In this document: one piece after another, positions 1 through 64,000 of the stretch
Position numbering within the stretch: position 1 is the stretch's first letter
Layout of the letters: every line of letters starts with the position of its first letter
Source of the DNA: Alphaproteobacteria bacterium
GTDB lineage: Bacteria; Pseudomonadota; Alphaproteobacteria; SP197
Assembly: GCA_965242595.1 (NCBI GenBank)
Contig: OZ251464.1
Coordinates: 1,982,235-2,046,234, forward strand
DNA: 64,000 nucleotides
Direction of reading: 5' to 3'
Translations under genes and position numbers: made by a program
The notes under the pieces: generated by a model
What the model was told of the DNA's origin: nothing
The model's input: the letters and a program-made list of their open reading frames with translations, nothing else
The model's database searches: none

Positions 1-3000
1 GATGGTGGTCGCCGCCCCCGACGGGCGCGACAGGGTAGCGCGGACAGTCGCCGCCCCGCCGCTCTCCGAGATCGCCGCCGGCGACAGCGCCAGCGTCACC
101 CCCGGCGCATCGTCGTTGTCGGTGGTGGTCACAGACACATCCACGTCGGCGATGCCGTTGTAGTCGGAGCCGCTGGCGCTGGAAGTATCCAGGCGCACAT
201 CCCAGGTGACGGTGCCGTCGTCGATATTGTCGTCCACCCCGGTCACCGTCACCACCTGATTGGTGTTCCAGTTGCCCGAACTCCCGGCCGTGAAGGTCAG
301 GGCGGAAGGCGATACCCGGCCCTCGCCGGCATCCTGGCTGGTCACCGTCACCGTCACCGCCTGCGAAGACATCGTGGCCTGGCCGGGATCCGTCGCCAGC
401 TTCACGGTGAAACTCGCCTGCCCGCGCCCCTCGCTCGCCTGGCCGGTCACCGTGCCCACATCCAGGCCCAGCTCGTCGTCGGCGTTGACGGCATAGATGA
501 ACACGTCGGAGAGCGCGTCGTAGAAGCTGTCGGCCGTGTCGGCCGTGTTCACCGCCAGCGTCACCCGGTAGTTCTGGCTGCCGTCGGCCGTGCCGGGCGA
601 GGGATCGTTCACCCCGGTCAGCGTCACCGTCTGCGCCGTCTGCCAGTCGCTGGAGGTGAAGGTCAGCGACGACGGCGACGCCGTGCCCTCGCCCGTGTTC
701 GAGCTGGTGACATCGATCACCACATTCGCGGTCGGCCCGGTGGCCAGGGTGATGTCCACCGTGGCCGTGCTGCCATCCTCCGAGGTTCGCAGCCGCGAAC
801 TGGTGCTGGTGGTCTCCGACATGACGATGGCCGCCTGGTCGTCGTCGCTGATGGTCAGGGACGCGCCGGTCACGCTGCCCACGCCGTGGCCGTTGGTCGC
901 CGCCGCCCCCACCGTCACCATGTTGTCTGTCGCATCCACCTGGTTGTTCACGGCCGTGATCGTCACCGTGCCGCTGGCGGTGGTGGCGCTGGCGGCGATC
1001 ACGATCCGCCCCGCCGCCCCCGCCGGCACCGTGAAGACCCCGCTCTGCGCCGTCACCGTCACCGTGGTCGGCTGGCTGGAAGGCCGCTCCAGAACCGCCG
1101 AGACCGCCGCCGCGCCGCCATTCTCGGTGATCGTGGCCGGCTGGACCGAAAGCGTCACCCCCGGCGCCGCATCGTCGTCCTCCAGCGTCAGCGTCGCCCC
1201 GGTCACGCTGCCCGCGCCCCGGTCGTTGGTCAGCGTCGCCGTCACCGTCGCCGTCCGGTTGGGTTCGTCGATATCGTTATCCACCGCCGTGATCGCCGCC
1301 GTGTCGCTGGCGGCGGCGGTGGCGAAGGCCGCGATCACGATGGTGGCGTCCGAACCCACCCGATAGGCCGCGCCCTGCGCCGCCATCACCGTCACCGTGG
1401 TCGCCACCGCCGAGGCCCGCGACAGGGTGGCGCTCACCGCCGACGTGCCACCGTTCTCGGAAATCGAGGCGGGAGAAAGCGCCAGCACCGCCCCCGGCGC
1501 CGCGTCGTCGTCGTTCAGCCTCAGCGTGGCGGCGGTGACGGCCATGGTGGTGGAATCGGCGCTGGCCCGGTCGTTCGTCACGATGGCCGTCACATTCGCC
1601 TGGCGACCGGGGCTGCCCTGGTGAACGTTGTCGTTCACCGCCGTGATCGTCACCGTCCCCGAGGCGTTCACCGTATCCCCAGCCGCGATCACGATCTGCC
1701 CCGCCGCCCCCGACGGCACCGTGAACGCCCCGGTCACGCCCGTCACCGTGATGGTGGTCGCCGCCCCCGACGGGCGCGACAGGGTGGCGCGCACCGTCGC
1801 CACCCCAGCGTTCTCCGAGATCGCCGCCGGCGTGAGCGCCAGCGTCACCCCCGGCGCCGCGTCATTGTCGGTGGTGGTTACAGGCACATCCACATTCGCC
1901 AGCGCGTTGTAGTTGGTATCGCCGCTGGCGGGGTCCAGCCGCACATTCCAGGTGACGGTGCCGTCGTCGATATTGTCGTCCTCCCCGGTCACCGTCACCG
2001 CCTGGGTCGTGCTCCAGTCGCCCGGCTGGAACGTCAGGGTGGAGGGCGAGACCCGGCCCTCGCTGGCATCCTGGCTGCTCACCGTCACCGTCACCGCCTG
2101 CGCCGGCTGGGTTCGCAGCCTCACGGTGAAGCTCGCCGTCCCACCCCCCTCGGTGGCCTGGCCGCTCACCGTGCCCGTCACCAGGCCGTATTCGTCGTCG
2201 TGGTTGACGGCATAGACGGTCGCGGTCGCAACCATGTCATAGGTGTCGTCGGCCGTGTTGGTCTGATCCACCTCCACCGTCACCTGGTAGTTCTGGCTGC
2301 CATCGGCAAGGGTATCGTCCTGGCCGGTCAGGGTCGCGGTCTGGGCCGTCTGCCAGTTGCTGGCCGTGAAGGTCAGCGACCCGGGCGAGACCGCCCCCTC
2401 GCTCGTGCCGGAGCCGGCCACGGCCAGGTCCAGCTCCACATCGCCGGTGGGCTGGCTGGTCAGCGCCACGGTGAAACTCGCCGTCCCGCCCCCCTCGTCG
2501 GTTTGCAGCCGCGCCGTGGTGGAGGGGGTGGGCGCCAGCGCCAGGCCGGCCGTGTCGTCGTCGGTGATGGTCACCTGCGGGTGGGCGGCGGCGTTCACCC
2601 GGTGGTCGTTGGTCTCCCCGATAAGCACGTACGGCGCGTTGGCCCCCGCGTCCACATCGTTGTCCAGCGCCGTGATCGTCACCCTGTCCGCGCTGGTGGT
2701 GGCGCCGGCCGCGATCACGATCCTCCCCCCCGCGCCCGTCGGCACCGTGAAGATGTTTTGCAGCCCCTGCACCGTCACCGTGGTCGCCGCGCTCGACTTG
2801 CCCGACAGCACCGCCGACGCCGTCGTCATCCCACCATTCTCGGAAATCGACGCAGACGACAGCGTCACCGTCACCGTCGGCGCCGCCTCGTCGTTCTCCA
2901 GCGTCAGCGTGACAGCGGTCGGGTTCGCCACATTGTTGCCGCCCGCCGCCGTGCCGGAGACCGTCACCTGCTTGTTGGGCGCATCCACATCGTTGTCGCT

Positions 3001-6000
3001 GGCCGTCACCGTCACATCCCCGCCGCTGACGGTGACACCGGCGGCGATGGTCAGCGTCCTGGCGGCGGAAAGGGCGAAGTCCGCCGCCACCGCGCCCGTT
3101 CCGGGCGCCGCCGCCACCGTCACCGTCACCGCTTCGCTGGAGGCGCCCGAAAGCGTGGCCGTCACCGACGCCACCCCGTTCGTCTCCGAGATCGACGCCG
3201 GCGACAGCGCCAGGGCCAGTGTCGGCAGCGCGTCGTCGTCGCTCAGCGTCAGCGTGACAGCGGTCGGGTTCGCCACCCCATTGCCGCCCACCACCGTGCC
3301 GGAGACCGTCACCGACTTGTCCGGCGCATCCACCATGTTGTCGTTGGCCGTCACCGTCACCGCGCCGGCGCTGGTGGTGCTGCCGGCGGCGATGGTCAGC
3401 GTCTTGGCGGTGGAAAGGTCGAAATCGGCCGCCGCCGCCCCCGTCCCAGGCGCCGCATCCACCGTCACCGTCACCGCTTCGCTGGAGGCGCCCGAAAGCG
3501 TGGCCGTCACCGTCGCCACCCCGCCGTTTTCCGAGACCGCGCTGGCCGACAGCGCCAGGGCCACGGTCGGCAGCGCGTCGTCGTCGGTGAGCGTCAGGGC
3601 GACATCCGACGGGTTCGAAAGCAGGCCGTGGCCGCCCGCCACACTGGCGGAGATCGTCACCTGCTTGTCCGGCGAGTCCACCATGTTGCCATTGGCCGTC
3701 ACCGTCACCACGCCGCTGCTGGTGGTGGCGCCGGCGGCGATGGTCAGCGTCTTGGCCATGGAGAGCGTGAAATCGGCCGCCGACGCGCCGGTCCCGGGCG
3801 CTGCCGCCACCGTCGCCACCACCGCCTCGTCCGATTTGCCCGAAAGCGTGGCCGTCACCGTCGCCACCCCGCCGCTCTCCGAGATCGCCGCCGGCGCGCG
3901 GGCCAGTGTCAGTGTCGGGGTGGGGTCGTCGTCGTTCTTGGTGACATCCACCGTCTCGTCGTCCAGGCCGTTGTACTTGCCGTCGCTACTGGCCGGGTCC
4001 AGGGTAATCTCCACCGCCAGACTCGCCGGATCGTCCCGGTCGTCGTCCACCGCCGTCACCCGCAGCGTCTGGGTGGCGTTCCAGTCGCTGGCGCTGAACA
4101 CCAGCGTCTTCGCGGTCGCGAAGGCTTGCGCATTGGCGTCGCCGGCCGCCCTGGCCAGCCGCACCTCGTCGCCATCGCCGCTGGTCGCCGTCACCGTCAC
4201 CGCCGCCGTCGGCTTGCTGGTCAGCCTCACCGTGAAGGTCTGCTCCGCTCCGCCCTCCGTCACCGTCAGCGTGCTCTCGGAGACCGTCAGCCCGGCCACA
4301 TCCACATCGGTGGTGCGCACCGTCTGCGGGCGCACGCTGGCCCCGCCAATCACATGATAGGCATCTGTGGGCTCATCCGGCGTGTCCGGGAACAGGCGCA
4401 GTGTGTAGTCGTCGTCGCCATCCACCACCTGGTCGCTCACGCCGTGCAGCGTCACGGTCTGCGCCGTCTCCCAGTTGCTGGCGGTGAAGGTCAGCCGCGT
4501 CGATGCCGCCGCCGTCCCGCCCCCCGCAGACACCAGCCCCTCATCCGACTCGTCGCTTTTCACCGCCACCGTGATGTTGGTGGTGGGCTGGCTGTTCAGC
4601 TTCACGGTGAAGGTCTCGCTGGCCCCTTCGGCCACGCTCAGCCACACCGGACAGGGCGCCCGGCGGCAGCGCGGAAAGGCCGGGGCCGTCACCAGGGCGG
4701 CGCGGTCGTCCTCCCAGATCCGCAGTTCCACATCGGCCGGGGCGGCGATGGTCAGCGTACTGCTGGGGGCGCCCTTCACCACCACCTTCTTGCGGGTCAC
4801 TGTGTCGTCCACGAGGGAGTCGATACGGTCGTCCACGGCCGTAATCGTCACCACGCCGGTGCTGGCGGTGGCGCCAGCCGCAATGATCAGCTTGGTGTTG
4901 GCGGAAAAGCTGAAATCGTCCGCCGCCGCGTTGGTTCCCGCCGTCGCCGAGACGGCGATCGTCACCGCCGCGCTGGCCGGGGTGCTCAGCCGCGCCGTCA
5001 CCGTGGTCATGCGCTCGGAACCCGGCGCCGTGGCCAGCTCCTTGATGGCGTCCGCCTCGCCCGAGATCGGGTCCGACAGCGCCAGCGTCAGCGTCGCCGT
5101 GTCGTCGTCCTCCAGCGTCAGCGTCAGCGACGATGGCGTCCCCACGTTGTTGCCGCCCGTCACCATGCCGGAGACCGTCACCGACTTGTCAGGCGAATGG
5201 ACGTTGTTGCCATTGGCGGTCACCGTCACCGTGCCGGCGCTGGCGGTGGCGCCGGCGGCGATGGTGAGCTTCGTGTTGCTGGAAAGGTCGAAATCGGCCG
5301 CCGCCGCGTTGGCCCCGGGCGCCGCCCCCACCGTCACCGTCACCGCCTCGCTCGACTTGCCCGAAAGCGTCGCCGTCACCGTCGCCACCCCGCTGCTCTC
5401 CGAGATCGACGAAGACGACAGCGCCAGCGTCACCGTCGGCAGGCTTTCGTCGTCGGTCAGCGTCAGGGTGAGATTGGACGGCGCCGCTATGTTGTTGCCG
5501 CCCACCGCGGTGCCGGAAATCGTCACCGACTTGGGCCCCGAATGGCGGTCGTTGCTATTGGCCGTCACCGTCACCGTGCCGGCGCTGGCGGTGGTGCCGG
5601 CGGCGATGGTCAGCGTCTTGGCGCTGGAAAGGTCGAAATCGGCCGCCACCGCCCCGGTTCCGGCCGCCGCCCCCACCGTCACCGTCACCCCTTCGCTCGA
5701 CTTGCCCGAAAGCGTCGCCGTCACCGTCGCCACCCCGCCGGTCTCCGAGATCGAGGAGGACGACAAGGCCAGCGTCACCGTCGGCAAGGTTTCGTCGTCG
5801 CTCAGCGTCAGGGTGACATCCGATGGCGCCACCACCCCGTTGCCGCCCGTCACCGTGCCGGAGACCGTCACCGACTTGTCCCCCGAATGGACGTCGTTGC
5901 CGCTGGCCGTCACCGTCACCGTGCCGGCGCTGGTGGTCTGCCCGACGGCGATGGTCAGCGTCTTGGCGGCGGAAAGGCCGAAATCCGCCGCCACCGCCCC

Positions 6001-9000
6001 GGTCCCAGCCACCGCCCCCACCGTCACCGTCACCGCCTCGCTCGACTTGCCCGAAAGCGTCGCCGTCACCGTCGCCTCGCCGCCCTGCTCCGAGATCGAG
6101 CTCTCCGACAGCGCCAGCGTCACGATGGGCAGGGTTTCGTCGTCGGTCAGCGTCAGGGTGAGATTGGAAGGCGCCACCACCCCGTTGCCGCCCGTCACCG
6201 TGCCGGAGACCGTCACCGACTTGTCAGGCGAGTCCACATCGTTGCCATTGGCCGTCACCGTCACCACGCCGGCGCTGGCGGTGCTGCCGGCGGCGATGGT
6301 CAGCGTGGTTCCCGTCTGGGCGAAGTCCGCCGCCACCGCCCCGGTCCCGGCCGCCGCCCCCACCGTCACCGTCACCGCTTCGCTGGAGGCGCCCGAAAGC
6401 GTGGCCGTCACCGACGACACCCCGCCGGTCTCCGAAATCGAGCTTTGCGACAGCGCCAGGGTCACCGTCGGCAGGGTTTCGTCGTCGGTCAGGGTCAGGG
6501 TCGCCGTGGTGACGGCCATGGTGGTGGAATCGGCGCTGGCCTGGTCGTTCGCCACCGTCGCCGTCACCGTCGCCTGGCGACCGGAGCTGCCCTGATGCAC
6601 GCTGTCGTTCACCGCCATGACGGTCACCGTGTCGCTGGCGGCGGTGGTGTCGCCGGCGTCGATCACGATCTGCCCCGCCGCCCCCGACGGCACCGTGAAG
6701 GCCCCGGAAACCGCCGTCACCGTCACCGTGGTGGCCGCGCTGGAGGGATGCGAGAGCGTCGCCGAGACCACCGAGCTGCCGCCGTTCTCGGCAATCGAGT
6801 CATCCGACAGCGCCAGCGTCACCCCCGGCGCCGCCTCGTCGTCGCTGATGGTCAGCGTGACGTCGTCCGGATCCGACGCGCCATCGCCGCCATCTACGGT
6901 GGCGGAGACCGTCACCTCCTTATCCGGCGCGTCGGCGGTGTTGTTCATCGCCGTCAATGTCACCACGCCGGTGCTGGTGGTGGCAGCGGCGGCGATGGTG
7001 AGCAGGGTTCCCGCCTGGGTGAAATCGGTCCCCGCCCCGGGCGAAGCCGAAACCGTGACGGTGGTCCCTTCGTTGGCCGCCTTGTCCAGCGTCGCCGTCA
7101 CCGTCGCCACCCCGCCGTCCTCCGAGATCGAGCTCTCCGACAGCGCCAGCGTCACCGCCGGCTTGTCGTCGTCTATGACCGTCACCGTCACCCCGATGGG
7201 GCGCTGCGCATGGGCCACGTTCCGCCCCACATCGCCGAGTCCGTAGTCGGCCACGACGTATCTGAGGCGCAGGGTGTTGTCCTCGTGGCCGGAGTCCGCG
7301 AGGGCATTCACGGTCACCGTCTGGGGCGTGTCCCAGGTCGTGGTCGTGAAGGTGTAGTTTTGCCCCCTCATGGGGGATAGTTGATTGTCGCCCCCCAGCG
7401 CGAGGCCGATGTCGGGGTAGAGGCCGACGCTGACCCACTGCGCCAGCCCAGGAGGCGGTTCGGTGTCCAGGACAAAGGTGAACGTCTTGCTGGCGCCCTC
7501 CTCGGTCAGGGTCATGGTGGTGGGGTTGAAGGTCACGCCTGCCGTGTCGTCGTCGGTCAGCGTCAGGTCCACCGTGGCTGGCGCCGCCACCCCATGGCCG
7601 CCCGCCATGGTGGCGGAGATCGTCACCTGCTTGTCGTTCGTATCCACCAAATTGCCATTGGCCGTCACCGTCACCGTGCCGGCGCTGGCGGTCTGCCCGG
7701 CCGCGATAGTCAGCGTCTTGGCGCTGGAGAGGGTGAAATCGCCCGCCACCGCCCCGGTCCCGGCCGCCGCCCCCACCGTCGCCACCACCGCCGCGCTCGA
7801 TTTGCCCGAAAGCGTCGCCGTCACCGTCGCCACCCCGCCAGTCTCCGAGATCGACGAGGACGACAGCGCCAGCGTCACGGTGGGCAGGGTTTCGTCGTCG
7901 CTCAGCGTCAGCGTGACATCCGACGGCGCCGCCACCCCGTTGCCGCCCGTCGCCGTGCCGGAGACCGTCACCGATTTGTCCGGCGCATCCACATCGTTGC
8001 CATTGGCCATCACCGTCACATCGCCGCTGCTGGCGGTGCTGCCAGCGGCGATGGTCAGCGTCGTGGCGGCGGAGAGGTCAAAGTCGCCCGCCACCGCCCC
8101 GGTCCCGGCCGCCGCCCCCACCGTCACCACCACCGCTTCGCTCGACTTGCCCGAAAGCGTCGCCGTCACCGACGAAACCCCGCCGGTCTCCGAAATCGAC
8201 GCCGGCGACAACGCCAGGGCCACCGTCGGCAGCGTGTCGTCTTCCGTAATGGTCAGGGTGACATTCGCCGGGTTCCCCACGCCGTGGCCGCCCGCCACCG
8301 TGCCGGAGACCGTCACCGACTTGTTCGCCGCGTGGACATCGTTGTCTTCGGCCGTCACCGTCACATCGCCGCTGCTGGCGGTGGCATTGGCGGCGATGGT
8401 GAGCGTGTTCTCCATGGAGAGCGTGAAGTCGTCCGCCCCCGCCCCGGCCCCGGCCGCCGCCCCCACCGTCACCACCACCTCCGCGCTCGATGCGCCCGAA
8501 AGCGTGGCCGTCACCGACGCCACCCCGCCGTTTTCCGCAATCGACGCCGGCGCCAGCGCCAGCGTCACCATGGGCGCCGTCTCGTCGTCGGTGAGCGTCA
8601 GCGCCGCGCCGGTCACGGCCATGGTCTCCGAGTTGGCGGCTGCCTGGTCGTTGGCCGCCGTGCCCGTCACCGTGGTGGCGCGCCCGGCGCCGTCAGCGCC
8701 GCCCTGATACACGCTGTCGTCCACCGCCGCCACGGTCGCCGTGTCGCCAGCGTTCACGGTATCGCCAGCGGCGATGACGATCACAGCGTCCGAACCCACC
8801 GTATAGGCCCCGTCCACCGCCGTCACCGTCACCGTGGTATCCGCGCTGGAGGGATGGGAGAGCGCCGCCGCTACCGTGGTCTCGCCGCCGTTCTCGCCGA
8901 TCGAGGCTGCCGACAGGCTCAGCGTCACACCCGGGGCATCGTCGTCGTCGGTCAGCGTCAATGCGACCCCGGTCGGGGCCGCCACGCCATTGCCGCCGCT

Positions 9001-11430
9001 GGCCGTGGCGGCAACCGTCACCTGCTTGTCGGGCGCATCGCCGTCGTTGTCCTCGGCCGTCAGCGTCACGCCGTCGCCGCCGCTGGCGGTGGCCCCGGCG
9101 GCGATGGTCAGCGTCCCCCCGCCGGAAAGGGTGAAATCGTCCGCCGCCGTCACCGTCACCACCACCGCCTCGCTGGAGGCGCCCGACAGCTTCGCCGTCA
9201 CCGTCGTCATCTCGCCATTTTCCGAAATCGAAGCCGACGACAGCGCCAGCGTCACGACCGGCAGCGCGTCGTCGTCGGTGAGCGTCAGCGTCACCGCCGC
9301 CGGCGCCCTCACATCGCCGCTCGCCTCCCCCGCAACCAGCATCCGCTTGTCCGGCGAGTCGATGCTGTTGCCCACCGCCGTAATCGTCACCGTGCCGGTG
9401 CTGGCGGTGGCCCCGCTGGCGAACACCAGCTCCGTCGTCGCCGACAGCGTGGCATCGCCCACCATGGCCCCCGCCCCGGGCGTCACCGTCACCGTAACGG
9501 TGGCCGCCCCGGCGGCCGCCTCGTCCAGCGTCGCCGTCACCGTCGTCACGCCGCCGGTCTCGGAGATGGTGGAGGACGACAGCGCCAGCGCCGCCTTGGG
9601 CACGGCGGTGATGGGGAGCCACTCGCCGTAGTAGTAATAAGTTGTTATGCCGTCGGGGAAGAGGCCGCCATGCGTGACGAGGACGACCACGCCGTCATTG
9701 TCGATCATCGCCTGGGTAAGACGGATCGTCCTGGACCCGCCGCTGCCGGTGGCCCGGCTGCAAATGGCGCCCTCGGTCGGCGCGGGGCCGCGATTTGAGG
9801 CGAGTCGCCTGACCGTCCTGTAAGCGCACGCCCAGACCCATCGATCCCCCAAGCTCCTCCCGGTAACGGTGATCGTTTGCGGGTCGGTCTTGCCCTTCAG
9901 CGACGCCGTGGTGACGTCATAGGTACCGAGCCCCGTTACCCAGCGCCTGTCGGTCCCGGTGGGCACGGTGCCGTCATTGTCGGTGACGGTCAGCGTCACG
10001 CTGGCCGGGTTCGCCACCCCGCCGCCGGCCGCGCTGCCCGACACCGTCACCTGCTTGGCGGCCCCGCGCATATCGTTGTTGACGCCCGTCACCGTCACCG
10101 TGCCGCTGCTGGCGGTCGCCCCGGCGGCGATGGTCAGCGTCCGCGTCAGAGACAATGTGAAGTCCCGCGCCGTCGCCCCGGTGCTGGGCGCCGCCGCCAC
10201 CGTCACCGTCACCGCCGCGCTGGAGGCGCCCGAAAGCCGCGCCGTCACCGTCGCCACCCCGCCGCCCTCCGAGATCGACGAGGGGGACAGCCCCAGCGTC
10301 ACCATCGGCGTGCCTTCGTCGTCGATCAGCGTCAGCGTGGTGGCTTCGGGCGCCCGGATGTCGCCAGCAACGCTGCCCGAAATCGTCACCTGCGCGTTGG
10401 GCGCGTCGGCGCTGTCGTCCATGGCGGTGATGGTGACTGTGCCGCTGCTGGCGGTGGCGCCGTTCGCGAACACCAGCCTCGTATTGCCAGAGAGCGTGAA
10501 ATCCGTGCCCGCGCCGGGGCTGGCCGCCACCGTGACGGTCGCCGCCCCGGAGGCCGGCTTGTCCAGCACCGCCGTCACCGTGGCCACCCCGCCATTTTCC
10601 CGGATCGACGAAGACGACAGGATCAGCGTCGCCTCCGGCAGCGAGACGATGGGCACCCATTCGGCGTAGAGATAGAAATGTCTGCCCGACGACTCCTCCA
10701 ACACCACAATGACCACGCCGTCATTGTCGATCATCGCCTGGGTCAGCGTGATCGAGTTGGGCGTGTTGTTGGTGGTAAGCTGGGTGCAGCCCGCGCCCGG
10801 TCCGGTGTTGGTGTAACCCTGGGTTGGCTGCGTGGCGTCTCTGGTGGCGCAGGCCCAGAAATCGACGAGGCGCTCCCTACCCCCTCGCGTCCTCACCGCC
10901 AGTGGCTGGGCGGTGGTCTTGGCCAGCAGCGGTGACGTGGTGATGTCCCAGTCGTTGGCTGTAGGGGCGCCGTTTCGCCACGTGGTCGCGGTGACCGACG
11001 GCTCGTTGTCGGCGATGGTCAGCGTCACGTCGGCCGGGCCGGTCAGGCTGCCGCCGCCGCCCGCGGCGCTGCCCGCCACCCTCACCATCTTGTCGGGCGC
11101 GTCGATGTCGTTGTTGACCGCCGTAATCGTCACCGTGCCGGCGCTGGCGGTGGTGTTGGCGGCGATGGTGAGCGTGGTGCCCGTCAGCGTGTAATCCGCC
11201 GCCCGGGCGCCGCTGGAGGCGACCGGCGCCACGCTGACCGTCACCGTCACCGCCGCGCTGTTCGGCGTGTTCAGACTGGCCGTCACCGAGGCCACCCCGC
11301 CACCCTCCGATATCGAAGCCGGCGACAGGCGCAAGCTCACACTCTGCGCCCAGGCCGGCGCCGCGGCGGCAAGCGCCAGCGCAGCCAGCAGGACGGCGAA
11401 ACCCACGCGGGAAGCGCGACAACCCCTCAC
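1..11430 (-). CDS. Giant Calx-beta-like repeat adhesin, paralog 2. This is the 5' partial, about 3800 codons; the gene continues past the window start.
   Basis: Reverse translation of 1..132 gives VTTTDNDDAPGVTLALSPAAISESGGAATVRATLSRPSGAATTI, the same repeat type as the large ORF. The frame stays open from the window edge up to a GTG at 11428-11430 that follows an in-frame TAG. The N-terminus reads VRGCRASRVGFAVLLAALALAAAAPAWA/QS, a signal peptide with an AWA cleavage motif. A GGGGGA Shine-Dalgarno-like motif sits ~5 nt upstream. It is absent from the ORF track because no stop lies within the window. Confidence 0.8.
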   Translation of the reverse strand, partial: MRGCRASRVGFAVLLAALALAAAAPAWAQSVSLRLSPASISEGGGVASVTASLNTPNSAAVTVTVSVAPVASSGARAADYTLTGTTLTIAANTTASAGTVTITAVNNDIDAPDKMVRVAGSAAGGGGSLTGPADVTLTIADNEPSVTATTWRNGAPTANDWDITTSPLLAKTTAQPLAVRTRGGRERLVDFWACATRDATQPTQGYTNTGPGAGCTQLTTNNTPNSITLTQAMIDNDGVVIVVLEESSGRHFYLYAEWVPIVSLPEATLILSSSSIRENGGVATVTAVLDKPASGAATVTVAASPGAGTDFTLSGNTRLVFANGATASSGTVTITAMDDSADAPNAQVTISGSVAGDIRAPEATTLTLIDDEGTPMVTLGLSPSSISEGGGVATVTARLSGASSAAVTVTVAAAPSTGATARDFTLSLTRTLTIAAGATASSGTVTVTGVNNDMRGAAKQVTVSGSAAGGGVANPASVTLTVTDNDGTVPTGTDRRWVTGLGTYDVTTASLKGKTDPQTITVTGRSLGDRWVWACAYRTVRRLASNRGPAPTEGAICSRATGSGGSRTIRLTQAMIDNDGVVVLVTHGGLFPDGITTYYYYGEWLPITAVPKAALALSSSTISETGGVTTVTATLDEAAAGAATVTVTVTPGAGAMVGDATLSATTELVFASGATASTGTVTITAVGNSIDSPDKRMLVAGEASGDVRAPAAVTLTLTDDDALPVVTLALSSASISENGEMTTVTAKLSGASSEAVVVTVTAADDFTLSGGGTLTIAAGATASGGDGVTLTAEDNDGDAPDKQVTVAATASGGNGVAAPTGVALTLTDDDDAPGVTLSLSAASIGENGGETTVAAALSHPSSADTTVTVTAVDGAYTVGSDAVIVIAAGDTVNAGDTATVAAVDDSVYQGGADGAGRATTVTGTAANDQAAANSETMAVTGAALTLTDDETAPMVTLALAPASIAENGGVASVTATLSGASSAEVVVTVGAAAGAGAGADDFTLSMENTLTIAANATASSGDVTVTAEDNDVHAANKSVTVSGTVAGGHGVGNPANVTLTITEDDTLPTVALALSPASISETGGVSSVTATLSGKSSEAVVVTVGAAAGTGAVAGDFDLSAATTLTIAAGSTASSGDVTVMANGNDVDAPDKSVTVSGTATGGNGVAAPSDVTLTLSDDETLPTVTLALSSSSISETGGVATVTATLSGKSSAAVVATVGAAAGTGAVAGDFTLSSAKTLTIAAGQTASAGTVTVTANGNLVDTNDKQVTISATMAGGHGVAAPATVDLTLTDDDTAGVTFNPTTMTLTEEGASKTFTFVLDTEPPPGLAQWVSVGLYPDIGLALGGDNQLSPMRGQNYTFTTTTWDTPQTVTVNALADSGHEDNTLRLRYVVADYGLGDVGRNVAHAQRPIGVTVTVIDDDKPAVTLALSESSISEDGGVATVTATLDKAANEGTTVTVSASPGAGTDFTQAGTLLTIAAAATTSTGVVTLTAMNNTADAPDKEVTVSATVDGGDGASDPDDVTLTISDDEAAPGVTLALSDDSIAENGGSSVVSATLSHPSSAATTVTVTAVSGAFTVPSGAAGQIVIDAGDTTAASDTVTVMAVNDSVHQGSSGRQATVTATVANDQASADSTTMAVTTATLTLTDDETLPTVTLALSQSSISETGGVSSVTATLSGASSEAVTVTVGAAAGTGAVAADFAQTGTTLTIAAGSTASAGVVTVTANGNDVDSPDKSVTVSGTVTGGNGVVAPSNLTLTLTDDETLPIVTLALSESSISEQGGEATVTATLSGKSSEAVTVTVGAVAGTGAVAADFGLSAAKTLTIAVGQTTSAGTVTVTASGNDVHSGDKSVTVSGTVTGGNGVVAPSDVTLTLSDDETLPTVTLALSSSSISETGGVATVTATLSGKSSEGVTVTVGAAAGTGAVAADFDLSSAKTLTIAAGTTASAGTVTVTANSNDRHSGPKSVTISGTAVGGNNIAAPSNLTLTLTDDESLPTVTLALSSSSISESSGVATVTATLSGKSSEAVTVTVGAAPGANAAAADFDLSSNTKLTIAAGATASAGTVTVTANGNNVHSPDKSVTVSGMVTGGNNVGTPSSLTLTLEDDDTATLTLALSDPISGEADAIKELATAPGSERMTTVTARLSTPASAAVTIAVSATAGTNAAADDFSFSANTKLIIAAGATASTGVVTITAVDDRIDSLVDDTVTRKKVVVKGAPSSTLTIAAPADVELRIWEDDRAALVTAPAFPRCRRAPCPVWLSVAEGASETFTVKLNSQPTTNITVAVKSDESDEGLVSAGGGTAAASTRLTFTASNWETAQTVTLHGVSDQVVDGDDDYTLRLFPDTPDEPTDAYHVIGGASVRPQTVRTTDVDVAGLTVSESTLTVTEGGAEQTFTVRLTSKPTAAVTVTATSGDGDEVRLARAAGDANAQAFATAKTLVFSASDWNATQTLRVTAVDDDRDDPASLAVEITLDPASSDGKYNGLDDETVDVTKNDDDPTPTLTLARAPAAISESGGVATVTATLSGKSDEAVVATVAAAPGTGASAADFTLSMAKTLTIAAGATTSSGVVTVTANGNMVDSPDKQVTISASVAGGHGLLSNPSDVALTLTDDDALPTVALALSASAVSENGGVATVTATLSGASSEAVTVTVDAAPGTGAAAADFDLSTAKTLTIAAGSTTSAGAVTVTANDNMVDAPDKSVTVSGTVVGGNGVANPTAVTLTLSDDDALPTLALALSPASISETNGVASVTATLSGASSEAVTVTVAAAPGTGAVAADFALSAARTLTIAAGVTVSGGDVTVTASDNDVDAPNKQVTVSGTAAGGNNVANPTAVTLTLENDEAAPTVTVTLSSASISENGGMTTASAVLSGKSSAATTVTVQGLQNIFTVPTGAGGRIVIAAGATTSADRVTITALDNDVDAGANAPYVLIGETNDHRVNAAAHPQVTITDDDTAGLALAPTPSTTARLQTDEGGGTASFTVALTSQPTGDVELDLAVAGSGTSEGAVSPGSLTFTASNWQTAQTATLTGQDDTLADGSQNYQVTVEVDQTNTADDTYDMVATATVYAVNHDDEYGLVTGTVSGQATEGGGTASFTVRLRTQPAQAVTVTVSSQDASEGRVSPSTLTFQPGDWSTTQAVTVTGEDDNIDDGTVTWNVRLDPASGDTNYNALANVDVPVTTTDNDAAPGVTLALTPAAISENAGVATVRATLSRPSGAATTITVTGVTGAFTVPSGAAGQIVIAAGDTVNASGTVTITAVNDNVHQGSPGRQANVTAIVTNDRASADSTTMAVTAATLRLNDDDAAPGAVLALSPASISENGGTSAVSATLSRASAVATTVTVMAAQGAAYRVGSDATIVIAAFATAAASDTAAITAVDNDIDEPNRTATVTATLTNDRGAGSVTGATLTLEDDDAAPGVTLSVQPATITENGGAAAVSAVLERPSSQPTTVTVTAQSGVFTVPAGAAGRIVIAASATTASGTVTITAVNNQVDATDNMVTVGAAATNGHGVGSVTGASLTISDDDQAAIVMSETTSTSSRLRTSEDGSTATVDITLATGPTANVVIDVTSSNTGEGTASPSSLTFTSSDWQTAQTVTLTGVNDPSPGTADGSQNYRVTLAVNTADTADSFYDALSDVFIYAVNADDELGLDVGTVTGQASEGRGQASFTVKLATDPGQATMSSQAVTVTVTSQDAGEGRVSPSALTFTAGSSGNWNTNQVVTVTGVDDNIDDGTVTWDVRLDTSSASGSDYNGIADVDVSVTTTDNDDAPGVTLALSPAAISESGGAATVRATLSRPSGAATTI
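260..4900. repeat. Multi-kb block of gene 2 homologous (roughly 85-95% nt) and largely collinear with gene 1 segment 20150..26500
   Basis: Antisense ORFs are near-identical at a constant offset of 19,897 bp: 1397..1624 vs 21294..21521, 1628..1912 vs 21525..21809, and 1913..2215 vs 21810..22112. The offset shifts by ~1.7 kb further on (4475 vs 26100). Confidence 0.7.
9620..9965 (-). other. Insert module copy in gene 2 (second)
   Basis: Verified reverse translations: VTLTVTDNDGTVPTGTDRRWVTGLGTYDVTTAS... and ...GSRTIRLTQAMIDNDGVVVLVTHGGLFPDGITTYYYGEWLPITAV. Confidence 0.55.
10640..10975 (-). other. Insert module copy in gene 2 (N-proximal)
   Basis: Verified reverse translations: VTLTIADNEPSVTATTWRNGAPTANDWDITTSP... 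and ...QAMIDNDGVVIVVLEESSGRHFYLYAEWVP. Confidence 0.55.
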
Positions 11431-11482
11431 TCGGTCCCCCTCGACAGGCGAGCGCAGCTATCTGGCAAGCCCCCATCAAGAA

Positions 11483-11488
11483 TGTCAA
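11483..11488 (-). promoter_or_regulatory. Candidate -35 box (TTGACA) of the promoter for giant gene 2
   Basis: Minus strand reads GGTGTTGACATTCTTGATGGGGGCTTGCCAGATAGCTG ~50 nt upstream of the GTG start. The -35 hexamer is perfect but the -10 is weak. Confidence 0.3.
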
Positions 11489-11690
11489 CACCTTACAGCC
11501 AGAAACTCATATCCCGCTTCACAGGGGCCGAACCGGTGCCCGGACGGCGGCGGAGGCCATCGCATCTGGCAACGAATGCACCAGCGGAAAGCCGGGAGAG
11601 GACCTGCGATGGCAGGCAATTGCAAAGGCCCCCGCCAGTTCGGCACAGACCCGGAATTGCCGCGCCAAAGCCACAAGAACGATAGCGCCA

Positions 11691-11699
11691 GCACAAACC
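11691..11699. repeat. Homopolymeric C9 tract (G9 on minus), ~260 bp upstream of the giant gene 2 start
   Basis: Direct reading: cca ccccccccc a at 11688..11700. Confidence 0.9.
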
Positions 11700-11808
11700 A
11701 CCCCCCCCCAAGCCCGTGACCATACCTCCAGGCGCGCTGTGCGGCGGACGCCGTTATGCGCCGGATAGCCATGCCGGACGCCAATTCTTGCGGTGCTAAG
11801 CCACGACG

Positions 11809-12546
11809 CTAAGCCACGACAGGGGCGGTCGCTGCCGGAACGGACGGCCCCTCGACAGCGATGCTGCGATCCGCCGCCATCGCAATATGCCGCGCCACGC
11901 GCTCGTCCAGGACGCTCTCCTGGGTATCGAGTTCAAGCGCGAAACGAATCAGCAGCCGTCTGTACAGGTCGAAATCGCGCTCTTGCCGCGCTGCGGCCAA
12001 TTGCCGAATGGCAAGATCGTCGCGCCGCAGCGGCCCGCATACGCGCATGAGGTGAAGGGCGGCGTTGCCCCGCTCCGAGAGGCGGCTTCCCCGCTGGATG
12101 GCGTCTTCCAATGCCTCGTCGAACGCCGTTCGCCCCGCCTCGGTCCATCGCGCCTTGAGGGCCGTGTAAAGGGCCGGCGTCGCCACCCCCAGCCAGCACC
12201 CGGTGTCATCGAGGGGCGCAAGGGATATGCCCGAATCGCCCAGCGCGCCCCCCACAACCTCGGCAGCCCGCGCAAGTTCCGCCCCCATGGCGACCACCCC
12301 TTCGCCGGAGACGATCGGCCGCGCGGATGCCGGCGGCAGCAGGGTGCCAAGCACCGCCGCTTCGTCCGGATCGGCGACCTCCAGCGCCCCGGGGTCGTCG
12401 CGCCAGTCGAGGCTGTGCGCAAGATAGAGCGCGGGATCGCCTGCGAATGAAAGCAAGGGTGGGCAAAAATGCATCCAGTCGCCAACATGGGCGGCGGACA
12501 TGCTAAAAAACCCCCGCAGGGTTGCGGCTGCGCGCGTGTCAACCAT
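11809..12546 (-). CDS. Hypothetical protein (245 aa). Its start overlaps the stop of the upstream ORF by 8 nt.
   Basis: ORF with mixed amino-acid composition (W, H, F, Y, C), unlike the low-complexity antisense frames. It is in the same orientation as its neighbours and translationally coupled to 12539..13315. I recognise no family. Confidence 0.5.
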   Translation of the reverse strand: MVDTRAAATLRGFFSMSAAHVGDWMHFCPPLLSFAGDPALYLAHSLDWRDDPGALEVADPDEAAVLGTLLPPASARPIVSGEGVVAMGAELARAAEVVGGALGDSGISLAPLDDTGCWLGVATPALYTALKARWTEAGRTAFDEALEDAIQRGSRLSERGNAALHLMRVCGPLRRDDLAIRQLAAARQERDFDLYRRLLIRFALELDTQESVLDERVARHIAMAADRSIAVEGPSVPAATAPVVA

Positions 12547-13315
12547 GAGCGGCCTCCAGCACCATGGATTCCTCTACCGTCTGCACCACCGACCCGTCTT
12601 TCTCCGACACGATGACGTGATCGAAAACCCACCTGTAGATTCGCTGGCTTTCGCTGTCTGCCAACGGGTTGCGCCCGAGCCAATGGATATATTTGCCGCG
12701 ATTGTCTTCGCTCATGTGGATTGCCCGTAGCTCCAGGCGGCCGGTGATCGCGTCGTGCGGGATGCGGACTTCCCATGTCCAGGCCCGCGCGGTGTTCGGC
12801 TGTCCCCTGACGATGGTGAACCCGGTCTCCGGAGGCCGATTCCCGGGCCCGGGGGCGCGGCCCTCAATGTAGTCGCTGAGCGTGTCGTAGTGGGCGAGAA
12901 TATACCGTTCGAAAGCATCCTTCCAGTCGCGCAACGGCACATCCAGCGTCCGGAAGGCCGCTTGCCGCGCTGTCGTCCCGAGTGGTGGATCGGTGTGGAT
13001 CTTGCCCGCCCACCAGCCGCCGCTGTCGAACGGCGTGGCCCCCCTCGCATCCGCAGGCCAGGCAACGCCTTCGGCCTCGCTCAAGACAAATACGATCCAG
13101 CCATAGCTGTCCTCCGCCCGCAGGACGTAGAAGTAGTAGGGCTTGCCGAGGATGCCAAGCCCATGCTCGGCCGCCAGGGTTTGCGGGCGGGCAGCGGGCG
13201 CAGGCCACTTTCCCTGGATGGCTGCGGTCACCAATTCGCGCCAATCCTCGCCACCATGAAGGTGGTAGTTGTGCAGCCCTCGGGTCAGCAAACGGTTCAT
13301 GGCCCCATCATACAC
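12539..13315 (-). CDS. Hypothetical protein (258 aa)
   Basis: Complex, non-repetitive composition (YYFYVLRAEDSYGWIVFVLSE..., WTWEVRIPHD...). It sits 69 nt downstream of the protease gene stop. I recognise no family. Confidence 0.55.
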   Translation of the reverse strand: MYDGAMNRLLTRGLHNYHLHGGEDWRELVTAAIQGKWPAPAARPQTLAAEHGLGILGKPYYFYVLRAEDSYGWIVFVLSEAEGVAWPADARGATPFDSGGWWAGKIHTDPPLGTTARQAAFRTLDVPLRDWKDAFERYILAHYDTLSDYIEGRAPGPGNRPPETGFTIVRGQPNTARAWTWEVRIPHDAITGRLELRAIHMSEDNRGKYIHWLGRNPLADSESQRIYRWVFDHVIVSEKDGSVVQTVEESMVLEAAHG

Positions 13316-13384
13316 CGGGAGCAGCGGGAATTGTCACCCCCCAATCGGCATGACGGCCTGCCGGGAGGGCGCCGGGCGGGGCGT

Positions 13385-14041
13385 TCAGGGCTTGGGTTCC
13401 GGCCGTAATGGCGGGCAGCTGTCCGCGCCATCCGCCTGGCGTTTCTGGCGCTGGCGATAGTATTCGACCAGTCGGTACGGGTCGTGGCCGACGGAGCGCG
13501 AAATCCGGTGGCGAACCTCGCGCACGGCGGCGATGACGGGATCGTCTCTCATGGCGATGCCACCTCTCCGGGAAGCTGCGACTTCACGCGCCATGGCGCC
13601 GCCGCGGCGCCAGAGAGTAGCCCGTTTCAGCTTGATCAGGGGGCGGTCGGGCGACTCCGGGCGCGGCCCCAGCGCGCGGGTGGCGCTATCCGCCACCAGG
13701 TCCAGCGCCGTCAGCACGATCTGGCCGATCAGCGGCTCGCTCAAGGGCGGGCCGACGATGCACTCGGTGATCATGAAGCGGTTGCCGATGTGAACCGTCA
13801 CCGGCCCGGCCACCGGGCGGGTTTCCTTGCGTTGGTCCGCATAGGTCACGACGACCTCGCGCTGCTTCCTCAGACCCAGGCGGCTGACCACGTTCTCCGG
13901 CAACACGAGCATGACCGCGCCGGTATCCACCACGCCTAGCACCGTCATGCGGCGAAGCTCGGATTCGGGGCGCAAACCCCGGCGGACGATGCAGCGGTCG
14001 CCGGTGTTTTCTAATTCCACCGAAGCGACGATCTCACCCAT
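13385..14041 (-). CDS. Retropepsin-like (clan AA, DTGA motif) aspartyl protease with a ~80-aa C-terminal extension
   Basis: Reads MGEIVASVELENTGDRCIVRRGL...LGVVDTGAVMLVLPENVVSRLGL...IGNRFMITECIVGP, with the catalytic D-T-G-A signature and the overall pattern of the PF13650/PF13975 type. There is a strong SD (GAGGAGGAAG) 8 nt upstream of the ATG at 14041; the ORF track extends it to a GTG at 14089. The C-terminal tail (MRDDPVIAAVREVRHRISRSVGHDPYRLVEYYRQRQKRQ) is unassigned. Confidence 0.6.
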   Translation of the reverse strand: MGEIVASVELENTGDRCIVRRGLRPESELRRMTVLGVVDTGAVMLVLPENVVSRLGLRKQREVVVTYADQRKETRPVAGPVTVHIGNRFMITECIVGPPLSEPLIGQIVLTALDLVADSATRALGPRPESPDRPLIKLKRATLWRRGGAMAREVAASRRGGIAMRDDPVIAAVREVRHRISRSVGHDPYRLVEYYRQRQKRQADGADSCPPLRPEPKP

Positions 14042-14061
14042 CGGCTTCCTCCTCACCGGCA

Positions 14062-14190
14062 TCCTGTCGCAACCGGAGCACCATGCCACAGGCGCCGCCG
14101 GGCGGGTGTCGGGTGGGTGTCACGGGGGTGTCGTGGACATGTTGCAGGGCGGCCGCGGCAGGCGGCGCGGGGCGGCGGGGGCCTGCCCAG
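14062..14190. repeat. Intergenic element R, copy 1. It lies between hicB and the protease gene.
   Basis: ~100-bp core is shared with 14627..14758 and 15151..15245. It contains GTGTC-type repeats phased at exactly 11 bp (14106, 14117, 14128, 14139). Its gene-proximal end reads GGTTGCGACAGGAT on minus. Confidence 0.7.
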
Positions 14191-14208
14191 GCCGTGTCCG
14201 GGCGCCGG

Positions 14209-14415
14209 TTAGACGGTGGCCGGTTCGGGCAGCGCCCCATCCTCATTGCGGACGATCTCCAGCCACTCGTCCACGATCCGGCACAGCTCGCGATACACCG
14301 CCACTTCGTCGTCGCCATGACAGCACGGGCCGATGACCCCGGGACAGGAACCGACAAAACACCGGTCCTCGTCCGACCATGCGACTCGCTTGATGTATTT
14401 CGCGCTGTCCTTCAT
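14209..14415 (-). CDS. hicB: HicB-family antitoxin, short form without a DNA-binding domain (68 aa)
   Basis: Reads MKDSAKYIKRVAWSDEDRCFVGSCPGVIGPCCHGDDEVAVYRELCRIVDEWLEIVRNEDGALPEP, matching the HicB-like antitoxin pattern (Y..v.WseEDg.yva..P.lpGc...GdT.eEA.......I.ewLE). It has a 4-nt ATGA overlap with hicA and a GAGGAG SD inside the hicA 3' end. Confidence 0.75.
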   Translation of the reverse strand: MKDSAKYIKRVAWSDEDRCFVGSCPGVIGPCCHGDDEVAVYRELCRIVDEWLEIVRNEDGALPEPATV

Positions 14416-14606
14416 GTCTGCGACTCCTCTATCCTTCGCCGCACCTCTCGTTCCTGGTAGGGCTTGGCATCGCCACCCAGGCTTCCGGAAATCGTCACAC
14501 GCTGCCCGTTCGGGTGGCGATAATTTCTGTGGCTGCCCTTGCCGCCGCGCGAAACGAACCCCGCCCGCTCCAGGTCTCTCACCAACGCTGCGACTTTACG
14601 CGGCAT
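14412..14606 (-). CDS. hicA: HicA-family mRNA interferase toxin (64 aa)
   Basis: Reads MPRKVAALVRDLERAGFVSRGGKGSHRNYRHPNGQRVTISGSLGGDAKPYQEREVRRRI. It has the G-KGSH-x-y-HP signature of HicA/YcfA-like proteins and sits directly upstream of hicB with overlap. Confidence 0.8.
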   Translation of the reverse strand: MPRKVAALVRDLERAGFVSRGGKGSHRNYRHPNGQRVTISGSLGGDAKPYQEREVRRRIEESQT

Positions 14607-14626
14607 GGTGTCGAGGCCGACATGGC

Positions 14627-14758
14627 CAACATTCTATCGCAACCGGGGCGCCATGGTCACAGGCGCTGCCGGGAGGGTGTCGGGCAGGTGTCACGGGCGT
14701 GTCGTGGGCGTGTTGCAGGGCGGCCGCGGCAGACAGCGCGGGGTGGCGGGGGCCGGGT
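14627..14758. repeat. Intergenic element R, copy 2, immediately upstream (minus sense) of hicA
   Basis: Four GTGTC/GTGTT repeats at 14677, 14688, 14699 and 14710 with exact 11-bp phasing. A TTGCGATAGAAT (-10-like TAGAAT) lies 25 nt before the hicA ATG on minus. Confidence 0.7.
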
Positions 14759-14762
14759 GGAA

Positions 14763-15044
14763 TTATCCCGAAGCTCGTTGAACTTCAGCCGCCCCGCCAT
14801 GCCGTGGCCCGCGCTGCCCAACCATCCCGGAGCACGCCAGGCCCGCGGTCGGTTCGGGCAGCGCCCCATCCTCATCGCGGAGGATCTCCAGCCACTCGTC
14901 CACGATCCGGCACAACTCCCGATACACCGCCACTTCGTCGTCGCCGTGACAGCACGGGCCGATGACGCCGGGGCAGGAACCGACGAAGCACCGATCCTCG
15001 TCCGACCACGCGACTCGCTTGATGTATTTCGCGCTGTCCTTCAT
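14763..15044 (-). CDS. Second, orphan HicB-like copy (hicB') with a 26-aa C-terminal extension and no hicA partner
   Basis: MKDSAKYIKRVAWSDEDRCFVGSCPGVIGPCCHGDDEVAVYRELCRIVDEWLEILRDEDGALPEPTAGL... is ~93% nt identical to hicB over ~250 bp. It has an intact ATG (15044) and a GAGGAG SD. The ORF track extends it to 15083 through the tandem repeat. Confidence 0.5.
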   Translation of the reverse strand: MKDSAKYIKRVAWSDEDRCFVGSCPGVIGPCCHGDDEVAVYRELCRIVDEWLEILRDEDGALPEPTAGLACSGMVGQRGPRHGGAAEVQRASG

Positions 15045-15057
15045 GTCCGCGACTCCT

Positions 15058-15130
15058 CTATCCTCCGCCGCGCCGCTCTCCATCCCTCGCCGCGCCGCTC
15101 TCTATCCTTCATCCTTCGCCGCGCCGCTCA
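15058..15130. repeat. Imperfect 22-bp tandem triplication replacing hicA upstream of hicB'
   Basis: Units are ctatcctccgccgcgccgctctc / catccctcgccgcgccgctctc / tatccttcatccttcgccgcgccgctcattcc. They correspond to the 3' end of hicA (RRRIEE codons and the hicB SD) present once at 14416..14440. Confidence 0.7.
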
Positions 15131-15150
15131 TTCCTGGCACAGTTGGCACC

Positions 15151-15245
15151 CTATCGCAACCGGGCCACCACCACAATAGGCGCTATCGGGAGGGTGCCGC
15201 AAGGGTGTCGTGAACATGTTGCGCGGCCGCCGCCCGACACCCGCC
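15151..15245. repeat. Intergenic element R, copy 3, partial and diverged. It lies between the giant gene 1 stop and hicB'.
   Basis: Starts ctatcgcaaccgg like copies 1 and 2. It retains three 11-bp-phased GTG(C/T)C repeats at 15194, 15205 and 15216. Confidence 0.55.
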
Positions 15246-15286
15246 CGACACCCCTGCGGCACCCACCCGACAGGCGGCGCGGGCGC

Positions 15287-18200
15287 CTACCAGGCCAGGC
15301 GCAGTTCCAGGGCCAGGCCGTGTTCGGGATCGGCGACGCCCTCGTTGCGGCTGGCCTCGATGGCGAGGCTCAGCACGCTGCCCAGCCCCCACCGCTGGCC
15401 CAGGCTGTAGCGGCGCTCGCCCCGGCCCAGGGCCATGGCGCCATAGGGGGTCGCGGTGGCGACGCCGCCCCAGGCGGGCAGGCCATAGCCCAGCTCGCTC
15501 TCCAGCCGGGCGCCCCGGCCGACGCTGGCGCCGTTCTCGTCGCCGCCCGCCATGCCGTCCTGCCACAGGCGCGTCAGGCCGCTATCGGCCACGCCCCAGG
15601 CGGGGGCGAGCTGGAACGACAGGCCGCGCCCGTCGCCGTCGGGGTTCAGGTGGAAGGCGCCAGACGCGCCCCATTCCTCCAGATCGCTGCGATGGGCCAG
15701 CAGGGCCCGCCCGCCCAGTTCGGCCCCCAGGCCGCCGCCGGAATCGCTCAGCGCGATGCTGCCGCCCAGCTCCACGCCCATGCCGCTGGCGCCATCGCCA
15801 CCGTCCCAGCGCAGCCCCGCCTCCAGGGACGGCGCCAGCGACCAGCCGCCATCCAGCGACCAGCTGCGGCTTCCCGCCGCCGCCAGCCGGGCGCGCTGGG
15901 TGGCCACGGTCAGGGCGGCGATCACCTCGCCATTGTCGTCCAGGGCATAGCGGGTGGCCTCCACCGACGCCTTCAGGTCCAGCGCCAGCCCGTCGGCGGC
16001 CAGCAGCGGCAGCGCCCCGCCCATGGCGGCGGCCAGCATGGAACTGTCGCCCGCCTGCCAGCCATAGCGCTCGCGGATGGCGCTATCGGTCATGCGCAGA
16101 TCGCCGCGCCCATAGCCCAGGGCCGCCCACAACCGGCTGCCGTCGGCGCCGGCCCAGCCCAGATAGGGATGGACGGCCGACATGGCGCTCTCGTGGTCGC
16201 CCCGGATGGCGCCCTCGTCGCCATCGCTGCGGTCGCTATAGGCGATGGCGCTCTCGAAGCGCGAGAGCGCCAGCCCGGCGGTGAAGCCGTCGCCCAGCAC
16301 CGCATCGGCGCCGAGATGGGCCGCGAACAGCCTGCCCGACCAGTCCAGCGCCGCCTGCTTGCGTTCCAGATCGCGCCAGTCGCCGGCGCCCCACAGCACC
16401 AGCGAGGAGGCGCCGCCATCGTCGTCATCGCCGCCACTCAGGGCCAGGGTGAAGCCTTCGCCGCCCAGCAGCTCCTTCCACGAGCTGCCGCCGTCCTCCA
16501 GCGCCTCGCCCTTGGAGCGCAGGAAGCCCGCCGCCGCGTCCAGGCCCTGCGCCGCCAGCCCACCGCCGCCACCGGCCGGGCCTTCCAGGCGGGAGGAGAT
16601 GGCGTCCAGCGCGCTGCCCCACATGGCCCGCGACAGCTCCGGCAGAATGGAGCGGTTGATGGCCTTCAGCCGCGCCCGCGCCAGGTCCAGATTGGCCACC
16701 ACCTCGACGGTGAAGACCAGCTCCGCCCGCTGGCCGTCGATATCGGTCGCCGTCCAGCTGTAGCTGCGCAGCTCGAACGCCGCGCCCGGCGTCCCCGACA
16801 GGCGGCGCCCGGCGCGGGCGATGCCGTCCGGCAGCGTCTCCGGCGCCAACGCATATTGCAGCTGCCCGTCGCCGCCGCTCGCCAGCGGCAGGTCCAGCGG
16901 CGCGATGGCCTCGTCCACCGTCCAGGTCAGCGCCTGCGGGAAGTCGGCCTCGGCGAAGGACGGGCGCGTGTCCTCATAGCCGACCGCAAAGGGCGAGAAT
17001 GTCGTCACCCCGGGCGCGCACACCCGCATCCGCTCCGCCTCCCAGGACGACCCCGCCACCGGTTCCCAGGCGCTGCCGTCATGATGCAGCAGCACGGGTT
17101 CGCGCCCCGCCGCCGCCGCCAGCAGAGCCTCGCTTACCGGCAGGCAGATATGCAGCCCCGCCGCCAGCGCCCCCGCGACCTGGATATCCACCGCCGACTG
17201 CGCCGCGCCGTCCCGCCCCAGGGCGAAGCCCGACCCATCCACCACCGGCAGCGCCCGGTCCGAAAGCGGCCTGAAGCTCATCTCCACCATGCGTCCGCCG
17301 ATGCTGAACACCGCCTCCGCCTCCCGCAACGGCGCCAGGATGCGGCTGTCCTCTTCCACCGGAGCGGAGAGCGCCGCCTGCACCCCGTCATAATCGCCGC
17401 CGGAGGCGCTGTGGGTCAGCAGCGCCGCGTCGGCATAGTCGTCCTCGTCCCCCCGCGCCGTCACCGTCACCGTCTGCGCCTGGTTCCAGTCCGCCGCCGT
17501 GAAGGTCAGGCCGGTGGGCGCGGGCGTCACATCCGGGTTGTCGCTCGCCACCGCCAGCGTCACCGGCCCGGTGGGCTCGCTGGTCAGCGCCACCGTGTAG
17601 TCGGCCCCCGGCCCGTCCGCCGTGGTCGCCACCGCCGCCGGCGCGAAGGCCAGCCCCCTGCTGTCGTCGTCGGCGACGGTCAGGGTGGCGGCGGCGACGG
17701 CCACGCTTTCGCCGGCGGCGCTGGCCAGGGCGTTGGCGGCCGCGCCCGTCACCCGCACCGATATGTCCGGCGCATCCACGGCGTTGTCGTTGGCCGTCAC
17801 CGTCACCTGGCCGCTGCTGGCGGTAGCAAAGGCGGCAAAGGTCAGCGTCGTTCCCGCCTGGGTGAAATCGCCCGCCACCGCGCCCGCCACCGGCGCCGCC
17901 TGAACCGTCACCGTGGTCGCCGCCGCCGAGGGATGGGACAGCAGCGCCGTCACCCGCGTCACGCCGCCGTTCTCGGAGATGGTGGCCGGGTTCAGCACCA
18001 GCGTCACCGCCGGCGCCGCGTCGTCGTCGCTCGTGGTCACATCCACATGCTCGACCAGGCCGTCATAGATGGCATCGCCGCTCGCCGTCCGCAGCCGCAC
18101 CTGCCATGCGACATCGCCATCGTCGATGGCGTCGTCCACCCCGGTCACCGTCACCCTCTGGGCCCGGTTCCAGTTCCCGGCGCCGAACACCAGCGCGGCC

Positions 18201-21200
18201 GGCGCCACCCGCCCCTCGCCGGGATCGCGGCTGGTCACCGCCACCGTCACCGCCGCGCCCGGCTGGGTCAGCAGCGCCAGGGTAAAGCTGGCCTGGCCGC
18301 CCGCCTCGCTCGCCCGCCCGGTCACCCGGCCCACATCCAGCCCGGCCTCGTCGTCGCGGATGGTCAGCGCCGCGTCGGCCGGGGCCGCCACCCCGCGCCC
18401 GCCCGTGACGGTCGCCGAGACCGTCACCGTCATGCGGCCCGAAACCGCGCTGTCGTCCACCGCCGTCACCGTCACCGCCCCGGTGCTGGCGGTCGCGCCC
18501 GCCGCCACCGTCAGCCTGTTCGCGGCCGAAAGCGTGAAATCGTCCGCCTGGGCGTTCGCCCCCGGCGCCGCCGCCACCGTCAGCGTGGTCGCCGCGCTGG
18601 ACGGGTGGGAGAGCGCCGCCGTCACCGTCGCCACGCCGCCGTTCTCCCAGATCCACGTCGGCGTCAGCACCAGCCGCGCCGTCGGCGTGGCCTCGTCGTC
18701 GGCGATGGTCAGCGTCACGGCGCCGGGATCGGTCTTGCCGTGGCCGTTGGCGGCGCTGCCGGAGACCGTCACCCGTTTGTCCGGCGCGTCGCTGGCGTTG
18801 TCCGCCGCCGCAATCGTCACCCGCCCCGCGCTGACGGTCGCGCCCGCCGCCACGGTCAGCGTCGCCGCCGCGCTCAGGCTGTAATCGCCCGCCACCGCGC
18901 CGCTGGCCGCCACCGGGGCCACCGCCACCGTCACCGTGGTGGCCTGGCTGGAAGGCCGGTCCAGCGCCGCCGTCACCGTCGCTACGCCGCCGTTCTCGGA
19001 AATCGAGGCCGACGACAGGCGCAGCGTCGTCGCCGGCGCCGGATCGTCGTCGGTCAGCGTCAGTATGGCGCCGCCGATGCTGCCCACGCCCTGGTCGTTG
19101 GCCGCCGTCGCCGTCACCATGGGGGTGCGGTCGGGTTCGTCGGTGGCGTTATCGACCGCCGTGACGCTCGCCGTGTCGCCGGTGTTCTCGGTGCTGCCGG
19201 CGGCGATGACGACGGTCGCATCCGCGCCCACCGCATAGGCCCCGGCCAGCGCCTGAACCGTCACCGTGGTGGCCGCGCTGGAGGGATGGGAGAGCGTCGC
19301 CGAGACCGCCGAGGCGCCGCCGTTCTCGGAGATGGTGGCCGGGTTCAGCGCCAGCGTCACCCCCGGCGCCGCCTCGTCGTCGGCGATGGTCAGCGTCACC
19401 GAGGGCGGGTGGTTGACAAGGCCCAGGCTGTCGCTGGCGGTGCCGGAGACCGTCACGCTCTTGTCGGGCGCGTCGGTGCCGTTGTTCGCGGCCGTGATCG
19501 TCACCGCGCCGCTGCTGGTGGTGGCGTTGGCCGCGAAGGTCAGGGTGGTTCCCGTCTGCGTGAAGTCCGTCCCCGAACCGGGCGATGCCGAGATCGTCAC
19601 CGTCACCGCCACGCTGGACACCTTGTCCAGCACCGCCGTCACCGTCGCCACCCCCCCGTTCTCCCCAATCGACGATGACGACAGCGCCAGCGTCGTCTGC
19701 GGCGTATCGTCGTCGGTCAGCGTCAGCGTGGCGTCGGACGGGTTCGCCACCCCGTTGCCGCCGGTGGCCGTGGCCGAGACCGTCACCCGCTTGCTGCCCG
19801 TGGCCACGGCGTTGTCGTTGGCCCGGATCGTCACCCGCCCGGCGCTGGCGGTGGCCCCGGCGGCGATGGTCAGCGTGGTCCCCGTCTGCGCGAAGTCCGC
19901 CGCCGCCGCCCCGCTCCCCGGCGCCGACGCCACCGTCAGCGTCACCGCCTGGGTGGAGGTGCCATCCAGTGTCGCCGTCACCGTCGCCACGCCGCCGGCC
20001 TCCGCAATCGAGGCGGGAGAAAGCGCCAGCGTCGCCACCGGCAGCGCCTCGTCCTCTTCCAGCGTCAGCGTCACCGGCGTCACGCTGCCCGCGCCCTGGT
20101 CGTTGTCCACCGTCGCCGTCACGCTGGCGGTGCGGTTGCCGGAATGGACGCCGTTGTTCACCGCCGTAATCGTCACCGTGTCGCTGGCGGCCGTGGTGTC
20201 CCCGGCGGCGATCACGATCTGCCCCGCCGCCCCCGCCGGCACCGTGAAGGCGCCGGAGACCGCCTGAACCGTCACCGTGGTGGCCGCGCTGGAGGGGTGC
20301 GAGAGCGTCGCCGAGACCGCCGAGCTGGCGCCGTTCTCCCCAATCGCGGCATCCGACAACGCCAGCGTCACCCCCGGCGCCGCATCGTCGTCGCTCAGCG
20401 TCAGCGTCTGCGACGACGGATCGTTGGTAAGCCCCAGGCTGTCGCTGGCCGTGCCGGAAACCGTCACGCTCTTGTCGGGCGCGTCGGTGTCGTTGTTCAC
20501 GCCCGTGACGGTCACCACGCCGGCGCTGGTGGTGGCGTTGGCCGCAAAGGTCAGGGTTCTGGCGGTGGAGAGGGCGAAATCGCCCGCCACCGCGCCCGCG
20601 CCCGGCGAAGCCGAGATCGTCACCGTCACCGCCACGGCCGAGATGCGGTCCAGTGTCGCCGTCACCGTCGCCACCCCGCCGTTCTCCCCAATCGACGACG
20701 ACGACAACGCCAGCGTCGTCTGCGGCGTATCGTCGTCGGTCAGCGTCAGCGTCTGCGACGACGGGTTCGCCACCCCGTTGCCGCCGGCAGCCGTCGCCGA
20801 AACCGTCACCTGCTTGCTGCCCGTGGCCACCGCGTTGTCGTTGGCCCGGATCGTCACCCGCCCGCTGCTGGCCGTGGCCTCGGCGGCGATGGTCAGCATG
20901 GTTCCCGCCTGCGCGAAGTCCGCCGCCGCCGCCCCACTCCCCGGCGCCGAGGCCACCGTCAGCGTCACCGCCTGGCTCGACTTGCCATTCAGGGTCGCCG
21001 TCACCGTCGCCACCCCCCCGGCCTCCGCAATCGACGCGGGAGAAAGCCCCAGCGTCGCCACCGGCAGCGTCTCGTCGTCTTCCAGCGTCAGCATCGCGCC
21101 GGTCACGCTGCCCGCGCCCCGGTCGTTGGTCAGCATCCCCGTCACCGTCGCCGTCCGGTTGGGTTCGTCGATGTCGTTATCCACCGCCGTGATCGCCGCC

Positions 21201-24200
21201 GTGTCGCTGGCGGCGGCGGTGGCCCCGGCCGCAATCACGATGGTGGCGTCCGAACCCACCGTGTAGAAGCCGGCCACGTGGGTCACCTTCACCGTGGTCG
21301 CCACCGCCGAGGCCCGCGACAGGGTGGCGCTCACCGCCGACGTGCCGCCGTTCTCCGAAATCGAGGCGGGAGAAAGCGCCAGCACCGCCCCCGGCGCCGC
21401 GTCGTCGTCGTTCAGCCTCAGCGTCGCCGTGGTGACGGCCATGGTGGTGGAATCGGCGCTGGCCCGGTCGTTCGTCACGATGGCCGTCACCGTCTCCTGG
21501 CGACCGGGGCTGCCCTGGTGAACATTGTCGTTCACCGCCGTAATCGTCACCGTCCCGCTGGCGTTCACCGTGTTTCCAGCCGCGATCACGATCTGCCCCG
21601 CCGCCCCCGACGGCACCGTGAACGCCCCCGAAACCCCCGTCACCGTCACCGTGGTGTCCGCGCTGGAGGGATGGGAAAGCGTCGCCGAGACCACCGAGGT
21701 GCCGCCATCCTCGGCAATCGAGGCTGCCGACAGCGCCAGCGTCACCCCCGGCGCCCCGTCGTTATCGGTGGTGGTCACCGCCACATCCACATCCGCCAGC
21801 GCGTTGTAGTTGGTATCGCCGCTGGCCGGGTCCAGGCGCACATTCCAGGTGACGGTGCCGTCGTCGATATCGTCGTCCTCCCCGGTCACCGTCACGACCT
21901 GGGTCGTGCTCCAGTCGCCCGGCTGGAACGTCAGGGTGTCGGGCGATACCGCCCCCTCGCTGGCATCCTGGCTGCTCACCGTCACCGTCACCGCCTGCGC
22001 GGGCTGGGCCAGCAGCGCCACGGTGAAGCTCGCCTGCCCGCCCCCCTCGCTCGCCTGGCCGCTCACCGTGCCCGTCACCAGGCCGTATTCGTTGTCTTGG
22101 TTGACGGCATAGACGGTCGCCGCCGCCAACCCGTCATAAACGCTGTCGGCCGTGTTCGCCTGGTCCACCGTCACCGTCACCTGGTAGTCCTGGTTGCCGT
22201 CGGCGGCGGAATCGTCCTGGCCGGTCAGGGTCACGGTCTGGGCCGTCTGCCAGTCGCTGGCCGTGAAGGTCAGCGACCCGGGCGAGACCGCGCCTTCGCT
22301 CGCGTCGGTGCTGGTCAGGGTCAGGTCCAGCTCCACGGCCCCGGTGGGTTCGCTGGTCAGCGCCACGGTGAAACTCGCCGTCCCGCCCGCCTCCGTGGTC
22401 CGCAGCCGCGATGCGGCCGAGGTGGTGGGCGAGAAGGCGAAGCCGGCCACATCGTCGTCCCGGTTCACGGCATAGACGTTGATCTGGGCCAGGCTGCTAT
22501 AGCGGCTGTCGGCGGTGTCGGCCGGATCTACTGTCGCCGTCACCCGGTAGTCGCGGTCGCCATCGTCGATAGCGTCGTCCTGGCCGGTCAGGATCACGGT
22601 CTGGGCCGTCTGCCAGTTCTGGGCCGTGAAGGTCTGGCTGCTCTGGGCGCCGTCGGTGGCCGGATCGGCGTCCACCGCGCCTTCGCCGGGCGTGACCGAG
22701 GCAAAATCGACCGACACATTCGAGGTCGGCTCGCTCGCCAGCTTCACCGTGAAGCTGGCGGTTCCACCGGCCTCCGTGGTCGCCAGCCGCGCCGTGGTCG
22801 AAGGCGTCGGCGCCAGCGTCAGCGCCGCCATATCGTCGTCGGTGACGGTCAGCGCCGCCCCGGTCACGACCATGACCTCCGACTCGGCGTCGGCCTGGGC
22901 GTTGGCGGCCGTTGCCGTCACCGTCGCCATGGCGTTGGCCGCGTCCACCTGGTTGTCCACCGCCACCACCCTCGCCCGGTCGCCGGCGGCCGCGGTGGCC
23001 CCGGCCGCGATCACGATGGTGGCGTCCGAACCCACCCGATAGGCCGCGCCCTGCGCCGCCGTCACCGTGATGGTGGTCGCCGCGCTGGACGGGTGCGAGA
23101 GCGTGGCGCTGACGCTGGCTATCCCGCCATTCTCCGCAATCGAGGACGGGGCCAGGGCCAGCGTCACCCCCGGCGCCCCATCGTCGTCGGCGATGGTCAG
23201 CGCCGCCCCGGTCACGCTGCCCGCCCCCTGGCTGTTGTCCATGGTGCCCGAAACCGTCACCGCCTTCGCCGGCGCGTCGCTGTCGTTGTCGCTGGCCGTC
23301 AGCGTCACCACGCCGGCGCTGGCCGTCCCGCCCGCCGCGATGGTCAGCGTCGCCGGGCTCGAAAGCGTGAAGTCGCTCCCCGCCCCCGGCGCGGCCGCCA
23401 CCGTCACCGTGGTCGCCGCGCTGGAGGGCCGGTCCAGGGTGGCCGTCACCGTCGCCACCCCGCCGTTCTCCCCAATCTCGCTTGCCGACAGCGCCAGCGT
23501 CGCCGTCGGCGCGGCGTCGTCGTCCACAATCGTCACCGTCACGTCGGCGGGCGCCGCCACCCCGTTGCCGCCCGCCACCGCGCCCGAGACCGTCACCGCC
23601 AAATCCGCCTCGTCGGTCGTGTCGGCGCGGGCGGTCAGCGTCACCACGCCGGTGCTGGCCGTCGCCTCGGCCGCGATGGTCAGCGTCGCCGAGCTCGAAA
23701 GCGTGAACTCCGTCCCCGCCCCGGGGGCGGCCGTCACCGTCACCGTCAGCGCGGCGCCGGGTTTGCCGTCGAGCCCAGCCGTCACCGTGGTCACATTCCC
23801 CGCCCCGCCCTCGGCGATGCTCGTGGCCGAAAGCGCCAGCGTCAGGGTGGGCGTCGCCTCGTCGTCGCTGGTGGTCACCGCTATGTTGCGATCCGCCAGG
23901 GCGTTGTAGTCGCCATCGCCGCTGGCCGTGTCCAGCAGCACATTCCACTCCACATCGCCGTCGTCGATATCGTCGTCCTCCCCGGTCACCGTCACCGCCT
24001 GGGCCGTGTTCCAGTCGCTCGTCTGGAAGATCAGGGTGGAGGGCGATACCCGGCCCTCGCTGGCATCCTGGCTGGAGACCGCCACCGTCACCGCCTGCGC
24101 AGGCTGGGACAGCAGCGCCACGGTGAAGCTGGCCTGTCCGCCCGCCTCGCTCGCCTGGCCGCTCACCGCGCTCACATCCAGCCCGAAATCGTCGTCGGCG

Positions 24201-27200
24201 TTGACGGCATAGACGGTCACGGCCGCAACCATGTCATAGACACTGTCGGCCGTGCTGGTCTGATTCACCGTCAGCGTCACTTCGTAGTCCTCGCTGCCAT
24301 CGACCATGCCGGCATCGTCCTGGCCGGTCAGCGTCACCGTCTGCGCCGTCTGCCAGTCCGACGCGGTGAAGGTCAGCGACGACGGCGACACCGTGCCCTG
24401 GGCCGTGTCCGAACTGGCCACATCCAGCACCACATCCCCGGTCGGCTCGGTCGCCAGGGTGACGGCCACCGTGGCCATGCTGCCATCCTCCGAGGTGCGC
24501 AGCCGCGAGCTTGTGCCGGTCGTGGGCGACATCACGATTCCCGCTATGTCATCGTCGGTGAACTCCATCGACTGGCTCAGCTGCGTCTGCGACAGGCCCT
24601 GGTCGTTCACCAGCTGGGCCCTCATCGACTCGGTCCGGGTCGCCTCGTCCACCTGGTTGTCCACCGCCGTAATCGTCACCGTGTCGGCGGCATTCGCCGT
24701 CTGCCCGGCGGCGATCACGATCTGCCCCGCCGCCCCGGCCGGCACCGTGAAGGCGCCGGCCACCGCCTGCACCGTCAGCGTAGTCGCCGCGCTGGAGGGG
24801 TGGGAGAGCGTCAATGTCACCGTCGCCGTGCCGCCATTCTCGGAGATCGTGGACGGCATCACCGTCATCACCGGCAACGGCGCCGCATCGTCGTCCTCCA
24901 GCGTCAGCGTCACGCCGCCGATGCTGCCCACGCCCTGGCCGTTGGCCGCCATCGCCGTCACCGTCGCCATGCGGTCGGGCTGGTCGGTGTCGTTATCCAC
25001 CGCCGTAATCGTCACCGTGTCGCTGGCCGCCGTGGTGGCGCCGGCCGCAATCACGATGTAGCCCGCCGCCCCGGCCGGCACCGTGAAGGCGCCGGAGACC
25101 GCCGTCACCGTCACCGTGGTGGCCGCGCTGGAGGGATGGGAGAGCGTCGCCGAAACCACCGAGCTGGCGCCGTTCTCCACAATCGAGTCATCCGACAGCG
25201 CCAGCGTCACCCCCGGCGCCGCATCGTCGTCGCTGATCGTCAGCTCCGCATCGCCGGGCGCCACCGCCCCCTGAGAGTTGTCCACACTCGCCGACACCGT
25301 CACCCGCTTGTCCGGCGCGTCGGTGTCGTTGCTGACCGCCGTGATCGTCACCAGCCCGGCGCTGGCGGTGGCATTGGCGGCGATGGTCAGCGTTTTGGCC
25401 GCAGACAGCGTGAAGTCCGCCGCCAGCGCCGGCGAGACCGGCACCGCCGCCACCGTCACCGTGGTCGCCACGATGGAGGCCCGGTCCAGGGCCGCCGTCA
25501 CCGTGGTCACGCCGCCGTTCTCGGCGATGGACGCCGCCGACAGCAGCAGCCGCGCCCTGGGGTCGTCGTCGTCGTTCACCGTCGCCGTCACATCCTCGCT
25601 CAGCCCGTTATAGGCGGCGACGCTGCTGGACGAGGTCAGCGTGACGGTCACCTGCGCGCCGTCGGCCTCGTCGGCGCTGTCGTCCACCGCCCTCACCTTC
25701 AGCTGGCGCGCATGGCTCCAGTTGTCCCCCGTGAACACCAGCGTCTTCGTGGCCGTGGCGGCCCCCGCGCCCACCGCCAGCCGCGCCTGGGTGGCATCGC
25801 CGCTGGTCGCCGTCACCGTCACCGCCGCCGCCGGCCTGCTCGCCAGCCGCACCGTAAAGGCCGCGCCGGCCCCGCCCTCGGTCACCGTCACCGCGTCGCT
25901 CGAAAGCGTCAGGGCGGCCATATCCGCATTGGTGGTGCGCACCGTCTGCGGGCGCACGCTGGCCCCGCCTATCGTGTGATAGGCGTCTGTGGGCGTGTCC
26001 GGCGTGTCCGGGAACAGGCGCAGGGTGTAGTCGCCGTCGCCGTCCACCACATTGTCGCTCACGCCGTGCAGGGTCACGGTCTGCGCCGTCTCCCAGTCGC
26101 TGGCGGTGAAGGTCAGCCGCGTCGATGCCGCCGCCGCGCCGCCGCCCGCAGACACCAGCCCCTGGGCCGTATCGCTGCTTTTCACCGCCACCGCGATGTC
26201 GGTGGTGGGCTGGCTGTTCAGCTTCACGGTGAAGGTCTCGCTGGCCCCTTCGGCCACGCTCAGCCACACCGGACACGGCGCCCGGCGGCAGCGCGGAAAG
26301 GCCGGGGCCGTCACCAGGGCGGCCCGGTCGTCCTCCCAGATCAGCAGCTCCGCCACCACGGTCGGGTTGCCCTGGGAATCGGTCGCCGCCGCCACCTGAC
26401 TCGCCGTCCCGGTCACGCTGGCCGAAAGCGTCACCTTCTTGCCGGCGACCGTGCTGTCCACGATGGAGTCGATGTCGTCGTCCACGGCCGTAATCGTCAC
26501 CACGCCGGTGCTGGCGGTGGCCCCGGCCGCGATGGTCAGCTTGGTGTTGGCGGAAAGGGTGAAATCGTCCGCCGCCCCATTGGTTCCCGGCGCCGCCCGG
26601 ACCGTCACCGTCACCGCCGCCCCCGATGCGGCGCTCAGGCTGGCGGTCACCGTGGCCATGCGCTCGCCCGAGGGCGCCGTCGCCAGCTCCTTGATGGTGT
26701 TCGCCTGGCCGGAGATCGGGTCCGACAGCGCCAGCGACAGGGTGGGCGCGGGGTCATCGTCGACGATGGTGAGCGTGGCGGTGGCCCGGTTCGGCGCCAG
26801 GGTCGCGCGCCCGCTCAGGTTGTGCAGGGTGACGACGAACGTCTCGTCGTGCTCGTCCTCCTCATCCCCTTCCCACGCGACCGAGAAGCATTGACGCTGG
26901 GTGGTGGGCGCACCATCGCCCAGGGTGTCGGTGAAGGGTCCGACACCCTGAGATACGATGGCCGTGTAGTCGGTCCCCGCCGTCGCCGTGCCGTCGCTGG
27001 TCGAGACCTGCGCATCGACGCGGCCATAGCCGGTCGGCTGGCTTATCACCGCGCAGGCACTGGCGGGCTGCTGGGAGGACGCATCGCCCTCGGTCTCGCG
27101 CAGCGCCGTGTCCTGGAAGCCCAGCGTCGGCGGGTCGTCGTCGTCAGTGATGGTGCCGGTTCCGGTCGCGGTCGCCAGACTCGCGTTCACGGCGCCGGAG

Positions 27201-30200
27201 AGCGTCAGCTTCACGGTCTCGTCCGGCTCGTTGATCTTGTCGGCGACCACCTCCGCGTTCAGGGGCTTGGCGGTCTCCCCGGCCGCGAAGGTCAGCGTTC
27301 CCGTGGTCGCCGCGGTCGCGCCCTGGGCGACGGTCAGCATCAGCGCCCCCGACGACAGGGCGGTATAGTCATAACCCGCCGCCGCCGTGCCGGCCCCGGA
27401 CCCGACCACATTGGCGAAGTTCACCTTCACCTCCCGTCCGCTGGCCGCCGACAGCGTGACCTGGAACGAAAGCGCCGTCCTGGTGCTCCCGCCCGCGCTC
27501 CCCTCCGTCACCGTGGGCGAGGAGATCGACAGGGCCGGCGTCGCATCGTCATCGACGATGGCGAGCGTCACGGCGGCCGGATGGGAGATTTCCCCCACGC
27601 TGCTGGCCACCCGGCCCGTCACCGTCACCGCCCCGTCCGCCTCGTCCACGGCATCGCCGACCGCCGCCACCGTCACCACGCCGCTGCTGGCGGTGGCCCC
27701 GGCCGCAATCGTCAGCGTGGTTCCCGTCTGCGTGAAGTCCGCCGCCTCGGTCGCATCCCCCGGCGTCGCCGTCACCGTCACCGTCACCGCCGCGCTGGCG
27801 CTCTTGTCCAGCCGCGCCGTCACCGTCGCCACCCCGCCGCTCTCGGAGAGCGACGCCGACGACAGCGCCAGCGTCACCACCGGCGTATCGTCGTCCGTGA
27901 CGGTCAGCGTCGCGTCGCCCGGGTTCGCCACCCCGTTGCCGCCGCTCGCCACGGCGGAGACCGTCACCTCCAGGGCCGGTGCCACCGCCCGGTTGTCCAC
28001 CGCCGTCACCGTCACCACGCCGGCGCTGGCGGTGGCCCCGGCGGCGATGGTCAGCACCCGGTTGGCGCCGAACGTCACCGCCCCGGCCGGGGCCGCCGCC
28101 AGGCGCAGCGTCACCGCCGCGCTCGATGCCCTGTCGAGGGTCGCCGTCACCGTCGCCACCCCGCCCGCCTCGGAAATCTCGCCCGGCGTCAGCGCCAGCG
28201 TCGCCACCGGCGTGGCATCGTCGTCGGCGAGCGTCAGGATAGCGGCGCGCGGGTTCGCCACCCCATGGCCGCCGGCGGCCGTGGCCGAGATCGTCACCGG
28301 CTTGTCGGGCGAATCCACGTCGTTGCCCACCGCCGTCACCGTCACCACGCCGCTGCTGACGGTGGCGCCGGCCGCGATGGTGAGCGTGGTTCCCGTCTGC
28401 GCGAAATCCGCCGCCACCGCCCCGGCGCCGGGCGCGGCCGCCACCGTCAGCGTCACCGCCGCGCTCGATGTCCCGCTCAGCGTCGCCGTCACCGTCGCCA
28501 CCCCGCCGCTCTCGGAGATCGACGCCGGCGCCAGCGCCAGCAGGGCCGTCGGCGTGGCATCGTCGTCGGCGATCTCCAGCGTCGCGGCCGCCGCCTGGCC
28601 GCCACCCGAAAGCGCGCCGGAGACCGTCACCCGCTTCGCCAGCGCGTCCACGTCGTTGTCCACCGCCGTCACCGTCACCACGCCGCTGCTGGCGGTGGCA
28701 CTGGCGGCGATGGTGAGCGTCGTGGCCCCGGACAACATGAAATCCGCCGCCGCCGCCCCCGATGCCGTCACCGCCATCGCCGCCACCGTCACCGTCACCG
28801 CCGCCGCGTCGGGGCGGTTGCGCACCGCCGTCACCGTCGCCACCCCGCCCGCCTCGGAGATCGACGACGACGACAACCGCAGCAGCACCTGCGCCGGGCC
28901 GTCGTCCTCATAGACGGTCAGCGTCGCATCGCCCGGCGCCGCCACCCCGTTGCCGCCGGTGACCGCGCCGGAGACCGTCACCGACTTGTTGCTGGCATCC
29001 ACGATGGCGTCTTCGTTGGCCGTCACCGTCACCGCCCCGCTGCTGGCGGTCTCGCCGGCCGCAATCGTCAGCGTCCTGGCCGCGGACAGGGTGAAATCGC
29101 CCAGCGCGGCCCCCGCCCCCGGCGCCGCCGAGACCGTCACCGTCACCGCCTCGCTGCTGGCGCCGGAAAGGGTGGCCGTCACCGTCGCCACCCCGCCATC
29201 CTCCGAAATCGCCGTCGGCGCCAGCGCCAGCGTCGCCGTCGGCAGCGCCTCGTCGTCGTTCACCGTCGCCGAAACGGTGGCATCCGCCAGCGCCTGGTAG
29301 GCGGCGTTGCCCGCGCTCGCCGTCGCCAGCGTGATGGCGACCACCCGGTCCGGCTCGTCCACGGCATCGTCCACCGCCCTCACCGTCACCGTCTGCGCCG
29401 TCGCCCAGTCGCCATCGCCGAAGCTCAGGGTCTGCGCGGCCGCAAAGCCGGACAAGCTCGCACCGGCGCCGCGGGCCAGCTCCACCTGGCCGGCATCCGC
29501 GCCCGCCGTCGTCACGCTCACCGTCACATCCGCCAGCGGCCGCTTCGCCAGCGCCACCGTAAAGGCCACCCCGGCCCCGCCCTCGCTCACCGTCACCGCG
29601 CTGCGCGACAGCGCCAGCCCGGCCGCATCCACATTGGTGGTGCGCGCCTTGGCCGTGGTCGCCGCCACCAGGCTGTAGGCGTCCGTGGCCGCGCTCGCCG
29701 GCTTCAGCGTCAGGTCGTAGTCCCAGTCGCCGTCCACCGCGTCGTCGCTCACGCCGGCCAGGGTCACGGTCTGCGCCGTCGCCCAGTCGCTGGCGGTGAA
29801 GGTCAGCTCCAGTGTCGCCGCCGCCGCCGCGCCGCCGGCAGACAGCCTGCCTTCGCTGGCATCGCCGCTCGTCGCCCGCAGCGTCACATCCGCCGTCGGC
29901 TGGCTGGCCAGCCTGGCCGTGAAGCTCGCCGTGGCGCCCTCCGCCACCGTCACCCATGGCTGGCTGGCATCCGCCGGCAGCGCCGGGTCCAGCACCAGCC
30001 CGGCGGCATCGTCTTCCACGATCCGCAGCGTCAGGGAGCCGGGATGGGCCACCGCATGGGCCGCATCCGCCGCCCTGCCGGACGTCCCCGAAACCCGGAC
30101 CTGCTTCGTCGTTCCGGTCAGGGTGGAATCGATGGCGTCGTTCACCGCCGTGATCGTCACCGTGCCGGTGCTGACGGTGGCGCCGGGCGCAATCGCCAGC

Positions 30201-33200
30201 ATCTTGTTCACGGAAAGGGCGAAATCGTCCGCCGCCGCCGACGCGCCCGCCGCCGCCGCCACCGTGATCGTCAGCGCGGCATGGGAGGGCCGGTCCAGGC
30301 TGGCCGTCACCACCGCCTGGCGCAGCCCGGCCGCCGCCGCTTCGTCTTCCTGGATCTCCGCCTGCGACAAGGTCAACGTCGCCACCGGCGCCGGGTCGTC
30401 GTCGGTCAGCGTCAGGGTCTGCGTCAGCCCGGCGCCGGCGGCGATGCCGTGCCCATTGGCCGCCATGCCCGAAATCGTCACGCCCTTCGCCGGTGAATCG
30501 GTCTCGTTGTCCACCGCCGTCACCGTCACCCGCCCGCTGCTGGCGCTCCCGCCGGCCGCAATCGTCAGCGTTCTGGCCGCCGACAGCGCGAAATCGCCAG
30601 CCGCCGCCCCCGCGCCCGCCGCCGCCGCCACCGTGATCGTGGTGGCCGCGCTGGAGGGCCGGTCCAGCGCCGCCGTCACCGTCGCCACCCCGCCATTCTC
30701 GGAGATCGACGCCGGCGACAGCGCCAGCGTCGCCGCCGGGGCCGCATCGTCGTCCAGCAGCGTCAGCGTCACCGCCACCGGCTGGGTGATGGTGCGCCCG
30801 CTCGCCGCGCTCCCCGAAACCCGCACGCTCTTCGCCGGCGCATCCACCCGGTTGTCGCTGGCGGTGATCGTCACCGCCCCCGTGCTGACGGTCGCGCCGG
30901 CCGCGATCTCCAGCACCGTTCCCGTCAGGGTGAAATCGCCAGCCACCGCCCCCGATGCCGTCACCGCCGTCGCCGCCACCGTCACCGTCACCGTCGCCCG
31001 CGACGTCCGGTCCAGCGTCGCCGTCACCGATGCCACCCCGCCATTCTCGGAAATCGCCCCCGGCGTCAGCGCCAGCGTCACCTGCGGCGCGCCGTCGTCG
31101 TCGGCGATGGCCAGCGTCACCGCCGCCGGGTCCGCCACCCCGTTGCCGCCGCTCGCCCGCCCGGCAATCCGCACCTGCTTGCCGGCCTCCGGCAGCGTGT
31201 CATCCACCGCCACCAGCGTCACCCGCCCGCGGCTCGCCGTCTCGCCAGCGGCGATGGTCAGCGTGGTCGCTGTCGAAAGCTCGTAATCGTCGCCGCTGGC
31301 ATTGGTTCCCGCCATCGCCGAGACCGCAATCGTCACCGCCAGGTTCGATTTGCCGGTCAGCGTCGCCGTCACCGTGGCGATGCCGCCATTCTCCGTAATC
31401 GGGTTGCGCGACAGCGCCAGCGCCGCCACCGGCAGCGTCTCGTCTTCCGTCAGCGTCACCTCCACCGCCGCCGGCGCCGCCAGGCGCCCATGGCCGCCCG
31501 TCACCGTCGCCCGCACCGCCACCCTGCGGTCCTCGCCCGGCTCATGCACATCGTTGTCGCTCGCCGTCACCGTCGCCACCCCGCTGCTGACGGTGGCCCC
31601 GGGCGCGAAGGTCAGCGTCGCCGCCGCCGACAGGGCGAAATCGCCCGCCACCGCATGGGTTCCCGGCACCGCCGCCGCCGCCAGCGTCAGCGTCGCCGCC
31701 GCGCTGGAGGCCCCGGTCAGCGTCGCCGTCACCGTCGCCACGCCGCCATTCTCCGTAATCGCCATCGCCGAGACCGCCAGCGCCAGCGTCGGCGTGGCAT
31801 CGTCGTCCACCACCGTCGCCGTCACCGTCTCGCTCAGGCCGTGATAGAGCCCGTCCCCGGTGCTGGCCGTCGTCAGCGCGATCTCCACCTGCTCGCTGGC
31901 GGCCTCGTCCAGGGCATCGTCCACCGCCCGCAGGCTCAGCGTCTGCGCCGTCTCCCAGTCCGCCGCCGTGAAGGTCAGCGTCTGCGACGCCGCAAAGCCC
32001 GCCCCGGCCGCCAGCAGCGCGTCCCCGTCGTCGCCGCTTGTGGCGGTGACGGTCACGTTCGCCTGCGGCCGACTCGCCAGCGCCACCGTAAAGCTGGCAT
32101 CCGCCCCGCCCTCGCTCACCGTCACCGCCTGGCTGGAGAGCGCCAGCCCCGCCACATCGTCGTCGGTGGTCTTCACATCCGCGCTCACCGTCGCCAGCCG
32201 GTCATAGGCATCCACCCCCGCGCCGGCCGCGTCCGCATTCAGGCGCACCTGCCAGTCGCCGGCCCCATCGACGGCAGCGTCGTCCACCCCGGTCACCGTC
32301 ACCGTCTGCGCCGTCTCCCAATCCGCCGCCGTGAAGGTCAGCGCCGTCGGCAAAACCCTGCCCTGGGCCGCGTCCGAACTCGCCACCGTCACCGTCACCG
32401 CCACCGTCGGACGCGAGGTCAGCGCCACCGTGAAGCTGGCATCGTCTCCCTCCTCCACCACCAGCCAGGGCCGGCCCACCGGGATCGCCGGCGCCAGCGC
32501 CAGGCCGATGGCATCGTCCTCCAGGATGGTCAGCTCCACGGTCGCCGGGGCGGCCAGCCCGCCCGACGCCAGCCCCGAAACCGTCACCCTCTTGCCGTCC
32601 AGCGCGCCATCGACCCGCGAGTCGATGGCGTCGTCCTGCGCCGTCACCGTCACCACCCCCGCGCTCGCCGTGGCCCCGGCGGCGATGGTCAGGGTGGTGG
32701 CCTGCGAAAGCGCGAAGTCGTCGGCCGCCGCATTGGTCCCCGGCGCCGCCGAGATCGTCACCGTGGTCGCCGTCCTCGCCACCCCGCTCAGACTCGCCGT
32801 CACGACCGCCCGCCGCGCGCCGGCGGCCGCGTCGCCGTCTTCCTCGATGCTGGCGCGCGAAAGCGCCAGCGTCACCGTCGGCGCCGCATCGTCGTCGGCG
32901 ACGGTCAGCGTCACCGCCGTGGGCGCCGCCACCCCGTTGCCGCCAGCCACCATGGCCGCCACCGTCACGCTTTTGTCCGGCCCATAGTCGCTGTCGTCCT
33001 GCGCCGTCACCGTCACCACCCCCGCGCTCGCCGTCTGCCCGGCCGCAATCGTCAGCGTCGCCGCCGTCGAAAGCGCGAAGTCCCCGGCCACCGCTTCCGT
33101 TCCCGGCGTCGCCGTCACCGTCGCCGTCACCGCTTCGCTCGACGGCCCCGACAGCGTCGCCGTCACCGTGCTGACATTGCCCGCCCCGCTCTCGCTGATC

Positions 33201-36200
33201 GTGTCCGGCTGCGCCGCATCCGGCTCCGACAGCGCCAGCGTCACCACGGGCAGGGTTTCGTCGTCCACGATGGTGCCGGTTCCCAGCAGCGTCCCCAGCG
33301 CCGCATTGCCGGCCGGCCCCAGGCTCAGCGCCACCGTCTCGTCGCCTTCGTGAACGTCGTCGCCCGTCACCGTCACCGCCACGCTCTTGCCGGTCTCGCC
33401 GGCCGCGAAGGTCAGCGTGCCGCCGCTGAACGCCGTGTAATCGCTTCCCGCCGTGGCGCTGCCGGGCGGGTTCCACGCCCCCCAGCCCACCGTCACCCGC
33501 TTGCCGCTGACCGCATCCAGCGTCACCGCGAAGGTCAGCGCCGCGCTGTCGCCGACATCGCCTTCGGCCACGCTGGGCGACGAGATCGACACCGCCGGCG
33601 GGTTGTCGTCGTCCACCAGCGTCAGCATCGCCGGGGCCGAATTCGCCACCGCAACCGTGCCGCCGGTGGACGCGATGCCCCAGATCCTCACCTTCTGATC
33701 CGCCTCGTCGATGGCATCGCCCACCGCCGCCACCGTCACCACGCCCACGCTGGCGCCCGCCGCCGGCGCAAAAACCAGCGTCCTTCCCGAGCTCAGCGCG
33801 AAATCGCCCGCCTGCGTGTCCGCGCCCGGGGCCGCCGATACCGTCACCGTCACCGCCTGATGCTCCAGCACCGGGCTCAGCACCGCCGTCACCGTCGCCA
33901 CCCCGCCGGTCTCCGAGATCGAGCTGGACGACAGCGACAGCGCCACCACCGAGCCACCGTCGTCGTCCACCAGCGTCAGCGTCTCGGCGGCCGGGTTCGC
34001 CAGCGCCCCATTGCCCCCGGCCACCGTTCCCGTCACCGTCGCCTGCCGGTTCACCGTGTCCGCCATATTGTCCACCGCCGTCACGGTCACACCCCCCGCG
34101 CTGACCGTGGCCCCGGCCGCGACGGTCAGCGTGGTCGCCGCCGACAGCGTGAAGTCGTTCGCCACCGTGTCGGTTCCCGCCGCCGGCGCCGCCGCCACCG
34201 TCACCGTCACCGCTTCGCTGGAGGGATGGGACAGCGCCGCCGTCACCGACGCCACTCCCCCGTTCTCCAGAATCGACGATGGCGTCAGCAACAGCGTCAC
34301 CGTCGGGATCGCCTCGTCCTCCCGGATATTCAGCGTTGCCGACCCCGTGTCGGTCACCGTCTGCCCATCCACCGGCGTCGCCGCCACGGTGGCCGAAATC
34401 GTCACCTGCTTGTCCGTCGATCCCCACGCCGGGCCGTGAACGTCGTCATCCACGGCCGTCACCGTCACCACCCCGGCGCTGGCCGTGGCCCCGGCCGCGA
34501 TGGTGAGGGTGGTTGCGCTGGAAAGGGTGAAATCGCCCGCCGCCGCATGGGTTCCAGGGGCGGCGGCCACCGTCACCGTCACCGCCACGCTCGACGGCCG
34601 GTTCAGCACCGCCGTCACCGTCGCCACCCCGCCCGCCTCCGAAATCGATCCCGGAGTCAGGACCAGCGAGGCCTGCGGCGTCGCATCGTCGTCGGCGATG
34701 GCGAGCTCCACCCCCGCCGGGTCCGCCACCAGGCCATAGCTGTCGCTTGCCACGCCGGTCACCGTCACCGTCTTCGCTGGCGAATCGCTCTCGTCGTCCA
34801 CCGCCGTCACCGTCACCACGCCGCCGCTGGCCGTGGCCCCGGCCGCGATGGTCAGCGTCTTCGCCGCCGACAGCGTGAAATCCCCCACCGCCGCGTTCGC
34901 CCCCGCCATGGCCGCCACCGTCACCGTGATCGCCTGGCCCGAGACGCCGCCGGCCAGCCCGGCCGTCACCGTCGCCACATTGTTGGCCCCGCTCTCGTCG
35001 ATGGACGCGCGCGAAAGGGCCAGCGTCAGCGTCGGCGTGGCATCGTCGTCCGTGATGGTCAGCGCCGTCCCGGTCACATCCACCGCCCCCTGGGCGTTGG
35101 CCCCGGTGCCGGTCAGCGTCACCGTCCCGTCCGGGGAATCCCAGGCGTTGGCGACCGCCGTCACGCTCACCGTTCCCGCGCTGGCGACCTCCCCCACCGC
35201 GATGGTCAGCGTCTTCGCGCCCGACAGCGTGAACGCGCCATCCTCGGTATGCGCCCCCGCCGCCGCCGCCACCGTGACGGTCACCGCCGTCACCGCCGCC
35301 CCGTTCAGCGTCGCCGTCACCGTCGCGATACCCCCCGCCTCCGCAATCGGGTTGGCCGACAGCATCAGCGCCGCCACCGGGCGGTCGTCGTCCACGATGG
35401 TCAGCGTCGCCGCGCGCGGATGCGCCACCCCGTTGCCGCCCACCGCCGTGGCCACCACCGCCACCGCCGCATCCGCCGCGTCATGGCTGTTGTCGTTGGC
35501 CGTCACCGTCACCCGCCCCGTGCTGGCGGTCGCCCCGGCCGCAATCGTCAGCACCGCCCCCGCCTGGCGGAAGGCGCCCGCCCGCGCCGGCGCCACCGGC
35601 GTGGTCGCCACCGTCACCGTCACCGCCGCGCTCGACGGACCCGAAAGCGCCGCCGTGATCGTCGCCACCCCGCCCGCCTCCGCAATCGACGCCGGCGACA
35701 GCGCCAGCGTCACCGACGGCAGCGCCTCGTCGTCGGCCAGCGTCAGCGCCACCGCCGCCGGCGCCGCCACGCCATGGCCCCCGGTCGCCATGGCCGAAAT
35801 CCGCGCCCGCTTGTCCGGCGCATCCACATCGTTGCCGTTCGCCGTCACCGTCACCTGCCCGCTGCTGGCGGTATCCCCGGCCGCAATCGTCAGCGTCCTG
35901 GCCGCGCTGAGGTCGAAATCGGCCGCCACCGCCCCGCTGGCGGTCAGCGCGGCCGCCGCCACCGTCACCGTCACCGCCGCGCTGGAAGCATGCGACAGCG
36001 CCGCCGTCACCGTCGCCACCCCGCCGCTCTCGGAGATCGCCGCCGACGACAGCGCCAGCGTCAGCGTCGGCAGCGCGTCGTCGTCGGCGATGGTGCCCGC
36101 CGCCATCGCCGTTCCCAGGCGCGCGTTCACCGGCGCGTCGAGGGCCAGGCGCACCGTCTCGTCCAGCTCGTCGGTGTCGTCGCCGCTCACCGTCACGTCC

Positions 36201-39200
36201 ACGCTTTTGGCGGTCTCGCCAGGCGCGAACGTCAGCACCCCCGATGCCAGCGCCAGGTAATCCACGCCCTGGCTGGCGCTGCCGCCCACATCCTCGGCAT
36301 ATTCCACCTTCACCTGCCTGCCGCTGGCCGCGTCCAGCGTCACCGGCAGGGCCAGGATGGCCGTCTCCCCCGCCGCCCCCTCGGCCACGCTGGCGGCGGC
36401 GATGGCCACCACCGGCTGCGGGTCGTCGTCCAGGATCGTCACCGTCACCGCGTTCGCGTCCAGCGCGCCGCCGCCCATGGCCCGCCCGCTCACCGTCGCC
36501 CTCTCCTCGCCTTCATCCAGGGCGTCGTCGGCCGCCGCGATCGTCACCACCCCCGTGCTGGCGGTCGCCCCGGGCGCGAACACCAGGTCGGTGGCCGCGC
36601 TCAGCGCCAGATCCGCCCCCGTCGCCGGCGGCTGCGCCGTCACCGTCACCCGCACCGTCACCGCCGCCGTCGCCGCCGGGTTCAGCGTCGCCGTCACCGT
36701 CGCCGCCCCGCCCGCCTCCGAGAGCGTGGCCGACGACAGCGCCAGCACCGCCTGCGGCGCCCCATCGTCATCTACAATGGTCAGCTCCACCTCCGCCGGG
36801 TCCGCCACCCCGTTGCCGCCCGCCGCCTGCCCCCTCACCGTCACCGCCACCGCCACCTTGCCGTCCGCCTCGTCCCTGTTGTTGTCGTTGGCCGTCACCG
36901 TCACCCGCCCGGCGCTGGCGGTCGCCCCGGCCGCAATCGTCAGCGTCGCCCCGCTCTGGGTGAAATCGCTGGCGCTGGCCCCCGCGCCCGCCGCCGCCGT
37001 CACCGTCACCGTCACCGCCGCGCCCGAGGGATGGGAAAGCCTGGCCGTCACCGTCGCCTCGCCGCCGTTCTCGGCGATGGCGGCCGGCGCCAGCGCCAGC
37101 GTCAGCGTCGGCAGGGAATCGTCGTCGCTGAGCGTCAGCCGCGCCCCGGCGACATTCCCGGCCGCCACATCGTTGGCCACCGAGGCCGTCACCGTCACCA
37201 CCCGCCCGGCGCTGCCCTCATGGGCATGGTTGTCCACCGCCGTCACGATGGCCGTGTCGGAGGCGGCGCTCGTCGCCCCGGAAGCGATCACGATCACCGC
37301 GTCCGAACCCACGCCATAGGCCCCCGCCACCGGCGTCAGCGTGACGGTGGTCGCCGCCGGCGAGGGGCCGGAAAGCGTCGCCGTCACCGTCGCCACCTCG
37401 CCCGCCTCCGAAATCGTGGCCGGGGCCACCGCCAGCGTCACCTCCGGCGCCCCCTCGTCGTCGGCGATGGTCAGCATGGCGGCCACCGGGCGCTCCGTGC
37501 CGGTGGGGAAGCTGTGACGGTTGCTCATGCTGCCCGAAACCGTCACCTGCTTCGCCGCCCCGTGGACGTCGTTGTCGCTGGCGGTCACCGTCACCCGCCC
37601 GCCGCTCGCCGTCGCCCCGGCCGCAACCGTCAGCGTCGTCGTCGCCGACAGCGTGAAGTCCCCCGGCGCCGCATTGGTTCCAGCCGCCGCTGCCACCGTC
37701 ACCGTGGTCGCCGCCGCCGATGGGTGCGACAGCGCCGCCGTCACCGTCGCCACCCCGCCCGCCTCGGAAATCGTGGCCGGCGTCACCGCCAGCCTCGCGG
37801 TCGGCGCCGCATCGTCGTCGGCCAGGCTCAGCGTCACCGCCGCCGCATCCGCCATCCCCGCCGGGCCGTCCGCGCTTGCCGTCACCGTCACCTGCTTCGC
37901 CGGGCCGTCCGTGTCGTCGTCCACCGCCGTCACCGTCACCCGCCCGCTGCTGGCGCTCTGCCCCGCCGCGACGGTCAGGGTGTTCGGCGCCGACAGCGTG
38001 AAGTCCCGCGCCTGCGCGTTCGTCCCGGCCGCCGCCACCACCGTCAGCGTGGTCGCCACCGCCGCCGGGCGCGACAGCGCCGCCGTCACCGTCGCCACCC
38101 CGCCCGCCTCCGAAACCGTGGCCGGCGTCAGCGCCAGCACCGCCTGCGGCACCGCATCGTCGTCGTTCAGCGTCAGCATGGCCCCGGTCACCTCGCTGTC
38201 CGCCCCCACATCGTTCGCCACCGACGCCGTCACCGTCACGCTGCGCCCGGCGCCGCCCTGGTGGACGTCGTCGTTCACCGCCGTCACCGTCGCCTCGTCG
38301 TCCTTGTTGCTGGTCGCGCCGCCCGCGATGACGATGGTGGCATCGCCCACCGCATAGTCCCCCGCCACCGGCGCCACCGTGACGGTGGTCGCCGCCCCCG
38401 ATGGATGCGACAGGGTCGCCGTCACCGTCGCCACCCCGCCCGCCTCCGAAACCGAAGCCGGCGCTACCGCCAGCGTCACCTCCGGCGTGGCGTCGTCGTC
38501 CACGATGGTGAGCGTCACGCCCAGCGGTCTCTCCACCGCGCTGTCGCCGTCGGTCACGCCGGAGACCGACAGAACCAGGTCGGCCGCATCCACGTCGTCG
38601 GCCACCCCCGCCACCCACAACTCCTCCGTGCTGGCGGTCGCGCCCGCCGCGATGGTCAGGTCTGAGGCCGAGCTGATCTTGAAACCGTCCTTGTCCTCGG
38701 GCGACAGCGAGTTCGCCACGCTCACATAGATCGTCACCGCCGTCTGCACCGTCTTCGACAGGCTGGCCGTCACCGTCGCCCGCCCGCCCGCCTCGGCGAT
38801 CGACGTCGCAGACAGCATCAGCGTCGCCACCGCCGGGCCGTCGTTGTCGCGGATCGTCACGGTCGGGGCATTCGCATCCTGATGGTTGCTGATGATCGTC
38901 ACCCCCTGGTCGTTCGTCGCCGTGCCCGTCAGCACCACGAGCTTGCCGTCATCCTCGTCGCTGTTCTCCACCGCCGTCAGCGTCACCACCCCCGTGCTGG
39001 CGGTTTGCCCGGCCGCGATGGTCAGCTTCGTGCCGGTCAGCGTGTAGTCGCTGCTATCCGTGTCCTTCCCCCCCGTCGCCGTCACCGTCACCGTGGTCGC
39101 CGCGCTCGAGGGATGGGAGAGGCTGGCGGTCACCGTCGCCACCCCGCCCGCCTCGGCGATGGTGGAGGGCGTCGCCGTCAGCACCGCCTGCGGCGCGCCA

Positions 39201-42200
39201 TCGTCGTCGCGGACGGTCAGGGTGGCGCCCGCCACCGTCACCGCCCCGTTGCCGCCCGACGCCTGCCCCGTCACCGTCACGCTGTTGTCGGGCGCATCGG
39301 TGGCGTTGTCCTTCGCCGTCGCCGTCACCGCCCCCGTGCTGGCGCTCGCCCCGGCGGCGATGGTCAGCGTCTTTGCCGCGCTCAGCTCGAAATCCGCATC
39401 CCCCGCCACCGTAACGGTCACCGCGTCGGTCGAGACCGACGTCATGGTCGCCGTCACGGTCGCCATCCCGACATCCTCCGAGATCGACGCCGGCGAAACC
39501 GCCAGCTGCGCCGTGATGGCGTCGTTGTCGGCGATGGTGGCCGTGCCGCTGGCGCCCGCCGCCGCGATACTGGCATCCACCGCCCCGCTCAGGGTGACGA
39601 CCAGGGTCTCGGCCGCCTCGTTCAGGGCATCGTCGCTCACCGTCACCGGGATCGCCCCGCTGGCGGCCCCGGCGGCCAGGGTCAGGGTGCCGGGCGTCAG
39701 CGCCGTGTAATCCGCCCCCGCTGTCGCCGTGCCGGTGCCCGCATCGGCATAGTCCACCGTCACCTGCTTTCCGCTCGCCACGTCCGGCGTCACCGTGAAG
39801 GACAGCGTCCCGACATCCTCCGCCACGCTGGGCGACGAGATCGTCAGCTCCGGCGGGTCGTCGTCGTCGGCGATGGTGCCGGTCGCCGTCGCCGCCGTGC
39901 TGGAAAGCGTCAGATGGGCCGCCCCGGTCAGCCCCACCACCACCGTCTCGTCCGCCTCGTCCGAGCGGTCGTCGCTCACCGCCACCTCGATCTGTCCCGC
40001 GCTCGCGCCGATGGCGAAGGTCAGCGTGCCGGCCGCCAGGGCGGTGTAATCCACCCCCGCCGTCGCCGTGCCGCCGCTCCCCGCGCCGTAATTGACCGTC
40101 GTCTCCCGCCCGCTGGCCGCGTCCAGCGTCACCGCGAACGACAGCGCCGCCCCAGCCTCACCCTCGCCCACCCGCGCCCCGGCGATGGCGACCGTTGGGG
40201 CCGGGTCGTCGTCGGCGATGGTGCCGGTCGCCGTCGCCGCCGTGCTGGAAAGCGTCAGGCCGGTGGCCCCGGTCAGCCCCACCACCACCGTCTCGTCCGC
40301 CTCGTCCAGGGCGTCGTCGCTCACCGCCACCTCGATCCGTCCCGCGGTCACGCCGATGGCGAAGGTCAGCGTGCCGGGTGCCAGCGCCATGTAGTCCACG
40401 CCGGAGCTCGCCGTGCCCGTGCCGGCATCGGCGTAATCCACCGTCGTCTCCCGCCCGCTCGCCGTCACCCCCTGCGCGAAGGCCAGCGTCACCGGGAACG
40501 ACAGCGCCGCCCCGCCCTCGCTCGCCCGCGCCTGGCCGATGGCGACCGACGGCGAGGGGTTGCCGTCGCTCACCGTCACCGTCACGATCACGTCGGCCAG
40601 GCGGTCGTAATCGGCGTCGCCGCTGCTGGCCGCATCCAGCGTGAAGGCGATCCGCTCGTCGTCCTCGTCCACCCGGTCCTCCCGCCCCTGCGCCCCCACC
40701 GTCTGCGCCGTGCTCCAATTGGCGGGCGTGAAGGTCAGCGTCTGCGTGTCCAGGAAACCGCCCCGGATCTTGCCCACCAGCGCCTCTGCGGAGTCGCCGC
40801 TCGTGATCGTCACCGCCACATCCGCCGCCGGCTTGCTCGCCAGCGCCAGCGTGAAGGTCTCCTCTGTTGCCGCGTCCTCCGCCACCGTCACCGCGCTCCG
40901 CGACAGCACCAGCCCGGCCGCGTCCACATCCGTCGTCCGCGCCTTCGCCCGCGCCGTCGCCAGCACCGAATAGGCGTCGCTGGCGCCACCGTCCGCATTC
41001 AGCGCCAGCTCCCAATCCTGGTCGCCGTCCACCGCCCGGTCCGCCGCGCCGGTCACCGTCACCGTCTGCGCCGTCATCCAATTGCCGGGCGTGAAGGTCA
41101 GCGTGGTCGCCGCCGCCGGCGCCGCGCCCCCCGAAGCCAGCAGCCCTTCGCCATCGTCGCCGCTGGTCACCTCCACCGTCGCATTCCCTATCGGCTCGCT
41201 GGCCAGCGCCAGGGTGAAGCTCGCGCTGGCGCCCTCCGCCAGCGTGAACCACGGGGCGTTGGCGTCCGCCGGCGGGGCCGGCGCCAGCGCCAGACCGGCC
41301 GCATCGTCCTCCGTCACCGTCAGCGTCACGTCGGCCGGGTTGCCGTTGCCGCTGGAAACGCCCGACACCACCACCTGCTTGCCGCCGGCCGCCGCATCGA
41401 CGATCGAGTCCACCAGATCGTCCACCGCCGTTACGGTCACCGTCCCGGTGCTGTCCACCGCCCCGGCGGCGATGGTCAGCGTGGTTCCCGTCTGGGTGAA
41501 ATCGTCGGCCGCCGCGTTGGTCCCCGCCCGCGTGGACACGACGACCGTGGTCGCCTCGCTCAGCGCCGCCGCCAGATGGGCCGTCACCGTGGCCATGCGC
41601 GCGGCCGCCGCCGCGCCCGCATCCTCCTCGATGCCGGTCCGCGACAGCGCCAGGGACACATCCGTCGCCCGCCCCATCGCCTCTGCCGAGGGCGGCCCGT
41701 CCGCCGCCCCGGCGCGGGTCGAAATCACCCGCAGCGTGTAATCCACCCCCGCCGTCAGGCCGGTGATGGTCCGGCTCGTGCTTCCCGCGCCGACGACCGT
41801 CGCCTGGCGGGTGGCCACATCGTAGCCTTGCGCCCCCGATTTCCACTGCACCTTGTAGCCGTCCGCCTGCGCCGCCGCCGTCCAGTCCACCTTGAGCGCG
41901 TCCACCGCCGGCGTCGTCGTCACCGAACTCACCCGGTCCGGCGCCCGTGGCAGCACGGTCATGGTCAAGGGCAGGCTGCCGCTGTCGCCATCCCGGTCGC
42001 TTGCGGTCAGCGACCAGGTGGCCGCCGCTGCCGCCGTGGCCGGCGTGCCGCACAGCGTCCGCGCCGCCCCGCAGGCGCCGCTGCCATCGTCGTCGAATTC
42101 CAGCCCCGTCGGCAGCGACAGCGTGGTCGCCAGCCCCGGCCCGCTCAGCGTGTAGCCGAGCGGCAGGTTGCCGGAGACCGCCGCCGGCAGCAGCTGCGAG

Positions 42201-45200
42201 ACCGTCTCGCCCTCGGTCCAGGTCCAGGCGTCCTCGGCATCGTCCGCGAACGATGGCTGGGTGTCCTCCTCCACCGCCAGCGTGAACGTCAGCACCGCCC
42301 GGTCGCCATCCACATCGCTGGCGGTCAGCCGGTAGCTGGCGCCCGCGGCGGCGGCCGTGGGCGTGCCCGTGATGCGGCGCGTGGCGGCATCGAAGGCCAG
42401 CCCCGCCGGCAGCGCCGGCGTCAGGGCGTAGCTTAGCGCCGAGTTCACGTCGGTCGCCGTCTCCCCCGCCCCCGGCGTCGGGAAGCTCGCCGCCGGCAGC
42501 GCCGGATCGTCGGCCCACACCGGGCTTCCCTTCACGAACCTCTTGGCCGCCACCGTCGCCGAGCCGAAGGAAGGCGCCCGGTCGTTGATGCGCGGAGGGC
42601 GGTTCGTGAACGAAATCGGCGCCCGCACGTCGATATCCAGGATCGCCGGCGTGTTGTGATAAGGCCCTCCATCGGCCCGGATATAGCCGCTGACGCCTTC
42701 GTTGGCGTCGTAGAACAGCCGGAACGGATGGCGCGGAACGGTGATGCCGTCGCCGTCCCAGTCCGACGCCTGCACCTGGTATTCGAAGGTGAGTTCGCCC
42801 GGGTTGGTGTCGTAGAACGTGGCCGCCGCCGCCTCGCGGTCGTTGTCGCCGATCTTGAACTTCAGGCCCATGCCGGCGCCGGGCGTGGCGATGGCGGCAT
42901 CGAAATTGAACGAGAACAGGATGATGCCGCCGGTGCGGAAATTCGCCAGCGTCGCGCCCTGGTGGTCGGTGATGCGCAGGCGCTCGACGCCCGGGTTGGT
43001 GGACACGGCGATGGAGACGTTCAGCGTCGCCACATCGCCGTCCCGGTCGGTCGCCGTCAGCCGATAGACCGTCGCCGCTCTGGTTTGCGTCGGCCGCCCC
43101 GTGATGCGCCCGCCATGGCTGTCCCGCGCCCCTGGCGCCGTGTAGGCCAGCCCCGCCGGCAAGCTCGCCATGGCATAGGTCAGCCTGCCATTGCCCCCGG
43201 TCGCCGCCGGCAGGCTGAAGGTGGGGAACGCCCGGTCGATGCCCAGCGTCCGCGCCACCTGCGAGACCGCGAACGAGGGTTGCAGATCGTCGGAAATCGT
43301 CCCGGTTCCGGTCGCCATCGCCAGAGTCGCATGCGCCGGCGCGGACAGCGTCACCACCACCGTCTCGCCGCTCTCGCTGCGGGTGTCGCTCCAGGCGGCG
43401 ATGCCGATGGTCCTGGCCGTCACGCCGGGCGCGAACGTCAGTGTGCCCGCCGTCAGCGCCGTGTAGTCCACCCCGGCGGTCGCCGTGCCGCCGCTCCCCT
43501 CCGCATAGTTCACCGTCACCTGGCGCCCGCTGGCCGCGCTCAGCGTCACCGTGAAGGTCAGCGTCCCGCCCTCGCCCACCTCCGGTGAATCGATCGCCAG
43601 CGACGGCGTCGCATCGTCGTCGGCGATGGTGCCGGTGCCTGTGGCCGCGCTCCCCAGCGTCGCGCCCGAGGGGTTGGAAAGGACCACGCGCAGCGTCTCG
43701 TCCGCTTCGTCCAGCCTGTCGTCTGCCACCGCCGCGGCGATGGTCTTGCGCGTCTGCCCCGGCGCGAACGTCAGCGTCCCGCCCGCCAGCGCCCCATAGT
43801 CGGTCCCGGAGGTGGCCGTGCCCAAGCCCGCATCCGCCCAGTCCACCGTCACCTGACGGCCGCTCACCGCGTCCAGCGTCACCGCGAAGGACAGCGCCGC
43901 CTGGCCGCTATCGCCCTCCGCCACGCTGGGCGAGGAGATCGCCAGCGTCGGCGAGGGGTCGTCGTCGGCGATGGTGCCGGTTGCCGTCGCCGTGCCCAGG
44001 GCCGCGTTCATGGCGTCGGAGAGCGTCACCGCCACCGTTTCGTCCACCTCGTCCAGCGTGTCGCCTTCCACCGTCACGGCGATGGTCTTGGCCGTCTCGC
44101 CCACCGCGAATGTCAGCGTGCCGGGCGCCAGCGCCGTGTAATCCACCCCCGCCGTCGCCGTGCCCGTCCCCGCATCGGCATAGTTCACCGTCACCGTCTG
44201 GCCGCTGGCTATGCTGAGCGTCACCGGCAACGACAACACCGCCTGGCCGGTATCGACCTCCACCACCCGCGCCGCCGCGATGGCCAGCGTCGGGCGGGTG
44301 TCGTCATCGATGATCGTCCCCGTGCCGCTCGCCCCGCTCAGATTCGCGTTGGTCGCGTTGCTCAAGCTCAGCACCACGGTCTCGTCCGCCTCGTGCCCCG
44401 CATCCCCGGCCACCGTCACGACGATGTCCTTGCTGCGCTCTCCCGGCGCGAAGGTCAGCGTGCCGGGGGCCAGGGCCGTGTAATCCACCCCCGAGGTCGC
44501 CGTGCCCGTCCCGGCGTCGGCATAGTCCACCGTCACCGTCTGGCCGCTGGCCACGCCCAGCCTGGCGCTGAAGGTCAGCATGGCCGCCATGGCGTCGCCG
44601 GCACCGCCCTCGGAAACCGACGCCGCATCGGTCAGCGCCAGGTCCGGCTGGTTGTCGTTGTCAGTCAGCGTCAGCGCCGCCCCCGTCACGCTGCCCGCGC
44701 CGGTGGGGGAGCTATGGTCGTTCGCCACCGTCGCCGTCACCGTCTCCTGGCGGGCGGGGTCGTCGCGCAGATTGTCTATCGCCGCCAGCCTCGCCCTGTC
44801 CGAGGCGGCGGCCGTGGCCCCGGCCGCGATCACGATGGTGGCGTCCGGACCCACCGTCCAGGCCCCCGCCTTCGGCACCACCGTCACCGTGGTCGCCGCG
44901 CTCGAGGCGCCCGACAGCGTCGCCGACACCGACGCCACCCCGCCCGCCTCCGAAATCGAGGTCGGCGCCACCGTCAGCGTCACCTCCGGCGCCGCGTCGT
45001 CGTCTTCGATGGTGAGCGTCAGCGGCAGCACCGCCTGGGTGTTCGCGCCGCTGGCCGCGCTCGCCGAGATCGTCACCTGCTTGTCCGGCCCATCCACCTG
45101 GTCGTTCACCGCCGCCACCGTCACCACCCCCTCGCTCGCCGTCTCCCCCATCTTGAGGGTCAGCGTCGTCGCCGCGCTCAGCGTGAAATCGCCCGCCACC

Positions 45201-48200
45201 GCCGGCGCCACCGGGGCCGCCGTCACCGTCACCGTCATCGCCGTGCTCGGCGGCAAGGGCAGCCGCGCCGTCACCGTCGCCGCCCCGGCCTGGCCGCCAT
45301 CCTCTTCGATGCGCGCCGACGACAGATGCAGCGTCACCCGCGCGCCATCGTCGTCGAGATTGGCCGCCCGCACCTCGCTGCTCGCCAGGGCGCGATAGCC
45401 GGCGTCGCCGGGCGGCGTGGCCGTGGCCGCCGCGCTGTCCGCATCCAGCGTGATGGCATAGCTCACATCGCCGTCCACCGGATTGGCAGGCGCGTCGTTC
45501 TGGCCGTGAACCGTCACCGTCTGCGCCGTGCTCCAGCTGGTGGCGTCGAATGTCAGCGTCGCCATTGCCGCCGCGCTCGCGCCGCTGGCGACCGAAATCA
45601 GCCCCTCGCCCGTATTGCCGCTGCTCACCGTCACCGTCACCGCCGCCGTCGGCGCGCTGGCAAGCGCCACCGTGAAGCTGTCCGTGGTTCCCGTCTCGCT
45701 GGTCTGGGTCGAACCCTGGCTCTCCACCACCGTCAGCCCCGCCGCGTCGTCATCGACATTGGTCACGCTCACCGTGACGTTCCCCAGGCCGCGATAGGCG
45801 CCGTCGCCCGCGCTGTCCGGGTTGAGCGTGACGGCATAGCTGGCGTCGCCATCGTCCGCGTCGTCGTCCACGCCCCGCACCCGCACCTCCTGGCCCACAT
45901 TCCAGTCGGACGCGCTGAAGCTCAGCGTCCCCGAACTGCCCCAGTTGCCGCCGCTATCCACCGACAGCTGGCCCTCGCCCGCCGACCCGGACGGGATCGA
46001 CGCCGCCACCGTCACCGCCGCCACCGGCTGGCTGGAAAGCGCCACCGTGAAGCTGTCCGTGCCTCCCGCCTCGCCGGTCCGGGTCGCCCCCTGGCTCTCC
46101 ACCACCGTCAGCCCCGCCCGGTCGTCGTCGTCGCGGATGAAATTGCTCGCAGTCGAGTCCCTCACATTGGCGTTGACCTGGTTGGTGAGCCTCAGGCACA
46201 CCGACTCGTAGAGGTTCTCGTCGATGTCGTCGTCCAGCACCGTCACGTGGAAGCTGAGGGAATTGCTGCCCGGCGGGATGGTCACCACCCGCCCGGTGAG
46301 GGAGGTGTAGTCCAGCCCCGCGGTTGCGGGGGGACGCGGCCCAGGCGCCCTGCAGGTTCCCAGATTGAACGTGATCGGCAGCTCGCTCCTGCCATCCAGT
46401 TGCAAAACGAAATTCACCTGCCCCGCCTGTCTGTAGGTGAAACTGCTGCCGGGCCTCTGCGCCGCGCCGCTGCGCCCTTCCCAGCCGGCATCGTCCGAAC
46501 TGAAGAGGGTGACCGTCGGCGTTCTGTCGTCGTCGGTCAGCGTCAGCGCCACGTCGGCCGCATCCGCCACCCCGTTGCCGCCCGTCGCCGTGCCCGAGAC
46601 CGTCACCTGCTTGCTGGGCGAATCCAACCCGTTGTTGTTCGCCCTCACCGTCACCGCCCCGGTGCTGGCCGTGCTGCCGGCCGCGATGGTCAGCGTTTTG
46701 GCCATGCTCAGCGTGAAGTCCCGCGCCGCCGCATAGCTTCCCGGCGCCGCCGCCACCGTCACCGTCACCGCCTCGCTGGAGGCGGCCGAAAGCGCCGCCG
46801 TCACCGACGTTACACCGCCCGACTCCGAAATCGACGACGGCGCCAGCGCCAGCGTCAGCGTCGGCAACACATCGTCGTCGCTCAGCGTCAGCGTCGCGTC
46901 CGCCGGCGGCGCCACCCCGTTGCCGCCCACCGCCGTGGCCGAGACCGTCACCTGCTTGTCGGGCGAGTCCACATCGTTGCCGTTCGCCGTCACCGTCACC
47001 GCCCCGGCGCTGGTGGTGCTGCCGGCGGCGATGGTCAGCGTCCTGGCCGCGCTGAGGTCGAAATCCGCCCCCACCGCCCCGGTTCCCGCCGCCGCCACCA
47101 CCGTCACCGTCACCGCCTCGCCCGAGGGATGGGACAGCATGGCCGTCACCGTCGCCACCCCGCCGGTCTCCGAAATCGACGCCGGCTCCAGCGCCAGCGT
47201 CAGCGTCGGCAGCGCGTCGTCGTCGTTCAGCGTCAGCGCCGCCCCGGTGACAGCGCCCACCCCCGGCCCGCTCGCCGCCCGGCCCGTCACCGTGACGGAA
47301 CGGCCGCCGCTGCCCTCATGGGCGTCGTTGTCCACCGCCGCCACCGTCGCCACATCGTCGCCGCCGGCGGTCTGCCCGCCCGCGATGACGATGCTGGCAT
47401 CCGCCCCCGCCGTGTAGCCCCCCTCCACCGGCGTCACCGTCACCGTCACCGCCGCCACCGAGGGATGGGACAGCATGGCCGATACCGTCGCCACCCCGCC
47501 CGCCTCCGCAATCGAGGCCGGGTTCACCGCCAGCGTCACCGAGGGCGGGGCGTCGTCGTCGGCCAGCGTCAGCGCCGCCCCGTTGACGGCGTTGCCGCCC
47601 AGGGCGCTCGCCGCCCTGCCGGTCACCGTCACGCTCCGCCCCGCCGCCCCTTCGTAAGCGTCGTTGTCCGCCGCCACCACCGTGGCGATGTCGGCGCTGG
47701 CGGTCTGCCCGGCCGCGATGGCGATGCTGGCGTCCGCCCCCTGGCCATAGGCGCCGGCCACCGCCTCCACCGTCACCGTCACCGCCTGGCTGGACGGCCC
47801 CGACAGCACCGCCGTCACCGTCGCCACCCCGCCCGCTTCCGTCACCGATGCCGGCCGCGCCGCCAGTGTCACCGACGGCGTCTCTTCGTCGTCCGTAATG
47901 GTCAGCACCGCCCCGGTCACGCCCCCCGCGCCCTGGGCATTGGTCATGCTGCCCGTCACCGCCACCTGCCGGTCCGCCTCGTCGATGGCGTCGTCCAGCG
48001 CCGTCACCAGCGCGGTATCGCCCGCATTCTCGGTTCGCCCCGCCTGGATGACGATATGGCGGGTGGAGTCGTCCACCTCATAGGCGCCCGACAGCGACGC
48101 CACCGTCACCGTCGTCACCGCGCTGGACGGATGCGACAGCGCCGCCGATACCGTCGCCACCCCGCCCGCCTCCGAAATCGTGGCCGGCGCCGCCGTCAGC

Positions 48201-51200
48201 GTCACCCCCGGCGCCGCGTCGTCGTCGTTCAGCGTCAGCGCCACCGCCGCCGGCGCCGCCACCCCGCCACCCGCCGCCAGGCCGGAGATCGTCACCGTCC
48301 CGTTGGGCGCGTCCGTGGCGTTCCCCACCGCCGTCACCGTCACCGCCCCGCTGCTGGCGCTCTGCCCGGCCGCCACCGTCAGCGTCCGCGCCGCCGACAG
48401 GGTGAAGTCCAGCGCCGACGCCCACGCCCCCGGCTGTGCCTGAACCGTCACCGTCACCGCCGCGCTCGCCCCCGCCGACAGGGTGGCCGTCACCGTCGCC
48501 ACCCCGCCCGCTTCCGCGATCGCCGCCGGCTCCAGCACCAGCGCCAGCGTCGGCGGCCCGTCGTCGTCCAGCAGCGTCAGCACCGCATCCGCCGGCGCCG
48601 CTATCCCGCCGCCGGCGCTGCTGCCGGAGATCGTCACCCGCTTGTCCGCCGTGTCGTCGCCATTCCCCACCGCCGTCACCGTCACCACGCCGCTGCTGGC
48701 CGTCGCCCCGGCCGCGATGGTCAGCTTGGTTCCCGTCAGCGTGAAATCGCCCACCGCCGCCCCGGCCCCGGGCGCCGCCGCCACCGTCACCGTCACCGCC
48801 TGGCTGGCCGGATAGGAGAGCGTCGCCGTCACCGTCGCCACCCCGCCCGTCTCCGAGATCGACGACGACGACAGCACCAGCGCGGCCGTCGGGCGGGCAT
48901 CGTCGTCCTCCAGCGTCAGCGCCACCGGGCTGGGCGCCGCCGCCCCGTTGCCGCCGGCAACCGTGCCCTGGACCCGCACCCGCTTGTCCGGCGTCACCGC
49001 CGCATTGCCCACCGCCGTCACCGTCACCACGCCGCTGCTGGCGGTCTGCCCGGCCGCGATGGTCAGCGTCCGCGCCGCCGACAGCGCGAAGTCCCGCGCC
49101 GCCGCCCCGGCCCCCGGCAGCGCCTGCACCGTCACCGTGGTGTCCTGGCTGGACTCGCCCGAAAGCGTCGCCGTCACCGTCGCCACCCCGCCGCTCTCCG
49201 AAATCGACGCCGGCGCCACCGCCAGCGCCACCGCCGGCGTCGCCTCGTCGTCCACCAGGAACAGGAACAGATCCTCGAGGCGATGCGCCGGCACGCCCTG
49301 CCCCAACGACACCCGGCCCTCGATGCGCACCTCCCTGTTGGGCGCATCCACATCGTTGTCCAGCCCCGTGATCTCCACCGCCTCCGTGCTGGCCGTCTGC
49401 CCCGCCACGATGTTCAGCCCGGTGCCCGTGCCGCCCCGCACCGCCTCGGCCCGGTAGCCCGCCACATTGGCGTTCGGCTGGATCGTGACCAGAACCCGCA
49501 CATCCGCCGTCGTCGCCGCGCTCAGCGCCACCGTCAGCGTCGCCACGCCGCCGTTCTCCGAGATCGACGACGACGACAGCGCCAGCGAGGCCCGCGGCGC
49601 CCCGTCGTCGTCGCGAATCGCCAGCATGGCGTCGCCCGGATCCGCCACCCCCAGCCCGCCCGACGCCGCGCCGGAGATCGCCACCCGCTTGTCCGGCGCA
49701 TCCACGCCGTTGTCGCTGGCCGTCACCGTCACCGCGCCCGAACTGGCGGTCGCCCCCGCCGCGATGGTCAGCGTGTTGGCCGCGCTCAGCGCAAAGTCCG
49801 TCCCCGCGCCCGGCGCGGCCGATATCGTGATGGTCACCGGCGCGCTGGAGGGATGCGACAGCACCGCCGTCACCGTCGCCACCCCGCCCGCCTCCGAAAT
49901 CGACGCCGGCGTCACGACCAGCGTCGCCGCTGGCGTGGTGTCGTCGTCGGCGATCGCCAGCCTGGCCGGCGCCACCGCCGCCACGCCCTGGCGGTTGGCC
50001 GCCGAACCCGACACCTCCACCCGCTTGTCGGGCGAATCCACCGGGTTGGCCACCGCCGTCACCGTCACCCGCCCCGTGCTCTCCCGCCGCCCCGCCGCGA
50101 TGGTCAGCGTGGTTCCCGCTTGCGTGAAATCCGCCGCCGCCGCATGGGCCGCCGCCGCCGCCGAGACCGTGACGGTGGTCGCCGAACTGGACGGATGGCT
50201 CAGCACCGCCGTCACCGTCGCCACCCCGCCCGCCTCCGCAATCGTGGCCGGAGTCACGGCCAGCGCCGGCACCGGCGGGTCGTCCTCGTCGCGCAGCGTC
50301 AGCACCGCCGCCGGCGGCGCCCGCACATCGTCGCTGGCCGCCGCCCGCGCCGTCATGCGCCGGTCCGGCGTATCGACCGCGTTGTCCACCCCCGTGATCG
50401 TCACCGTCCCGGCGCTCGCCGTCGCCCCCTGCGCGAATGTCAGCACCGGCGCCGCCGACAGCGCCGCATCGCCCGCCCGCGCCGGCGCCTGCGGCGTCAG
50501 CGACAGCGTCAGCGTCGCCGCCGAAACCGCCGCCTTGTCCAGCACCGCCGTCACCGTCGCCACCCCGCCATTCTCCCAGATCGCCGCCGGCGTCAGCGCC
50601 AGCGTCGCCTTGGGCAGGGCGACGATGGGAACCCACTCGCCGTAGAAGAAATTGGTCTGGTTGCCGCCGCTCCCACCGCGGAGCGTATCCACGACGAAGA
50701 CGACCACGCCATCGTTGTCGATCATCGCCTGGGTAAGACGGATGGTCCTGGACCAGCCGCCGCCGCTGGCCTGGCGGCAAACGGCGCCCTCGGTCGGCGC
50801 GGGGTGGGTGCTTCCAGAGCCTCGACTAACCGTCCTGTACGCGCACGCCCAGATCTGTCGCCGCGACGCGTCCTCCGCAGGCGGCGCGCTAACGGCGATG
50901 GTTTGCGGGGCGCTCTTGCCCAGCAGCGACGCCGTGGTGACGTTAAAATTGTGCGCCTGCCCCCAGCGCCTGTCGTTCCCTGTCGGCGTCCCACCCTCGT
51001 TGTCGGCGATCTCCACGCTCACGCTCGCCGGGTTCGCCACCCCATGGCCCCCCGCCGCCGCGCCGGTCACCGTCACCCGCTTGTTCGCCGCCGCCACATC
51101 GTTGTTCACCGCCGTCACCGTCACCGACCCCGTGCTGGCGGTGCCCTCCGCCGCGATGGTCAGCGCCCGGTTCGCGCTCAGCTGGTAGTCGGTCACCGCC

Positions 51201-54200
51201 GCCCCCGTCCCCGGCATCGCCGCCACCGTCACCGTCACCGCCGCGCTGGACTTGCCCGACAGCGCCGCCGTCACCGTCGCCACCTCGCCGCCCTCCGAGA
51301 TCGAGGCCGGCGCCACCGTCAGCGTCACCGACGGCGTCCGCTCGTCGTCCACCACGGTCAGCACCGCCGCCACCGGGTTCGCCACCCCGCGCCCGCCCGT
51401 GGCGCCCCCCGTCAGCCGCACCCGCTTGTCCGGCGCATCGACATCGTTGTCCCTGGCCGTCACCGTCACCACGCCGCTGCTGGTCGTCTGCCCGGCCGCG
51501 ATGGTCAGCTTCGTGGTCGCGCTGAGGTCGAAATCCGCCGCCACCGCCGGGGCCACCGCCGCCGCCGCCACCGTGATCGTCACCGCCGCGCTGGAAGGAT
51601 GCGACAGCCCCGCCGTCACCATCGCCACATTGTCACTACCGCTTTCCTCTATAGACGCGTGCGAAAGTAACAACCGCGCCGTCGGGGTGGCGTCGTCGTC
51701 GGTCAGGGTCAGCGTCACGGCGGAAGGCGCCGCCACCCCATGGCCCCCCACCGCCGGGCCGGAGACCGTCACCTGCTTGTCGGGCGAGTCCACAGCGTTG
51801 TCGTTGGCCGTGATCGTCACCGCCCCGGTGCTGGTCGTGGCGCCCGCCGCGATGGTGAGCGTCTTGGCGGCGGAAAGGCCGAAATCGGCCGCCACCGCGC
51901 CGGTCCCGGGCGCCGCCGCCACCGTCACCGTCACCGGCGCGCTCGCCCGGCCCGAAAGCGTCGCCGTCACCGTCGCCACCCCGCCGCCTTCCGAGATCGA
52001 GGGCGCGGACAGCGTCAGCTCCAGGGTCGGCGCCATCTCGTCGTCGCTGAGCGTCAGCGCCACCCCCGTCACCGGGCCGGTGCCCTGGTCGTTGGCCATG
52101 CTGGCCGTCACCGTGGTCTGGCGCCCGCCGCTGCCCTCATAGACGTCGTTGTTGGCCGCCGTCACCAGCACCGTGTCGCCCGCATTCGCTGTCTGGCTGG
52201 CCGCGATGACGATGGTGGCGTCGGCTCCCACCGTGTAGAAGCCGGAAACCGCCGCCACCGTCACCGTGGTCGCCGCGCTCGAGGCGTGGTCCAGCGTCGC
52301 CGTCACCGTCGCCTCGCCGCCGTTCTCGGAGATCGACGCCGGCGCCACCGCCAGCGTCACCTCCGGCGCCGCGTCGTCGTCCGCGACGGTCAGCGTCAGC
52401 GCGGGCGGCGATACCACCCCGCGCCCGCCCGTGGCCACCCCGGACACCGTCGCCTGTTTGTCCGGCGCATCCGCCCCGTTATCGACCGCCGTGATCTCCA
52501 CCGCCCCCACGCTCGCCGTCGCCCCCGCGGCGATGGTCAGTGTCCGGTTCGCGCTCCAGCTGAAATCCCCCGCCACCGCCGGCGGCACCGCCGTCAGCGA
52601 AACCGCAATCTCCACCGCCTCCCCCGACGGATGCGTCAACTTCGCCGTCACCGTCGCCACATTAGAGGCCCCGCTTTCGTCGATGGTGGCGGACGAAAGC
52701 ATCAGCGTCGCCGTCGGCAGCGCATCGTCGTCGCGCACCGTCAGCGTCGCATCCGCCGGGTTCGCCACCCCGTTGCCGCCCACCGCCTGGCCGGAGACCG
52801 CCACCCGCTTGTCGGCCGCATCGGTCGTATCCGGCAGCGCCGTCAGCGTCACCGCGCCCGAACTGGCCGTGTCGCCGGCCGCAATCGTCAGCAGCGTCCC
52901 GGTCTGGGTGAAATCCGCCCCCGCCCCCGGCGTCGCCGCCACCGTGATCGTCACCGCCTGGCTGGAGGCGCCCGAAAGCGTCGCCGTCACCGTCGCCACC
53001 CCGCCCGCCTCGGCGATGGCGGAAGGTTGCAGCGCCAGCCGCGCCGTGGGCGTGGCCTCGTCGTCGGCCAGCGTCAGCGTCGCATCCGCCGGGTCCGCCA
53101 CCCCGTTGCCACCGGTCGCCGTGGCGGAGACCGTCACCGCCTTGTCCGGCGCATCCACCGCGTTGTCATTGGCCGTCAGCGTGACCGTCCCGCTGCTGGC
53201 GGTGTCGCCCGCCGCGATGGTCAGCATCGTTCCCGTCAGCGTGTAATCGCCCACCACCGCGCCCGTTCCCGGCGCCGCCGCCACCGTCACCGTCACCGCC
53301 TCGCTGGACGGGCCCGACAGGGCCGCCGTCACCGTCGCCTGGCCGCCCACCTCCGAAACCGACGACGACGACAGCACCAGCGACAGCGTCGGCGTGCCGT
53401 CGTCGTCGCGGATGGTGAGCGTCGCGTCCGGCGGATCCGCCGCCCCGGGGCTGCCCGCAGCGGTCGCCGAAATCGTCACCCCCTTGTCGGCCGAGTCGGT
53501 GGGGTTCCCCACCGCCGTCACCGTCACCGGCCCCGAACTGGTCGTGGCGCCGGCCGCAATCGTCAGCGTGGCGGGCGCGCTCAGGGTCCAATCGCCCACC
53601 GCCGCGCCCGCACCCGGTGCCGCCGTCACCGTCAGCGTCACCGCCGCCGCCGAGGGGTTGGAAAGCGTCGCCGTCACCGACGCCACCCCGCCAGTCTCCG
53701 AGATCGAGGCCGGGGTGAGCGCCAGGGCCGAGCTGGGGCGCGCATCGTCGTCGGCGATGGTCAGCGTCACGTCGGCGGGCGCCGCCACCAGCCCGTGCCC
53801 GCCCGCCACCTGCCCGCTCACCGTGGCGGTTTTCGCCGTCGAGTCGATGGCATCGTCCACCGCCGTCACCGTCACCGCGCCGACGCTGGCCGTCGCACCC
53901 ACCGCGATAGTCAGCGTCCGCGCCGCCGACAGGGCAAAACCGCCGTCGGCGGCCAGCGCCGCATAGACCGGCGTCGCCGCCACCGTCACCGTGATCGCCT
54001 CGCCCGAAACGCCGCCGGCAAGGCTGGCCGTCACCGTGGTCGCGTTGCCCGCCCCGCTTTCGGCGATGCTGTGCGGCCGCCCCGCATCCGGGGCCGAAAG
54101 CGCCAGCGTCAGCACCGGCGTCGGATCGTCGTCCTCGATGGTGCCGGTTCCGATGGCCGCGCTTCCCAGCCTGGCGCCGGAGGGGTTGGAAAGCTCCAGG

Positions 54201-56080: not shown

Positions 56081-56099
56081 ATCCAGGCCTGAACCGCCA

Positions 56100-56146
56100 C
56101 TGATCGAACCGTAATCTATAACAACCCATCGCGCCAACGCCTGCAA
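56100..56146 (-). promoter_or_regulatory. Candidate promoter of giant gene 1 in a low-GC stretch
   Basis: Minus strand reads TTGCAG-17nt-TGTTATAGAT upstream of the ATG at 56080. The track's TTG start coincides with the -35-like TTGCAG. Confidence 0.25.
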
Positions 56147-56455
56147 TCGTTTTCCGACATGGTGCAGTCACCGCCCACCTAATCCATTTTCCTCCCTACC
56201 ACCTTCCCCTACCTTGGCGCCCCCCACTCATCGCCACCCATGCTCCGGCCATGGCGGCAAGCGGCCCGGAAGGCCGAAGAGGCGCCCGGCCTTCGCCGCA
56301 GCCGCCCGCGCAAAGCCTCTTGGCAGCCGCACAGCTATCGAAGGCGGCAACGGCCACAGCGGCGCTCCCCGAGCCGGCCACCGGCACGATAAGCGACGGC
56401 AACAACCGCCGCAAGGGGACGATACCGCCCCCGCATGATGTGATCGACCTGCCGG

Positions 56456-56743
56456 TCAGGCGCGGCCCGGAGCGCCGAAAGGCCCTAAAAGGCCCCCGGC
56501 CATGGCGAGCACGAGGGCCGCGATGAAACCCATGGCCCATCGCATGAAGCGAAGCTCAACTCTGAGCTCGTGAATATCGGCCCTGGTGGCCAGTTCGCCC
56601 CGGTCGGCAGTGCTGGCCTGGCGAACGACACCGGCGATGGCGGCGCTCAGAGCCGGCCCTTCACCACCGCCACCACCCCGCGCCGGCCTAGGGCAGCAGC
56701 TTGATGAGAGCCACCACAGCGGCAACGGCGGCGCACAAACCAC
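56456..56743 (-). pseudogene. DUF1640-like C-terminal fragment, or a short paralog overlapping the next gene
   Basis: The 3' part reads ELATRADIHELRVELRFMRWAMGFIAALVLAMAGG, DUF1640-like. The N-terminal part of the ORF is low-complexity and overlaps 56688..56948 by 56 nt. There is no convincing start. Confidence 0.3.
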
Positions 56744-56948
56744 CGTAGAACCGAACCGTCATGCGCGTCTCGAGGCGGGCAAGGCCGGTTTCCAGGTCCG
56801 CCTTGGTCGCGACGCTCCCCGACATATGAGCGTGCATCGACCTGGCGTGCGCATCCGCATGGGCCTTGGCCTGCTGCTCATCGACCCCGGCCGCCTTCAG
56901 CAACTCGATGTAATCGAGCTTGTCGAAAGGCGTGGCACCGTTCGCCAT
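56688..56948 (-). CDS. DUF1640-family small protein (86 aa)
   Basis: MANGATPFDKLDYIELLKAAGVDEQQAKAHADAHARSMHAHMSGSVATKADLETGLARLETRMTVRFYGGLCAAVAAVVALIKLLP matches the F-D-T/K...L...AG...QA.A...ATKADL...LE.R pattern of DUF1640. Confidence 0.65.
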   Translation of the reverse strand: MANGATPFDKLDYIELLKAAGVDEQQAKAHADAHARSMHAHMSGSVATKADLETGLARLETRMTVRFYGGLCAAVAAVVALIKLLP

Positions 56949-57066
56949 GATCTGCCGCCCAGCCCGTTTACACCCTGGTACACCACGCCCCCGCCGTCAA
57001 CACCCCCACACCGCCATCGCCCCCAGGCCACCGGCGTCGGGCCAAGGCCCCCCCTCAAGATACCGT

Positions 57067-57142
57067 TGGTGAGCCCGCAGGGACTCGAACCCTGGACCCT
57101 CTGATTAAAAGTCAGATGCTCTACCAGCTGAGCTACAGGCTC
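57067..57142 (-). tRNA. tRNA-Lys (anticodon UUU), 76 nt with encoded CCA
   Basis: Minus-strand sequence is GAGCCTGTAGCTCAGCTGGTAGAGCATCTGACTTTTAATCAGAGGGTCCAGGGTTCGAGTCCCTGCGGGCTCACCA. The 7-bp acceptor stem is GAGCCTG/CGGGCTC and the anticodon loop is CTTTTAA. The T-loop is TTCGAGT. Confidence 0.9.
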
Positions 57143-57409
57143 CACGGGAACATGCCGCGCTCTTCAAACCCGGCACGGGGGCGTGCTGTTGTTCAGTGAC
57201 GCCAAGCGCACCCTATAGCCACAAAGGCAGGCGGTCAACCGGCCACCCCGGTTCAGGACGCAGAAATCGCCACGCGGGCGGCGTCCGGCACGCACCACCG
57301 GGCCGCGGCATCCCCGAAACGGGCACGGCTGCCTTCCCCGCCGCCAGGGAAGGGAAGGTCCAGGCTGCCGCTCCCGCGCCATCGCCAGCGATATCGGACC
57401 GCTCCAGGT

Positions 57410-58810
57410 TCAGGACGAACCGTCGCCACCCTTCGGAAAGCCGTCGCCGTCATGCCGGTCGCCGGTCAGTTCCGGGGCCTGGAGCGCGCGGGCTTCCAGT
57501 TCGATCGGCGTGATTTCGTCAACCATGCTGCCCTTCGGCGCCGCGCCCAGCCTCTCGAATCTCCGCGCAGTCGGCAGAACGCGGCCCTCGAGCGAACCGA
57601 CGCTCATGTTGTAGCGATCGACCGCTTGACGAAGAGCTTTGCCGAGATTGCCCATGCGCCCACCGAAAAATTTGATCCGTTCGAACAATTCGCGGGCAAG
57701 GTCGAACACGGCCTGGGTGTTCTCCGCCAGCTTGTGCTGCTGCCATCCATAAGCGATCGCCTTCACCAGGGCGATGAAGCTCATCGGGGTGGCGATCAGA
57801 ACGCGGTTCGAGACCGCCTGCTCGAACAACTCCGGATCGCGTTCGACGGCCGCCGAATAAAACGGCTCGCCGGGAATGAACATCACGACAAAGTCGGGCG
57901 TGACCGACAGCGCCTGCCAGTATTCCTTCGACGCAAGATCGCGCACATGGTTGCGGACATGATGAACATGGTTCGCCATGTGCTGGGCGCGTTCCTCCTC
58001 GTCGCTGGCCTCCACCGCGGCGAGATACCCCTCCAGAGGCGTTTTCGCATCGACGACGATGGATTTATCACCGGGCAGGCGGATGATGGCATCGGGCCGC
58101 AGACGGCGCTCCTCGCCGACGGTCGCTTGCGTCACGAAATCCACATGCTCGCTCATGCCCGCCATTTCGAGGACGTTCTTCAGCTGATATTCGCCCCAGC
58201 GCCCGCGCGTCTGCGGCTGCCGGAGCGCCTGCACCAGCCGATTCGTCTCCGTCTTCAAACGCAACTGCCCCTCGCTAAGGGTTTTAACCTGCTCCGTGAC
58301 GGCGCTATAGGCCCCTTCCCGCGCCTTTTCGATCTCGCCGACCTTTTGCTCGAACTTGTCCAGGCTCTCGCCGATCGGCTTGACCAGCGTCTCGATCGCC
58401 TGCTGCCTCCTGGCCAGATCCTCGTCGGAACTGGCCTTGTGCTTTTCGAACCGCTCCGTCACCCGATCCAGGAAATTTCTGCTGTTCTTTTCAAGCGCCT
58501 CGGCGGCCAGCAGCGCGAATTTTCGCTCGATCTCGGCAGCCATGCCCTTCAGCTCCTCGACGCGAGCCTCATGGTTCTGCCGTTCCGTCTTCAAACTGGT
58601 CTCGGCGATAGCCTTCTCCCCCAACAGCCGCTCGCGCTCGGACCGCTCGCGCTCCACAGTCTCCGCCGCACTCGCCTCCGCCGCATTCGCCCGCTCCTCA
58701 GCAGCGGCAGTCCTGGAGCGTTCCGGGCGAACGAAGGCCAGCCAAGCGGCGATACCCCCAAGGCCGAACCCGATCACCGCCATCAAAACATCGCCCATCT
58801 CGAACGTCAT
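57410..58810 (-). CDS. rmuC: DNA recombination protein RmuC
   Basis: 466 aa with an N-terminal TM segment and a coiled-coil region. The conserved RmuC block is LRQPQTRGRWGEYQLKNVLEMAGM...VDFVTQ...RPDAIIRLPGDKSIVVDAK. Confidence 0.8.
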   Translation of the reverse strand: MTFEMGDVLMAVIGFGLGGIAAWLAFVRPERSRTAAAEERANAAEASAAETVERERSERERLLGEKAIAETSLKTERQNHEARVEELKGMAAEIERKFALLAAEALEKNSRNFLDRVTERFEKHKASSDEDLARRQQAIETLVKPIGESLDKFEQKVGEIEKAREGAYSAVTEQVKTLSEGQLRLKTETNRLVQALRQPQTRGRWGEYQLKNVLEMAGMSEHVDFVTQATVGEERRLRPDAIIRLPGDKSIVVDAKTPLEGYLAAVEASDEEERAQHMANHVHHVRNHVRDLASKEYWQALSVTPDFVVMFIPGEPFYSAAVERDPELFEQAVSNRVLIATPMSFIALVKAIAYGWQQHKLAENTQAVFDLARELFERIKFFGGRMGNLGKALRQAVDRYNMSVGSLEGRVLPTARRFERLGAAPKGSMVDEITPIELEARALQAPELTGDRHDGDGFPKGGDGSS

Positions 58811-59008
58811 CGCTCCCTCCGTCGCCGTGCCGAAGGCCCGCCCAGTGCAGCGGCGACCAGCCTTCCCGGTCCCGCGCCGCTATATCGCAGAAAGTCTGCT
58901 TGAAGACCAGCCCTCTCCCTCAGCGCCGCCTCGCCGAAGCCCGAACTGGCAGCCCAAACCGCCCTCGTTCCCGGTCAGCCAGGGCAGGATGAGCATCGGT
59001 TATCTCTT

Positions 59009-60370
59009 CTACGGCTCCGGGACACCACGCATAGAGCTTTCATATTCAGCGATCCACCGTTCGGCCTCTTCCGTGGTGTAAGAACCAGTGATGACGCCAC
59101 TATCTTCTGGCGGTTCATGGCTCGGCGGCCGGTCGATATGAGGCTCCAGTTTCTGACGCAATTCCTTCGCTTCTGTGTCGGGCATATCCTCGACGAGAGA
59201 GTCTGCGTCTTCTCGGTTCAAACCACCCGAGAAAATCACCTCCGACAGATCGCTCTCCTGATCGATCCTCGTGCGAATGTGCGCTTCGAAAGGCGATCCT
59301 GTGGTAAACTCGCAGATAACTCCATGCAGCTGCACACCGAAAAGGTATGCTCCTTGTAGTCTCGCCGAGAAAAGATTTGCCCCTTGTAGTTCAGCCCAAA
59401 AAAGATTTGCCCCTTGTAGTTGTGCATTGACAAGAGTGCTACCTTGTAGATGCGCCCCGAAAAGATAGGCCCCTTGCAAATATGTACAGAACAAGCGCGC
59501 CCCTTGCAATTTCGCTTCAAAAAGATCCGCCCCTCGCAGTTGCGCGCTAAGGAGTGTTGCCCCCTGCAGCTGTGCATAGTGGAGTGTAACTCCCTGTAAT
59601 TGCGCCTTGTGGAGCGATGCTATTTGCAGACAAACATTGATAAGATTTGCGCCCTGCATGTGCGCCAAGTCAAGATTTGCTCCGTTCAACCAGCTGCCCT
59701 GCAAATTGATGCTACAACCCTTGAATACCTCATACTCTTGCACGAACAGCAGCGTCAACAGGCTCTGAATCTCTTCCGAAGGCTTAGATTCGTGTTCCTC
59801 TCGATACCCGGTCTTGCCTGTCGTCTGGCGGATATGGGCACAGAGGATGTCCAGCACCGTCTGTCGCAGATCCTCGGTATCCTTCGCCAGGTGGAAAAGC
59901 TCATAGGCCCCACCCAAACGTGCGGAAACCGAGTCATGACCCAAATGCCCAATGGCGTTCTTCAGCCGCTCCTGGCGCCGCCCATCCTCCGCGCCCCGGT
60001 TGGCCTCAACCTGCGCCTCTGCGACCTGCACCTGCGCCTTGGCGGTTTCTTCCATCGCCACAGCGCGGCGGTTGGCGACCGCCACTCCGATGGCGATCAG
60101 GACGCCGCCCATGACCGTGGCGATGGATGCCAGGACCGTGAACTTGCCTGTGGGTTCGTTCGGAGACTCGGCCGGTATGCCGAGACGAGAGAGCATCCAC
60201 GGCAGGCCGATGTCGAACAGGGCAGCCATGAGGGCTGCAAGCAGCCCGACCAGCGCAACGACCAGGGCCGCGAGAAGATACCGCCTCCCCCAAGCCCACA
60301 CCCGCTTCATCGCGGCGGCGCTCCTAGCCTTCATCGCGGCTCGAACGCCCGCATCGTCTCCCGCGCCCAC
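59009..60370 (-). CDS. Membrane-anchored pentapeptide-repeat protein
   Basis: Two predicted TM helices (LLAALVVALVGLLAALMAALF; FTVLASIATVMGGVLIAIGVAV) are followed by ~20 A(N/D)LxG-type pentapeptide units (ANLDLAHMQGANLINVCLQIASLHKAQLQGVTLHYAQLQGATLLSAQLRGADLFEAKLQGARLF...). The DNA has 30-bp periodicity and markedly lower GC around 59230..59700. An alternative start is M13 (60334) or M21 (60310). Confidence 0.7.
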   Translation of the reverse strand: MGAGDDAGVRAAMKARSAAAMKRVWAWGRRYLLAALVVALVGLLAALMAALFDIGLPWMLSRLGIPAESPNEPTGKFTVLASIATVMGGVLIAIGVAVANRRAVAMEETAKAQVQVAEAQVEANRGAEDGRRQERLKNAIGHLGHDSVSARLGGAYELFHLAKDTEDLRQTVLDILCAHIRQTTGKTGYREEHESKPSEEIQSLLTLLFVQEYEVFKGCSINLQGSWLNGANLDLAHMQGANLINVCLQIASLHKAQLQGVTLHYAQLQGATLLSAQLRGADLFEAKLQGARLFCTYLQGAYLFGAHLQGSTLVNAQLQGANLFWAELQGANLFSARLQGAYLFGVQLHGVICEFTTGSPFEAHIRTRIDQESDLSEVIFSGGLNREDADSLVEDMPDTEAKELRQKLEPHIDRPPSHEPPEDSGVITGSYTTEEAERWIAEYESSMRGVPEP

Positions 60371-60996
60371 GCCTCGCCAGCCTTGCGGTCGGACTCGGTC
60401 ATGGCGCCAAGGTCGCGAAACAGGACTCGGGAAACGCGCCTCTTCATACCCACAGCAGGGCGCTCATAGCTGATCGACCAGCGAAAAATGCTCCCTTCCC
60501 GCAGCTTCGCGGCCTCGTCGTCCGAGAGAGCGGATATGGGAATCCTCGCCTCTTCCCCCTCGCGCCTCGCGCCGGCCGTCAGATCGACCAGACGCGCCAC
60601 GAACCCCTCTTCACCGATCTCGACGACATATCCTTCCCACTCCTGCAAGGCATGAAAGGTCACGGACAGCGGGCGGCGCGGTGGCAGCGGCGGCAAGCTC
60701 ACGGCCCGGAAAAGGCCGTCGGCACCCTGCCGGCCACCAGTGGACAAGCCGTCCGCCGCAGCGTTCGAATCGCGTGAACCGGTTCCAGAGGCAGCACCTG
60801 CTTCCACATCGACGCTGACGCGTTCTTCGGAAGCGCTGCCCGGCAAACCCGCCGTGAACCGACCCGGCTGCGACATCGACCGGCCTTCCTTGCCATCCGC
60901 CAGAGACATGACCCGCTCGACAATATCGTCCCGGCCTGCGTCATCGAAGGCCGCGCGGCGCGAACCGCATCTCCCCATCCCCAGCCTCACCCACAC
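60331..60996 (-). CDS. Hypothetical protein (start uncertain; the C-terminal ~120 aa look protein-like)
   Basis: ORF reading ...FHALQEWEGYVVEIGEEGFVARLVDLTAGARREGEEARIPISALSDDEAAKLREGSIFRWSISYERPAVGMKRRVSRVLFRDLGAM. It is divergent from the ankyrin gene. I recognise no family. Confidence 0.4.
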   Translation of the reverse strand: MWVRLGMGRCGSRRAAFDDAGRDDIVERVMSLADGKEGRSMSQPGRFTAGLPGSASEERVSVDVEAGAASGTGSRDSNAAADGLSTGGRQGADGLFRAVSLPPLPPRRPLSVTFHALQEWEGYVVEIGEEGFVARLVDLTAGARREGEEARIPISALSDDEAAKLREGSIFRWSISYERPAVGMKRRVSRVLFRDLGAMTESDRKAGEAWARETMRAFEPR

Positions 60997-61120
60997 CCTG
61001 CCCGCCGCTGCCAGCCATGTCCACCTCGCCCCGGCTCAACATGCCACCTCCCCCACCCTTGCCCGCCCAACGCCCCCATGCCACCCTGCCCCCGCCCACA
61101 GGCAGCGGTGAGGGGCAACG

Positions 61121-64000: not shown

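Follow-up and report, generated by a model that had tools for sequence, protein, structure and literature searches.

Two giant genes, one cut by the window edge

Two giant genes lie head-to-tail on the minus strand of the 64-kb window (the whole stretch of DNA that was analysed), and the second of these is cut by the window edge. The features that define this second gene, its N-terminus and its surroundings are as follows.

1..11430, minus strand: second giant gene, 5ʹ 11.4 kb, codons 1-3810 (open frame, GC3, Pfam matches, colinear orthologues L085, L084 and L001)
11347..11430, minus strand: Sec (SPase I type) signal peptide, residues 1-28, cleaved after AWA (read from the sequence; junction conserved)
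11430-11428, minus strand: GTG start codon (sequence)
11436..11442, minus strand: Shine-Dalgarno-like GAGGGGG, 5 nt before the GTG (sequence)
11458..11460, minus strand: in-frame TAG, 9 codons upstream of the GTG (sequence)
11431..15286, minus strand: spacer of 3,856 bp (ORFs, Pfam and NCBIfam matches)
15287..56146, minus strand: upstream paralogue of 13,619 amino acids, ending in an outer-membrane beta-barrel (last 480 residues, 15290-16729; ORF, barrel homologues with PF03797, AF2 model)

The first-pass annotation had proposed that the minus strand is translated continuously over this interval, that the gene has its own GTG start and signal peptide, and that it sits on the same strand as the upstream giant gene, and each of these proposals is borne out. 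Translation from 11430 to 1 yields 3,810 codons without an in-frame stop; the other two minus-strand frames contain 274 and 18 stops. GC content by codon position is 0.62/0.59/0.91 and is steady in all 900-nt blocks. An open frame with a GC3 of 0.91 throughout marks the true coding frame rather than an artefact of high GC content. Positions 1-11430 are one real gene cut by the window edge, of which the window covers the 5ʹ part only, the 3ʹ end lying beyond position 1. The gene is missing from the ORF list, as had been remarked, because it runs off the window.

The start codon had been described as immediately following a TAG; an in-frame TAG indeed exists, but it lies 9 codons away rather than adjacent, and no ATG, GTG or TTG occurs between it (11460-11458) and the GTG. 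A consensus scan upstream of the gene revealed no promoter-like site. The N-terminus reads VRGCRASR / VGFAVLLAALALAAAA / PAWA-QS and, judged by eye from the sequence, forms a signal peptide with three Arg residues, a 16-residue hydrophobic core and Ala at positions -3 and -1. The junction AxA-Q(T/S)(V/L)SL is common to the orthologues P0243, P0001, P0245, P0246 and P0013.

Repeat units and module D

The second giant gene encodes 31 divergent Calx-beta/LapA-like beta-sandwich units and two copies of an additional module that we call module D.

1..9606, minus strand: main array of 115-130-aa beta-sandwich units, residues 609-3810 (custom HMM unit map, unit boundaries)
2813..3896, minus strand: tandem array, period 345 nt, 3.1 copies, 82% matches (Tandem Repeats Finder)
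5074..6501, minus strand: tandem array, period 345 nt, 4.2 copies, 84% matches (Tandem Repeats Finder)
7543..8603, minus strand: tandem array, period 345 nt, 3.1 copies, 80% matches (Tandem Repeats Finder)
9595..9972, minus strand: module D copy 2, residues 487-612 (custom HMM, E 1e-51)
10645..11001, minus strand: module D copy 1, residues 144-262, a rare Ig-like beta-sandwich with two conserved Cys

Custom HMMs sort the units into 17 of type A, seven of type B and seven of type C, with the last unit cut by the window edge. An earlier description of the repeats as Calx-beta-like holds for the protein as a whole, which matches PF03160 (Calx-beta) with 124 bits (E 4e-36) against a gathering cut-off of 27 bits, but the two or three units that match when scanned singly stay below this threshold, at 18.7-20.9 bits. 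The Pfam LapA domain also matches the whole protein (4e-26), as well as four of six units scanned singly (15.8-22.5 bits), whereas the two type C units scanned in this way gave no relevant match. Module D found no match in a Pfam search, and RTX motifs (GGxGxD) are absent from all 3,810 residues.

Predicted C-terminal end

Homology searches were conducted with residues 1-620, residues 3200-3810 and the barrel of the upstream paralogue as queries. The closest orthologue, on metagenome contig L085, is 88-95% identical over the first 400 residues and is colinear to the window edge (nt 11430 of the gene corresponds to about position 22866 of L085). This orthologue continues for 1,509 codons (4.5 kb) past the equivalent of the window edge and ends at 27394 with the residues LVLRLRW followed by a stop codon. 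Its C-terminal barrel (barrel-family HMM, E 8e-168) is 48-49% identical to that of the upstream gene. L084, a second colinear orthologue, likewise runs into a barrel homologue, and P0244, a full-length relative of 6,168 residues, has a barrel together with a signal peptide and a body that matches. The barrels of L085 and P0244 belong to the same family as that of the upstream gene. Both L085 and L084 carry frameshifts, and these copies may therefore be pseudogenes or low-coverage assemblies; nearly all other database relatives are fragments of at most 1,100 residues or ORFs split by frameshifts. A scan of JGI metagenomes with residues 29-300 recovered no relative, an exact 51-mer taken from positions 121-171 had no match in the genome_contigs and metagenome_contigs collections, and three proteins of the spacer had no database record.

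Given the continuation in L085 and its barrel of the same family, the second gene is predicted to encode a Sec-exported, barrel-anchored protein of about 5,300 residues (4,900-5,900), of which some 1,100-2,000 would lie beyond the window if it ends as its orthologues do. By orthology, this end would comprise a pre-barrel Cys domain, a He_PIG-type Ig domain, a linker helix and the outer-membrane beta-barrel. These comparisons suggest that the second giant protein is probably anchored in the outer membrane.

A different ending is exhibited by P0245 (3,616 residues), which shares the N-terminus type of the second protein, including the signal-peptide junction and two D modules, and is 51% identical and colinear with residues 609-3322, yet terminates in two dockerin-like EF-hand repeats without a barrel. 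Dockerin (PF00404) also appears among the other homology matches. The second protein could thus be a Sec-exported Calx-beta fibre that is truncated, or that carries a dockerin-like end through which it is released or docked non-covalently, but we regard this as unlikely. The second giant gene has further repeats past the point where P0245 switches to its C-terminal region, and the much closer L085, along with L084 and P0244, is colinear to the window edge and ends in a barrel.

Assignment of the barrel family rests on homologues and models. Modelled with AF2 (pLDDT 78.9), the barrel of the upstream gene shows a long N-terminal helix (residues 11-49) and then about 18 beta strands, and Foldseek matches the model to the beta-domains of BrkA, NalP and EspP among other outer-membrane barrels, with TM-scores that are low (0.3-0.6; 0.5-0.6 for BrkA and EspP when normalised by target). 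PF03797 (Autotransporter beta-domain) is matched above its 26-bit cut-off by five of six barrel homologues tested and at E<=0.01 by 13 of 27, in alignments that span only profile positions ~5-207 of 255. Neither the upstream gene's barrel nor that of L085 itself matches the Pfam Autotransporter family, and a PDB sequence search with the former found no match. The best matches to the barrel come from Alpha- and Gammaproteobacteria MAGs (47-53% identity). Judged by their names, many of the reference-genome loci with a matching barrel derive from sponge-symbiont MAGs of many phyla. Of the 80 reference-genome barrel loci that were retained, about 11 have their upstream 10 kb taken up by Calx-beta arrays.

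Relationship between the two giant genes

The two giant genes yield protein HSPs that are 40-58% identical and share nucleotide tracts of up to 87% identity over 1.4 kb, which agrees with the proposal that they are paralogues. The second giant gene is related to the 13,619-aa gene (15287-56146) as a mosaic paralogue. Tracts of high identity measure 166-346 nt at 92-98%, the best being 346 nt at 95%. Two blocks of patches, and a homopolymer upstream of the second gene, bear on how the pair might have been used.

1172..2111, minus strand: cluster of patches that match the upstream gene (mostly 21072-21938) at 91-95% identity, against a background of 75-80% (blastn)
4355..4720, minus strand: patches 92.5-97.6% identical to the upstream gene (25977-26342), including the longest exact match, 75 nt (blastn, exact-match scan)
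11701..11709, minus strand: G9 run, located 271 nt before the GTG; no other homopolymer in the window reaches 8 bases

Tandem paralogues of this kind could constitute a variation system, in which recombination between the genes, or on/off switching, alters the exposed surface. Such a role would accommodate the mosaic pattern of identity, with patches of 92-98% in a background of 75-80%, as well as the structure of P0244, whose head resembles the upstream gene and whose body resembles the second giant gene. The three 345-nt tandem arrays and the unique G9 run point in the same direction; G/C runs of at least 9 bases occur once in the window versus 12.6 times expected from shuffles. However, the patches are short, with no exact match longer than 75 nt, the tandem units are 80-84% alike, and the G9 run is absent upstream of the L085 and L001 orthologues. 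Each giant gene also has its own start and signal peptide, and therefore neither is a silent cassette; both are complete expression units. In addition, searches of the 3.9-kb spacer with Pfam, NCBIfam, PADLOC and PHROGs found no recombinase or invertase gene, and the L085 locus lacks the tandem layout. We consider a variation system quite improbable, and the suggestion that such paralogous families are used for variation is poorly supported in view of the short high-identity tracts, the spacer without a recombinase and the missing tandem in L085.

The tandem layout of the giant genes is not conserved. The gene upstream of the L085 orthologue is uvrB, and in L001 an IS21 element lies between two giant genes. 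The layout was also considered as a trait of the barrel family and was rejected: among the 80 reference barrel loci, L028 is the only one with downstream same-strand Calx-beta repeats.

Proposed export and function

We consider it likely that positions 1-11430 hold the 5ʹ portion of a functional gene whose product is a giant fibre on the cell surface, Sec-exported, barrel-anchored and involved in Ca2+-dependent adhesion. The precursor would cross the inner membrane via Sec, and the 28-residue signal peptide would be removed after AWA. In its mature form, the protein strings together at least 31 divergent Calx-beta/LapA-like beta-sandwich units. Ca2+ probably binds at the acidic junctions between them (..TLTDDE/DDD) and makes the chain a stiff rod. 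We infer that a barrel at the end of this copy would lodge in the outer membrane, pass the fibre to the outside and keep it attached to the cell, in a type V-like manner of secretion, and that the protein likely serves the Ca2+-dependent adhesion of a bacterium living in association with a host, probably a sponge. If the protein is anchored at its C-terminus, the two disulfide-type Ig-like D modules, which reside in the first 620 residues, would sit at the far tip and would therefore be the best candidates for putative ligand binding.

Giant repeat adhesins are often type I substrates. Secretion of the second protein as an RTX/LapA-like adhesin, with a C-terminal signal recognized by an ABC/MFP/TolC exporter and an N-terminal retention module, would be consistent with the Pfam LapA match noted above and with the occurrence of Calx-beta-like units in LapA (PMC12153261). 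This route is nevertheless very improbable, because the protein begins with a classical, cleavable and conserved Sec signal peptide and contains no GGxGxD motif, because the spacer ORFs and the ORFs scanned at 56196-63943 include no ABC, MFP or TolC genes, and because the orthologues end in an outer-membrane barrel, with no RTX repeats seen in their C-termini. The notion that there is no gene at all, merely a long open frame produced by 70% GC content and repeats, could appeal to the long spurious ORFs that arise in high-GC DNA and to the opposite strand, which has a 2,164-aa ORF and one frame with 3 stops, but it is refuted by codon bias (GC3 of 0.91 confined to the coding frame) and by homology, including domain matches, the signal peptide and hundreds of homologues with colinear orthologues among them.

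Comparison with known adhesins and autotransporters

The proposed Sec-exported, barrel-anchored fibre resembles type Va autotransporters in that it has an N-terminal Sec signal peptide and a very long surface-exposed passenger, and in that its orthologues and the upstream paralogue end in an outer-membrane beta-barrel preceded by a helix. It differs in that the passenger is a string of beta-sandwiches rather than a beta-helix, and in that the modelled barrel region of about 370 residues, that of the upstream paralogue, has about 18 predicted strands rather than the classical 12. To our knowledge, the second giant protein is far longer than characterised autotransporters.

LapA, SiiE and MpIBP are likewise giant rods of tandem beta-sandwiches stiffened by Ca2+, with ligand-binding modules at one end, and the Pfam LapA similarity extends this parallel. 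However, those proteins lack a Sec signal peptide and carry RTX repeats and a C-terminal type I signal, whereas in the second giant protein a Sec signal peptide is present and RTX motifs are absent. A further parallel is offered by BapP of Pseudoalteromonas tunicata, a Sec-exported Calx-beta outer-membrane adhesin whose signal peptide likewise precedes beta-sandwich repeats of Calx-beta and Ig-like type, for which Ca2+ sites are predicted (PMC12153261). BapP differs by having 12 repeats and a beta-propeller head, compared with at least 31 repeats, another N-terminal module and, by orthology, a barrel end in the second giant protein.

In sponge microbiomes, proteins rich in Calx-beta (PF03160) are over-represented across bacterial phyla (PMC9531527, PMC11706023). 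The second giant protein is an ordinary member of this protein kind already known as enriched in sponge-associated bacteria, and for annotation purposes positions 1-11430 should be recorded as one window-cut gene with no separate novelty. The sponge-symbiont studies cited above count domains and do not include giant barrel-anchored arrays, module D or this locus, which brings together a Sec signal, Calx-beta arrays and a divergent barrel of autotransporter-like type, one found repeatedly in the genomes of symbionts from many phyla. Metagenome assemblies usually break or miss proteins as large as these, and therefore a clean stretch of 3,810 codons beside an intact paralogue of 13,619 codons provides a useful architecture reference. 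If the fibres bind host matrix, they would bear on the recognition and retention of sponge symbionts. One speculative and rather doubtful extension is that the barrel may be a larger (~18-strand) autotransporter-like export and anchor module for giant beta-sandwich fibres, spread horizontally among sponge symbionts of many phyla, with the Calx-beta arrays engaging or mimicking a host Calx-beta aggregation factor and the D modules serving as the specificity determinant.

The spacer between the giant genes

The spacer has a GC content of 0.67, compared with 0.70-0.73 in the two giant genes, and carries the following features.

11809-12546 and 12539-13315, in spacer: two overlapping ORFs without assigned function (ORF list)
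13385-14089, in spacer: retropepsin-like protease (Pfam/NCBIfam)
14209-14415, in spacer: hicB (Pfam/NCBIfam)
14412-14606, in spacer: hicA (Pfam/NCBIfam)
14763-15083, in spacer: extra hicB copy (duplication)

This region had been called a 3.9-kb cassette. The separation of 3,856 bp agrees with that figure, but a mixed spacer holding hicAB, an extra hicB, a retropepsin-like protease and two ORFs forms no recognisable cassette. Searches with PADLOC and PHROGs found nothing for the two unassigned ORFs or the protease. An integron attC array was considered because elements of about 100 nt, with the ends GCAAC...GTTGC, recur in the spacer. It was rejected, as the 107-nt stretches spanning these elements, folded as single-stranded DNA of either strand, are no more stable than shuffled sequence (z -0.25 to +0.34). 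A stretch of 232 nt is duplicated in the spacer at 93% identity, and the GCAAC...GTTGC elements belong, together with hicB, to a duplicated region of about 0.6 kb.

The second giant gene and its export signal

Translation of the minus strand of window positions 1-11430 from the GTG at 11430-11428 is open throughout its 3,810 codons, whereas 274 and 18 stops interrupt the remaining two minus-strand frames over this interval. GC content at codon positions 1, 2 and 3 is 0.62, 0.59 and 0.91, with third-position values of 0.88-0.93 in each 900-nt block. Given the open frame and the steadily high third-position GC, this is a genuine coding frame, which 70% GC alone does not explain. The continuous reverse translation reported from the window edge in the first-pass annotation is thus borne out. 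The GTG start of the proposed N-terminus was likewise recovered, but the in-frame TAG said to adjoin it (11460-11458) lies nine codons (27 nt) upstream, with no intervening start codon. The sequence GAGGGGG (11442-11436, minus strand) is separated from the GTG by 5 nt.

The gene carries its own export signal. Residues 1-28 carry three arginines and a hydrophobic core of 16 residues and end in AWA, ahead of Q29; by these sequence features the N-terminus is a standard SPase I signal, and no lipobox surrounds Cys4. Its cleavage junction, AxA|Q-T/S-V/L-S-L, recurs in five related proteins (P0243, P0001, P0245, P0246 and P0013), which supports a functional N-terminus.

The protein would belong to an already known kind, the giant Calx-beta proteins that symbionts display on their surface from an autotransporter-like anchor. 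In the best-supported reading, Sec export and signal-peptide cleavage are followed by insertion of a predicted C-terminal barrel in the outer membrane, and a rod stiffened by Ca2+ would be displayed with its module D copies near the tip. Adhesion in a host-associated bacterium is the likely function, where Ca2+ binding, adhesion and host are all suggested by knowledge of the family. The gene is of interest mainly as a clean example with an unusual barrel and module D, and not as a new system.

A predicted barrel at the 3ʹ end

The 3ʹ end lies beyond window position 1 and was therefore approached through relatives. The closest is on L085, a 345-kb ENA metagenome contig reached via P0243, which is 88-95% identical over residues 1-400 and colinear, with a few changes in unit number, to the window edge (equivalent to ~L085 22866). 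This orthologue runs 4.5 kb further to a stop at 27394, and comprises 5,797 codons when its two frameshifts are bridged. Over its last 500 residues it matches the barrel-family HMM with E 8e-168 and shares 48-49% identity with the barrel of the upstream giant gene; the sequence terminates in ...LVLRLRW. On contig L084, a second colinear orthologue likewise enters a barrel homologue where the contig stops. P0244 (6,168 aa) is an intact relative with both a signal peptide and a barrel; its head (aa 1-830) resembles the 13,619-aa upstream protein, its body resembles the second giant protein, and its barrel is of a third type, only 31% identical to the others. The counter-example is P0245 (3,616 aa, 51% identical), which has a similar N-terminus but ends in dockerin-like EF-hand repeats; the second giant gene already extends past the point where P0245 diverges. 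Taken from its orthologues, a barrel end is quite probable, and a total length of about 4,900-5,900 aa is projected from L085, L084, P0244 and the upstream gene.

Heads, bodies and barrels appear to have been reshuffled between lineages (P0244, L084 and contig L086). In L084 (~14124-14659) and P0244, the linker before the barrel repeats the motif SPLxGEGxGEGSLLxG, which resembles a repetitive element translated out of frame and falls at the ORF break of L084.

The barrel family

Neither Pfam nor PDB gives a direct sequence match to the C-terminal 480 aa encoded by the upstream gene (15290-16729, minus strand); a relationship to autotransporters is drawn from homologues and from a structure model. 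Pfam Autotransporter beta-domain is matched at E<=0.01 by 13 of 27 barrel homologues, and five of the six tested pass the cut-off; these align only profile positions ~5-207 of 255 (~80%), and ~160 further residues remain. The AF2 model (pLDDT 78.9, pTM 0.73) has a long N-terminal helix and then ~18 strands. Its Foldseek matches, with modest TM-scores, are outer-membrane barrels of various kinds, among them the beta-domains of BrkA, NalP and EspP. The barrel is here termed divergent, autotransporter-like and probably enlarged; it may represent a larger form of the autotransporter barrel.

Reference genomes hold at least 202 loci of the family. Judged by genome names, many of the best 80 belong to known sponge-symbiont lineages across many phyla; lineages among these 80 include Alpha- and Gammaproteobacteria, Nitrospirales, Binatia, Porisulfidus, Poriferihabitaceae, Entotheonella, Latescibacterota and Acidobacteriota. 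Calx-beta arrays fill the 10 kb upstream in ~11 of the 80, in agreement with the reported enrichment of Calx-beta domains in microbiomes of sponges (PMC9531527, PMC11706023). Calx-beta domains also make up the sponge aggregation factor, which is Ca2+-dependent (PMC5400394).

Repeat units and module D

Across the whole second giant protein, Pfam reports Calx-beta (124 bits, 4e-36), a LapA domain (4e-26) and DUF5818. Single units reach only 16-23 bits and therefore appear to be divergent within the Calx-beta/LapA beta-sandwich class. Custom HMMs, trained on units of this protein, mapped 31 units in all.

Repeat units mapped with custom HMMs
Type A: 17 units, 115 aa
Type B: 7 units, 111-120 aa, the last cut by the window edge
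Type C: 7 units, 110-127 aa

Acidic junctions such as LTLTDDE close most units. Three runs among the type A units are 345-nt tandem arrays of 3-4 copies with 80-84% identity. No RTX motif occurs in the 3,810 residues. Between the first units lie two 120-aa copies of module D (aa 144-262 and 487-612), in which two Cys are conserved and the motif reads LTQAMIDNDGVV...EWVPI. Pfam offers no match to module D at thresholds up to E<=10, and a set of 1.84 billion representative proteins contains just 17 relatives at E<=0.001.

Paralogy and the question of variation

As had been noted, two giant genes stand head-to-tail on the same strand: the 13,619-aa ORF occupies 15287-56146, and the measured gap of 3,856 bp agrees with the ~3.9 kb first estimated. 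Most 300-nt segments of the second gene match the upstream gene best, at 75-85% identity, and the two are paralogues with a mosaic pattern.

Colinear blocks, second gene and upstream gene
aa 401-700 and aa 1633-1940
aa 2101-2420 and aa 9802-10120
aa 2901-3400 and aa 11230-11680

The best patches (92-98% identity) fit past gene conversion or shared constraint. The earlier proposal that the paralogous adhesins serve variation fares poorly, because these patches span just 166-346 nt, with a longest exact match of 75 nt, well short of the near-identical tracts that active variation systems show. It retains a small probability owing to the mosaic identity and to a unique G9 run (11701-11709, minus strand), which is the sole homopolymer of at least 8 bases in the 64-kb window and sits in a non-coding gap 271 nt upstream of the second gene's start. 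Block shuffles of the window predict 12.6 G/C runs of at least 9 and one is seen; such runs are therefore strongly avoided, and the G9 run could be a candidate slippage switch.

The spacer and conservation of the layout

The spacer (11431-15286) has a GC content of 0.67.

Spacer genes
11809-13315, minus: two overlapping ORFs (258 and 245 aa, 8-nt overlap), moderate third-position GC (0.76-0.77)
13385-14089, minus: retropepsin-like (clan AA, DTG-type) aspartic protease, 234-aa ORF, domain at aa 47-138
Within the spacer, minus: hicA-hicB and an extra hicB copy, by family matches

All lie on the minus strand. The overlapping ORFs, a two-gene unit directly upstream of the second giant gene, are matched by no family of Pfam, NCBIfam, PADLOC or PHROGs, and the protease domain is followed by an unrelated basic tail of ~90 aa. 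A ~0.6-kb duplication within 14063-15272 accounts for the repeated elements and for the hicAB plus orphan hicB arrangement: hicB (14218-14449 and 14847-15078, 93%) and the ~100-nt element that follows it (14087-14183 and 14658-14754, 90%) both occur twice. Two more copies of the element, one a partial third and one inverted, lie at 15151-15272, immediately past the stop codon of the 13,619-aa gene. An attC reading was rejected since the elements do not fold as hairpins.

No type I secretion genes occur in the window among the spacer ORFs and the ORFs scanned at 56196-63943. The right flank, of lower GC (0.59-0.68), encodes an RmuC-like protein (57410-58810) and, at 59009-60370, a pentapeptide-repeat protein; secretion genes are absent from 57410-60370.

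Across the loci compared, the tandem layout is not conserved. Repeats restart downstream in only one of the best 80 reference barrel loci, and the L085 orthologue lies between uvrB and infC-rpmI-rplT-pheS. On contig L001, an IS21 element (istA/istB, 7062-9366) separates a barrel-ended giant gene from the orthologue's start; it holds the place of the window's spacer, and the junction seems insertion-prone. In their 5ʹ regions L001 and L085 are 95% alike, but the 5ʹ region in the window is unrelated to either.

Follow-up and report, generated by a model that had tools for sequence, protein, structure and literature searches.

Patchy similarity between two giant Calx-beta repeat genes points to past gene conversion

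The 64,000-nucleotide stretch of DNA analyzed here (the window) carries two neighboring giant genes for repetitive, adhesin-like proteins, and the question it raises is how parts of these genes came to resemble each other more closely than their repeats do in general. The initial annotation had described a highly similar, collinear block of several kilobases at 260–4900 and attributed it to recent duplication or ongoing gene conversion. We compared the genes repeat unit by repeat unit, with each other and with relatives in metagenome-assembled genomes (MAGs).

Two giant repeat genes and their products

Gene 1 and gene 2 (Table 1) are uninterrupted frames of 40.9 and 11.5 kb, respectively. The N-terminus of gene 2 lies at ~11,4xx, where a hydrophobic, signal-like segment is encoded, and the frame was still open at the left edge of the window, giving a protein of at least 3,819 residues. 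A hydrophobic N-terminal segment was visible in gene 1 as well. When whole-protein scores were compared with the Pfam gathering threshold (cut-off 27) for the Calx-beta (PF03160) and LapA (PF20579) families, gene 2 scored 124.5 bits (E-values of 2.9e-36 for Calx-beta and 3.7e-26 for LapA) and segments of gene 1 scored 330.8, 338.4 and 156.5 bits; individual units scored alone fell below the threshold. Gene 2 was parsed into 30 Calx-beta/LapA-like units of ~115 amino acids each, of types A, B, C and D, with some odd inserts, and gene 1 into ~94 Calx-beta-like units together with He_PIG and fn3 domains.

Open reading frames on the opposite strand, on which the earlier description of the block had relied, were rejected as genes because the Pfam domains and the pN < pS pattern all fall in the minus-strand frame. 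They are by-products of the 71% GC content, the minus strand being the coding strand. An ankyrin-repeat gene of at least 962 codons adjoins the giant genes, and an exact-protein look-up with a flanking RmuC-like gene gave no recorded match.

The C-terminus of gene 1 was classified through homolog profiles and a structure model. The last 467–537 residues matched nothing in Pfam, including the autotransporter family PF03797, or in NCBIfam, and a sequence search of the PDB with the C-terminus was likewise negative. However, 25 of 45 homologs of this region (33–62% identity) matched PF03797. BLASTP against P0090, an autotransporter-bearing homolog of island A (see below), was not significant. The AF2 model (pLDDT 80.5) consists of a helix at residues 2–36 followed by ~19 strands, and Foldseek matched it to outer-membrane barrels including BrkA (target-normalised TM-score 0.61), EspP and Hbp, as well as to LptD and TonB-dependent barrels, with low TM-scores. 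Gene 1 is thus predicted to end in an outer-membrane beta-barrel preceded by a helix. With this predicted arrangement and its family-level homology to PF03797, it would resemble the type Va autotransporters EspP, BrkA and Hbp. It differs from them in the ~19 modeled strands, compared to 12, in its own sequence being unmatched in Pfam and NCBIfam, and in having a 13,000-residue Calx-beta array in place of a beta-helix passenger.

Two islands of similarity between the genes

No continuous block was found across 260–4900. Region 260–1150 was only 48% identical to gene 1 at the island A offset, i.e., not similar, and 2561–4149 showed generic repeat similarity only, with its best matches at 46–52 kb. 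The similarity resolved instead into two islands. Island A was 87.0% identical between the genes over 1,410 columns, with tracts at 92–96.5% and identities of 0.83, 0.92, 0.84 and 0.92 for units 22C, 23D, 24B and 25B, respectively. Island B was 81.3% identical over 988 columns, at an offset of 21,622–21,649 bp. The longest exact tract common to the two genes was 75 bp, and "nearly identical" therefore does not describe the similarity as a whole. The spans of the three antisense frames were 96.5%, 80.0% and 92.1% identical to their partners without gaps, and the constant offset of 19,897 bp was borne out across 1386–2560; across 1151–1325 the offset is 19,900 bp because of a 3-bp indel. The proposed indel of ~1.7 kb, or five to six units, was also correct: with four units between the islands in gene 2 and nine in gene 1, the offset shifts by 1,725 bp, which is exactly five 345-bp units.

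Table 1. Positions in the window of the giant genes, the islands and the features within and between them.
Feature	Position	Strand	Content or basis
Gene 2 (partial)	1..11457	(-)	Open frame; Pfam Calx-beta and LapA matches; unit parse
Gene 1	15287..56146	(-)	ORF, 13,619 aa; Pfam matches; C-terminal AF2 model
Island A, gene 2	1151..2560	(-)	Four whole units C-D-B-B (22C, 23D, 24B, 25B); unit boundaries 1171-2553
Island A partner, gene 1	21051..22457	(-)	Units 79C, 80D, 81B, 82B
Patch in island A	1327..1384	(-)	Matches gene 1 23003-23060 (unit 77B) at 58/58 positions
Alternative partner (donor or recipient) of the 58-bp patch	23003..23060	(-)	Gene 1 unit 77B
Patch in island A	1732..1860	(-)	N-terminal third of unit 24B (gene 2); diverges from unit 81B (gene 1)
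Inter-island units, gene 2	2554..3924	(-)	Four: A A A B
Inter-island units, gene 1	22451-25564	(-)	Nine: A B B C D A A B C
Island B, gene 2	4150..5110	(-)	Atypical units A'-C'-D' (15A, 16C, part of 17D)
Island B partner, gene 1	25781..26759	(-)	Units 67A, 68C, part of 69D
Island B core, putative conversion tract	4298..4702	(-)	Cys-containing linker and C' unit; partner ~25920-26324

The islands stood out clearly from the repeat background. Island unit pairs were the top three of 7,377 unit pairs, with nucleotide identities of 0.915–0.917, compared to a median of 0.59 and a 99th percentile of 0.78; the identity is thus higher than between arbitrary repeats. Island A was also the best four-unit collinear diagonal among 6,561 (0.875; the next independent one was 0.80), and its two copies were sisters on a tree of the C-D di-domain. 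The statement that repeats within the genes are much more diverged held against this background, but not for every pair, since tandem A-type units within gene 2 are 80–86% identical and g1_83A/g1_86A, a pair in gene 1, reaches 90%. Outside the window, the best match to island A in a set of 5.8 billion proteins was ~60–70% identical, with none at strain level, a search of genome contigs gave only homologs at no more than 63% amino acid identity, and JGI metagenomes contained no exact match to a 32-mer taken from the 75-bp tract that the genes share.

Synonymous sites showed the same tendency. The island units had pS values of 0.100, 0.119, 0.154 and 0.188, which are among the smallest values in a set of 2,610 same-type pairs with a median of 0.367, and the value was 0.188 (confidence interval 0.153–0.226) for island A as a whole. 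As a landmark for the divergence between the genes, we used a single-copy domain (domain X) together with the N-terminal collinear stretch, which are 57–63% identical in amino acids and have a pS of 0.27 (confidence interval 0.216–0.327). Synonymous divergence is therefore reduced in the islands (0.10–0.19 compared to 0.27), but the effect is moderate: the interval for island A nearly touches that for the landmark, and pS is compressed by an extreme GC3 of 96–98% at four-fold sites. Identity at four-fold sites was 0.93–0.96 in the island units compared to a median of 0.66, a measure that by itself discriminates poorly, as 0.54 is expected by chance at this GC3.

Evidence for exchange and the alternatives

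The nearest sequenced relative is L002, a locus in a related MAG that is collinear with gene 1 over ~15 kb and was taken as its ortholog from collinearity only. For most gene 1 units, the closest sequence lay in L002, and the order was collinear; the exceptions were 68C and 79C–82B, which were nearer to gene 2. For 79C–82B, identity was 0.83–0.92 to gene 2 and 0.72–0.80 to any L002 unit. In the ~400-bp core of island B (pS 0.115), genes 1 and 2 were 92.8% identical, compared to 86.3% between gene 1 and L002 and 85.1% between gene 2 and L002. In the A' unit that flanks the core, on the other hand, gene 1 and L002 were 93.0% identical and the two paralogs 78.9%. In the core, gene 1 agreed with gene 2 at 42 sites and with L002 at 16, and in A' next to it the counts were 11 and 66, respectively (Fisher p = 7e-12). 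The maximal segment defined by these site patterns is 4298–4702. The core thus groups with the paralog and its flank with L002, and the units of island A behave like the core.

Island A also contains mosaic breakpoints with identifiable alternative donors, and painting by nearest sequence showed the donor switching within it. The patch 1327–1384 is identical throughout to part of unit 77B; ~15 positions and a 3-bp indel separate it from its collinear counterpart, unit 82B. The patch 1732–1860 matches gene 2 1–111 (unit 29B) at ~92%, and the gene 1 version opposite this patch matches gene 2 6714–6799 and gene 1 25102–25163.

Taken together, the low island pS, the switch in grouping with L002 and the patches from alternative donors support past gene conversion between gene 1 and gene 2. 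Probably, old paralogs exchanged segments by gene conversion, followed by patch overwrites, while units were gained and lost by unequal recombination. According to this model, gene 1 and gene 2 would be old paralogs whose family encodes giant, autotransporter-like surface proteins with Calx-beta repeats. Once they had diverged from each other and their lineage had split from that of L002, at least two segments would have been exchanged by non-reciprocal homologous recombination, namely a four-domain C-D-B-B cassette of ~1.4 kb (island A) and a tract of ~400 bp that spans the C' domain together with a unique linker (the core of island B). Later conversions of ~60–130 bp from other units, within and between the genes, may then have overwritten parts of island A to give the mosaic, and unit gain and loss through unequal recombination would account for the five-unit difference between the islands.

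An unlikely alternative is segmental duplication, in which pieces were copied and inserted as new material, gene 2 being assembled, for example, from gene 1 modules. The edges of similarity in island A, at ~1151 and 2545, do coincide with unit boundaries at 1171 and 2553, gene 1 has five more units between the islands than gene 2, and both genes contain higher-order duplications (AAB-AAB in gene 1 at 19043–21070 and BAAA-BAAA in gene 2). However, the core of island B sits between A' and D' in the same order in both genes and in L002, and these flanks are at paralog-level divergence, which shows that the tract replaced pre-existing homologous sequence in place, as in conversion.

It is improbable that there was no exchange at all and that the islands are specialized domains that diverged more slowly, under stronger purifying selection, after one ancient whole-gene duplication. 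Such constraint would fit the lower pN/pS in the islands (0.52–0.55, compared to ~0.83 in the background), the 60–66% amino acid identity at which the C-D-B-B cassette and the module of island B are conserved in homologous giant genes from other MAGs, where they lie about as far from the barrel, and the mutual amino acid identity of 84–90% among gene 1, gene 2 and L002 in the island B core. But the synonymous sites of the islands are also the most similar, the A' unit is 93% identical between gene 1 and L002 yet 79% between the paralogs, so that the grouping flips within 400 bp, and the divergent patches match third units exactly.

Exchange between lineages, with A' swapped between gene 1 and the L002 lineage instead of the core between the two paralogs, is quite improbable. 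Identity between gene 1 and L002 is uneven across units (69–93%, average ~74%), and some of the incongruence could stem from such a swap; the family also occurs, at 60–65% amino acid identity, in MAGs labeled Gammaproteobacteria, Alphaproteobacteria and Nitrospirales, with a GC content of ~70% regardless of the flanks. This explanation nevertheless leaves unaccounted for the fact that the island pairs have the lowest pS of any pairs in the window, as well as island A and the donor patches from within the window. Finally, arrays this large are hard to assemble, and the 58-bp exact patches look like mis-polishing, but an artefact of assembly, consensus or polishing, in which mis-recruited repeat reads gave chimeric patches or a false duplicate, is very improbable given copies that are 8–19% diverged where ~100% identity would be expected, frames open for 40.9 and 11.5 kb, a codon-level pattern of pN < pS that is biological, and independent MAG assemblies that display the same sharing, with same-family paralog pairs having in common stretches of 4.5 kb (92% identical) and 18.5 kb (96%).

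While gene conversion in the past accords with part of the original proposal, its recency does not: even the best tracts are 3.5–8% diverged. Either the exchanges date far back, or much divergence has built up after them (13% overall in island A). Long identical tracts, the expected mark of recent or ongoing activity, were not found. With no identical tract above 75 bp and a pS of 0.10–0.19, ongoing exchange is unproven, and RecA-type crossover would find only a mediocre substrate in the islands, so that calling them a ready substrate for recombination was an overstatement. A RecA-type mechanism, the direction of conversion and a role in surface variation are what we infer beyond this.

Relation to known surface-protein systems

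LigA and LigB have a near-identical N-terminal part in common. Like gene 1 and gene 2, the ligA, ligB and ligC genes of Leptospira encode paralogous surface proteins with tandem Ig-like beta-sandwich domains, one more-similar block and recombination mosaicism. They differ in having Big_2 rather than Calx-beta/LapA-like units and a long near-identical terminus rather than internal islands of 0.4–1.4 kb at 87–93%; the proteins described here are five to ten times larger and come from an uncultured high-GC bacterium. Mosaicism of the lig genes is cited in the literature (PMC10534446).

A second parallel is the concerted evolution of tandem repeats in the giant Ca2+-dependent adhesins LapA, SiiE and the MpIBP/BAP-type RTX proteins. 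Like these, gene 1 and gene 2 have long arrays of ~100-residue beta-sandwich repeats, here matching Pfam LapA and Calx-beta, with homogenized neighboring units (80–86% identical in gene 2) and a variable number of units. The adhesins are exported by type 1 secretion and carry RTX signals at their C-termini, whereas gene 1 ends in a helix and a predicted outer-membrane barrel whose homologs match the Pfam Autotransporter family. With pilE/pilS, vlsE and msp2, the two genes share short-tract, non-reciprocal conversion that yields a mosaic surface protein. However, the layout of an expression site with silent cassettes is absent here, as both genes are long intact reading frames with their own N-termini, and the tracts are old. 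Gene 1 and gene 2 do not combine an expression locus with silent, promoterless or truncated donors, as programmed antigenic variation would.

Patchy conversion of this kind is nothing unusual among repetitive genes for bacterial surface proteins. Calx-beta enrichment has been reported in MAGs of sponge symbionts (PMC9531527), and this report and the adjacent ankyrin-repeat gene are the only two points that suggest a sponge host. A broader reading, to which we give little credence, is that the islands are a trace of family-wide cassette shuffling, in which giant Calx-beta, autotransporter-like genes, spread horizontally across unrelated bacteria that live with hosts and kept as at least two paralogs per genome, would repeatedly exchange membrane-proximal cassettes and so diversify the surface; GC-biased conversion might drive the extreme GC3, and, if the host is a sponge, the Calx-beta arrays might engage its aggregation factor, which is itself based on Calx-beta.

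The pair provides a clean, internally controlled case of patchy conversion between very large repeat-protein paralogs. It also carries a caution, that "blocks" of similarity in such giant repeat genes are mosaics of domain cassettes rather than simple duplications. As regards annotation and assembly, the pair shows that these 40-kb genes are resolvable and that comparing them unit by unit with a related genome tells exchange from constraint. For this uncultured, probably host-associated bacterium, the islands imply no new mechanism, and diversification of the cell surface is only hinted at.

The giant genes and their surroundings

Two giant ORFs on the minus strand, gene 1 and gene 2, take up most of the window, which has a GC content of 71%. 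Both gave strong Pfam scores for Calx-beta and LapA domains, with He_PIG and fn3 domains additionally found in gene 1. Tandem Repeats Finder returned a repeat period of 345 bp (115 aa). The units were typed with four small HMMs made from gene 2 units, one each for the canonical type A and for types B, C and D; gene 2 parsed into 30 units and gene 1 into 94. Unit names combine a running number with the type; primes denote atypical units. In the region of interest, gene 2 reads, from N- to C-terminus, ...A'-C'-D', A-A-A-B, C-D-B-B, B-C-D-B..., and gene 1 reads ...A'-C'-D', A-B-B-C-D-A-A-B-C, C-D-B-B, A-A-B-A-A-B-A-A-D-A-C, followed by the C-terminal domain. The plus-strand "antisense ORFs" were rejected as genes and regarded as by-products of the high GC content. 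A Cys-containing, non-Calx-like insert domain of ~120 aa ("...WACAYRTV...LTQAMIDNDGVV...") occurs in gene 2 (9607–9972 and 10645–11001) and gene 1 (50624–50995); between the genes, the best-matching pair is 57% identical in amino acids, and the other copies 37–39%.

The last 467 aa of gene 1 had no sequence match in Pfam, NCBIfam or the PDB. Homologs (n = 70) were collected, and 25 of the 45 aligned ones matched Pfam Autotransporter, many of them at around 50% identity. The AF2 model (pLDDT 80.5, pTM 0.74) has a long helix followed by ~19 beta strands, and Foldseek retrieved outer-membrane barrels; besides those of BrkA, EspP and Hbp, among others, these included LptD and TonB-dependent receptors. 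The predicted barrel seems to exceed the size of the classical 12-strand type. Because of the Pfam matches of the homologs, the model and the Foldseek barrels, we consider gene 1 an autotransporter-like giant surface protein, and do not claim strict type Va membership.

Just downstream of the gene 1 stop codon, at 14218–15078 and 15183–15273, lie a tandem duplication (629-bp spacing, 232 nt at 93%) that doubles a small minus-strand ORF (14763–15083 and its twin) and, directly after the stop, a 45-nt inverted repeat that may be a terminator. A tRNA-Lys(TTT) gene (57067–57142, minus strand) lies between the gene 1 start and an RmuC-like gene (57410–58810). The giant genes have a GC content of 70–73%, compared with 58–68% in their neighbours; together with the tRNA site, this contrast may point to the border of a genomic island. 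At 61112–64000 (plus strand), an ankyrin-repeat protein (Ank_2, E = 2.5e-131), no shorter than 962 aa, runs off the right window edge; its gene has an internal ~912-bp repeat with an exact 53-bp match (61256/62168). Eukaryote-like repeat proteins of this kind are typical of host-associated symbionts.

Positions of the giant genes, similarity islands, donor patches, duplications and outgroup alignments
Feature	Position in window	Strand	Counterpart	Remarks
Gene 1	15287..56146	-		single ORF, 13,619 aa
Gene 2	1..11457	-		at least 3,819 aa; N-terminus at right end; frame open at left window edge
Gene 1 C-terminal region	15290-16690	-		predicted helix and outer-membrane beta-barrel
Island A	1151-2560		21051-22457	offset 19,897 (19,900 left of 3-bp indel); 87.0% over 1,410 columns
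Island B	4150-5110		25781-26759	offset 21,622-21,649; 81.3% identity
Patch in gene 2	1327-1384		gene 1 23003-23060 (unit 77B)	58/58 identical
Patch in gene 2	1732-1860		gene 2 1-111 (unit 29B)	match
AAB-AAB tandem duplication, gene 1	19043-21070			units 90%, 83%, 74% identical
B-A-A-A tandem duplication, gene 2	6478-8940			units 5-8 vs 10-13, mean 0.80
L002 alignment	32764-22688		L002 2-10144	74.3%
L002 alignment	20408-15463		L002 13774-18677	72%

Two islands of similarity

The initial annotation described a multi-kb collinear block over 260–4900, shared between the two genes. Similarity was indeed found when gene 2 was compared with gene 1 by BLASTN, but BLASTN, 300-bp window scans and global alignments all resolved it into two separate islands, A and B. 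At the claimed offset, region 260–1150 was only 48% identical by global alignment, and its best partners lay elsewhere and out of order (24035–24561, 76–83%). Island A comprises exactly four units, C-D-B-B, and island B has a core at 4319–4731 with 92.3% identity. Between the islands there are four units in gene 2 and nine in gene 1, and the offset changes by 1,725 bp, or five units, in agreement with the proposed ~1.7-kb indel of five to six units. The antisense ORF spans, said to be nearly identical at a constant offset of 19,897 bp, do share this offset, but are 96.5%, 80.0% and 92.1% identical to their gene 1 partners, within an island of 87.0%. In island B, gene 2 (4651–4704) and gene 1 (26273–26326) have the 18-aa linker RAALVTAPAFPRCRRAPC in common at 100% identity, and the related MAG locus L002 (~6520) has it in nearly identical form; its Cys pair is a rarity, the protein being otherwise poor in Cys.

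Among all 7,377 unit pairs (median nucleotide identity 0.59, 99th percentile 0.78), the three most similar were the island pairs 16C/68C, 25B/82B and 23D/80D (0.915–0.917), and island A ranked first among 6,561 4-unit collinear diagonals. The islands thus stand above arbitrary repeats, as had been proposed. The accompanying statement that intragenic repeats elsewhere are much more diverged holds in part; exceptions are a gene 1-internal pair at 0.904, derived from the AAB-AAB duplication, and the tandem A units of gene 2 (0.80–0.86). Island-level similarity is unusual, but not unique in kind.

Probable exchange between the paralogs

Synonymous divergence (pS) of the island units was 0.100, 0.119, 0.154 and 0.188, near the bottom of the distribution for 2,610 same-type pairs (median 0.367). 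At four-fold sites these units were 0.93–0.96 identical, where the median is 0.66 and chance alone gives 0.54. pS was 0.188 [0.153–0.226] for the whole of island A and 0.120 [0.058–0.188] for the island B core. These values are below those of the N-terminal collinear stretch (0.274 [0.216–0.327]) and of the single-copy landmark domain X (gene 2 aa 496–617 vs gene 1 aa 1725–1848; 57–61% amino acid identity, pS 0.27), which indicates that gene 1 and gene 2 are old paralogs and that the islands are younger, although the contrast is moderate and is compressed by extreme GC3. Four-fold-site GC3 is 96–98% in the giant genes versus 64–88% in neighbouring genes, with a bias to G (G 59–67%, C 29–36%).

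The island A protein was scanned over species-representative genomes, yielding 13 loci, all from MAGs and none from the window's own genome. The best matches were 60–63% identical in amino acids, in records titled Gammaproteobacteria, Alphaproteobacteria and Nitrospirales. L002, from an Alphaproteobacteria MAG (OZ251539.1), has a giant ORF with the same kind of tail, collinear with gene 1. Most of gene 1 units 52–93 are closest to a unit of L002, and the order is kept, but for units 68C and 79C–82B, and also for 73C, 74D, 78C and 85B, nearer units are in gene 2.

In island B, the grouping switches from unit to unit. In the A' unit, gene 1 and L002 are 93.0% identical in nucleotides (pS 0.150), compared with 78.9% for gene 2–gene 1 and 78.7% for gene 2–L002. 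In the core (linker and C'), the closest pair is instead gene 2–gene 1, at 92.8% (pS 0.115), against 86.3% (pS 0.253) for gene 1–L002 and 85.1% (pS 0.325) for gene 2–L002. In D', gene 1 and L002 are again closest (73.2%, versus 68.8% for gene 2–gene 1 and 67.7% for gene 2–L002). Informative sites uniting gene 1 with L002 and with gene 2 numbered 66 and 11 in A', and 16 and 42 in the core (Fisher's exact test, p = 7e-12); the best-scoring segment uniting gene 1 and gene 2 was 4298–4702. Neighbour-joining on C-D di-domains placed the two island A copies as sisters and paired other window cassettes with L002 copies. The switch and the tree are the signature of paralog exchange that postdates the separation from the L002 lineage.

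Island A itself consists of tracts of 92–98% identity broken by short divergent patches. At the first patch listed in the table, the collinear unit 82B differs at ~15 positions and by a 3-bp indel. At the second, the gene 1 version matches gene 2 6714–6799 and gene 1 25102–25163. Nearest-sequence painting placed more donor switches at ~2204–2250 and ~2492–2540. Short-tract conversion among units, within and between genes, best accounts for this mosaic.

The initial annotation had taken the similarity as recent duplication or ongoing gene conversion and as a ready substrate for recombination. Exchange is supported by the L002 grouping switch, the low pS and the donor patches, but "recent", "nearly identical" and "multi-kb block" go too far. 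At ~13% divergence, and with 75 bp as the longest exact tract common to both genes, the islands are a weak crossover substrate today, and "ready substrate" is overstated as well. By inference, crossing-over within island A would cause a 19.9-kb deletion and join the N-terminal 11,000 aa of gene 1 to the gene 2 tail.

The gene family in other genomes

Paralogs also share sequence in this way in two other MAGs, each with two copies of the family. Loci L001 (12839–17369) and L006 (9458–13979) of one Gammaproteobacteria MAG have 4.5 kb in common at 92.3%, and L003 (1–18528) and L004 (1–18528) of one Nitrospirales MAG have at least 18.5 kb at 95.8%. Both stretches are collinear, and the paralogs that share them are distant ones. 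In these loci the C-D-B-B cassette is repeated several times within a gene, with a few kb between it and the C-terminal domain downstream. Judging from these sequences, homogenisation or duplication of paralogs is a trait of the family.

At loci L001–L005, the giant-gene homologs from MAGs of other phyla are all at 70–73% GC, with flanks mostly lower (59–68%), except at L005, where the flanks are also at ~71–74%. The GC and GC3 pattern is compatible with horizontal transfer or with GC-biased gene conversion in the repeat arrays.

Mosaicism and recombination are familiar in surface-protein genes, one example being the lig genes (cited in PMC10534446). Gene 1 and gene 2 are one more example.

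What the first reader, a model, noticed from the sequence alone, without database searches (positions are those of the whole stretch)
11809..15245. Candidate accessory cassette wedged between two giant adhesin genes
Reading minus-sense, the order is: giant gene 1 stop, R, hicB', R, hicA-hicB, R, DTGA protease, unknown, unknown, then the promoter of giant gene 2. The cassette is built by local duplication (R x3, hicB x2). It combines a toxin-antitoxin pair with a protease and two unknowns. I cannot match it to a described defence or secretion-accessory system. It may be an addiction module stabilising the adhesin locus, or an uncharacterised system.
Basis: inference. Interest (0 to 1): 0.55.

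Follow-up and report, generated by a model that had tools for sequence, protein, structure and literature searches.

The report
Patchwork of small accessory gene modules
The gap between two giant adhesin-like genes holds three unrelated small gene modules, each partly rearranged or truncated: a toxin-antitoxin pair, a lone protease, and part of an unknown three-gene module; only that last module is new.

Summary
On the minus strand, between giant gene 1 (13,619 aa) and giant gene 2, lie three copies of R, hicB', hicA-hicB, a DTGA protease and two unknown ORFs.

The interval is not one system:
- **Each module occurs alone elsewhere.** hicAB (85% nt identity), the 139-aa protease (>1,300 homologues) and the two unknowns are each found separately in other genomes.
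- **The two unknowns (unkA, unkB) are a conserved pair.** They are adjacent and start/stop-overlapping in every one of about 20 other loci, never with hicAB or giant genes.
- **A third gene, unkC, usually follows them.** The window has lost unkC and the unkB tail.
- **The orthologous locus L023 is scrambled.** It carries the same pieces in another order, with other truncations, and has no giant gene 1.
- **The window's protease is a fusion.** A deletion removed its stop and joined it to a hicA 5' remnant and a small ORF.

R is not an integron attC site, and no protein matches PADLOC beyond a weak HicA hit.

unkA is the novel part. It has 498 clusters at 50% identity, no Pfam hit, a confident AlphaFold model and no PDB or BFVD fold match. 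Its function is unknown.

The parts
15130..15286 (-). R1. Repeat copy directly after the stop of giant gene 1. It contains an extra inverted copy of the 11-nt-periodic GACACCC block, so it forms a long hairpin.
   Evidence: nhmmer E 2.9e-32, with the inverted partial copy at 15215-15279 (E 1e-5). Inverted repeat I3 has arms 15183-15227 and 15229-15273. The ssDNA fold is -46.6 kcal/mol, z = -3.4. TRF finds period 11, 3.9 copies.
15045..15137 (-). Remnant of the hicA 3' end, with its last ~22 nt repeated in tandem. The rest of hicA is deleted in this unit.
   Evidence: Repeat families D5 and D7. TRF finds period 22, 1.9 copies, 95% matches. tblastn places HicA residues 53-64 at 15079-15044.
14763..15044 (-). 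hicB'. A second HicB copy of 93 aa with no stop at the homologous position, so it reads on into R2. It looks like an orphan antitoxin copy that is still under purifying selection.
   Evidence: 94% amino-acid identity to hicB over 67 residues. Nine synonymous against four non-synonymous codon changes, dN/dS 0.10. The same extended form (106 aa) is present in L023.
14607..14762 (-). R2. Repeat copy upstream of hicA. It carries the only promoter-like site that passed the scan (GTGACC-18-TAGAAT).
   Evidence: nhmmer E 8.2e-39. Promoter scan. TRF period 11. No significant hairpin, z = +0.9.
14412..14606 (-). hicA. A 64-aa HicA toxin, predicted to be an mRNA interferase.
   Evidence: Pfam HicA_toxin 41.5 bits, E 1.4e-10. 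PDB 1WHZ E 4.9e-6, and the GKGSH motif aligns with S. pneumoniae HicA 5YRZ. PHROG 'toxin' family hit at 7e-8. dN/dS 0.09 against L023.
14209..14415 (-). hicB. A 68-aa short HicB-like antitoxin. Its start overlaps the hicA stop (ATGA). It has no DNA-binding domain.
   Evidence: Position and ATGA overlap read from the sequence. UPF0150/HicB-like only 14.4 bits, E 0.037, below the cut-off. It belongs to a 47-member cluster at 90% identity.
14042..14208 (-). R3. Repeat copy upstream of the protease gene. An AGGAGG ribosome-binding site follows it.
   Evidence: nhmmer E 1.1e-37. TRF period 11, 3.2 copies. No hairpin, z = 0.0. Sequence.
13625..14041 (-). Retropepsin-like (clan AA) aspartic protease domain of 139 aa with the DTGA motif. 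It has no signal peptide or membrane segment.
   Evidence: Asp_protease_2 29.6 bits. TIGR03698 42 bits, below its cut-off. 1,357 homologues were found, and nearly all of the 120 listed are 139 aa (L018's copy ends ...KLK*). 83% identity to the L018 copy.
13385..13624 (-). Foreign tail fused in frame to the protease. It is a short linker, a hicA 5' remnant (about 13564-13601) and a small ORF, orfS (own ATG at 13552, 'MRDDPVIAAVREVRHRIS...').
   Evidence: In L023 the protease ends at its normal stop, followed by a hicA 5' fragment, and orfS is a separate 64-aa ORF 900 nt further on. Repeat D10. orfS dN/dS 0.14. No family hit.
12539..13300 (-). unkA. A 253-aa member of a large unannotated family. 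It is predicted to be an alpha/beta protein with no known fold match, and may be an enzyme (invariant Y56, D92, G94, Y144, E177).
   Evidence: Homologues. 498 clusters at 50% identity. AlphaFold pLDDT 86.8, pTM 0.86. No PDB or BFVD fold match. No Pfam hit for any of 119 diverse members.
11809..12546 (-). unkB. The 245-aa obligate partner of unkA, overlapping it by 8 nt. This is the short form, lacking the C-terminal tail motif. The usual third gene, unkC, is absent.
   Evidence: Adjacent to unkA in all loci. AlphaFold gives a confident C-terminal helical bundle and a low-confidence N-terminal 70 residues. No PDB fold match. unkC and the tail are present in L023 and most loci.
11431..11808 (-). 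Non-coding spacer and upstream region of giant gene 2. A perfect TTGACA lies about 60 nt before the GTG start. Window 11523-11866 replaces the 1.7 kb that holds the unkB tail, unkC and a 96-aa ORF in L023.
   Evidence: Sequence. blastn boundaries between L023 and the window.

Best explanation
The interval is a small zone where accessory genes have accumulated and decayed. It is not one system. Three unrelated modules sit side by side in the spacer upstream of giant gene 2.

(1) hicAB, a type II toxin-antitoxin pair. It consists of a HicA RNase toxin and a short HicB. A second unit has lost most of hicA and keeps only hicB'. These units are separated by R, a ~150-nt repeat that carries three GACAC(C) motifs at 11-nt spacing and a promoter-like element. 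Recombination between R copies best explains the R-hicB'-R-hicAB-R layout (inferred).

(2) A lone cytoplasmic retropepsin-like aspartic protease from a very abundant 139-aa family. Here a deletion removed its stop codon and fused it to a hicA 5' remnant and a small ORF.

(3) The first two genes of a widespread, uncharacterised, translationally coupled three-gene module, unkA-unkB-unkC. The third gene and the unkB tail have been deleted here.

Shown by the data: the identity of the parts, their independent distribution, the rearrangements relative to the orthologous locus, and purifying selection on the ORFs.

Inferred, not shown: HicA is probably an active toxin held in check by HicB and HicB'. 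If so, the pair could incidentally disfavour loss of the region. The modules probably arrived by horizontal transfer among co-resident bacteria.
For: Each module occurs separately elsewhere:
- unkA-unkB are adjacent in L001-L016 and L024-L027, which come from Gamma- and Alphaproteobacteria and Vicinamibacterales MAGs. None of these loci has hicAB, the protease or a giant gene within 10 kb.
- hicAB at 85% nt identity sits in an unrelated context, without R, in L020-L022.
- The protease sits among housekeeping genes in L019.

The orthologous locus L023 (78-88% nt identity) reads: housekeeping genes, R-like, protease, hicA 5' fragment, hicB' 3' fragment, a 99-aa ORF, orfS, R fragment, hicA-hicB (extended form), protease 5' fragment, unkA, unkB (328 aa), unkC, a 96-aa ORF, giant gene 2 orthologue. 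It has no giant gene 1.

Signs of decay in the window:
- hicA is deleted in unit 1.
- The protease stop is lost. All but a few of the 120 listed homologues are 136-143 aa, most exactly 139 aa.
- unkC and the unkB tail are missing.
- unkA has the highest dN/dS of the set, 0.52.

The hicB/hicB' duplication is old. Its dS of 0.26 is similar to the window-L023 divergence of 0.19-0.49.

None of the proteins has a signal peptide or membrane segment, by inspection of the sequences. There is no PADLOC system hit.
Against: - All ORFs are intact, on one strand, closely spaced and under purifying selection (dN/dS 0.09-0.52).
- The same set of modules has stayed together in two genomes since they diverged.
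- Three copies of one promoter-like repeat sit in front of hicB', hicAB and the protease. That could make them a co-regulated set.
- A protease homologue also lies 1.1 kb upstream of a homologous giant gene in an independent genome, L018. That is more than expected if its placement were random.
- Only a handful of contexts could be sampled.
Confidence: 0.7

Rival explanations
1. The protease is an accessory factor for the giant adhesin-like proteins. It would process them, as the retropepsin-like APRc of Rickettsia processes autotransporter adhesins (recalled from the literature, not checked here). The other genes would be bystanders.
For: The protease lies upstream of, and on the same strand as, a giant Calx-beta/LapA-domain gene in the window, in the orthologous L023 and in the independent L018. 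Of the two unbiased extra contexts sampled (L018, L019), one is next to a giant gene.
Against: The protease has no signal peptide or membrane anchor, so it is predicted to be cytoplasmic, whereas adhesin processing would be periplasmic or at the surface. The family has over 1,300 homologues in many genomes, and L019 shows a housekeeping context. The window's copy is C-terminally fused to foreign sequence, and L023 has a truncated second copy, which is how a repeated selfish gene behaves. No LapG- or LapD-type family was hit.
Confidence: 0.1
2. The whole interval is one co-regulated accessory system. R would act as a shared promoter/operator driving hicB', hicAB and protease-orfS, with unkAB as the effector.
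For: R occurs three times in front of three transcription units, with conserved blocks also present in L023. All genes are co-oriented. The modules are co-located in two genomes.
Against: The modules occur independently elsewhere, and R is absent from those copies. Order and completeness differ between the two orthologous loci. unkAB has its own partner gene, unkC, and its own contexts. The promoter-like match is not above chance: 1 site found against 0.5 +/- 0.7 expected.
Confidence: 0.07
3. The interval is an integron-like cassette array lacking an integrase, with R as the attC recombination site.
For: Small promoterless-looking ORFs, including a toxin-antitoxin pair, are each separated by a ~150-nt repeat. 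R has short inverted GCAAC...GTTGC ends.
Against: R2 and R3 do not fold into a hairpin on either strand (z between -0.1 and +0.9). The R interior is a C-rich direct repeat, not a palindrome. The ends do not fit the RYYYAAC/GTTRRRY consensus. There is no R after the protease or the unk genes. The homologous cassettes elsewhere lack R.
Confidence: 0.02

Closest known systems
HicAB type II toxin-antitoxin systems
   Same: A HicA_toxin domain above Pfam threshold with the GSH motif. The toxin gene comes first and overlaps the antitoxin start by 4 nt (ATGA). The proteins are small.
   Different: HicB is only 68 aa, with no ribbon-helix-helix or HTH DNA-binding domain and only a sub-threshold HicB/UPF0150 match. 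There is an extra orphan hicB' copy. A repeated upstream element, R, is not found with homologous hicAB elsewhere.
Bacterial retropepsin-like clan AA aspartic proteases (Pfam Asp_protease_2; NCBIfam TIGR03698/TIGR02281; e.g. Rickettsia APRc)
   Same: A DTGA active-site motif in a ~130-aa single-lobe domain. Pfam hit above threshold.
   Different: It falls below the cut-offs of both NCBIfam subfamilies. It has no membrane anchor, unlike APRc and TIGR02281 proteins. Here it is fused to 79 foreign residues. No PDB sequence relative was found.
Chromosomal toxin-antitoxin or accessory-gene islets at synteny breakpoints
   Same: Several small, independently mobile modules are packed into an intergenic gap. 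They show duplications, truncations and different arrangements in close relatives.
   Different: There is no integrase, transposase or flanking direct repeats in the window. The nearest tRNA gene (tRNA-Lys, 57067-57142) is 41 kb away, beyond giant gene 1.
Three-gene, translationally coupled toxin-antitoxin or defence-type operons (general class only)
   Same: unkA-unkB-unkC have 4-10 nt overlaps and a patchy distribution across phyla. They occupy varied insertion contexts, often next to Rpn/Transposase_31 genes, other toxin-antitoxin genes or restriction genes.
   Different: No sequence or fold similarity to any known toxin, antitoxin or defence protein. No evidence of toxicity. Not found on plasmids, phages or IMG/VR contigs.

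Membership tests
HicAB type II toxin-antitoxin | Toxin carries the HicA_toxin domain | tested here: met
   PF07927 at 41.5 bits against a cut-off of 27, E 1.4e-10. PDB 1WHZ E 4.9e-6.
HicAB type II toxin-antitoxin | Conserved catalytic histidine (G-S-H motif) in HicA | tested here: met
   GGKGSH in the window protein aligns with GGKGSH of S. pneumoniae HicA 5YRZ. The catalytic role is taken from established knowledge, not tested here.
HicAB type II toxin-antitoxin | hicA directly upstream of, and coupled to, hicB | tested here: met
   The hicA stop and the hicB start overlap as ATGA at 14412-14415.
HicAB type II toxin-antitoxin | Antitoxin has the HicB N-terminal (partial RNase H-like, UPF0150) domain | tested here: inconclusive
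   PF21748 at only 14.4 bits against a cut-off of 27.3, E 0.037. No PDB sequence match.
HicAB type II toxin-antitoxin | HicB C-terminal DNA-binding domain (RHH or HTH) for autoregulation | tested here: not met
   HicB is 68 aa, and no such domain was found. This feature is common in HicB proteins but not universal.
HicAB type II toxin-antitoxin | Toxicity of HicA and its neutralisation by HicB | not testable with these tools
   Needs expression experiments.
Clan AA retropepsin-like aspartic protease | D-T/S-G-A active-site motif in a single-lobe domain | tested here: met
   VVDTGAV at residues 37-43. PF13650 at 29.6 bits against a cut-off of 24.3.
NCBIfam TIGR03698 (clan_AA_DTGF) and TIGR02281 (clan_AA_DTGA) subfamilies | Score above the curated cut-off | tested here: not met
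   42 bits against 57.35, and 16 bits against 57.95.
Integron gene cassettes (attC sites) | The repeat folds as an imperfect hairpin with RYYYAAC/GTTRRRY ends | tested here: not met
   R2 and R3 have z-scores between -0.1 and +0.9 on both strands. The ends read CTGCAAC and GTTGCGA.
Known anti-phage defence systems (PADLOC-DB v2) | Proteins match the models of a described system | tested here: not met
   Only a HicA-like hit at E 0.0016. Nothing for the protease, unkA, unkB or unkC.
LapG/LapD-type or APRc-type adhesin-processing accessory proteins | A periplasmic or membrane-anchored protease (signal peptide or membrane segment), or a LapG/LapD domain | tested here: not met
   No such Pfam hit. 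No hydrophobic N-terminus or membrane stretch in the 218-aa sequence, by inspection.

The most novel reading that the evidence does not exclude
unkA-unkB-unkC is a previously undescribed, horizontally mobile three-gene system. It could be toxin-antitoxin-like, anti-phage or symbiosis-related. UnkA would be an enzyme with a fold not represented in the PDB (invariant D92, E177, Y56, Y144). UnkB would be a partner whose conserved N-terminus folds only on binding, and UnkC an acidic third subunit. The window would hold a truncated two-gene relic or variant of it.
Probability: 0.35. Interest if true: 0.6.

Novelty: new member of a known kind. Interest (0 to 1): 0.35.

Why it matters
For the adhesin locus it matters little. 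Nothing links these genes to secretion or function of the giant proteins, so they should not be annotated as an adhesin-accessory or defence system.

Two things are worth keeping:
- **A case study in module reshuffling.** It shows how small selfish modules (hicAB, a solo protease) are duplicated, truncated and fused by recombination between short repeats in uncultured, probably host-associated, high-GC bacteria.
- **An unannotated three-gene module.** unkABC has about 500 clusters at 50% identity, no Pfam family and a confidently predicted fold with no structural neighbour. It recurs next to Rpn/Transposase_31 genes. That makes it a concrete candidate for experimental characterisation.

Tried and rejected
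- **R as an integron attC site.** Rejected by folding and by the end sequences.
- **A fourth R copy upstream of unkA.** Suggested by repeat D14. It was not found by the R profile at E <= 10.
- **R as a dispersed genomic repeat.** There are no further copies in the 64-kb window and none in 19 related loci. The source genome itself could not be fetched.
- **Rfam.** Only sub-threshold leuA-Halobacteria hits at the two hicB starts, judged spurious.
- **unkA and unkB fold and sequence searches.** Nothing from PDB, from BFVD (unkA model only), from Pfam, NCBIfam, PHROGs or PADLOC, or from a broader 119-member profile. The TEL-SAM hits are artefacts that sum a 31-residue match over repeated fusion domains.
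- **unkA on plasmids, phages or IMG/VR.** None found. The protease was also absent from IMG/VR.
- **More orthologous adhesin loci.** A search of JGI metagenomes with the giant gene 2 N-terminus found nothing.
- **Left-flank synteny between the window and L023.** Only a weak match of a small membrane-protein ORF. No tRNA gene in L023.
- **Literature.** A search for retropepsin-like proteases in toxin-antitoxin systems gave no papers. The environment of origin could not be confirmed.

Full report
**Observation.** The window is about 70% G+C. Reading the minus strand:
- Giant gene 1 (15287-56146, 13,619 aa) ends at 15287.
- Giant gene 2 begins at GTG 11430 with a signal-peptide-like N-terminus and runs off the window.
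- Both giant genes carry Calx-beta and LapA domains, and gene 1 also has He_PIG.

Between them lie, in order:

| Element | Coordinates | Note |
|---|---|---|
| R1 | 15130-15286 | |
| hicA 3' remnant | 15045-15137 | short tandem repeats |
| hicB' | 14763-15044 | 93 aa |
| R2 | 14607-14762 | |
| hicA | 14412-14606 | |
| hicB | 14209-14415 | ATGA overlap with hicA |
| R3 | 14042-14208 | |
| protease ORF | 13385-14041 | 218 aa |
| unkA | 12539-13300 | 253 aa |
| unkB | 11809-12546 | 245 aa, 8-nt overlap with unkA |
| spacer | 11431-11808 | 378 nt |

- A profile of R finds only these three copies in 64 kb (E 3e-32 to 8e-39), plus a partial inverted copy inside R1. Pattern searches are far above the shuffle expectation.
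- The hicB duplication is 232 nt at 93% identity.
- HicA passes the Pfam threshold. The protease passes Asp_protease_2 and has the DTGA motif. HicB gives only a sub-threshold UPF0150 hit.

**What R is.**
- R2 and R3 do not fold better than shuffled sequence on either strand. Only R1, which carries an extra inverted copy of the repeat core, forms a long hairpin right after the giant gene 1 stop (z = -3.4). R is therefore not an attC site.
- Each copy holds two to four units of an 11-nt periodic GACAC(C) motif, followed by a promoter-like -35/-10 pair. Only the R2 pair passes the scan, and one such site is not above chance.
- R-like sequence with the same conserved blocks lies upstream of the protease and of hicA in the orthologous locus L023.
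- R is absent upstream of the homologous protease in L018 and L019 and of hicAB in L020-L022.
- I read R as a local 5' region that was copied along with the modules and has served as a substrate for unequal recombination. Regulatory function is possible but unproven.

**The two unknowns are an independent module.**
- 174 homologues were found for each of unkA and unkB, with no Pfam domain and no source name.
- In every locus recovered, unkA is immediately followed by unkB with overlapping stop and start codons. These loci are L001-L016 and L024-L027, from MAGs labelled Pseudomonadales, Gamma- and Alphaproteobacteria, Vicinamibacterales and Ca. Azotimanducaceae.
- None of those loci has hicAB, the protease or a giant gene within 10 kb.
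- In 14 of about 20 distinct loci, a third coupled gene, unkC, follows. It is about 190 aa, acidic, with the motif QDLEDTLWIGA. In those loci unkB usually carries a variable linker ending in a conserved tail (KGVVDTAxxREA).
- The window lacks both unkC and that tail. Window 11523-11866 replaces the 1.7 kb that holds them in L023.

**How far the unkA family reaches.**
- An exhaustive HMMER search finds 498 clusters at 50% identity for unkA.
- Across 119 diverse members the invariant residues are Y56, D92, G94, Y144 and E177, which suggests an enzyme.
- The AlphaFold model of unkA is confident (pLDDT 86.8, pTM 0.86). It has no PDB or BFVD neighbour (best E 1.3 and 1.9).
- unkB has a confident C-terminal helical bundle and a conserved but low-confidence N-terminal 70 residues, and no PDB match.
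- No Pfam, NCBIfam, PHROG or PADLOC hit exists for any of the three proteins (PHROGs was run only on unkA and unkB), including distant unkA relatives.
- The only recurrent neighbour is Transposase_31 (the Rpn/YhgA-like family). It lies on both sides of the module in L004. In L025 a copy lies upstream and a fragment downstream. It is also nearby in L005, L006, L011 and L002.
- Other contexts include RloB/AAA_21, DUF433/DUF5615, SocA_Panacea and a Type ISP restriction enzyme. Some contexts are purely metabolic.
- unkA is absent from the plasmid, phage and IMG/VR collections.

**The protease.**
- 1,357 homologues were found. The 120 best are 69-83% identical over the protease domain, and nearly all of them are 139 aa (L018's copy ends ...KLK*).
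- The window's 218-aa ORF, annotated identically in the public record, continues past that point.
- Comparison with L023 shows that the extra 79 residues are a linker, a hicA 5' remnant and a small ORF, orfS. In L023, orfS is a separate 64-aa gene 900 nt downstream. A deletion therefore fused them in the window.
- The protein has no signal peptide or membrane segment.
- The contexts sampled were housekeeping genes (L019) and, notably, 1.1 kb upstream of a homologous giant gene in an independent 6.1-Mb contig (L018).
- That second case keeps an adhesin-processing role alive as a minority rival.

**The orthologous locus.** L023 is a 24-kb metagenome scaffold that matches the window at 78-88% nt identity. 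It carries, in order:
1. rnpA-yidD-yidC-engB-argB-HAD housekeeping genes
2. two small membrane-protein ORFs
3. R-like sequence
4. the protease (143 aa)
5. a hicA 5' fragment
6. a hicB' 3' fragment
7. a 99-aa ORF
8. orfS
9. an R fragment
10. hicA-hicB (the extended 106-aa form)
11. a 153-nt protease 5' fragment
12. unkA
13. unkB (328 aa)
14. unkC
15. a 96-aa ORF
16. the giant gene 2 orthologue

- There is no giant gene 1 in L023.
- The same few building blocks are thus permuted, truncated and duplicated differently in two close relatives. That is what decaying selfish modules do, not what a selected operon does.
- In L020-L022, hicA carries an internal stop while hicB is intact.
- All window ORFs are nonetheless under purifying selection against L023. 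dN/dS is 0.09 for hicA, 0.19 for hicB, 0.36 for the protease, 0.14 for orfS, 0.34 for unkB and 0.52 for unkA.
- hicB against hicB' gives dN/dS 0.10 with dS 0.26, so the duplication is about as old as the split between the two genomes.

**Interpretation.**
- The best-supported reading (confidence about 0.7) is a patchwork of three independent modules, not a cassette with a common function.
- hicAB is most likely a working toxin-antitoxin pair with a spare antitoxin copy. Any stabilising effect on the neighbouring adhesin genes would be incidental and cannot be tested here.
- Three features stop me from excluding co-regulation or a protease-adhesin link:
  - R sits in front of three units.
  - The modules have stayed together in two genomes.
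  - L018 shows a second protease-giant gene adjacency.

**Novelty.**
- The hicAB part and the protease are new members of known kinds.
- The unkABC module is a genuine unannotated family with a predicted fold that has no structural neighbour. The window holds only a reduced copy, and I have no functional evidence for it.
- Overall interest is modest, at 0.35.
- The most novel reading not excluded is that unkABC is a new mobile three-gene system (probability about 0.35, interest 0.6 if true).

Noticed in passing
window 57067-57142 (-): A tRNA-Lys(ttt) gene lies about 0.9 kb upstream of the giant gene 1 start. Between them is a 95-aa membrane-protein-like ORF (56456-56743), weakly similar to two tandem small ORFs left of the cassette in L023. 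This could mark an island boundary. No integrase was seen.
   Followed up: partly
window 11795-11820: A perfect 13-nt tandem duplication (GCTAAGCCACGAC x2) spans the unkB stop codon and duplicates the TAG. It lies inside the segment that replaces the unkB tail and unkC of L023.
   Followed up: no
window 15290-17401 (-): The C-terminal 704 aa of giant gene 1 have no Pfam hit at E <= 0.001, although the protein ends ...LELRLAW, which resembles an outer-membrane beta-barrel terminus. The secretion type of the 13,619-aa protein is therefore unassigned.
   Followed up: partly
L004 7401-8429 and 13721-14716; L025 6536-7585 and 10869-11081: Transposase_31 (Rpn/YhgA-like) genes or fragments flank the unkA-unkB-unkC module on both sides. 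This suggests the module travels as cargo of, or together with, these recombination-promoting nucleases.
   Followed up: partly
L020-L022 4810-5001: The hicA homologue (86-87% amino-acid identity) has an in-frame stop at codon 10, while the downstream hicB is intact. This is an orphan-antitoxin state comparable to hicB' in the window.
   Followed up: partly
L001 8812-12273 (same as L003 10737-14216): unkB is fused in frame to a full-length aminopeptidase N (Peptidase_M1), giving a 1,153-aa ORF, apparently through loss of the unkB stop. unkC is absent there.
   Followed up: no
L014 10711-11967: unkB carries an internal duplication of its own C-terminal helical domain (75% identity over 158 aa).
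   Followed up: no
window 13304-13345 (-): A GTGACA ... TATGAT promoter-like pair ends only 6 nt before the unkA ATG. That would imply a leaderless unkA mRNA.
   Followed up: no
window 14392-14443 and 15021-15072 (-): Weak Rfam matches to leuA-Halobacteria RNA (27 and 22 bits, against a gathering score of 48) at the two hicB starts. Judged spurious, since they simply reflect the duplicated sequence.
   Followed up: yes
window 57410-58810 (-) and 59009-60370 (-): RmuC and a pentapeptide-repeat protein lie upstream of giant gene 1. G+C drops to 54% around 59-60 kb, which suggests foreign DNA there.
   Followed up: no
L026 2073-4064 and 9839-12184: A GPP34-P450 fusion and a 781-aa ankyrin-repeat protein lie next to unkAB. 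Both features are reported as typical of sponge symbionts (PMC11706023 abstract for GPP34). This hints that the whole gene pool comes from sponge-associated bacteria. Not verified.
   Followed up: partly

Follow-up and report, generated by a model that had tools for sequence, protein, structure and literature searches.

A retropepsin-like protease gene probably joined by accident to the orphaned partner of a PIN toxin in a bacterial toxin-antitoxin islet

The described proteins closest in predicted structure to the protease studied here are HIV-1 protease (MEROPS A2) and APRc of Rickettsia (PDB 5c9f; PMC4140852), yet sequence identity to these best matches is 14-20%. Our protease is encoded in a 64-kb stretch of bacterial DNA, the whole of which we call the window. 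Unlike retroviral proteases it stands outside any polyprotein, and a hydrophobic membrane segment at the N-terminus, as in APRc, is not obvious when the sequence is read by eye. Two further features set it apart from both: an added strand and helix at the N-terminus (residues 5-20), and a C-terminal extension of 20 residues. An alanine after the DTG triplet is a hallmark of retropepsins (PMC12239564), and the window protease has DTGA. Among bacterial enzymes, RimB and RloA of Pseudomonas (PMC11957791, PMC12239564) are small homodimeric aspartic proteases with the same DTGA motif, RimB being cytoplasmic. RimB and RloA belong to conserved operons (rimABK and rlo) and RloA is secreted, whereas the family of the window protease has no conserved neighbours. 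Pfam places RloA among the zinc proteases, in a family other than PF13650 (PMC12239564). By profile, residues 1-139 of the window protein fit PF13650 (Asp_protease_2) and, below its cut-off, TIGR03698, which comprise uncharacterised prokaryotic retropepsin-like proteins; among the members seen, only one protein, P0002, shares the C-terminal tail found in the window.

That tail leads to a second kind of described system. It belongs to a family of small proteins whose genes are translationally coupled (ATGA) to a PIN gene, an arrangement like that of VapBC. In contrast to canonical VapBC, the PIN module puts the toxin first, a reverse order like that of HicAB; and in contrast to VapBC antitoxins, the tail family has no recognisable DNA-binding domain, its RHH likeness being at noise level, and has no profile family. 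A further difference from a VapBC module is that the PIN gene is gone in the window. In the literature searched, no paper links a retropepsin-like protease to toxin-antitoxin systems.

Here we propose that the open reading frame (ORF) joining these two parts is probably a chimera, produced by stop-codon loss and a deletion within a toxin-antitoxin islet, so that the protease accidentally reads through into the orphaned gene of a PIN partner. The source annotation gives the whole ORF as a single protein, and an identical 218-aa protein, P0001, stands in an NCBI/ENA record on a 2.82-Mb contig, the single contig from which this exact protein is known. The features discussed below are collected in Table 1.

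Table 1. Positions in the window of the chimeric ORF, its parts and its neighbours
Feature	Position	Strand	Basis or remark
Chimeric ORF: protease, 24-codon mosaic linker and small PIN-partner gene	13385..14041	minus	218 codons
Shine-Dalgarno sequence GAGGAGG	14054..14048	minus	6 nt before the protease ATG; read from sequence
Retropepsin-like (clan AA) aspartic protease domain	13625..14041	minus	residues 1-139; profile, AlphaFold2 and Foldseek
Catalytic motif codons D39-T40-G41-A42	13916..13927	minus	reverse complement GAT ACC GGC GCG
Linker part 1, protease 3' flank read through	13597..13624	minus	alignment with L111
Linker part 2, 22-nt hicA 5' fragment CCATGGCGCGTGAAGTCGCAGC	13575..13596	minus	first seven codons
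Linker part 3, PIN gene 3' end CTTCCCGGAGAGGTGGCATCGCC	13553..13575	minus	last ~8 codons, wrong frame
Small gene, MRDDPVIAAV...	13385..13552	minus	55 codons and stop; free-standing ~60-aa family
hicA	14412..14606	minus	PF07927, 41.5 bits against a cut-off of 27
hicB-like gene	14209..14415	minus	4-nt overlap with hicA; PF21748 only at E=0.037
Two downstream unknown genes	12539..13315 and 11809..12546	minus	258/253 aa and 245 aa; 8-nt overlap
rep copy A	14042..14208	minus	88% identity to copy B over 118 nt
rep copy B	14607-14762		upstream of hicA
rep third copy, partial	15084-15286		

A retropepsin-like domain of a widespread 139-residue family

The preliminary description had read the ORF as a retropepsin-like DTGA aspartic protease, and profile, predicted fold and motif all bear this out: residues 1-139 are a genuine retropepsin-like aspartic protease domain, one that already belongs to the known PF13650 kind. 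The longest open frame reaches a GTG at 14089, upstream of the ATG at 14041; we place the start at the ATG because all homologues begin MGEIV. The strong Shine-Dalgarno sequence described earlier is there with the spacing given in Table 1, within a stretch conserved with other protease loci, DNA homology to which begins near 14060. The active-site motif quoted at the time, LGVVDTGAVMLVLP, covers residues 35-48 and contains D39-T-G-A.

Profile searches placed the domain above the cut-off of PF13650 (29.8 bits against 24.3, over residues 34-107). Two other profiles that had been suggested at the outset did not reach theirs, PF13975 falling just under (27.7 bits against 28.2) and TIGR02281 (clan_AA_DTGA) far under (16.2 against 57.95). 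TIGR03698 (clan_AA_DTGF) also scored under its cut-off (42.2 against 57.35), and the protease part is related to both TIGR families while being a member of neither by the NCBI criterion. D39 is nearly invariant in homologue alignments, and the hydrophobic-hydrophobic-Gly motif is present as L104-I105-G106 and invariant in the homologue alignment.

An AlphaFold2 (AF2) model built from an alignment of 47 sequences has a pLDDT of 92-99 over residues 1-140, which are predicted to adopt the single-lobe retropepsin fold. In Foldseek searches of the PDB, HIV-1 protease was the best match (target-normalised TM 0.64-0.72, probability 1.0), APRc (5c9f) was also among the best with probability 1.0, and the top 50 matches consisted of HIV-1 proteases and APRc. 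Because the best PDB matches are these enzymes, the D-T-G is not an incidental tripeptide, which rules against the earlier worry that it might have arisen by chance in an unrelated fold. A PDB sequence search with profiles of the protease part and of the tail gave no match for either. The protease appears to be cytoplasmic, with no hydrophobic N-terminal signal peptide apparent when its sequence is read by eye. By comparison with known retropepsins (PMC12239564, PMC4140852), activity would require a homodimer in which two copies of D39 form the catalytic pair. Against 13 close homologues, dN/dS of the protease part is 0.2-0.46, the family median being 0.30.

The family to which this domain belongs is large and of uniform length. 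A word-indexed search found 1,357 relatives, and nearly all among the best 120 are 139 aa long, align to 64% of the query and finish with ...PLLKLK; scanning 1.84 billion cluster representatives exhaustively with HMMER brought 1,465 matches, and in the best 150 of these the alignment is limited to query residues 1 to ~165. A few longer relatives have low-complexity read-through tails that are unrelated to the window tail. At the DNA level, homology with ~80 other protease loci is limited to window positions 14060..13626. Decay is common in the family: ~20% of close homologues lack DTG (it is kept in 93 of the 120 closest, the others having ETG, DAG, ATD, DTS or an unscorable site), and in about one in ten close homologues the stop at the usual place is lost, the frame continuing for between a few and ~80 further residues.

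These loci do not support the tail as a C-terminal domain of the protease family, as it lies downstream at none of the ~80. With tblastn, the small gene was absent within 4 kb of 79 genomic protease loci, and a DNA profile of the small ORF, searched with nhmmer on the protease loci, found nothing outside L002, L003 and L106, three contigs described below. We also considered whether the small ORF has left degraded traces after other protease genes; one flank, in L001, is vaguely similar by eye, and nhmmer found no such trace. Clustering of flanking ORFs across the 79 loci for a conserved neighbour or operon partner returned only spurious high-GC antisense ORFs. Carriage of the protease as cargo between inverted repeats was likewise set aside: L001 has 120-nt repeats, and seven other loci checked have nothing comparable.

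As to distribution, the 139-aa gene is found with up to 85-88% nucleotide identity in MAG chromosomes of many phyla, is multi-copy and has neither conserved neighbours nor a known carrier. Two peptide patterns found no relative in IMG/VR, and PHROG gave no match to the protease or to the tail. The only plasmid match is a distant one in Synechocystis (29.5% identity), annotated 'clan AA aspartic protease'.

A tail from another family and a linker made of three genes

The preliminary description had taken the ~80-aa tail for a small helical domain of its own, fused in frame, and here too the reading holds. The tail letters it quoted are residues 164-202, and 79 residues follow K139, where the homologues end. 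With the last 55 residues as query, we found 23 stand-alone homologues of 57-94 aa, all starting at the same Met (MRDDPVI), and the window tail retains all 18 of the 18 invariant family positions. Homologues do split off the tail, as had been asked of them: the family exists almost only as free-standing genes for proteins of ~60 aa. It had no match in Pfam, NCBIfam, PADLOC, PHROG or PDB sequences. AF2 predicts the small protein to be a two-helix hairpin (helices 5-21 and 25-45, pLDDT 71), for which the best Foldseek matches are the RHH-type proteins CopG, ParD and VapB Rv0300, none of them significant (all at E > 3). The full-length 218-aa model was built from protease homologues and P0002 only, and where it puts the tail with respect to the domain should not be relied on.

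Among 28 loci examined, 17, not all of them independent, have a PIN gene or its remnant directly upstream of the small gene, ending in an ATGA overlap with it. The upstream gene encodes 160 aa and has a PIN domain (PF01850; 25.1 bits, cut-off 23.6). In the loci inspected for this, L089 and L107, the PIN gene is preceded by no other small gene or partner candidate, which leaves the small protein as the sole candidate partner of the PIN protein. Gene order, translational coupling and the lack of another partner gene make an antitoxin of the PIN toxin, in a native, toxin-first module, the most likely role for the small protein. In the 64-kb window, tblastn with one PIN query found no PIN gene; ~23 nt of a PIN 3' end remain. 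With its PIN gene gone, the tail is orphaned here.

Between the protease and the small gene lie 24 codons (13624..13553, minus strand) that form a mosaic of protease 3' flank, hicA 5' end and PIN 3' end. The first part can be read against L111, a 24-kb metagenome scaffold that is syntenic with the window at 85-88% DNA identity and carries the same genes unfused. Window positions 14055..13596 match L111 positions 5987-6447 by blastn at 87.9% identity, and the alignment of window 13640..13596 with L111 6402-6447 provides the comparison of stops. Codon 140 (13624..13622) is CGG in the window, TGA in most homologues and TGG in L111; codon 144 (13612..13610) is TGG in the window and TGA in L111, in which the protease ends ...LKLKWASA*. 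As codons 140 and 144 are CGG and TGG in the window and TGA in relatives, two stops have been lost by substitution.

The second part of the linker, CCATGGCGCGTGAAGTCGCAGC, encodes MAREVAA, compared with MPRKVAA in HicA, and is identical to the intact hicA start (14608..14587) in 20 of 22 positions; the 64 kb has matches at these two places and nowhere else, with none expected by chance. The third part, CTTCCCGGAGAGGTGGCATCGCC, shares 21 of 23 bases with the final codons of the PIN gene that is intact in L107, and in its own frame reads ...LPGEVASP*, the PIN counterpart being ...LLGEVAPS*. The ribosome-binding site of the small gene, GGAGAGG (13569..13563), lies within this PIN remnant, 10 nt before the ATG at 13552. 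Blastn homology to a further locus, L004, begins 25 nt before the same ATG. By our own estimate from base composition, once the stops are gone an open, in-frame linker of 24 codons at ~69% G+C has a chance of ~0.2. Given that prior, the in-frame match needs no selective explanation.

In L111 the order begins with the repeated element rep (see below), a protease with its stop, a hicA stump, ~0.8 kb that includes a 99-aa gene, and P0122, the ortholog of the window small ORF. It continues with rep, hicA-hicB, a 46-codon protease stump, rep and homologues of the two genes downstream of the window ORF (orf258 and orf245), and ends with a 193-aa gene and the start of a giant gene. The hicA stump of L111 has 32 codons and sits in the same place behind the protease gene as the hicA fragment of the linker. 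The window differs from L111 by rearrangements, of which the key one is a deletion that brought the seventh hicA codon up against the end of the PIN gene, in front of the small gene.

Beyond the window, a protease is paired with the small ORF on three other contigs only. In L106 the protease is followed by an in-frame TGA, 45 nt and the small ORF, and the two are unfused. L002 and L003 have the same arrangement with the TGA changed to GGA, giving the fused 208-aa protein P0002, the only other fusion found, assembled identically from two separate samples. The active-site motif of P0002 is DAG, not DTG. The junction in these three contigs consists of native protease 3' flank and ~13 nt from upstream of the small ORF, unlike the junction in the window.

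The surrounding islet and its repeated element

The ORF lies in an islet of toxin-antitoxin genes flanked by two giant adhesin genes. Its position directly downstream of hicAB had been described before and is confirmed, hicA being firmly placed by PF07927 and its neighbour being hicB-like on the strength of PF21748 at the E value in Table 1. A second hicB copy (~14844..15044, repeat D1) has 94% protein identity to the first. The two coupled unknown genes reported downstream are present as well, overlapping by 8 nt and without a match in profile searches; the gene of ~253 aa has 142 homologues. The pair recurs in L111 (79% and 74% amino-acid identity) and is absent from the 79 other protease loci; the two genes are syntenic neighbours of the ORF, not conserved partners of the protease family.

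The repeated element noted upstream of the ORF is real: rep occurs in two copies and a partial third, and precedes several cassettes. A motif, GACACCC-N4-GACACC at 11-nt spacing, has seven matches, all of them in rep copies, against 0.28 expected. The only sigma-70-like match of the region lies in copy B (14660..14631; -35 GTGACC, -10 TAGAAT), and the same place in copy A has weaker hexamers, GTGGCA and CAGGAT, which are below the scan threshold. In L111, rep precedes the protease gene, hicA and orf258. From these sequences, a role for rep as a promoter or operator, including one that drives the protease ORF, is plausible. Reading rep as an integron attC site was rejected: single-stranded DNA fold z-scores against shuffles were 0.03, 0.49 and 0.06, and there was no long hairpin. 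Separately, we note some attC-like features, namely a GTCTAAC core over the hicB stop and GCAAC/GTTGC conserved in all rep copies.

Origin and meaning of the fusion

A short series of events could have produced the ORF. The protease stop at codon 140 would have been lost first, as in L111, which stops four codons later, and the second stop would then have gone when TGA became TGG at codon 144. Next, a deletion may have joined the hicA fragment behind the protease, cut after codon 7, to the last ~8 codons of the PIN toxin, and this would have matched the frame of the small downstream partner of PIN to that of the protease. Translation initiated at the strong protease start would yield a 218-aa product made up of the protease, a scrap linker of 24 residues and a hairpin of two helices. 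As the small gene has kept its own ribosome-binding site and ATG, its product can probably also be made alone. Because the protease reads through scrap of other genes into a stand-alone gene, gene shuffling most likely created the tail by accident, and the fusion most likely has no dedicated function. Family-like dN/dS and the retained invariant positions of the tail indicate that both halves are still under constraint or were recently joined. Two observations speak against an accident: the existence of two different junctions, and of two fusions in frame, might be a sign that the pairing is selected, and both halves of the window ORF appear intact and constrained.

A functional pairing, a form of 'toxin swapping' in which the protease is a toxin-like effector and the small protein has been recruited from the PIN module as its inhibitor, antitoxin or regulator, acting in cis when fused, for example up to its cleavage or degradation, is the first alternative, and we consider it unlikely. 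It would explain why the order protease then small ORF arose with two junctions (in the window and in L106, L002 and L003), with the small ORF in frame with the protease stop or read-through in both arrangements, and it fits a window ORF in which protease and tail are both intact and a locus that is a toxin-antitoxin islet, with hicAB and the PIN remnant. The protease family also looks as a selfish or costly gene might, being multi-copy, spread across phyla, without neighbours and often degenerate in its motif. Yet just four contigs show the pairing although the protease has over 1,400 relatives, the small gene normally has a PIN gene as its partner, the linker is scrap of three genes, and the other fused copy has DAG rather than DTG. 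Moreover, the great majority of the family has no adjacent candidate antitoxin, which argues against a toxin that needs one.

We give slightly less credence to an artefact or to decay, that is, to a consensus error in the MAG or a young pseudogene whose product is unmade or unstable. The exact protein being known from a single contig would suit this alternative, as would the decay of neighbouring cassettes in the window (the hicA stump, the duplicated hicB and the PIN remnant), the frameshifted PIN genes and truncated protease copy of related loci, and the loss of DTG in ~20% and of the canonical stop in roughly 10% of close protease homologues. Against it, the ORF keeps DTGA, the conserved motifs and a strong ribosome-binding site, and its dN/dS is typical of the family; the junction required several substitutions and a deletion, not a single homopolymer-type error; and an analogous fusion, P0002, was assembled identically from two samples. 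Least probable of all, in our judgement, is the boldest proposal, that the protease family is a mobile toxin-like effector and that in a few lineages it captured the small helical PIN antitoxin to serve as its own inhibitor, which would make P0002 and the window ORF single-chain protease-antitoxin modules; if true, it would define a type of toxin-antitoxin system with an aspartic-protease toxin.

With accidental read-through as the favoured origin, the locus offers first of all a lesson in annotation: what looks like a "multidomain" protein is, on this account, two unrelated genes joined by stop loss and deletion, and the tail should not propagate in annotation as a domain of bacterial retropepsins. 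Were the rare pairing of protease and small protein functional after all, it would be a first hint at a role for the uncharacterised cytoplasmic retropepsins. The by-products of the analysis are perhaps worth more than the fusion itself. They include an unannotated family coupled to PIN genes in toxin-first order, a 139-aa retropepsin-like gene and the GACACCC element.

A gene islet between two giant reading frames

The protease and toxin-antitoxin genes form an islet of 3.8 kb between two giant ORFs (see table). Giant ORF 1 carries repeats of Calx-beta, He_PIG and LapA domains, and its last 1,000 aa have no Pfam match; giant ORF 2 opens with a signal-peptide-like start. Within the islet, a repeated element of ~120 nt, here called rep, contains GACACCC motifs spaced 11 nt apart (7 matches against 0.28 expected), and in copy C the motif cluster is present in both orientations. 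A role of rep as a common promoter or operator is possible, whereas an integron attC site was considered and rejected, since the element does not resemble one. Several unrelated cassettes are each preceded by a copy.

The second hicB copy has 94% aa identity to the first across 67 residues, with a divergent C-terminus, and the hicA 5' of it is reduced to its last 12 codons. It looks as if a hicA-hicB-rep unit was duplicated in tandem and one hicA was then lost.

Downstream of the protease ORF, the overlapping genes orf258 and orf245 represent a conserved family, for which orf258 has 142 homologues of ~253 aa; Pfam, NCBIfam, PADLOC and PHROG give no match. They are syntenic in the metagenome scaffold L111, where the second gene encodes 328 aa. 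The true start of orf258 is probably five codons inside the listed GTG.

Features of the window and of comparison loci (L numbers)
Feature	Location	Strand	Remarks
Giant ORF 1	window 15287-56146	-	13,619 aa
Giant ORF 2	window 1-11457	-	at least 3,819 aa; extends past window edge
hicB copy 2	window 14763-15083	-	
rep copies A, B, C	window 14042-14208, 14607-14762, 15084-15286		
rep in L111	5887-5962, 7663-7706, 8729-8766		
orf258 + orf245	window 11809-13315	-	
orf258/orf245 counterpart	L111 8810-10553		
PIN/small pair, intact	L085-L089, L101, L107		
PIN/small pair, disrupted	L004, L092-L096, L103, L109/L110		
Small-gene copy	L108 2501-2689		
Inverted repeats	L001/L007 3667-3786, 4559-4674		flank protease gene

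A putative toxin-first PIN pair

The PIN-domain gene (160 aa, start M..VYIETTIPSFY) overlaps the MRDDP/MKDDP small gene by ATGA, and the two are an unannotated, toxin-first, toxin-antitoxin-like pair. At about half of the loci carrying them, a frameshift or truncation disrupts the PIN gene and the small gene is intact. The small-gene copy in L108 sits between an McrB-like AAA gene and McrC, whose start it overlaps; L107 is a related locus, and there a truncated McrC follows the pair.

Spread and catalytic motif of the protease family

In a comparison of the genome-contig loci L005-L084 against window 13626-14060, copies of the 139-aa protease gene showed 52-83% aa identity and at most 85% nt identity to the window. 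Its carriers are chromosomes of MAGs labelled Binatia, Nitrospirales, Alphaproteobacteria, Gammaproteobacteria (Azotimanducaceae), Spirochaetia, Vicinamibacterales, Dehalococcoidia and Rhodothermales, and a genome often holds several of them (L065 has two, and in L010 two lie less than 1 kb apart). No conserved neighbours were seen, nor any viral carrier, the only plasmid match being a distant one. In one Alphaproteobacteria MAG, the gene is flanked by ~120-nt inverted repeats, 77-93% complementary, and none comparable occurred in seven other loci examined. As dS to the window (~0.35-0.6) is far under between-phyla divergence, it implies that the gene spread horizontally.

Among close homologues (P0001-P0120; loci L002, L006, L012, L014, L016), the catalytic DTG is replaced in about one-fifth, by ETG, DAG, ATD, DTS or NTG. 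Such substitutions suggest that members of this family are frequently inactivated or have a non-catalytic role.

What the first reader, a model, noticed from the sequence alone, without database searches (positions are those of the whole stretch)
14062..15245. Thrice-repeated ~100-bp intergenic element with four 11-bp-phased GTGTC repeats, each placed just upstream of a gene
Copies at 14062..14190, 14627..14758 and 15151..15245 sit upstream (minus sense) of the protease gene, hicA and hicB' respectively. Each contains GTGTC(N6) repeated at exactly 11-bp spacing, one helical turn (for example 14677, 14688, 14699, 14710). Each ends with TTGCGA(T/C)AG(A/G)AT resembling a -10 region. Helically phased direct repeats are typical binding arrays for transcription factors. 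This looks like a shared operator/promoter copied along the cassette, or else a small structured RNA.
Basis: seen in the sequence. Interest (0 to 1): 0.6.

Follow-up and report, generated by a model that had tools for sequence, protein, structure and literature searches.

The report
Repeated promoter-junction element with phased repeats
A roughly 120-bp non-coding block, built from short repeats spaced one DNA turn apart plus promoter-like sequence, sits in front of each small gene module in a toxin-antitoxin/protease island of an uncultured alphaproteobacterium and one related genome; it is real and lineage-specific, but most likely an ordinary duplicated regulatory junction.

Summary
Three clear copies lie on the minus (gene) strand: E1 14060-14183, E2 14630-14754 and E3 14147-15286 corrected to 15147-15286. 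A decayed fourth copy, E0, lies at 13301-13384. The repeating unit is 11 bp with core CGACA[C/G]. E1 and E2 have three exact GTGTC plus degenerate units, not four. E3 has an extra inverted array and forms a 45-nt-arm hairpin directly after a 13,619-aa adhesin gene.

The element is missing from Rfam, from the pattern scans of GTDB representative genomes, JGI metagenomes and IMG/VR, and from the closest hicA loci. A related metagenomic contig (L279) has four to five copies in the syntenic island, again one before each module. Modules there are in a different order and one copy truncates a protease gene.

The shared core shows no RNA or single-stranded-DNA structure and no attC features. Only the two full-length copies fold. 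Conservation between the genomes is no higher than at third codon positions.

Best reading: a lineage-specific junction element, array plus promoter-like block, spread with its modules by duplication and recombination between copies. Protein binding to the array and terminator activity of the hairpin are inferred, not shown.

The parts
15147..15286 (-). E3, the full-length palindromic copy, between the stop of the 13,619-aa adhesin gene (TAG 15289-15287) and the hicA remnant and hicB'
   Evidence: I3: 45-nt arms, 78% complementary; hairpin z -5.0 and -5.8; core HMM E 9e-13
15230..15273 (-). E3 left arm: four 11-bp units in inverted orientation (CTGTC, GTGCC, GTGTC, GTGTC as read on the minus strand)
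   Evidence: (period 11, 3.9 copies)
15179..15211 (-). E3 right arm: three 11-bp units (ACGACACCCTT, GCGGCACCCTC, CCGATAGCGCC), preceded by the palindromic GCAACATGTTCAC (15210-15222) and the GCGGCCGC dyad (15223-15230)
15148..15176 (-). E3 promoter-like block: TTGTGG (15171-15176), 17 bp, TAGGGT (15148-15153), within the conserved CCGGTTGCGATAGGGTG
   Evidence: below the scanner threshold
14630..14754 (-). E2, a half copy (right arm only) between hicB' and hicA
   Evidence: E 5e-8
14662..14705 (-). E2 array: four 11-bp units (ACGACACGCCC, GTGACACCTGC, CCGACACCCTC, CCGGCAGCGCC)
14631..14660 (-). E2 promoter-like site GTGACC-18-TAGAAT; predicted start about 14623-14625, 17-19 nt before the hicA ATG at 14606
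   Evidence: (the only promoter-like hit in 13300-15400; 0.1 expected)
14060..14183 (-). E1, a half copy between hicB and the aspartic protease gene
   Evidence: D3: 90% identical to E2 over 97 nt; E 4.5e-10
14091..14134 (-). E1 array: four 11-bp units (ACGACACCCCC, GTGACACCCAC, CCGACACCCGC, CCGGCGGCGCC)
14061..14089 (-). E1 promoter-like block GTGGCA-17-CAGGAT, followed by GAGGAGGAA and the protease ATG at 14041
   Evidence: below the scanner threshold
13301..13384 (-). E0, a decayed copy. Its three units have lost the GACA cores (13355-13384). GTGACA (13332-13337), 19 bp, TATGAT (13307-13312) follow, ending 6 nt before the ATG at 13300 of the 253-aa gene, which suggests a leaderless transcript.
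   Evidence: 2 of 500 shuffles reach the score; but 7% of random genomic windows do; 82% identical to L279 copy L_e, which keeps intact units; start codon as annotated in P0244
15056..15137 (-). Triplicated 22-29-bp remnants of the 3' end of a deleted hicA, between E3 and hicB'
   Evidence: (D4, D6)
14763..15044 (-). hicB', an orphan HicB-like antitoxin of 93 aa; module 1
   Evidence: P0124; weak UPF0150-like match
14209..14606 (-). hicA (14412-14606) and hicB (14209-14415); module 2
   Evidence: (HicA_toxin, 1.4e-10)
13385..14041 (-). Clan AA aspartic protease ORF running into a hicA 5' remnant (13564-13601) and a conserved small 'MRDDPV' ORF (13385-13549); module 3
11809..13300 (-). Overlapping 253-aa and 245-aa genes of an uncharacterised family; module 4, served by E0

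Best explanation
E is a lineage-specific intergenic junction element that marks the start of each small gene module in an island lying between two giant adhesin genes.

Anatomy, read on the gene (minus) strand:
(a) In full-length copies, an inverted array of four 11-bp units.
(b) A short GC-rich dyad and an AACATGTT-type palindrome.
(c) A direct array of three or four 11-bp units with core CGACA[C/G].
(d) The sequence GCGCC.
(e) About 30-60 bp later, a sigma-70-like -35/-10 pair placed 6-25 nt before the module's ribosome-binding site or start codon.

Shown here:
- The copies are homologous.
- They are conserved as a family in a second, related genome.
- They always precede a module.
- The window's threefold repetition comes from segmental duplication of [E-hicA-hicB], followed by deletion of hicA in one unit.
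- Module order differs between the two genomes, with breakpoints at E copies.

Inferred:
- The proximal block is the module's promoter.
- The phased units, all on one face of the helix at about -55 to -88, are binding sites for an unidentified protein that binds head-to-tail at 11-bp spacing, as OmpR/PhoB/ArcA-type or ribbon-helix-helix proteins do.
- In full-length copies (E3, L_c) the two arrays pair into a long hairpin in the 3' end of the upstream transcript, insulating or terminating it.
- Recombination between the directly repeated copies duplicates, deletes and reshuffles modules.
For: Reality and statistics.

Duplication unit: 14060-14449 matches 14630-15078. hicB and hicB' are 93% identical and E1 and E2 90%.

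Second genome: a profile built only from the window copies hits L279 at 5078-5152 (6e-16), 6853-6895 (2e-9), 7920-7956 (5e-8) and 6056-6086 (0.12). All hits are on the gene strand and each precedes a module: protease, the 99-aa gene, hicA-hicB, and the 254-aa operon. The L279 island is syntenic on its downstream side, where a Calx-beta/LapA giant gene follows.

Unit logo from 33 units: G3 invariant, C5 and A6 in 32 of 33, C2 and A4 in 27 of 33, and weak spacer positions.

Promoter-like features: E2 is the only promoter-like hit in 13300-15400. A2 and T6 of the -10 hexamer are kept in all window copies, and spacers are 17-19 bp. Between E0 and L_e both hexamers (GTGACA, TATGAT) are unchanged while the 19-bp spacer has 4 substitutions.

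Hairpins: E3 z -5.0 and -5.8; L_c z -4.5. One two-sided change separates the arms: GGCAC/GTGCC in E3 against GACAC/GTGTC in L_c.

Mobility or recombination: copy L_e truncates a second protease gene after 'VVDTGAVM'.

Precedent: most ArcA sites have 3-5 direct repeats at 11-bp centre-to-centre spacing (PMC3798270, read).
Against: - No transcription data exist.
- Only E2 passes the consensus promoter scan, and no L279 copy does. The -35 hexamers are poor.
- No candidate DNA-binding regulator was found in the island. HicB lacks a DNA-binding domain, and the other proteins have no Pfam, NCBIfam or PADLOC match.
- Identity of E between the genomes is 78-82% overall and 93% in the best 42-nt core. 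Third codon positions of the flanking genes are 78-88% identical.
- Substitutions hit the cores as often as the spacers. E3 against L_c: 2 in cores, 1 in spacers. E1 against L_a: 1 in cores, 3 in spacers.
- E0 has lost every core, yet its downstream operon is intact.
- The hairpins have no U-tract.
- Unit-number changes of 11 bp can arise from slippage alone.
Confidence: 0.5

Rival explanations
1. Neutral by-product. E is only the spacer DNA that travelled with a tandemly amplified toxin-antitoxin/protease module. The 11-bp units arose by replication slippage and the palindromes by template switching. Neither the array nor the hairpin has a sequence-specific function. Any promoter activity lies in the proximal block alone.
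For: Conservation is no better than at third codon positions, and changes fall in the cores as often as in the spacers. E0 has lost all cores. Copy number changes by whole units. Different inverted duplications occur at different copies: the array arm in E3, and a 19-bp perfect stem in L_e formed at a gene-truncation junction. No regulator was found.
Against: Four to five copies persist in each of two genomes that differ by about 12% in their genes, always in the same orientation and position relative to a module. The CGACA core is retained in 27-33 of 33 units, including half copies that cannot form the hairpin. Exact 11-bp phasing holds in both arms.
Confidence: 0.25
2. A foldback MITE or REP-like mobile element, comparable to Neisseria Correia repeat-enclosed elements. 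The two inverted arrays are terminal inverted repeats holding several transposase-binding sites. The element inserts between genes, supplies an outward promoter, and forms an RNA hairpin. Half copies are deletion derivatives.
For: Full copies (E3, L_c) have inverted arms ending in TGTC...GACA. They lie in 3' UTR/5' flank positions and carry a promoter-like end. One copy interrupts a protease gene in L279. CREEs are described as generating promoters at their ends and binding IHF and RNase III (PMC2649163 abstract).
Against: No target-site duplication flanks E3 or L_c (read directly). All copies lie inside one island and in one orientation. None occurs elsewhere in the 64-kb window, in the rest of the 13-kb L279 locus, or in ten other loci from relatives. 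No transposase gene is nearby. The gene truncation in L279 carries the whole downstream operon with it, which fits a deletion or recombination as well as an insertion.
Confidence: 0.15
3. A site-specific recombination site that assembles cassettes: either an integron attC or CALIN-type site, or an att site with arm-type or excisionase direct repeats spaced one helical turn apart.
For: The layout is cassette-like: 517-bp and 571-bp modules each bounded by E. The island includes toxin-antitoxin genes. Module order is shuffled between genomes. Binding sites for recombination directionality factors are direct repeats one helical turn apart (abstract of 10.1101/784983). GCAAC and GTTGC occur as an inverted pair.
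Against: The shared core does not fold as single-stranded DNA or RNA better than shuffles, with z from -0.44 to +0.73. GTTGCGA and CTGCAAC each miss the GTTRRRY/RYYYAAC consensus at two positions. The sequence 3' of the putative GTT crossover is conserved among copies, which is the opposite of attC behaviour. No integrase gene lies in the window flanks or in L279.
Confidence: 0.05
4. A cis-regulatory structured RNA (leader or riboswitch) or a G-quadruplex/i-motif element formed by the GGGNGGGTGTC units.
For: Two of only three canonical G4 motifs on the plus strand of the window lie in E1 and E0, and one on the minus strand lies in the E3 arm. The arrays are C-rich on the transcribed-sense strand.
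Against: There is no Rfam match above threshold. The only hits are chance-level leuA-Halobacteria matches inside the hicA/hicB coding overlap. Folding shows no excess stability. If the promoter assignment is right, the arrays lie upstream of the transcription start. E2 lacks a canonical G4 motif, and the L279 units are poorer in G-runs.
Confidence: 0.04

Closest known systems
Multi-repeat operators of OmpR/PhoB-family response regulators (for example ArcA sites with 3-5 direct repeats at 11-bp centre-to-centre spacing; tandem pho boxes)
   Same: Three or four short direct repeats with a 5-bp core, exact 11-bp phasing, and a position upstream of a promoter-like site (PMC3798270).
   Different: No cognate regulator is identified and no regulon is visible outside the island. 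The core CGACAS matches no motif I could find (one search returned nothing for GTGTC). Full copies carry a second, inverted array, which is not typical of these operators.
Plasmid R1 parC centromere/promoter bound by ParR, and arrays of omega-protein heptads on pSM19035 (the latter from my own knowledge)
   Same: Two sets of short iterated repeats are associated with a promoter. In pSM19035 the same array type recurs before several operons, including a toxin-antitoxin pair. parC holds two sets of five-fold iterons (PMC2241845 abstract).
   Different: There are no parM/parR or omega-like ribbon-helix-helix genes here. The context is chromosomal. The arrays are inverted relative to each other and can pair into a hairpin.
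Correia repeat-enclosed elements and other small palindromic intergenic repeats (REP/BIME, ERIC, RUP)
   Same: A short (about 100-140 bp) inverted-repeat element lying between genes. It can supply a promoter at its end and form an RNA hairpin in the upstream transcript (PMC2649163).
   Different: No target-site duplication. The copies seen are confined to one island in each genome. The arms are built of 11-bp periodic units. No sequence similarity.
Integron attC sites / CALIN arrays
   Same: Repeated elements of about 120 bp separate small, co-oriented cassettes that include toxin-antitoxin genes.
   Different: The attC structural and core-site tests fail, and no integrase is present.
11-bp CGACACCC arrays in pelagiphage-like IMG/VR contigs, and iterons inside phage replication-initiator genes
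   Same: The same 8-bp core at the same 11-bp period, four to five units, often as inverted pairs.
   Different: The scan pattern itself imposed the GACAC phasing. There is no alignable homology outside the units. The context is phage (next to the small terminase gene, or inside lambda-O-like genes). I treat this as convergence.

Membership tests
Integron attC / CALIN | Inverted core sites R'' (RYYYAAC) and R' (GTTRRRY) | tested here: not met
   The candidates CTGCAAC/GCGCAAC and GTTGCGA each miss the consensus at two positions (read).
Integron attC / CALIN | A single strand folds into a stable imperfect hairpin (R''/R', L''/L') | tested here: not met
   DNA folds of the GCAAC...GTTGC segment of all three copies, both strands: z from -0.44 to +0.73.
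Integron attC / CALIN | Sequence 3' of the GTT crossover belongs to the next cassette and so varies between sites | tested here: not met
   TTGCGAYAG is conserved in E1-E3 and in L_a.
Integron attC / CALIN | IntI integrase near the array (not required for CALIN) | tested here: not met
   No integrase among the ORFs and Pfam hits of the window or among the called genes of L279.
Any Rfam RNA family | Covariance-model score at or above the family's gathering threshold | tested here: not met
   Only two sub-threshold leuA-Halobacteria hits (27 and 22 bits against a threshold of 47.9), and both lie in coding sequence.
Operator array of an OmpR/PhoB-type (or ribbon-helix-helix) regulator | At least two direct repeats at 10-11 bp centre-to-centre spacing | tested here: met
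Operator array of an OmpR/PhoB-type (or ribbon-helix-helix) regulator | A cognate DNA-binding protein that binds the repeats | not testable with these tools
   No candidate lies in the island. Needs EMSA or pull-down.
Operator array of an OmpR/PhoB-type (or ribbon-helix-helix) regulator | Repeat cores conserved above the neutral rate | tested here: inconclusive
   The logo shows a strong CGACA core, but changes between the genomes hit cores as often as spacers, and overall identity is about that of third codon positions.
Sigma-70-type promoter | -35 and -10 hexamers with a 16-19 bp spacer, suitably placed before the gene | tested here: inconclusive
   E2 passes the scan. E1, E3, E0 and all L279 copies fall below threshold, but keep A2/T6 and a TG in the -35 hexamer.
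Sigma-70-type promoter | A mapped transcription start | not testable with these tools
   No transcript data.
MITE / Correia-like element | Terminal inverted repeats | tested here: met
   E3 arms are 45 nt and 78% complementary. L_c folds with z -4.5. Half copies lack one arm.
MITE / Correia-like element | Target-site duplication | tested here: not met
   Flanks are CCGCC and GCGCC for E3, and GAGGC and GCGCC for L_c. No duplication.
MITE / Correia-like element | Many dispersed copies in the genome | tested here: inconclusive
   No copy outside the island in the 64-kb window, the 13-kb L279 locus or ten loci from relatives. The whole genomes could not be searched.
Intrinsic (Rho-independent) terminator | GC-rich hairpin followed by a U-tract | tested here: not met
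   The hairpin is present in E3, but no T-run follows it and the terminator scan does not flag it.
R1 parC-type centromere | Adjacent parM/parR (or parA/parB) genes | tested here: not met
   None in the island.

The most novel reading that the evidence does not exclude
E could be the junction site of an integrase-free cassette system. In this reading a foldback array element supplies each small module (toxin-antitoxin pair, protease, unknown operon) with a promoter and an insulating hairpin. Its phased CGACAS units are bound by a dedicated, still unidentified protein that also promotes exchange between copies. Modules would then be duplicated, deleted and reshuffled next to giant adhesin genes, as seen between the window and L279.
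Probability: 0.1. Interest if true: 0.6.

Novelty: new member of a known kind. Interest (0 to 1): 0.33.

Why it matters
If the array is a real operator, one unknown factor would co-regulate a set of toxin-antitoxin, protease and uncharacterised modules placed between giant adhesin genes in an uncultured alphaproteobacterial lineage. The element would also be a handle for finding that factor.

If it is mainly a recombination substrate, it shows how small accessory modules are amplified and shuffled without an integrase.

Either way the practical lesson is modest. Short repeated intergenic blocks in accessory islands are often duplicated junctions. Helical phasing alone does not show regulation. 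The nearest related genome was the decisive comparison here.

Tried and rejected
1. Rfam scan of 11-17 kb at E <= 1: nothing relevant.

2. GTDB-representative genomes scanned with CACGACAC-N15-45-GCGCCT-N10-18-CCGGTTGCGA: four chance hits in unrelated phyla, all in coding sequence. The source genome is not in that collection.

3. JGI metagenomes scanned with GCGCCT-N12-16-CCGGTTGCGAYAG: 120 hits, none extending beyond the pattern under nhmmer.

4. IMG/VR scanned with four patterns. The element-specific patterns gave only chance hits. The generic phased-GACAC pattern recovered unrelated phage iteron arrays. I followed these and set them aside as motif-level resemblance.

5. BLAST of the 1.25-kb region against plasmids and phages: no match.

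6. Test of E as the native hicAB operator: eight loci with HicA 83-90% identical lack it. Only the last 17 nt or so resemble hicA-upstream sequence in L008, L266 and L007.

7. attC and structured-RNA hypotheses: folding at shuffle level.

8. Search for a regulator or defence function among the island proteins in Pfam, NCBIfam and PADLOC: nothing.

9. G-quadruplex idea: enrichment noted but not consistent across copies.

10. Look-up of the source record through exact proteins failed. HicA, HicB and the protease are not on record for contig retrieval, so the rest of the 2.82-Mb genome could not be scanned.
Full report
CONTEXT

All genes around the finding lie on the minus strand. A 13,619-aa ORF (15287-56146; Calx-beta and He_PIG domains) and a second giant ORF that runs off the window (1 to about 11457; Calx-beta and LapA) flank a 3.8-kb island of small genes. 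In gene order the island holds:
- hicB' (14763-15044)
- hicA (14412-14606; HicA_toxin, 1.4e-10)
- hicB (14209-14415)
- a clan AA aspartic protease ORF (13385-14041)
- an overlapping pair of 253 aa and 245 aa (12539-13300 and 11809-12546)

These assignments rest. RmuC homologues place the organism among uncultured Alphaproteobacteria. The nearest named hits are from Albidovulum, at 57-58% identity. The source contig is 2.82 Mb.

THE OBSERVATION

Three homologous copies are present.
- GTGTC-N6-GTGTC occurs five times in 64 kb, all inside the copies, against 0.34 expected.
- GCAACAYGYYCACGACAC occurs three times against 0.07 expected.
- Tandem Repeats Finder reports period-11 arrays in each copy.

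Read on the gene strand, the copies are E1 14183->14060, E2 14754->14630 and E3 15286->15147.

- E1 and E2 carry three exact cores plus degenerate units, not four.
- E3 carries a second, inverted array (15230-15273), so it is longer than stated.
- The terminal block of E3 ends in GGGT, not (A/G)AT.

Coding does not explain the periodicity. Eleven is not a multiple of three, and the plus-strand ORFs across the copies lack the GC3 bias of real genes.

WHY THERE ARE THREE COPIES

A self-comparison shows one contiguous duplicated block. Positions 14060-14449 match 14630-15078, at 77.5% identity including a 59-bp indel. In gene order this block is [last 35 nt of hicA - hicB - E]. hicB and hicB' are 93% identical, and E1 and E2 are 90% identical.

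Between E3 and hicB', only the last codons of hicA survive, triplicated as 22-29-bp repeats at 15056-15137. The simplest history is a tandem array of [E-hicA-hicB] units, with hicA deleted from the first unit.

A weak hicA 5' remnant lies inside the protease ORF at 13564-13601 (76% identity, E 0.002).

A FOURTH, DECAYED COPY

Immediately after the protease ORF stop lies ACGCCCCGCCCGGCGCCCTCCCGGCAGGCC...GTGACA-19-TATGAT-GGGGCC-ATG (13384->13298).
- It shares CCCTCCCGGCAG with E2. Only 2 of 500 shuffles reach its stringent local alignment score.
- With lenient gap scoring, 7% of random genomic windows score as well. Taken alone it was therefore uncertain.
- The related genome settles it, as described below.

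SEARCHES THAT FOUND NOTHING

- Rfam has no family for it.
- A strict pattern scan of GTDB representative genomes gave four chance hits.
- A scan of JGI metagenomes gave 120 chance hits.
- Element-specific scans of IMG/VR gave chance hits only.
- BLAST against plasmids and phages gave no match.
- Eight loci with HicA 83-90% identical to the window's lack the element. Only the last 17 nt or so (CCGGTTGCGATAGAATG) resemble the sequence just upstream of hicA in three of them.

A generic scan for four phased GACAC returned more than 120 viral contigs. Many carry 4-5 CGACACCC units at 11-bp spacing, often as inverted pairs. They lie beside the small terminase gene of pelagiphage-like genomes or inside replication-initiator-like ORFs. 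A cultured relative has a different iterated motif at the same position. The scan pattern imposed the phasing and nothing else aligns, so I treat this as resemblance, not homology.

THE DECISIVE COMPARISON

The 253-aa protein belongs to an uncharacterised family of about 140 members. Its closest homologue (79% identity) lies on L279, a 24-kb ENA contig.

A profile built only from the three window copies hits L279 at four places on the gene strand:
- 5078-5152 (6e-16)
- 6853-6895 (2e-9)
- 7920-7956 (5e-8)
- 6056-6086 (0.12)

The L279 island reads as follows:
- E-a, protease, hicA remnant
- E-b, 99-aa gene, 'MRDDPV' ORF
- E-c, hicA, hicB
- E-d (partial), truncated protease
- E-e, 254-aa operon

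A Calx-beta/LapA giant gene follows, as in the window. The element is therefore a conserved family in a second genome whose genes are 86-91% identical to the window's. It again stands in front of every module.

Three further points come from this comparison:
- Module order differs between the two genomes.
- E-e cuts a second protease copy after 'VVDTGAVM'. The junction carries a perfect 19-bp inverted duplication, with z -6.5.
- E0 aligns with E-e at 82% identity. E-e still has intact units (ACGACACCCCT, GCGACAGCTTC, CCGACAGGCCG), so E0 is a true copy whose cores have decayed.

ANATOMY FROM NINE COPIES

The shared core is AACATGTTCAC-GACACCCCTGC-GACACCCTCCC-GACAGCGCC. A logo of 33 units gives sCGACAsCcnc. 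G3 is invariant, C5 and A6 are present in 32 of 33 units, and C2 and A4 in 27 of 33.

Downstream of GCGCC, the copies fall into classes with different proximal sequences:
- Class I (E1, E2, E3, L_a) ends in CCGGTTGCGAYAsrrTG.
- Class III (E0, L_e) has GTGACA-19-TATGAT.

The array is thus the part common to all junctions.

Two orthologous copies, E3 and L_c, also have an upstream inverted array of four units. hicB' is closer to the L279 hicB (91%) than to the window's hicB (87%), which supports the orthology. Both copies fold into long hairpins, with z -5.0/-5.8 and -4.5. One two-sided difference separates their arms: GGCAC/GTGCC in E3 against GACAC/GTGTC in L_c.

Half copies fold at shuffle level as RNA or as DNA.

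HOW IT MOST LIKELY WORKS

Promoter (inferred). In the window, a -10-like hexamer keeping A2 and T6 lies 17-19 bp after a TG-containing hexamer:
- E1: GTGGCA-17-CAGGAT
- E2: GTGACC-18-TAGAAT
- E3: TTGTGG-17-TAGGGT
- E0: GTGACA-19-TATGAT

These sites sit 6-25 nt before a Shine-Dalgarno sequence or start codon. In E0 the position suggests a leaderless transcript starting at ATG 13300, which is the start codon annotated in the public record.

Only E2 passes the consensus scan. No L279 copy does.

Array (inferred). With the E2 start placed near 14624, the unit centres fall at about -55, -66, -77 and -88, all on one helical face. That is where upstream-bound regulators sit. ArcA sites with 3-5 direct repeats at 11-bp spacing are a close formal precedent (PMC3798270).

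No binding protein can be named. HicB here lacks a DNA-binding domain, and the other island proteins match nothing.

Hairpin (inferred). In E3 the hairpin begins 12 nt after the adhesin stop codon. It could insulate the island from read-through. It has no U-tract.

Spread (largely shown). Copies in direct orientation bound the duplicated and rearranged segments.

WHAT WEAKENS A FUNCTIONAL READING OF THE ARRAY

- Identity of E between the genomes is 78-82% overall, and 93% in the best 42 nt. Third codon positions of the neighbouring genes are 78-88% identical.
- Substitutions hit cores as often as spacers.
- E0 has lost its cores without loss of its operon.
- Whole-unit indels are what slippage produces.

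A neutral by-product therefore remains a serious rival (0.25).

OTHER RIVALS

A Correia-like foldback MITE (0.15) fits the inverted arms, the outward promoter-like end and the gene interruption (PMC2649163). It lacks target-site duplications and dispersed copies in the sequence available.

attC membership fails on core sites, on folding, and on the conserved sequence 3' of the putative crossover.

A structured RNA or G-quadruplex role has little support.

VERDICT

The feature is real, and it is conserved in one related genome. It is best described as a new, lineage-specific member of the class of small repeated intergenic junction elements that carry promoter and operator sequence.

Interest is modest. 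The unusual point is arms built of helically phased units, but no step of a new mechanism has been shown.

Noticed in passing
window 15287-56146 (-) and 1 to about 11457 (-): Two tandem giant adhesin-like genes: 13,619 aa, and at least 3,819 aa running off the window. Domains are Calx-beta, He_PIG and LapA. GC3 is about 0.92, against 0.76-0.83 in the island between them.
   Followed up: partly
window 15056-15137 and 14763-15044 (-): hicB' is an orphan antitoxin. Its hicA has been deleted down to the last 35 nt or so, which are triplicated as 22-29-bp repeats. hicB' has a C-terminal extension like the 106-aa HicB of L279 and is closer to it (91%) than to the window's own hicB (87%).
   Followed up: partly
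window 13564-13601 (-), inside the protease ORF; L279 about 5640-5720: A remnant of a hicA 5' end follows the protease domain in frame. The same protease-hicA' arrangement occurs in L279. A conserved small ORF (MRDDPVIAAVREVRHRIS...) follows in both genomes.
   Followed up: partly
window 11809-13300 (-); L279 8001-10354; L280 2263-4659; L281 8001-10556: The 253-aa gene heads an uncharacterised operon family of about 140 homologues, usually 253 + 330-400 + about 193 aa. In L280 and L281 it lies next to transposase genes, behind a TTGATTGTGTACAATCAA palindrome. It has no Pfam, NCBIfam or PADLOC match. The window version is shortened (245 aa, with no third gene).
   Followed up: partly
L007 about 5990-6060 and about 10460-10540: A related genome's island, also next to a Calx-beta gene, has its own different repeated promoter-like element (GGGTTGCCAA-N17-GCGAGAGTGCGGCAAATG) before duplicated small-gene modules.
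   Followed up: no
IMG/VR loci L022-L141 (for example L026, L035, L040, L086, L104, L138): Many pelagiphage-like contigs carry 4-5 units of CGACACCC at 11-bp spacing, often as inverted pairs, between an exonuclease operon and a 95-106-aa gene beside the small terminase. Other contigs carry phased arrays inside replication-initiator-like ORFs.
   Followed up: partly
window 14100-14117 (+), 13363-13381 (+), 15244-15268 (-): Canonical G-quadruplex motifs coincide with the arrays. Only three such motifs exist on the plus strand of the whole window, and two of them are in E1 and E0.
   Followed up: partly
L279 7884-7926: A perfect 19-bp-stem palindrome (CATGTTCATGTGCAGCACG/CGTGCTGCACATGAACATG) sits exactly at the junction where an element copy truncates a protease gene. 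This suggests template-switch inverted duplication at these elements.
   Followed up: no
L279 4150-5000: Two tandem copies of a small gene (83 and 91 aa), together with their upstream region, lie just before the island. This is another local segmental duplication.
   Followed up: no
window 14392-14443 and 15021-15072 (-): Sub-threshold Rfam hits to leuA-Halobacteria (22 and 27 bits against a gathering score of 47.9) fall on the duplicated hicA-end/hicB-start overlap. They are probably chance.
   Followed up: no

Follow-up and report, generated by a model that had tools for sequence, protein, structure and literature searches.

Type II toxin-antitoxin (TA) systems of the HicAB class, of which HicAB of E. 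coli K-12, HicA3B3 of Yersinia pestis and HicBA of S. pneumoniae are described examples, have the toxin gene first in the operon, an overlap between the toxin stop codon and the antitoxin start codon, and a toxin with a HicA_toxin domain and a G-S-H motif. HicA cleaves RNA, HicB's N-terminal part binds HicA and blocks its histidine, and this histidine is essential in the S. pneumoniae toxin (PMC6159526). The C-terminal DNA-binding domain is not universal among the antitoxins, since HicB proteins without it exist (PMC2701414), and pairs of HicA with UPF0150 proteins have been listed in a survey of marine TA systems (PMC12654330). Antitoxin genes may also be found without a toxin: in marine MAGs, HicB has been listed as one of the prevalent orphans (PMC12654330), and orphan antitoxins are abundant in Klebsiella, for which an anti-addiction role has been discussed (PMC7192599). 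Orphan HicB genes are already documented, and the locus described here is a well-resolved further example of this common pattern.

The locus lies in a 64,000-nucleotide stretch of an Alphaproteobacteria bacterium genome (contig OZ251464.1), here called the window, in which the genes and elements described below are on the minus strand unless stated otherwise. An intact module of hicA (14412..14606) and hicB1 (14209..14415) is preceded by an orphan antitoxin gene, hicB2 (14763..15044), and by a remnant of a second hicA (15045..15137). As in the orphan antitoxins of degraded TA loci, an antitoxin has been kept after toxin loss, near intact paralogues or in a genome that has them; unlike typical orphans, this one forms a tandem array with the intact sister module and lies next to a legible deletion scar, and because the scar can still be read, the history of the locus can be reconstructed. 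The history that we consider probable, from comparison of the sequences, is an old tandem duplication with later deletion of the toxin gene, which would have left an extra antitoxin gene under purifying selection.

Both ORFs of the intact module were found exactly where the preliminary description had placed them, and the ATGA shared by the hicA stop and the hicB1 start was likewise read from the sequence. The 64-residue HicA scored 41.5 bits against the Pfam profile HicA_toxin (PF07927; cut-off 27 bits) and covered profile positions 4-55 of 58, which agrees with the family assignment that had been put forward. Comparison with the HicA structure 1whz (E=4.9e-6) aligned GKGSHRNY with KGGHRLY, with the G-S-H motif kept. 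There was no match to HicA in NCBIfam, and the sole match given by PADLOC was a weak HicA-like one (E=0.0016). From what is established for the family, the protein would be an RNase of small size that relies on a conserved histidine for catalysis and whose active site is blocked by HicB. The gene order, the stop/start overlap and the toxin domain with its motif are those of the HicAB systems named above; the predicted N-terminal domain of the antitoxin also has its best HicB matches, which are not significant, in 4p78, 6hpb and 6u0i. The window antitoxin differs from those systems in lacking a C-terminal RHH/HTH domain, in having a Cys/His-rich motif and in scoring below all Pfam thresholds for HicB.

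The hicB1 product (68 aa) consists of the N-terminal domain only and gave nothing in Pfam at E<0.01. At E<=10 the only match was UPF0150 (PF21748; E=0.037, 14.4 bits against a gathering threshold of 27.3), and the profile by which the antitoxin was expected to be recognised, HicB_lk_antitox (PF15919), gave no match even at this level. NCBIfam also had no match to hicB1, neither HicB protein of the window reached a curated threshold in Pfam or NCBIfam, and searches of PDB sequences with HicB, using both the single protein and a family profile, returned only spurious Kv4 and designed-protein matches. The family to which the window HicB belongs comprises 163 clusters of proteins that are mostly 76-83 aa long. 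PF21748 was matched at E<=0.01 by 25 of its 39 aligned members, and the five matching relatives that were scored individually reached 19.9-25.7 bits, all under the 27.3 cut-off. The window protein is therefore like the stand-alone HicB-like proteins of UPF0150 and the TTHA0281-TTHA1013 type (PF21748) in being a single domain of similar size (~70-80 aa in those proteins), but unlike them in score: the gathering threshold is 27.3 bits, whereas the window protein reaches 14 and none of the relatives shown exceeds ~26.

Three relatives (P0082, P0105 and P0118) carry the same N-terminal domain fused to a C-terminal Pfam HicB module (PF05534) that scores above threshold, at 46-52 bits. Solved HicB structures have an N-terminal fold that is partly RNase-H-like. 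An AF2 model of the hicB1 protein (pLDDT 87) has a beta-beta-beta-alpha core, for which the best Foldseek TM-scores were 0.60-0.66 (2dsy, 6u0i, 4p78 and 6hpb), all non-significant (E>=0.95, probability <=0.6); the best of these was 2dsy (TTHA0281; TM 0.66), and 6u0i, 4p78 and 6hpb are HicB chains. In 41 of 77 family loci, a full and translationally coupled hicA lies directly upstream. On the basis of the relatives, the operon pairing and the predicted fold, we have accepted the 68-aa protein as a short, N-domain-only HicB-type antitoxin. Neither window copy has a C-terminal RHH/HTH DNA-binding domain, so the canonical autoregulation by HicB is not expected.

The subfamily alignment contains a Cys/His cluster, CxxxxC..GPCCHGDDE...C, that is invariant or nearly so, and the corresponding residues in the window hicB are C19, C24, C31, C32, H33 and C45. 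Canonical HicB sequences are not known to have such a cluster, and we take its position to be that of the toxin-contact region of canonical HicB/UPF0150 ('PG..tqG.t.eEA'). The cluster may bind a metal or have a redox role.

Upstream of the intact module, hicB2 encodes 93 residues beginning with MKDSAKY and is present as a called protein, P0001 (NCBI/ENA). The preliminary description had reported a second hicB of ~93% identity, with an intact start and SD, about 350 bp upstream; the sequence contains a direct repeat of 232 nt at 93% identity (14218-14449 / 14847-15078), far beyond chance, the SD (GAGGAG, 8 nt before the ATG) is identical to that of hicB1, and 348 nt separate the hicB2 stop from the hicB1 start. 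Within the 63-residue core the two proteins differ at 2 residues. Their 3' ends are separated by a 58-nt indel: hicB1 ends in ...LPEPATV*, whereas the tail of hicB2, ...LPEPTAGLACSG... (..LPEPTAGL..), is close to the family consensus and has atypical codon-position GC (GC3 0.63). Tails vary throughout the family, in which other 68-aa members have different ends, so the divergence of the two tails says little and the ~63-aa core is what matters.

In place of a second toxin gene, the hicB2 start is preceded by the last ~45 nt of hicA, expanded into an imperfect 22/29-nt tandem triplication with an in-frame TGA and no HicA ORF. The three repeat units start at 15056, 15078 and 15107, successive starts being 22 and 29 nt apart; TRF reported 15066-15107 (period 22, 1.9 copies, 95%). 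It had been stated that only a tandem triplication occupies the position of hicA. The imperfect repeats are indeed there, but they are not foreign to the gene, since the repeat unit is the last ~25 nt of hicA itself (codons ..EVRRRIE..). Because its hicA frame is interrupted by a TGA and lacks a usable start, this segment cannot give a HicA product. The proposed excision of hicA from the second copy is borne out by this homologous 3' remnant and its in-frame stop; the presence of the remnant before hicB2 shows that hicA was deleted there and not inserted into copy 1.

The coding segments alternate with three related intergenic elements: A (14042..14208), between hicB1 and an Asp-protease gene; B (14607..14762), downstream of hicB2 and upstream of hicA; and C (15138..15286), between the stop of a giant gene and the hicA remnant. 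A ~120-nt sequence is duplicated between A and B (14060-14183 vs 14630-14754) at 87-90% identity; the third copy, 15145-15286 in element C, is more divergent but fuller, with an extra 35-nt arm. The three copies, also delimited as 14063-14208, 14634-14762 and 15145-15286, lie within 1.2 kb and no other is found in the 64-kb window. The element was absent from 79 related loci searched with blastn, and an exact-pattern scan of JGI metagenomes gave zero matches. All three elements end in a CCGGTTGCGAYAG box; the whole window contains 3 matches to it, where 0.18 would be expected. Each element also holds three to four tandem 11-bp units of GACACCCNCCC (TRF period 11 at 14099-14133, 14688-14713 and 15230-15272), and in element C the array stands in inverted duplicate, giving a hairpin with 45-bp arms directly after the giant gene's stop. 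The RNA fold of the element C hairpin (15183-15273) has a free energy of -96 kcal/mol with z=-5.0, whereas A and B, at z about 0, fold no better than shuffled sequence. An Rfam search of 13300-15400 yielded sub-threshold chance matches only, to leuA-Halobacteria (27 vs 47.9 bits) and to miRNA families.

Element B holds a candidate sigma-70-like promoter for hicA-hicB1, GTGACC-N18-TAGAAT at 14631..14660, recognised by its consensus match only. It is the only promoter-like site in 13300-15400 (shuffle mean 0.1), and the CCGGTTGCGAYAG box of element B forms part of it. The 11-bp period of the array, that of a helical turn, upstream of a promoter-like site suggests a regulator-binding array. Upstream of hicB2, the corresponding site is degenerate (TTGTGG..TAGGGT, ~6/12 by eye, vs 9/12 for the hicA copy), which makes the expression of hicB2 uncertain; it may perhaps be expressed by read-through from the giant gene across the strong hairpin.

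Over 63 codons, hicB1 and hicB2 differ by 9 synonymous and 2 non-synonymous changes, corresponding to a dS of about 0.25, a dN of 0.014 and an omega of about 0.055; at least 9 of 11 changes would be synonymous by chance with P=5e-5. An omega of this size indicates purifying selection on both copies, although a copy-vs-copy value does not place the selection in time relative to the deletion of hicA. When the changes were polarised with ten outgroups, the orphan branch received 4 synonymous changes and at most one conservative replacement; the inactivating mutations that had been considered for the second copy are absent, and the orphan hicB2 shows no visible decay. A dS of about 0.25 means that the duplication is not recent, which goes against the earlier suggestion of a recent rearrangement. 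The two copies are mutually closest (94% over 189 nt; no outgroup exceeds 90.5%) and have the derived residue states K6/I8/A12/R46 in common. This closeness, the shared derived residues and the lineage-specific element together favour duplication within the lineage over separate acquisitions. An assembly artefact was ruled out, as the copies are 6-7% apart and structurally different.

A plain tandem duplication cannot account for the upstream unit being the one with the truncated hicA; the least that the history requires is duplication followed by deletion and slippage. A unit of element, hicA and hicB would have been duplicated in tandem in this lineage, the likely route being unequal recombination between the flanking ~120-nt intergenic elements. 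About 150 nt of hicA in the upstream copy (codons ~1-46) would later have been deleted, the last codons surviving because the SD and translation-initiation region of hicB lie within them, and the remnant would afterwards have been expanded by slipped 22/29-nt repeats. If expressed, hicB2 would most likely supply extra HicB, which could raise the HicB:HicA ratio and so counter the HicA next to it, or could act on HicA paralogues or on mobile elements that bring in hicA, and the buffering of HicA by an extra hicB, as proposed earlier, is plausible.

The state of hicA was compared at 77 related hicB-like genes from many phyla, these being the family members with enough upstream sequence. The toxin gene was full at 41, disrupted or truncated at 18 and absent at 18. 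The 3' remnants of hicA start at codons 27-51 and have unrelated upstream flanks, which points to independent losses in which the hicB initiation region was kept each time. The remnants of the window and of loci L001 and L048 all start at hicA codons ~45-47, and a shared breakpoint or a mobile orphan cassette was considered for them; it was rejected because their flanks differ and the starts span codons 27-51 over the family. That the hicB initiation region had to be preserved is the simpler reading of where the remnants start. The neighbours of the class with no hicA are unrelated, being housekeeping genes, HigBA-like pairs or the Asp protease. Two pairs of orphans in the same orphan context gave dS 0.33 with omega 0.04 (L017/L019) and dS 0.26 with omega 0.13 (L033/L052), similar to the omega of 0.02-0.14 for intact hicAB pairs. 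Several genomes have hicB in multiple copies; OZ251532.1 has three, of which one has a full hicA (L004), one a match to hicA residues 11-63 (L003) and one no hicA (L006). At L081/L082 (2810-2998, which is 5810-5998 of L011) tblastn found a full-length hicA before hicB where no gene was called. The exact HicA sequence of the window is absent from the protein collection. Since gene callers can miss intact hicA genes, counts of 'orphan' HicB that depend on annotation may be inflated.

The intact reading frame of hicB2 might alternatively belong to a silent relic, unexpressed or unneeded and simply not yet decayed. The degenerate promoter-like site in element C, the strong hairpin upstream and a C-terminal tail unlike that of hicB1 (with its GC3 of 0.63) all fit such a gene. 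We nevertheless regard it as unlikely: 9 synonymous against 2 non-synonymous changes at a dS of 0.25 and an SD and start codon the same as those of copy 1 speak against it, and family orphans that share an orphan context keep an omega of 0.04-0.13 while tails are variable in any case. Somewhat more improbable still is a toxin-independent role for this HicB-like protein, for instance through the Cys/His cluster, for which orphans would be kept rather than for neutralising HicA. It would account for purifying selection in a family of which nearly half the loci are without an intact hicA, and for a (near-)invariant, subfamily-specific CxxxxC..GPCCHGDDE motif in proteins with no DNA-binding domain. 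On the other side, translational coupling to hicA persists in 41 of the 77 members, beside the orphans no alternative partner gene is conserved, and we place the motif at the canonical toxin-contact region.

Other alternatives concern how the two copies came to lie together. An intact hicAB and an already orphaned hicB cassette could have been acquired horizontally and independently, side by side, with no duplication in situ. The module is mobile across phyla at 84-88% DNA identity, orphan hicB genes with hicA 3' remnants occur in other genomes (e.g. L001 and L048), and a dS of 0.25 is large for a local duplicate; but the window copies are each other's closest relatives with derived residues in common, both are followed 3' by the same lineage-specific element that all other loci lack, and the remnant is unlike those of L001 and L048 in breakpoint and flanks. 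We therefore give two separate acquisitions very little credence. The gene-element-gene-element layout, with inverted GCAAC...GTTGC pentamers in each element and a long imperfect palindrome in element C, also recalls integron-type cassettes separated by attC-like sites. That reading is extremely improbable and was rejected: the core sites, read directly off the sequence, do not fit RYYYAAC/GTTRRRY, elements A and B form no hairpin (z about 0), no integrase was found in the window, and the array abuts a chromosomal gene of 13,619 aa and not attI. Duplication in this lineage followed by loss of the toxin gene accordingly remains the preferred history.

The module forms part of a 3.8-kb island of small genes (11457-15287) with a GC3 of 0.71-0.88, against 0.91-0.92 in the giant genes that flank it. 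These are an adhesin-like gene at 15287-56146 (13,619 aa) and a second at <1-~11430 (>3,800 aa), which is cut by the left edge of the window; Calx-beta, He_PIG and LapA domains are encoded by both. Long plus-strand ORFs at 886-7380 and 7381-9798 were rejected as genes, being antisense shadows (GC1 0.9). Beyond the 13,619-aa gene, 57410-58810 and 59009-60370 encode an RmuC-family protein and a pentapeptide-repeat protein, which are unrelated to hicAB. Within the island, two ORFs at 11809-12546 and 12539-13315 (245 and 258 aa; 8-nt overlap; GC3 ~0.76) had no match in Pfam, NCBIfam or PADLOC and may be an uncharacterised two-gene module of the acquired island. Adjoining hicB1 is a gene for a clan-AA (retropepsin-like) aspartic protease (13385-14041). 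In two MAGs, one labelled Nitrospirales and one Binatia, orphan hicB genes likewise have this gene directly upstream, with 84% DNA identity (L001 5464-5879 and 10369-10436; L042 4499-4924 and 5492-5917). The window ORF has ~80 extra codons with a lower GC3 (0.74), and because part of this extension matches a separate location in L001, a fusion with a small downstream gene by loss of a stop codon is suggested.

MAGs bearing the labels Nitrospirales, Binatia, Alphaproteobacteria and Gammaproteobacteria contain loci that match the hicAB genes and the Asp-protease gene with 84-88% DNA identity, and identity at this level across phyla implies horizontal spread. On its lower GC3, the island itself was probably acquired horizontally. 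Among L001-L011 and L042, hicB proteins 81-88% identical to the window's come from MAGs with the labels Nitrospirales, Alphaproteobacteria, Azotimanducaceae and other Gammaproteobacteria, and Binatia, and L011 has one at 76%. The comparisons point to recent cross-phylum exchange of hicB in a shared habitat.

For annotation, the gain is that a small island, probably acquired, between two giant adhesin-like genes can be labelled as containing an intact HicAB module and an orphan antitoxin. The locus offers a legible snapshot of TA decay, in which duplication would have come first, then deletion of the toxin gene, retention of the initiation region and expansion of repeats. As a methodological warning, tallies of orphan antitoxins taken from annotation need care, as the case of L011 vs L081 illustrates. 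The family survey lends quantitative support to selection that maintains orphan HicB genes. A broader claim, that in the Cys/His-rich short-HicB subfamily toxin loss with long-term, selected retention of the antitoxin is the rule, affecting about half of the loci through independent deletions and with omega no higher than for intact pairs, is put forward only tentatively, and we think it rather doubtful. If it is true, a stand-alone HicB would be a transferable immunity against HicA circulating among co-resident phyla, or would have a toxin-independent function.
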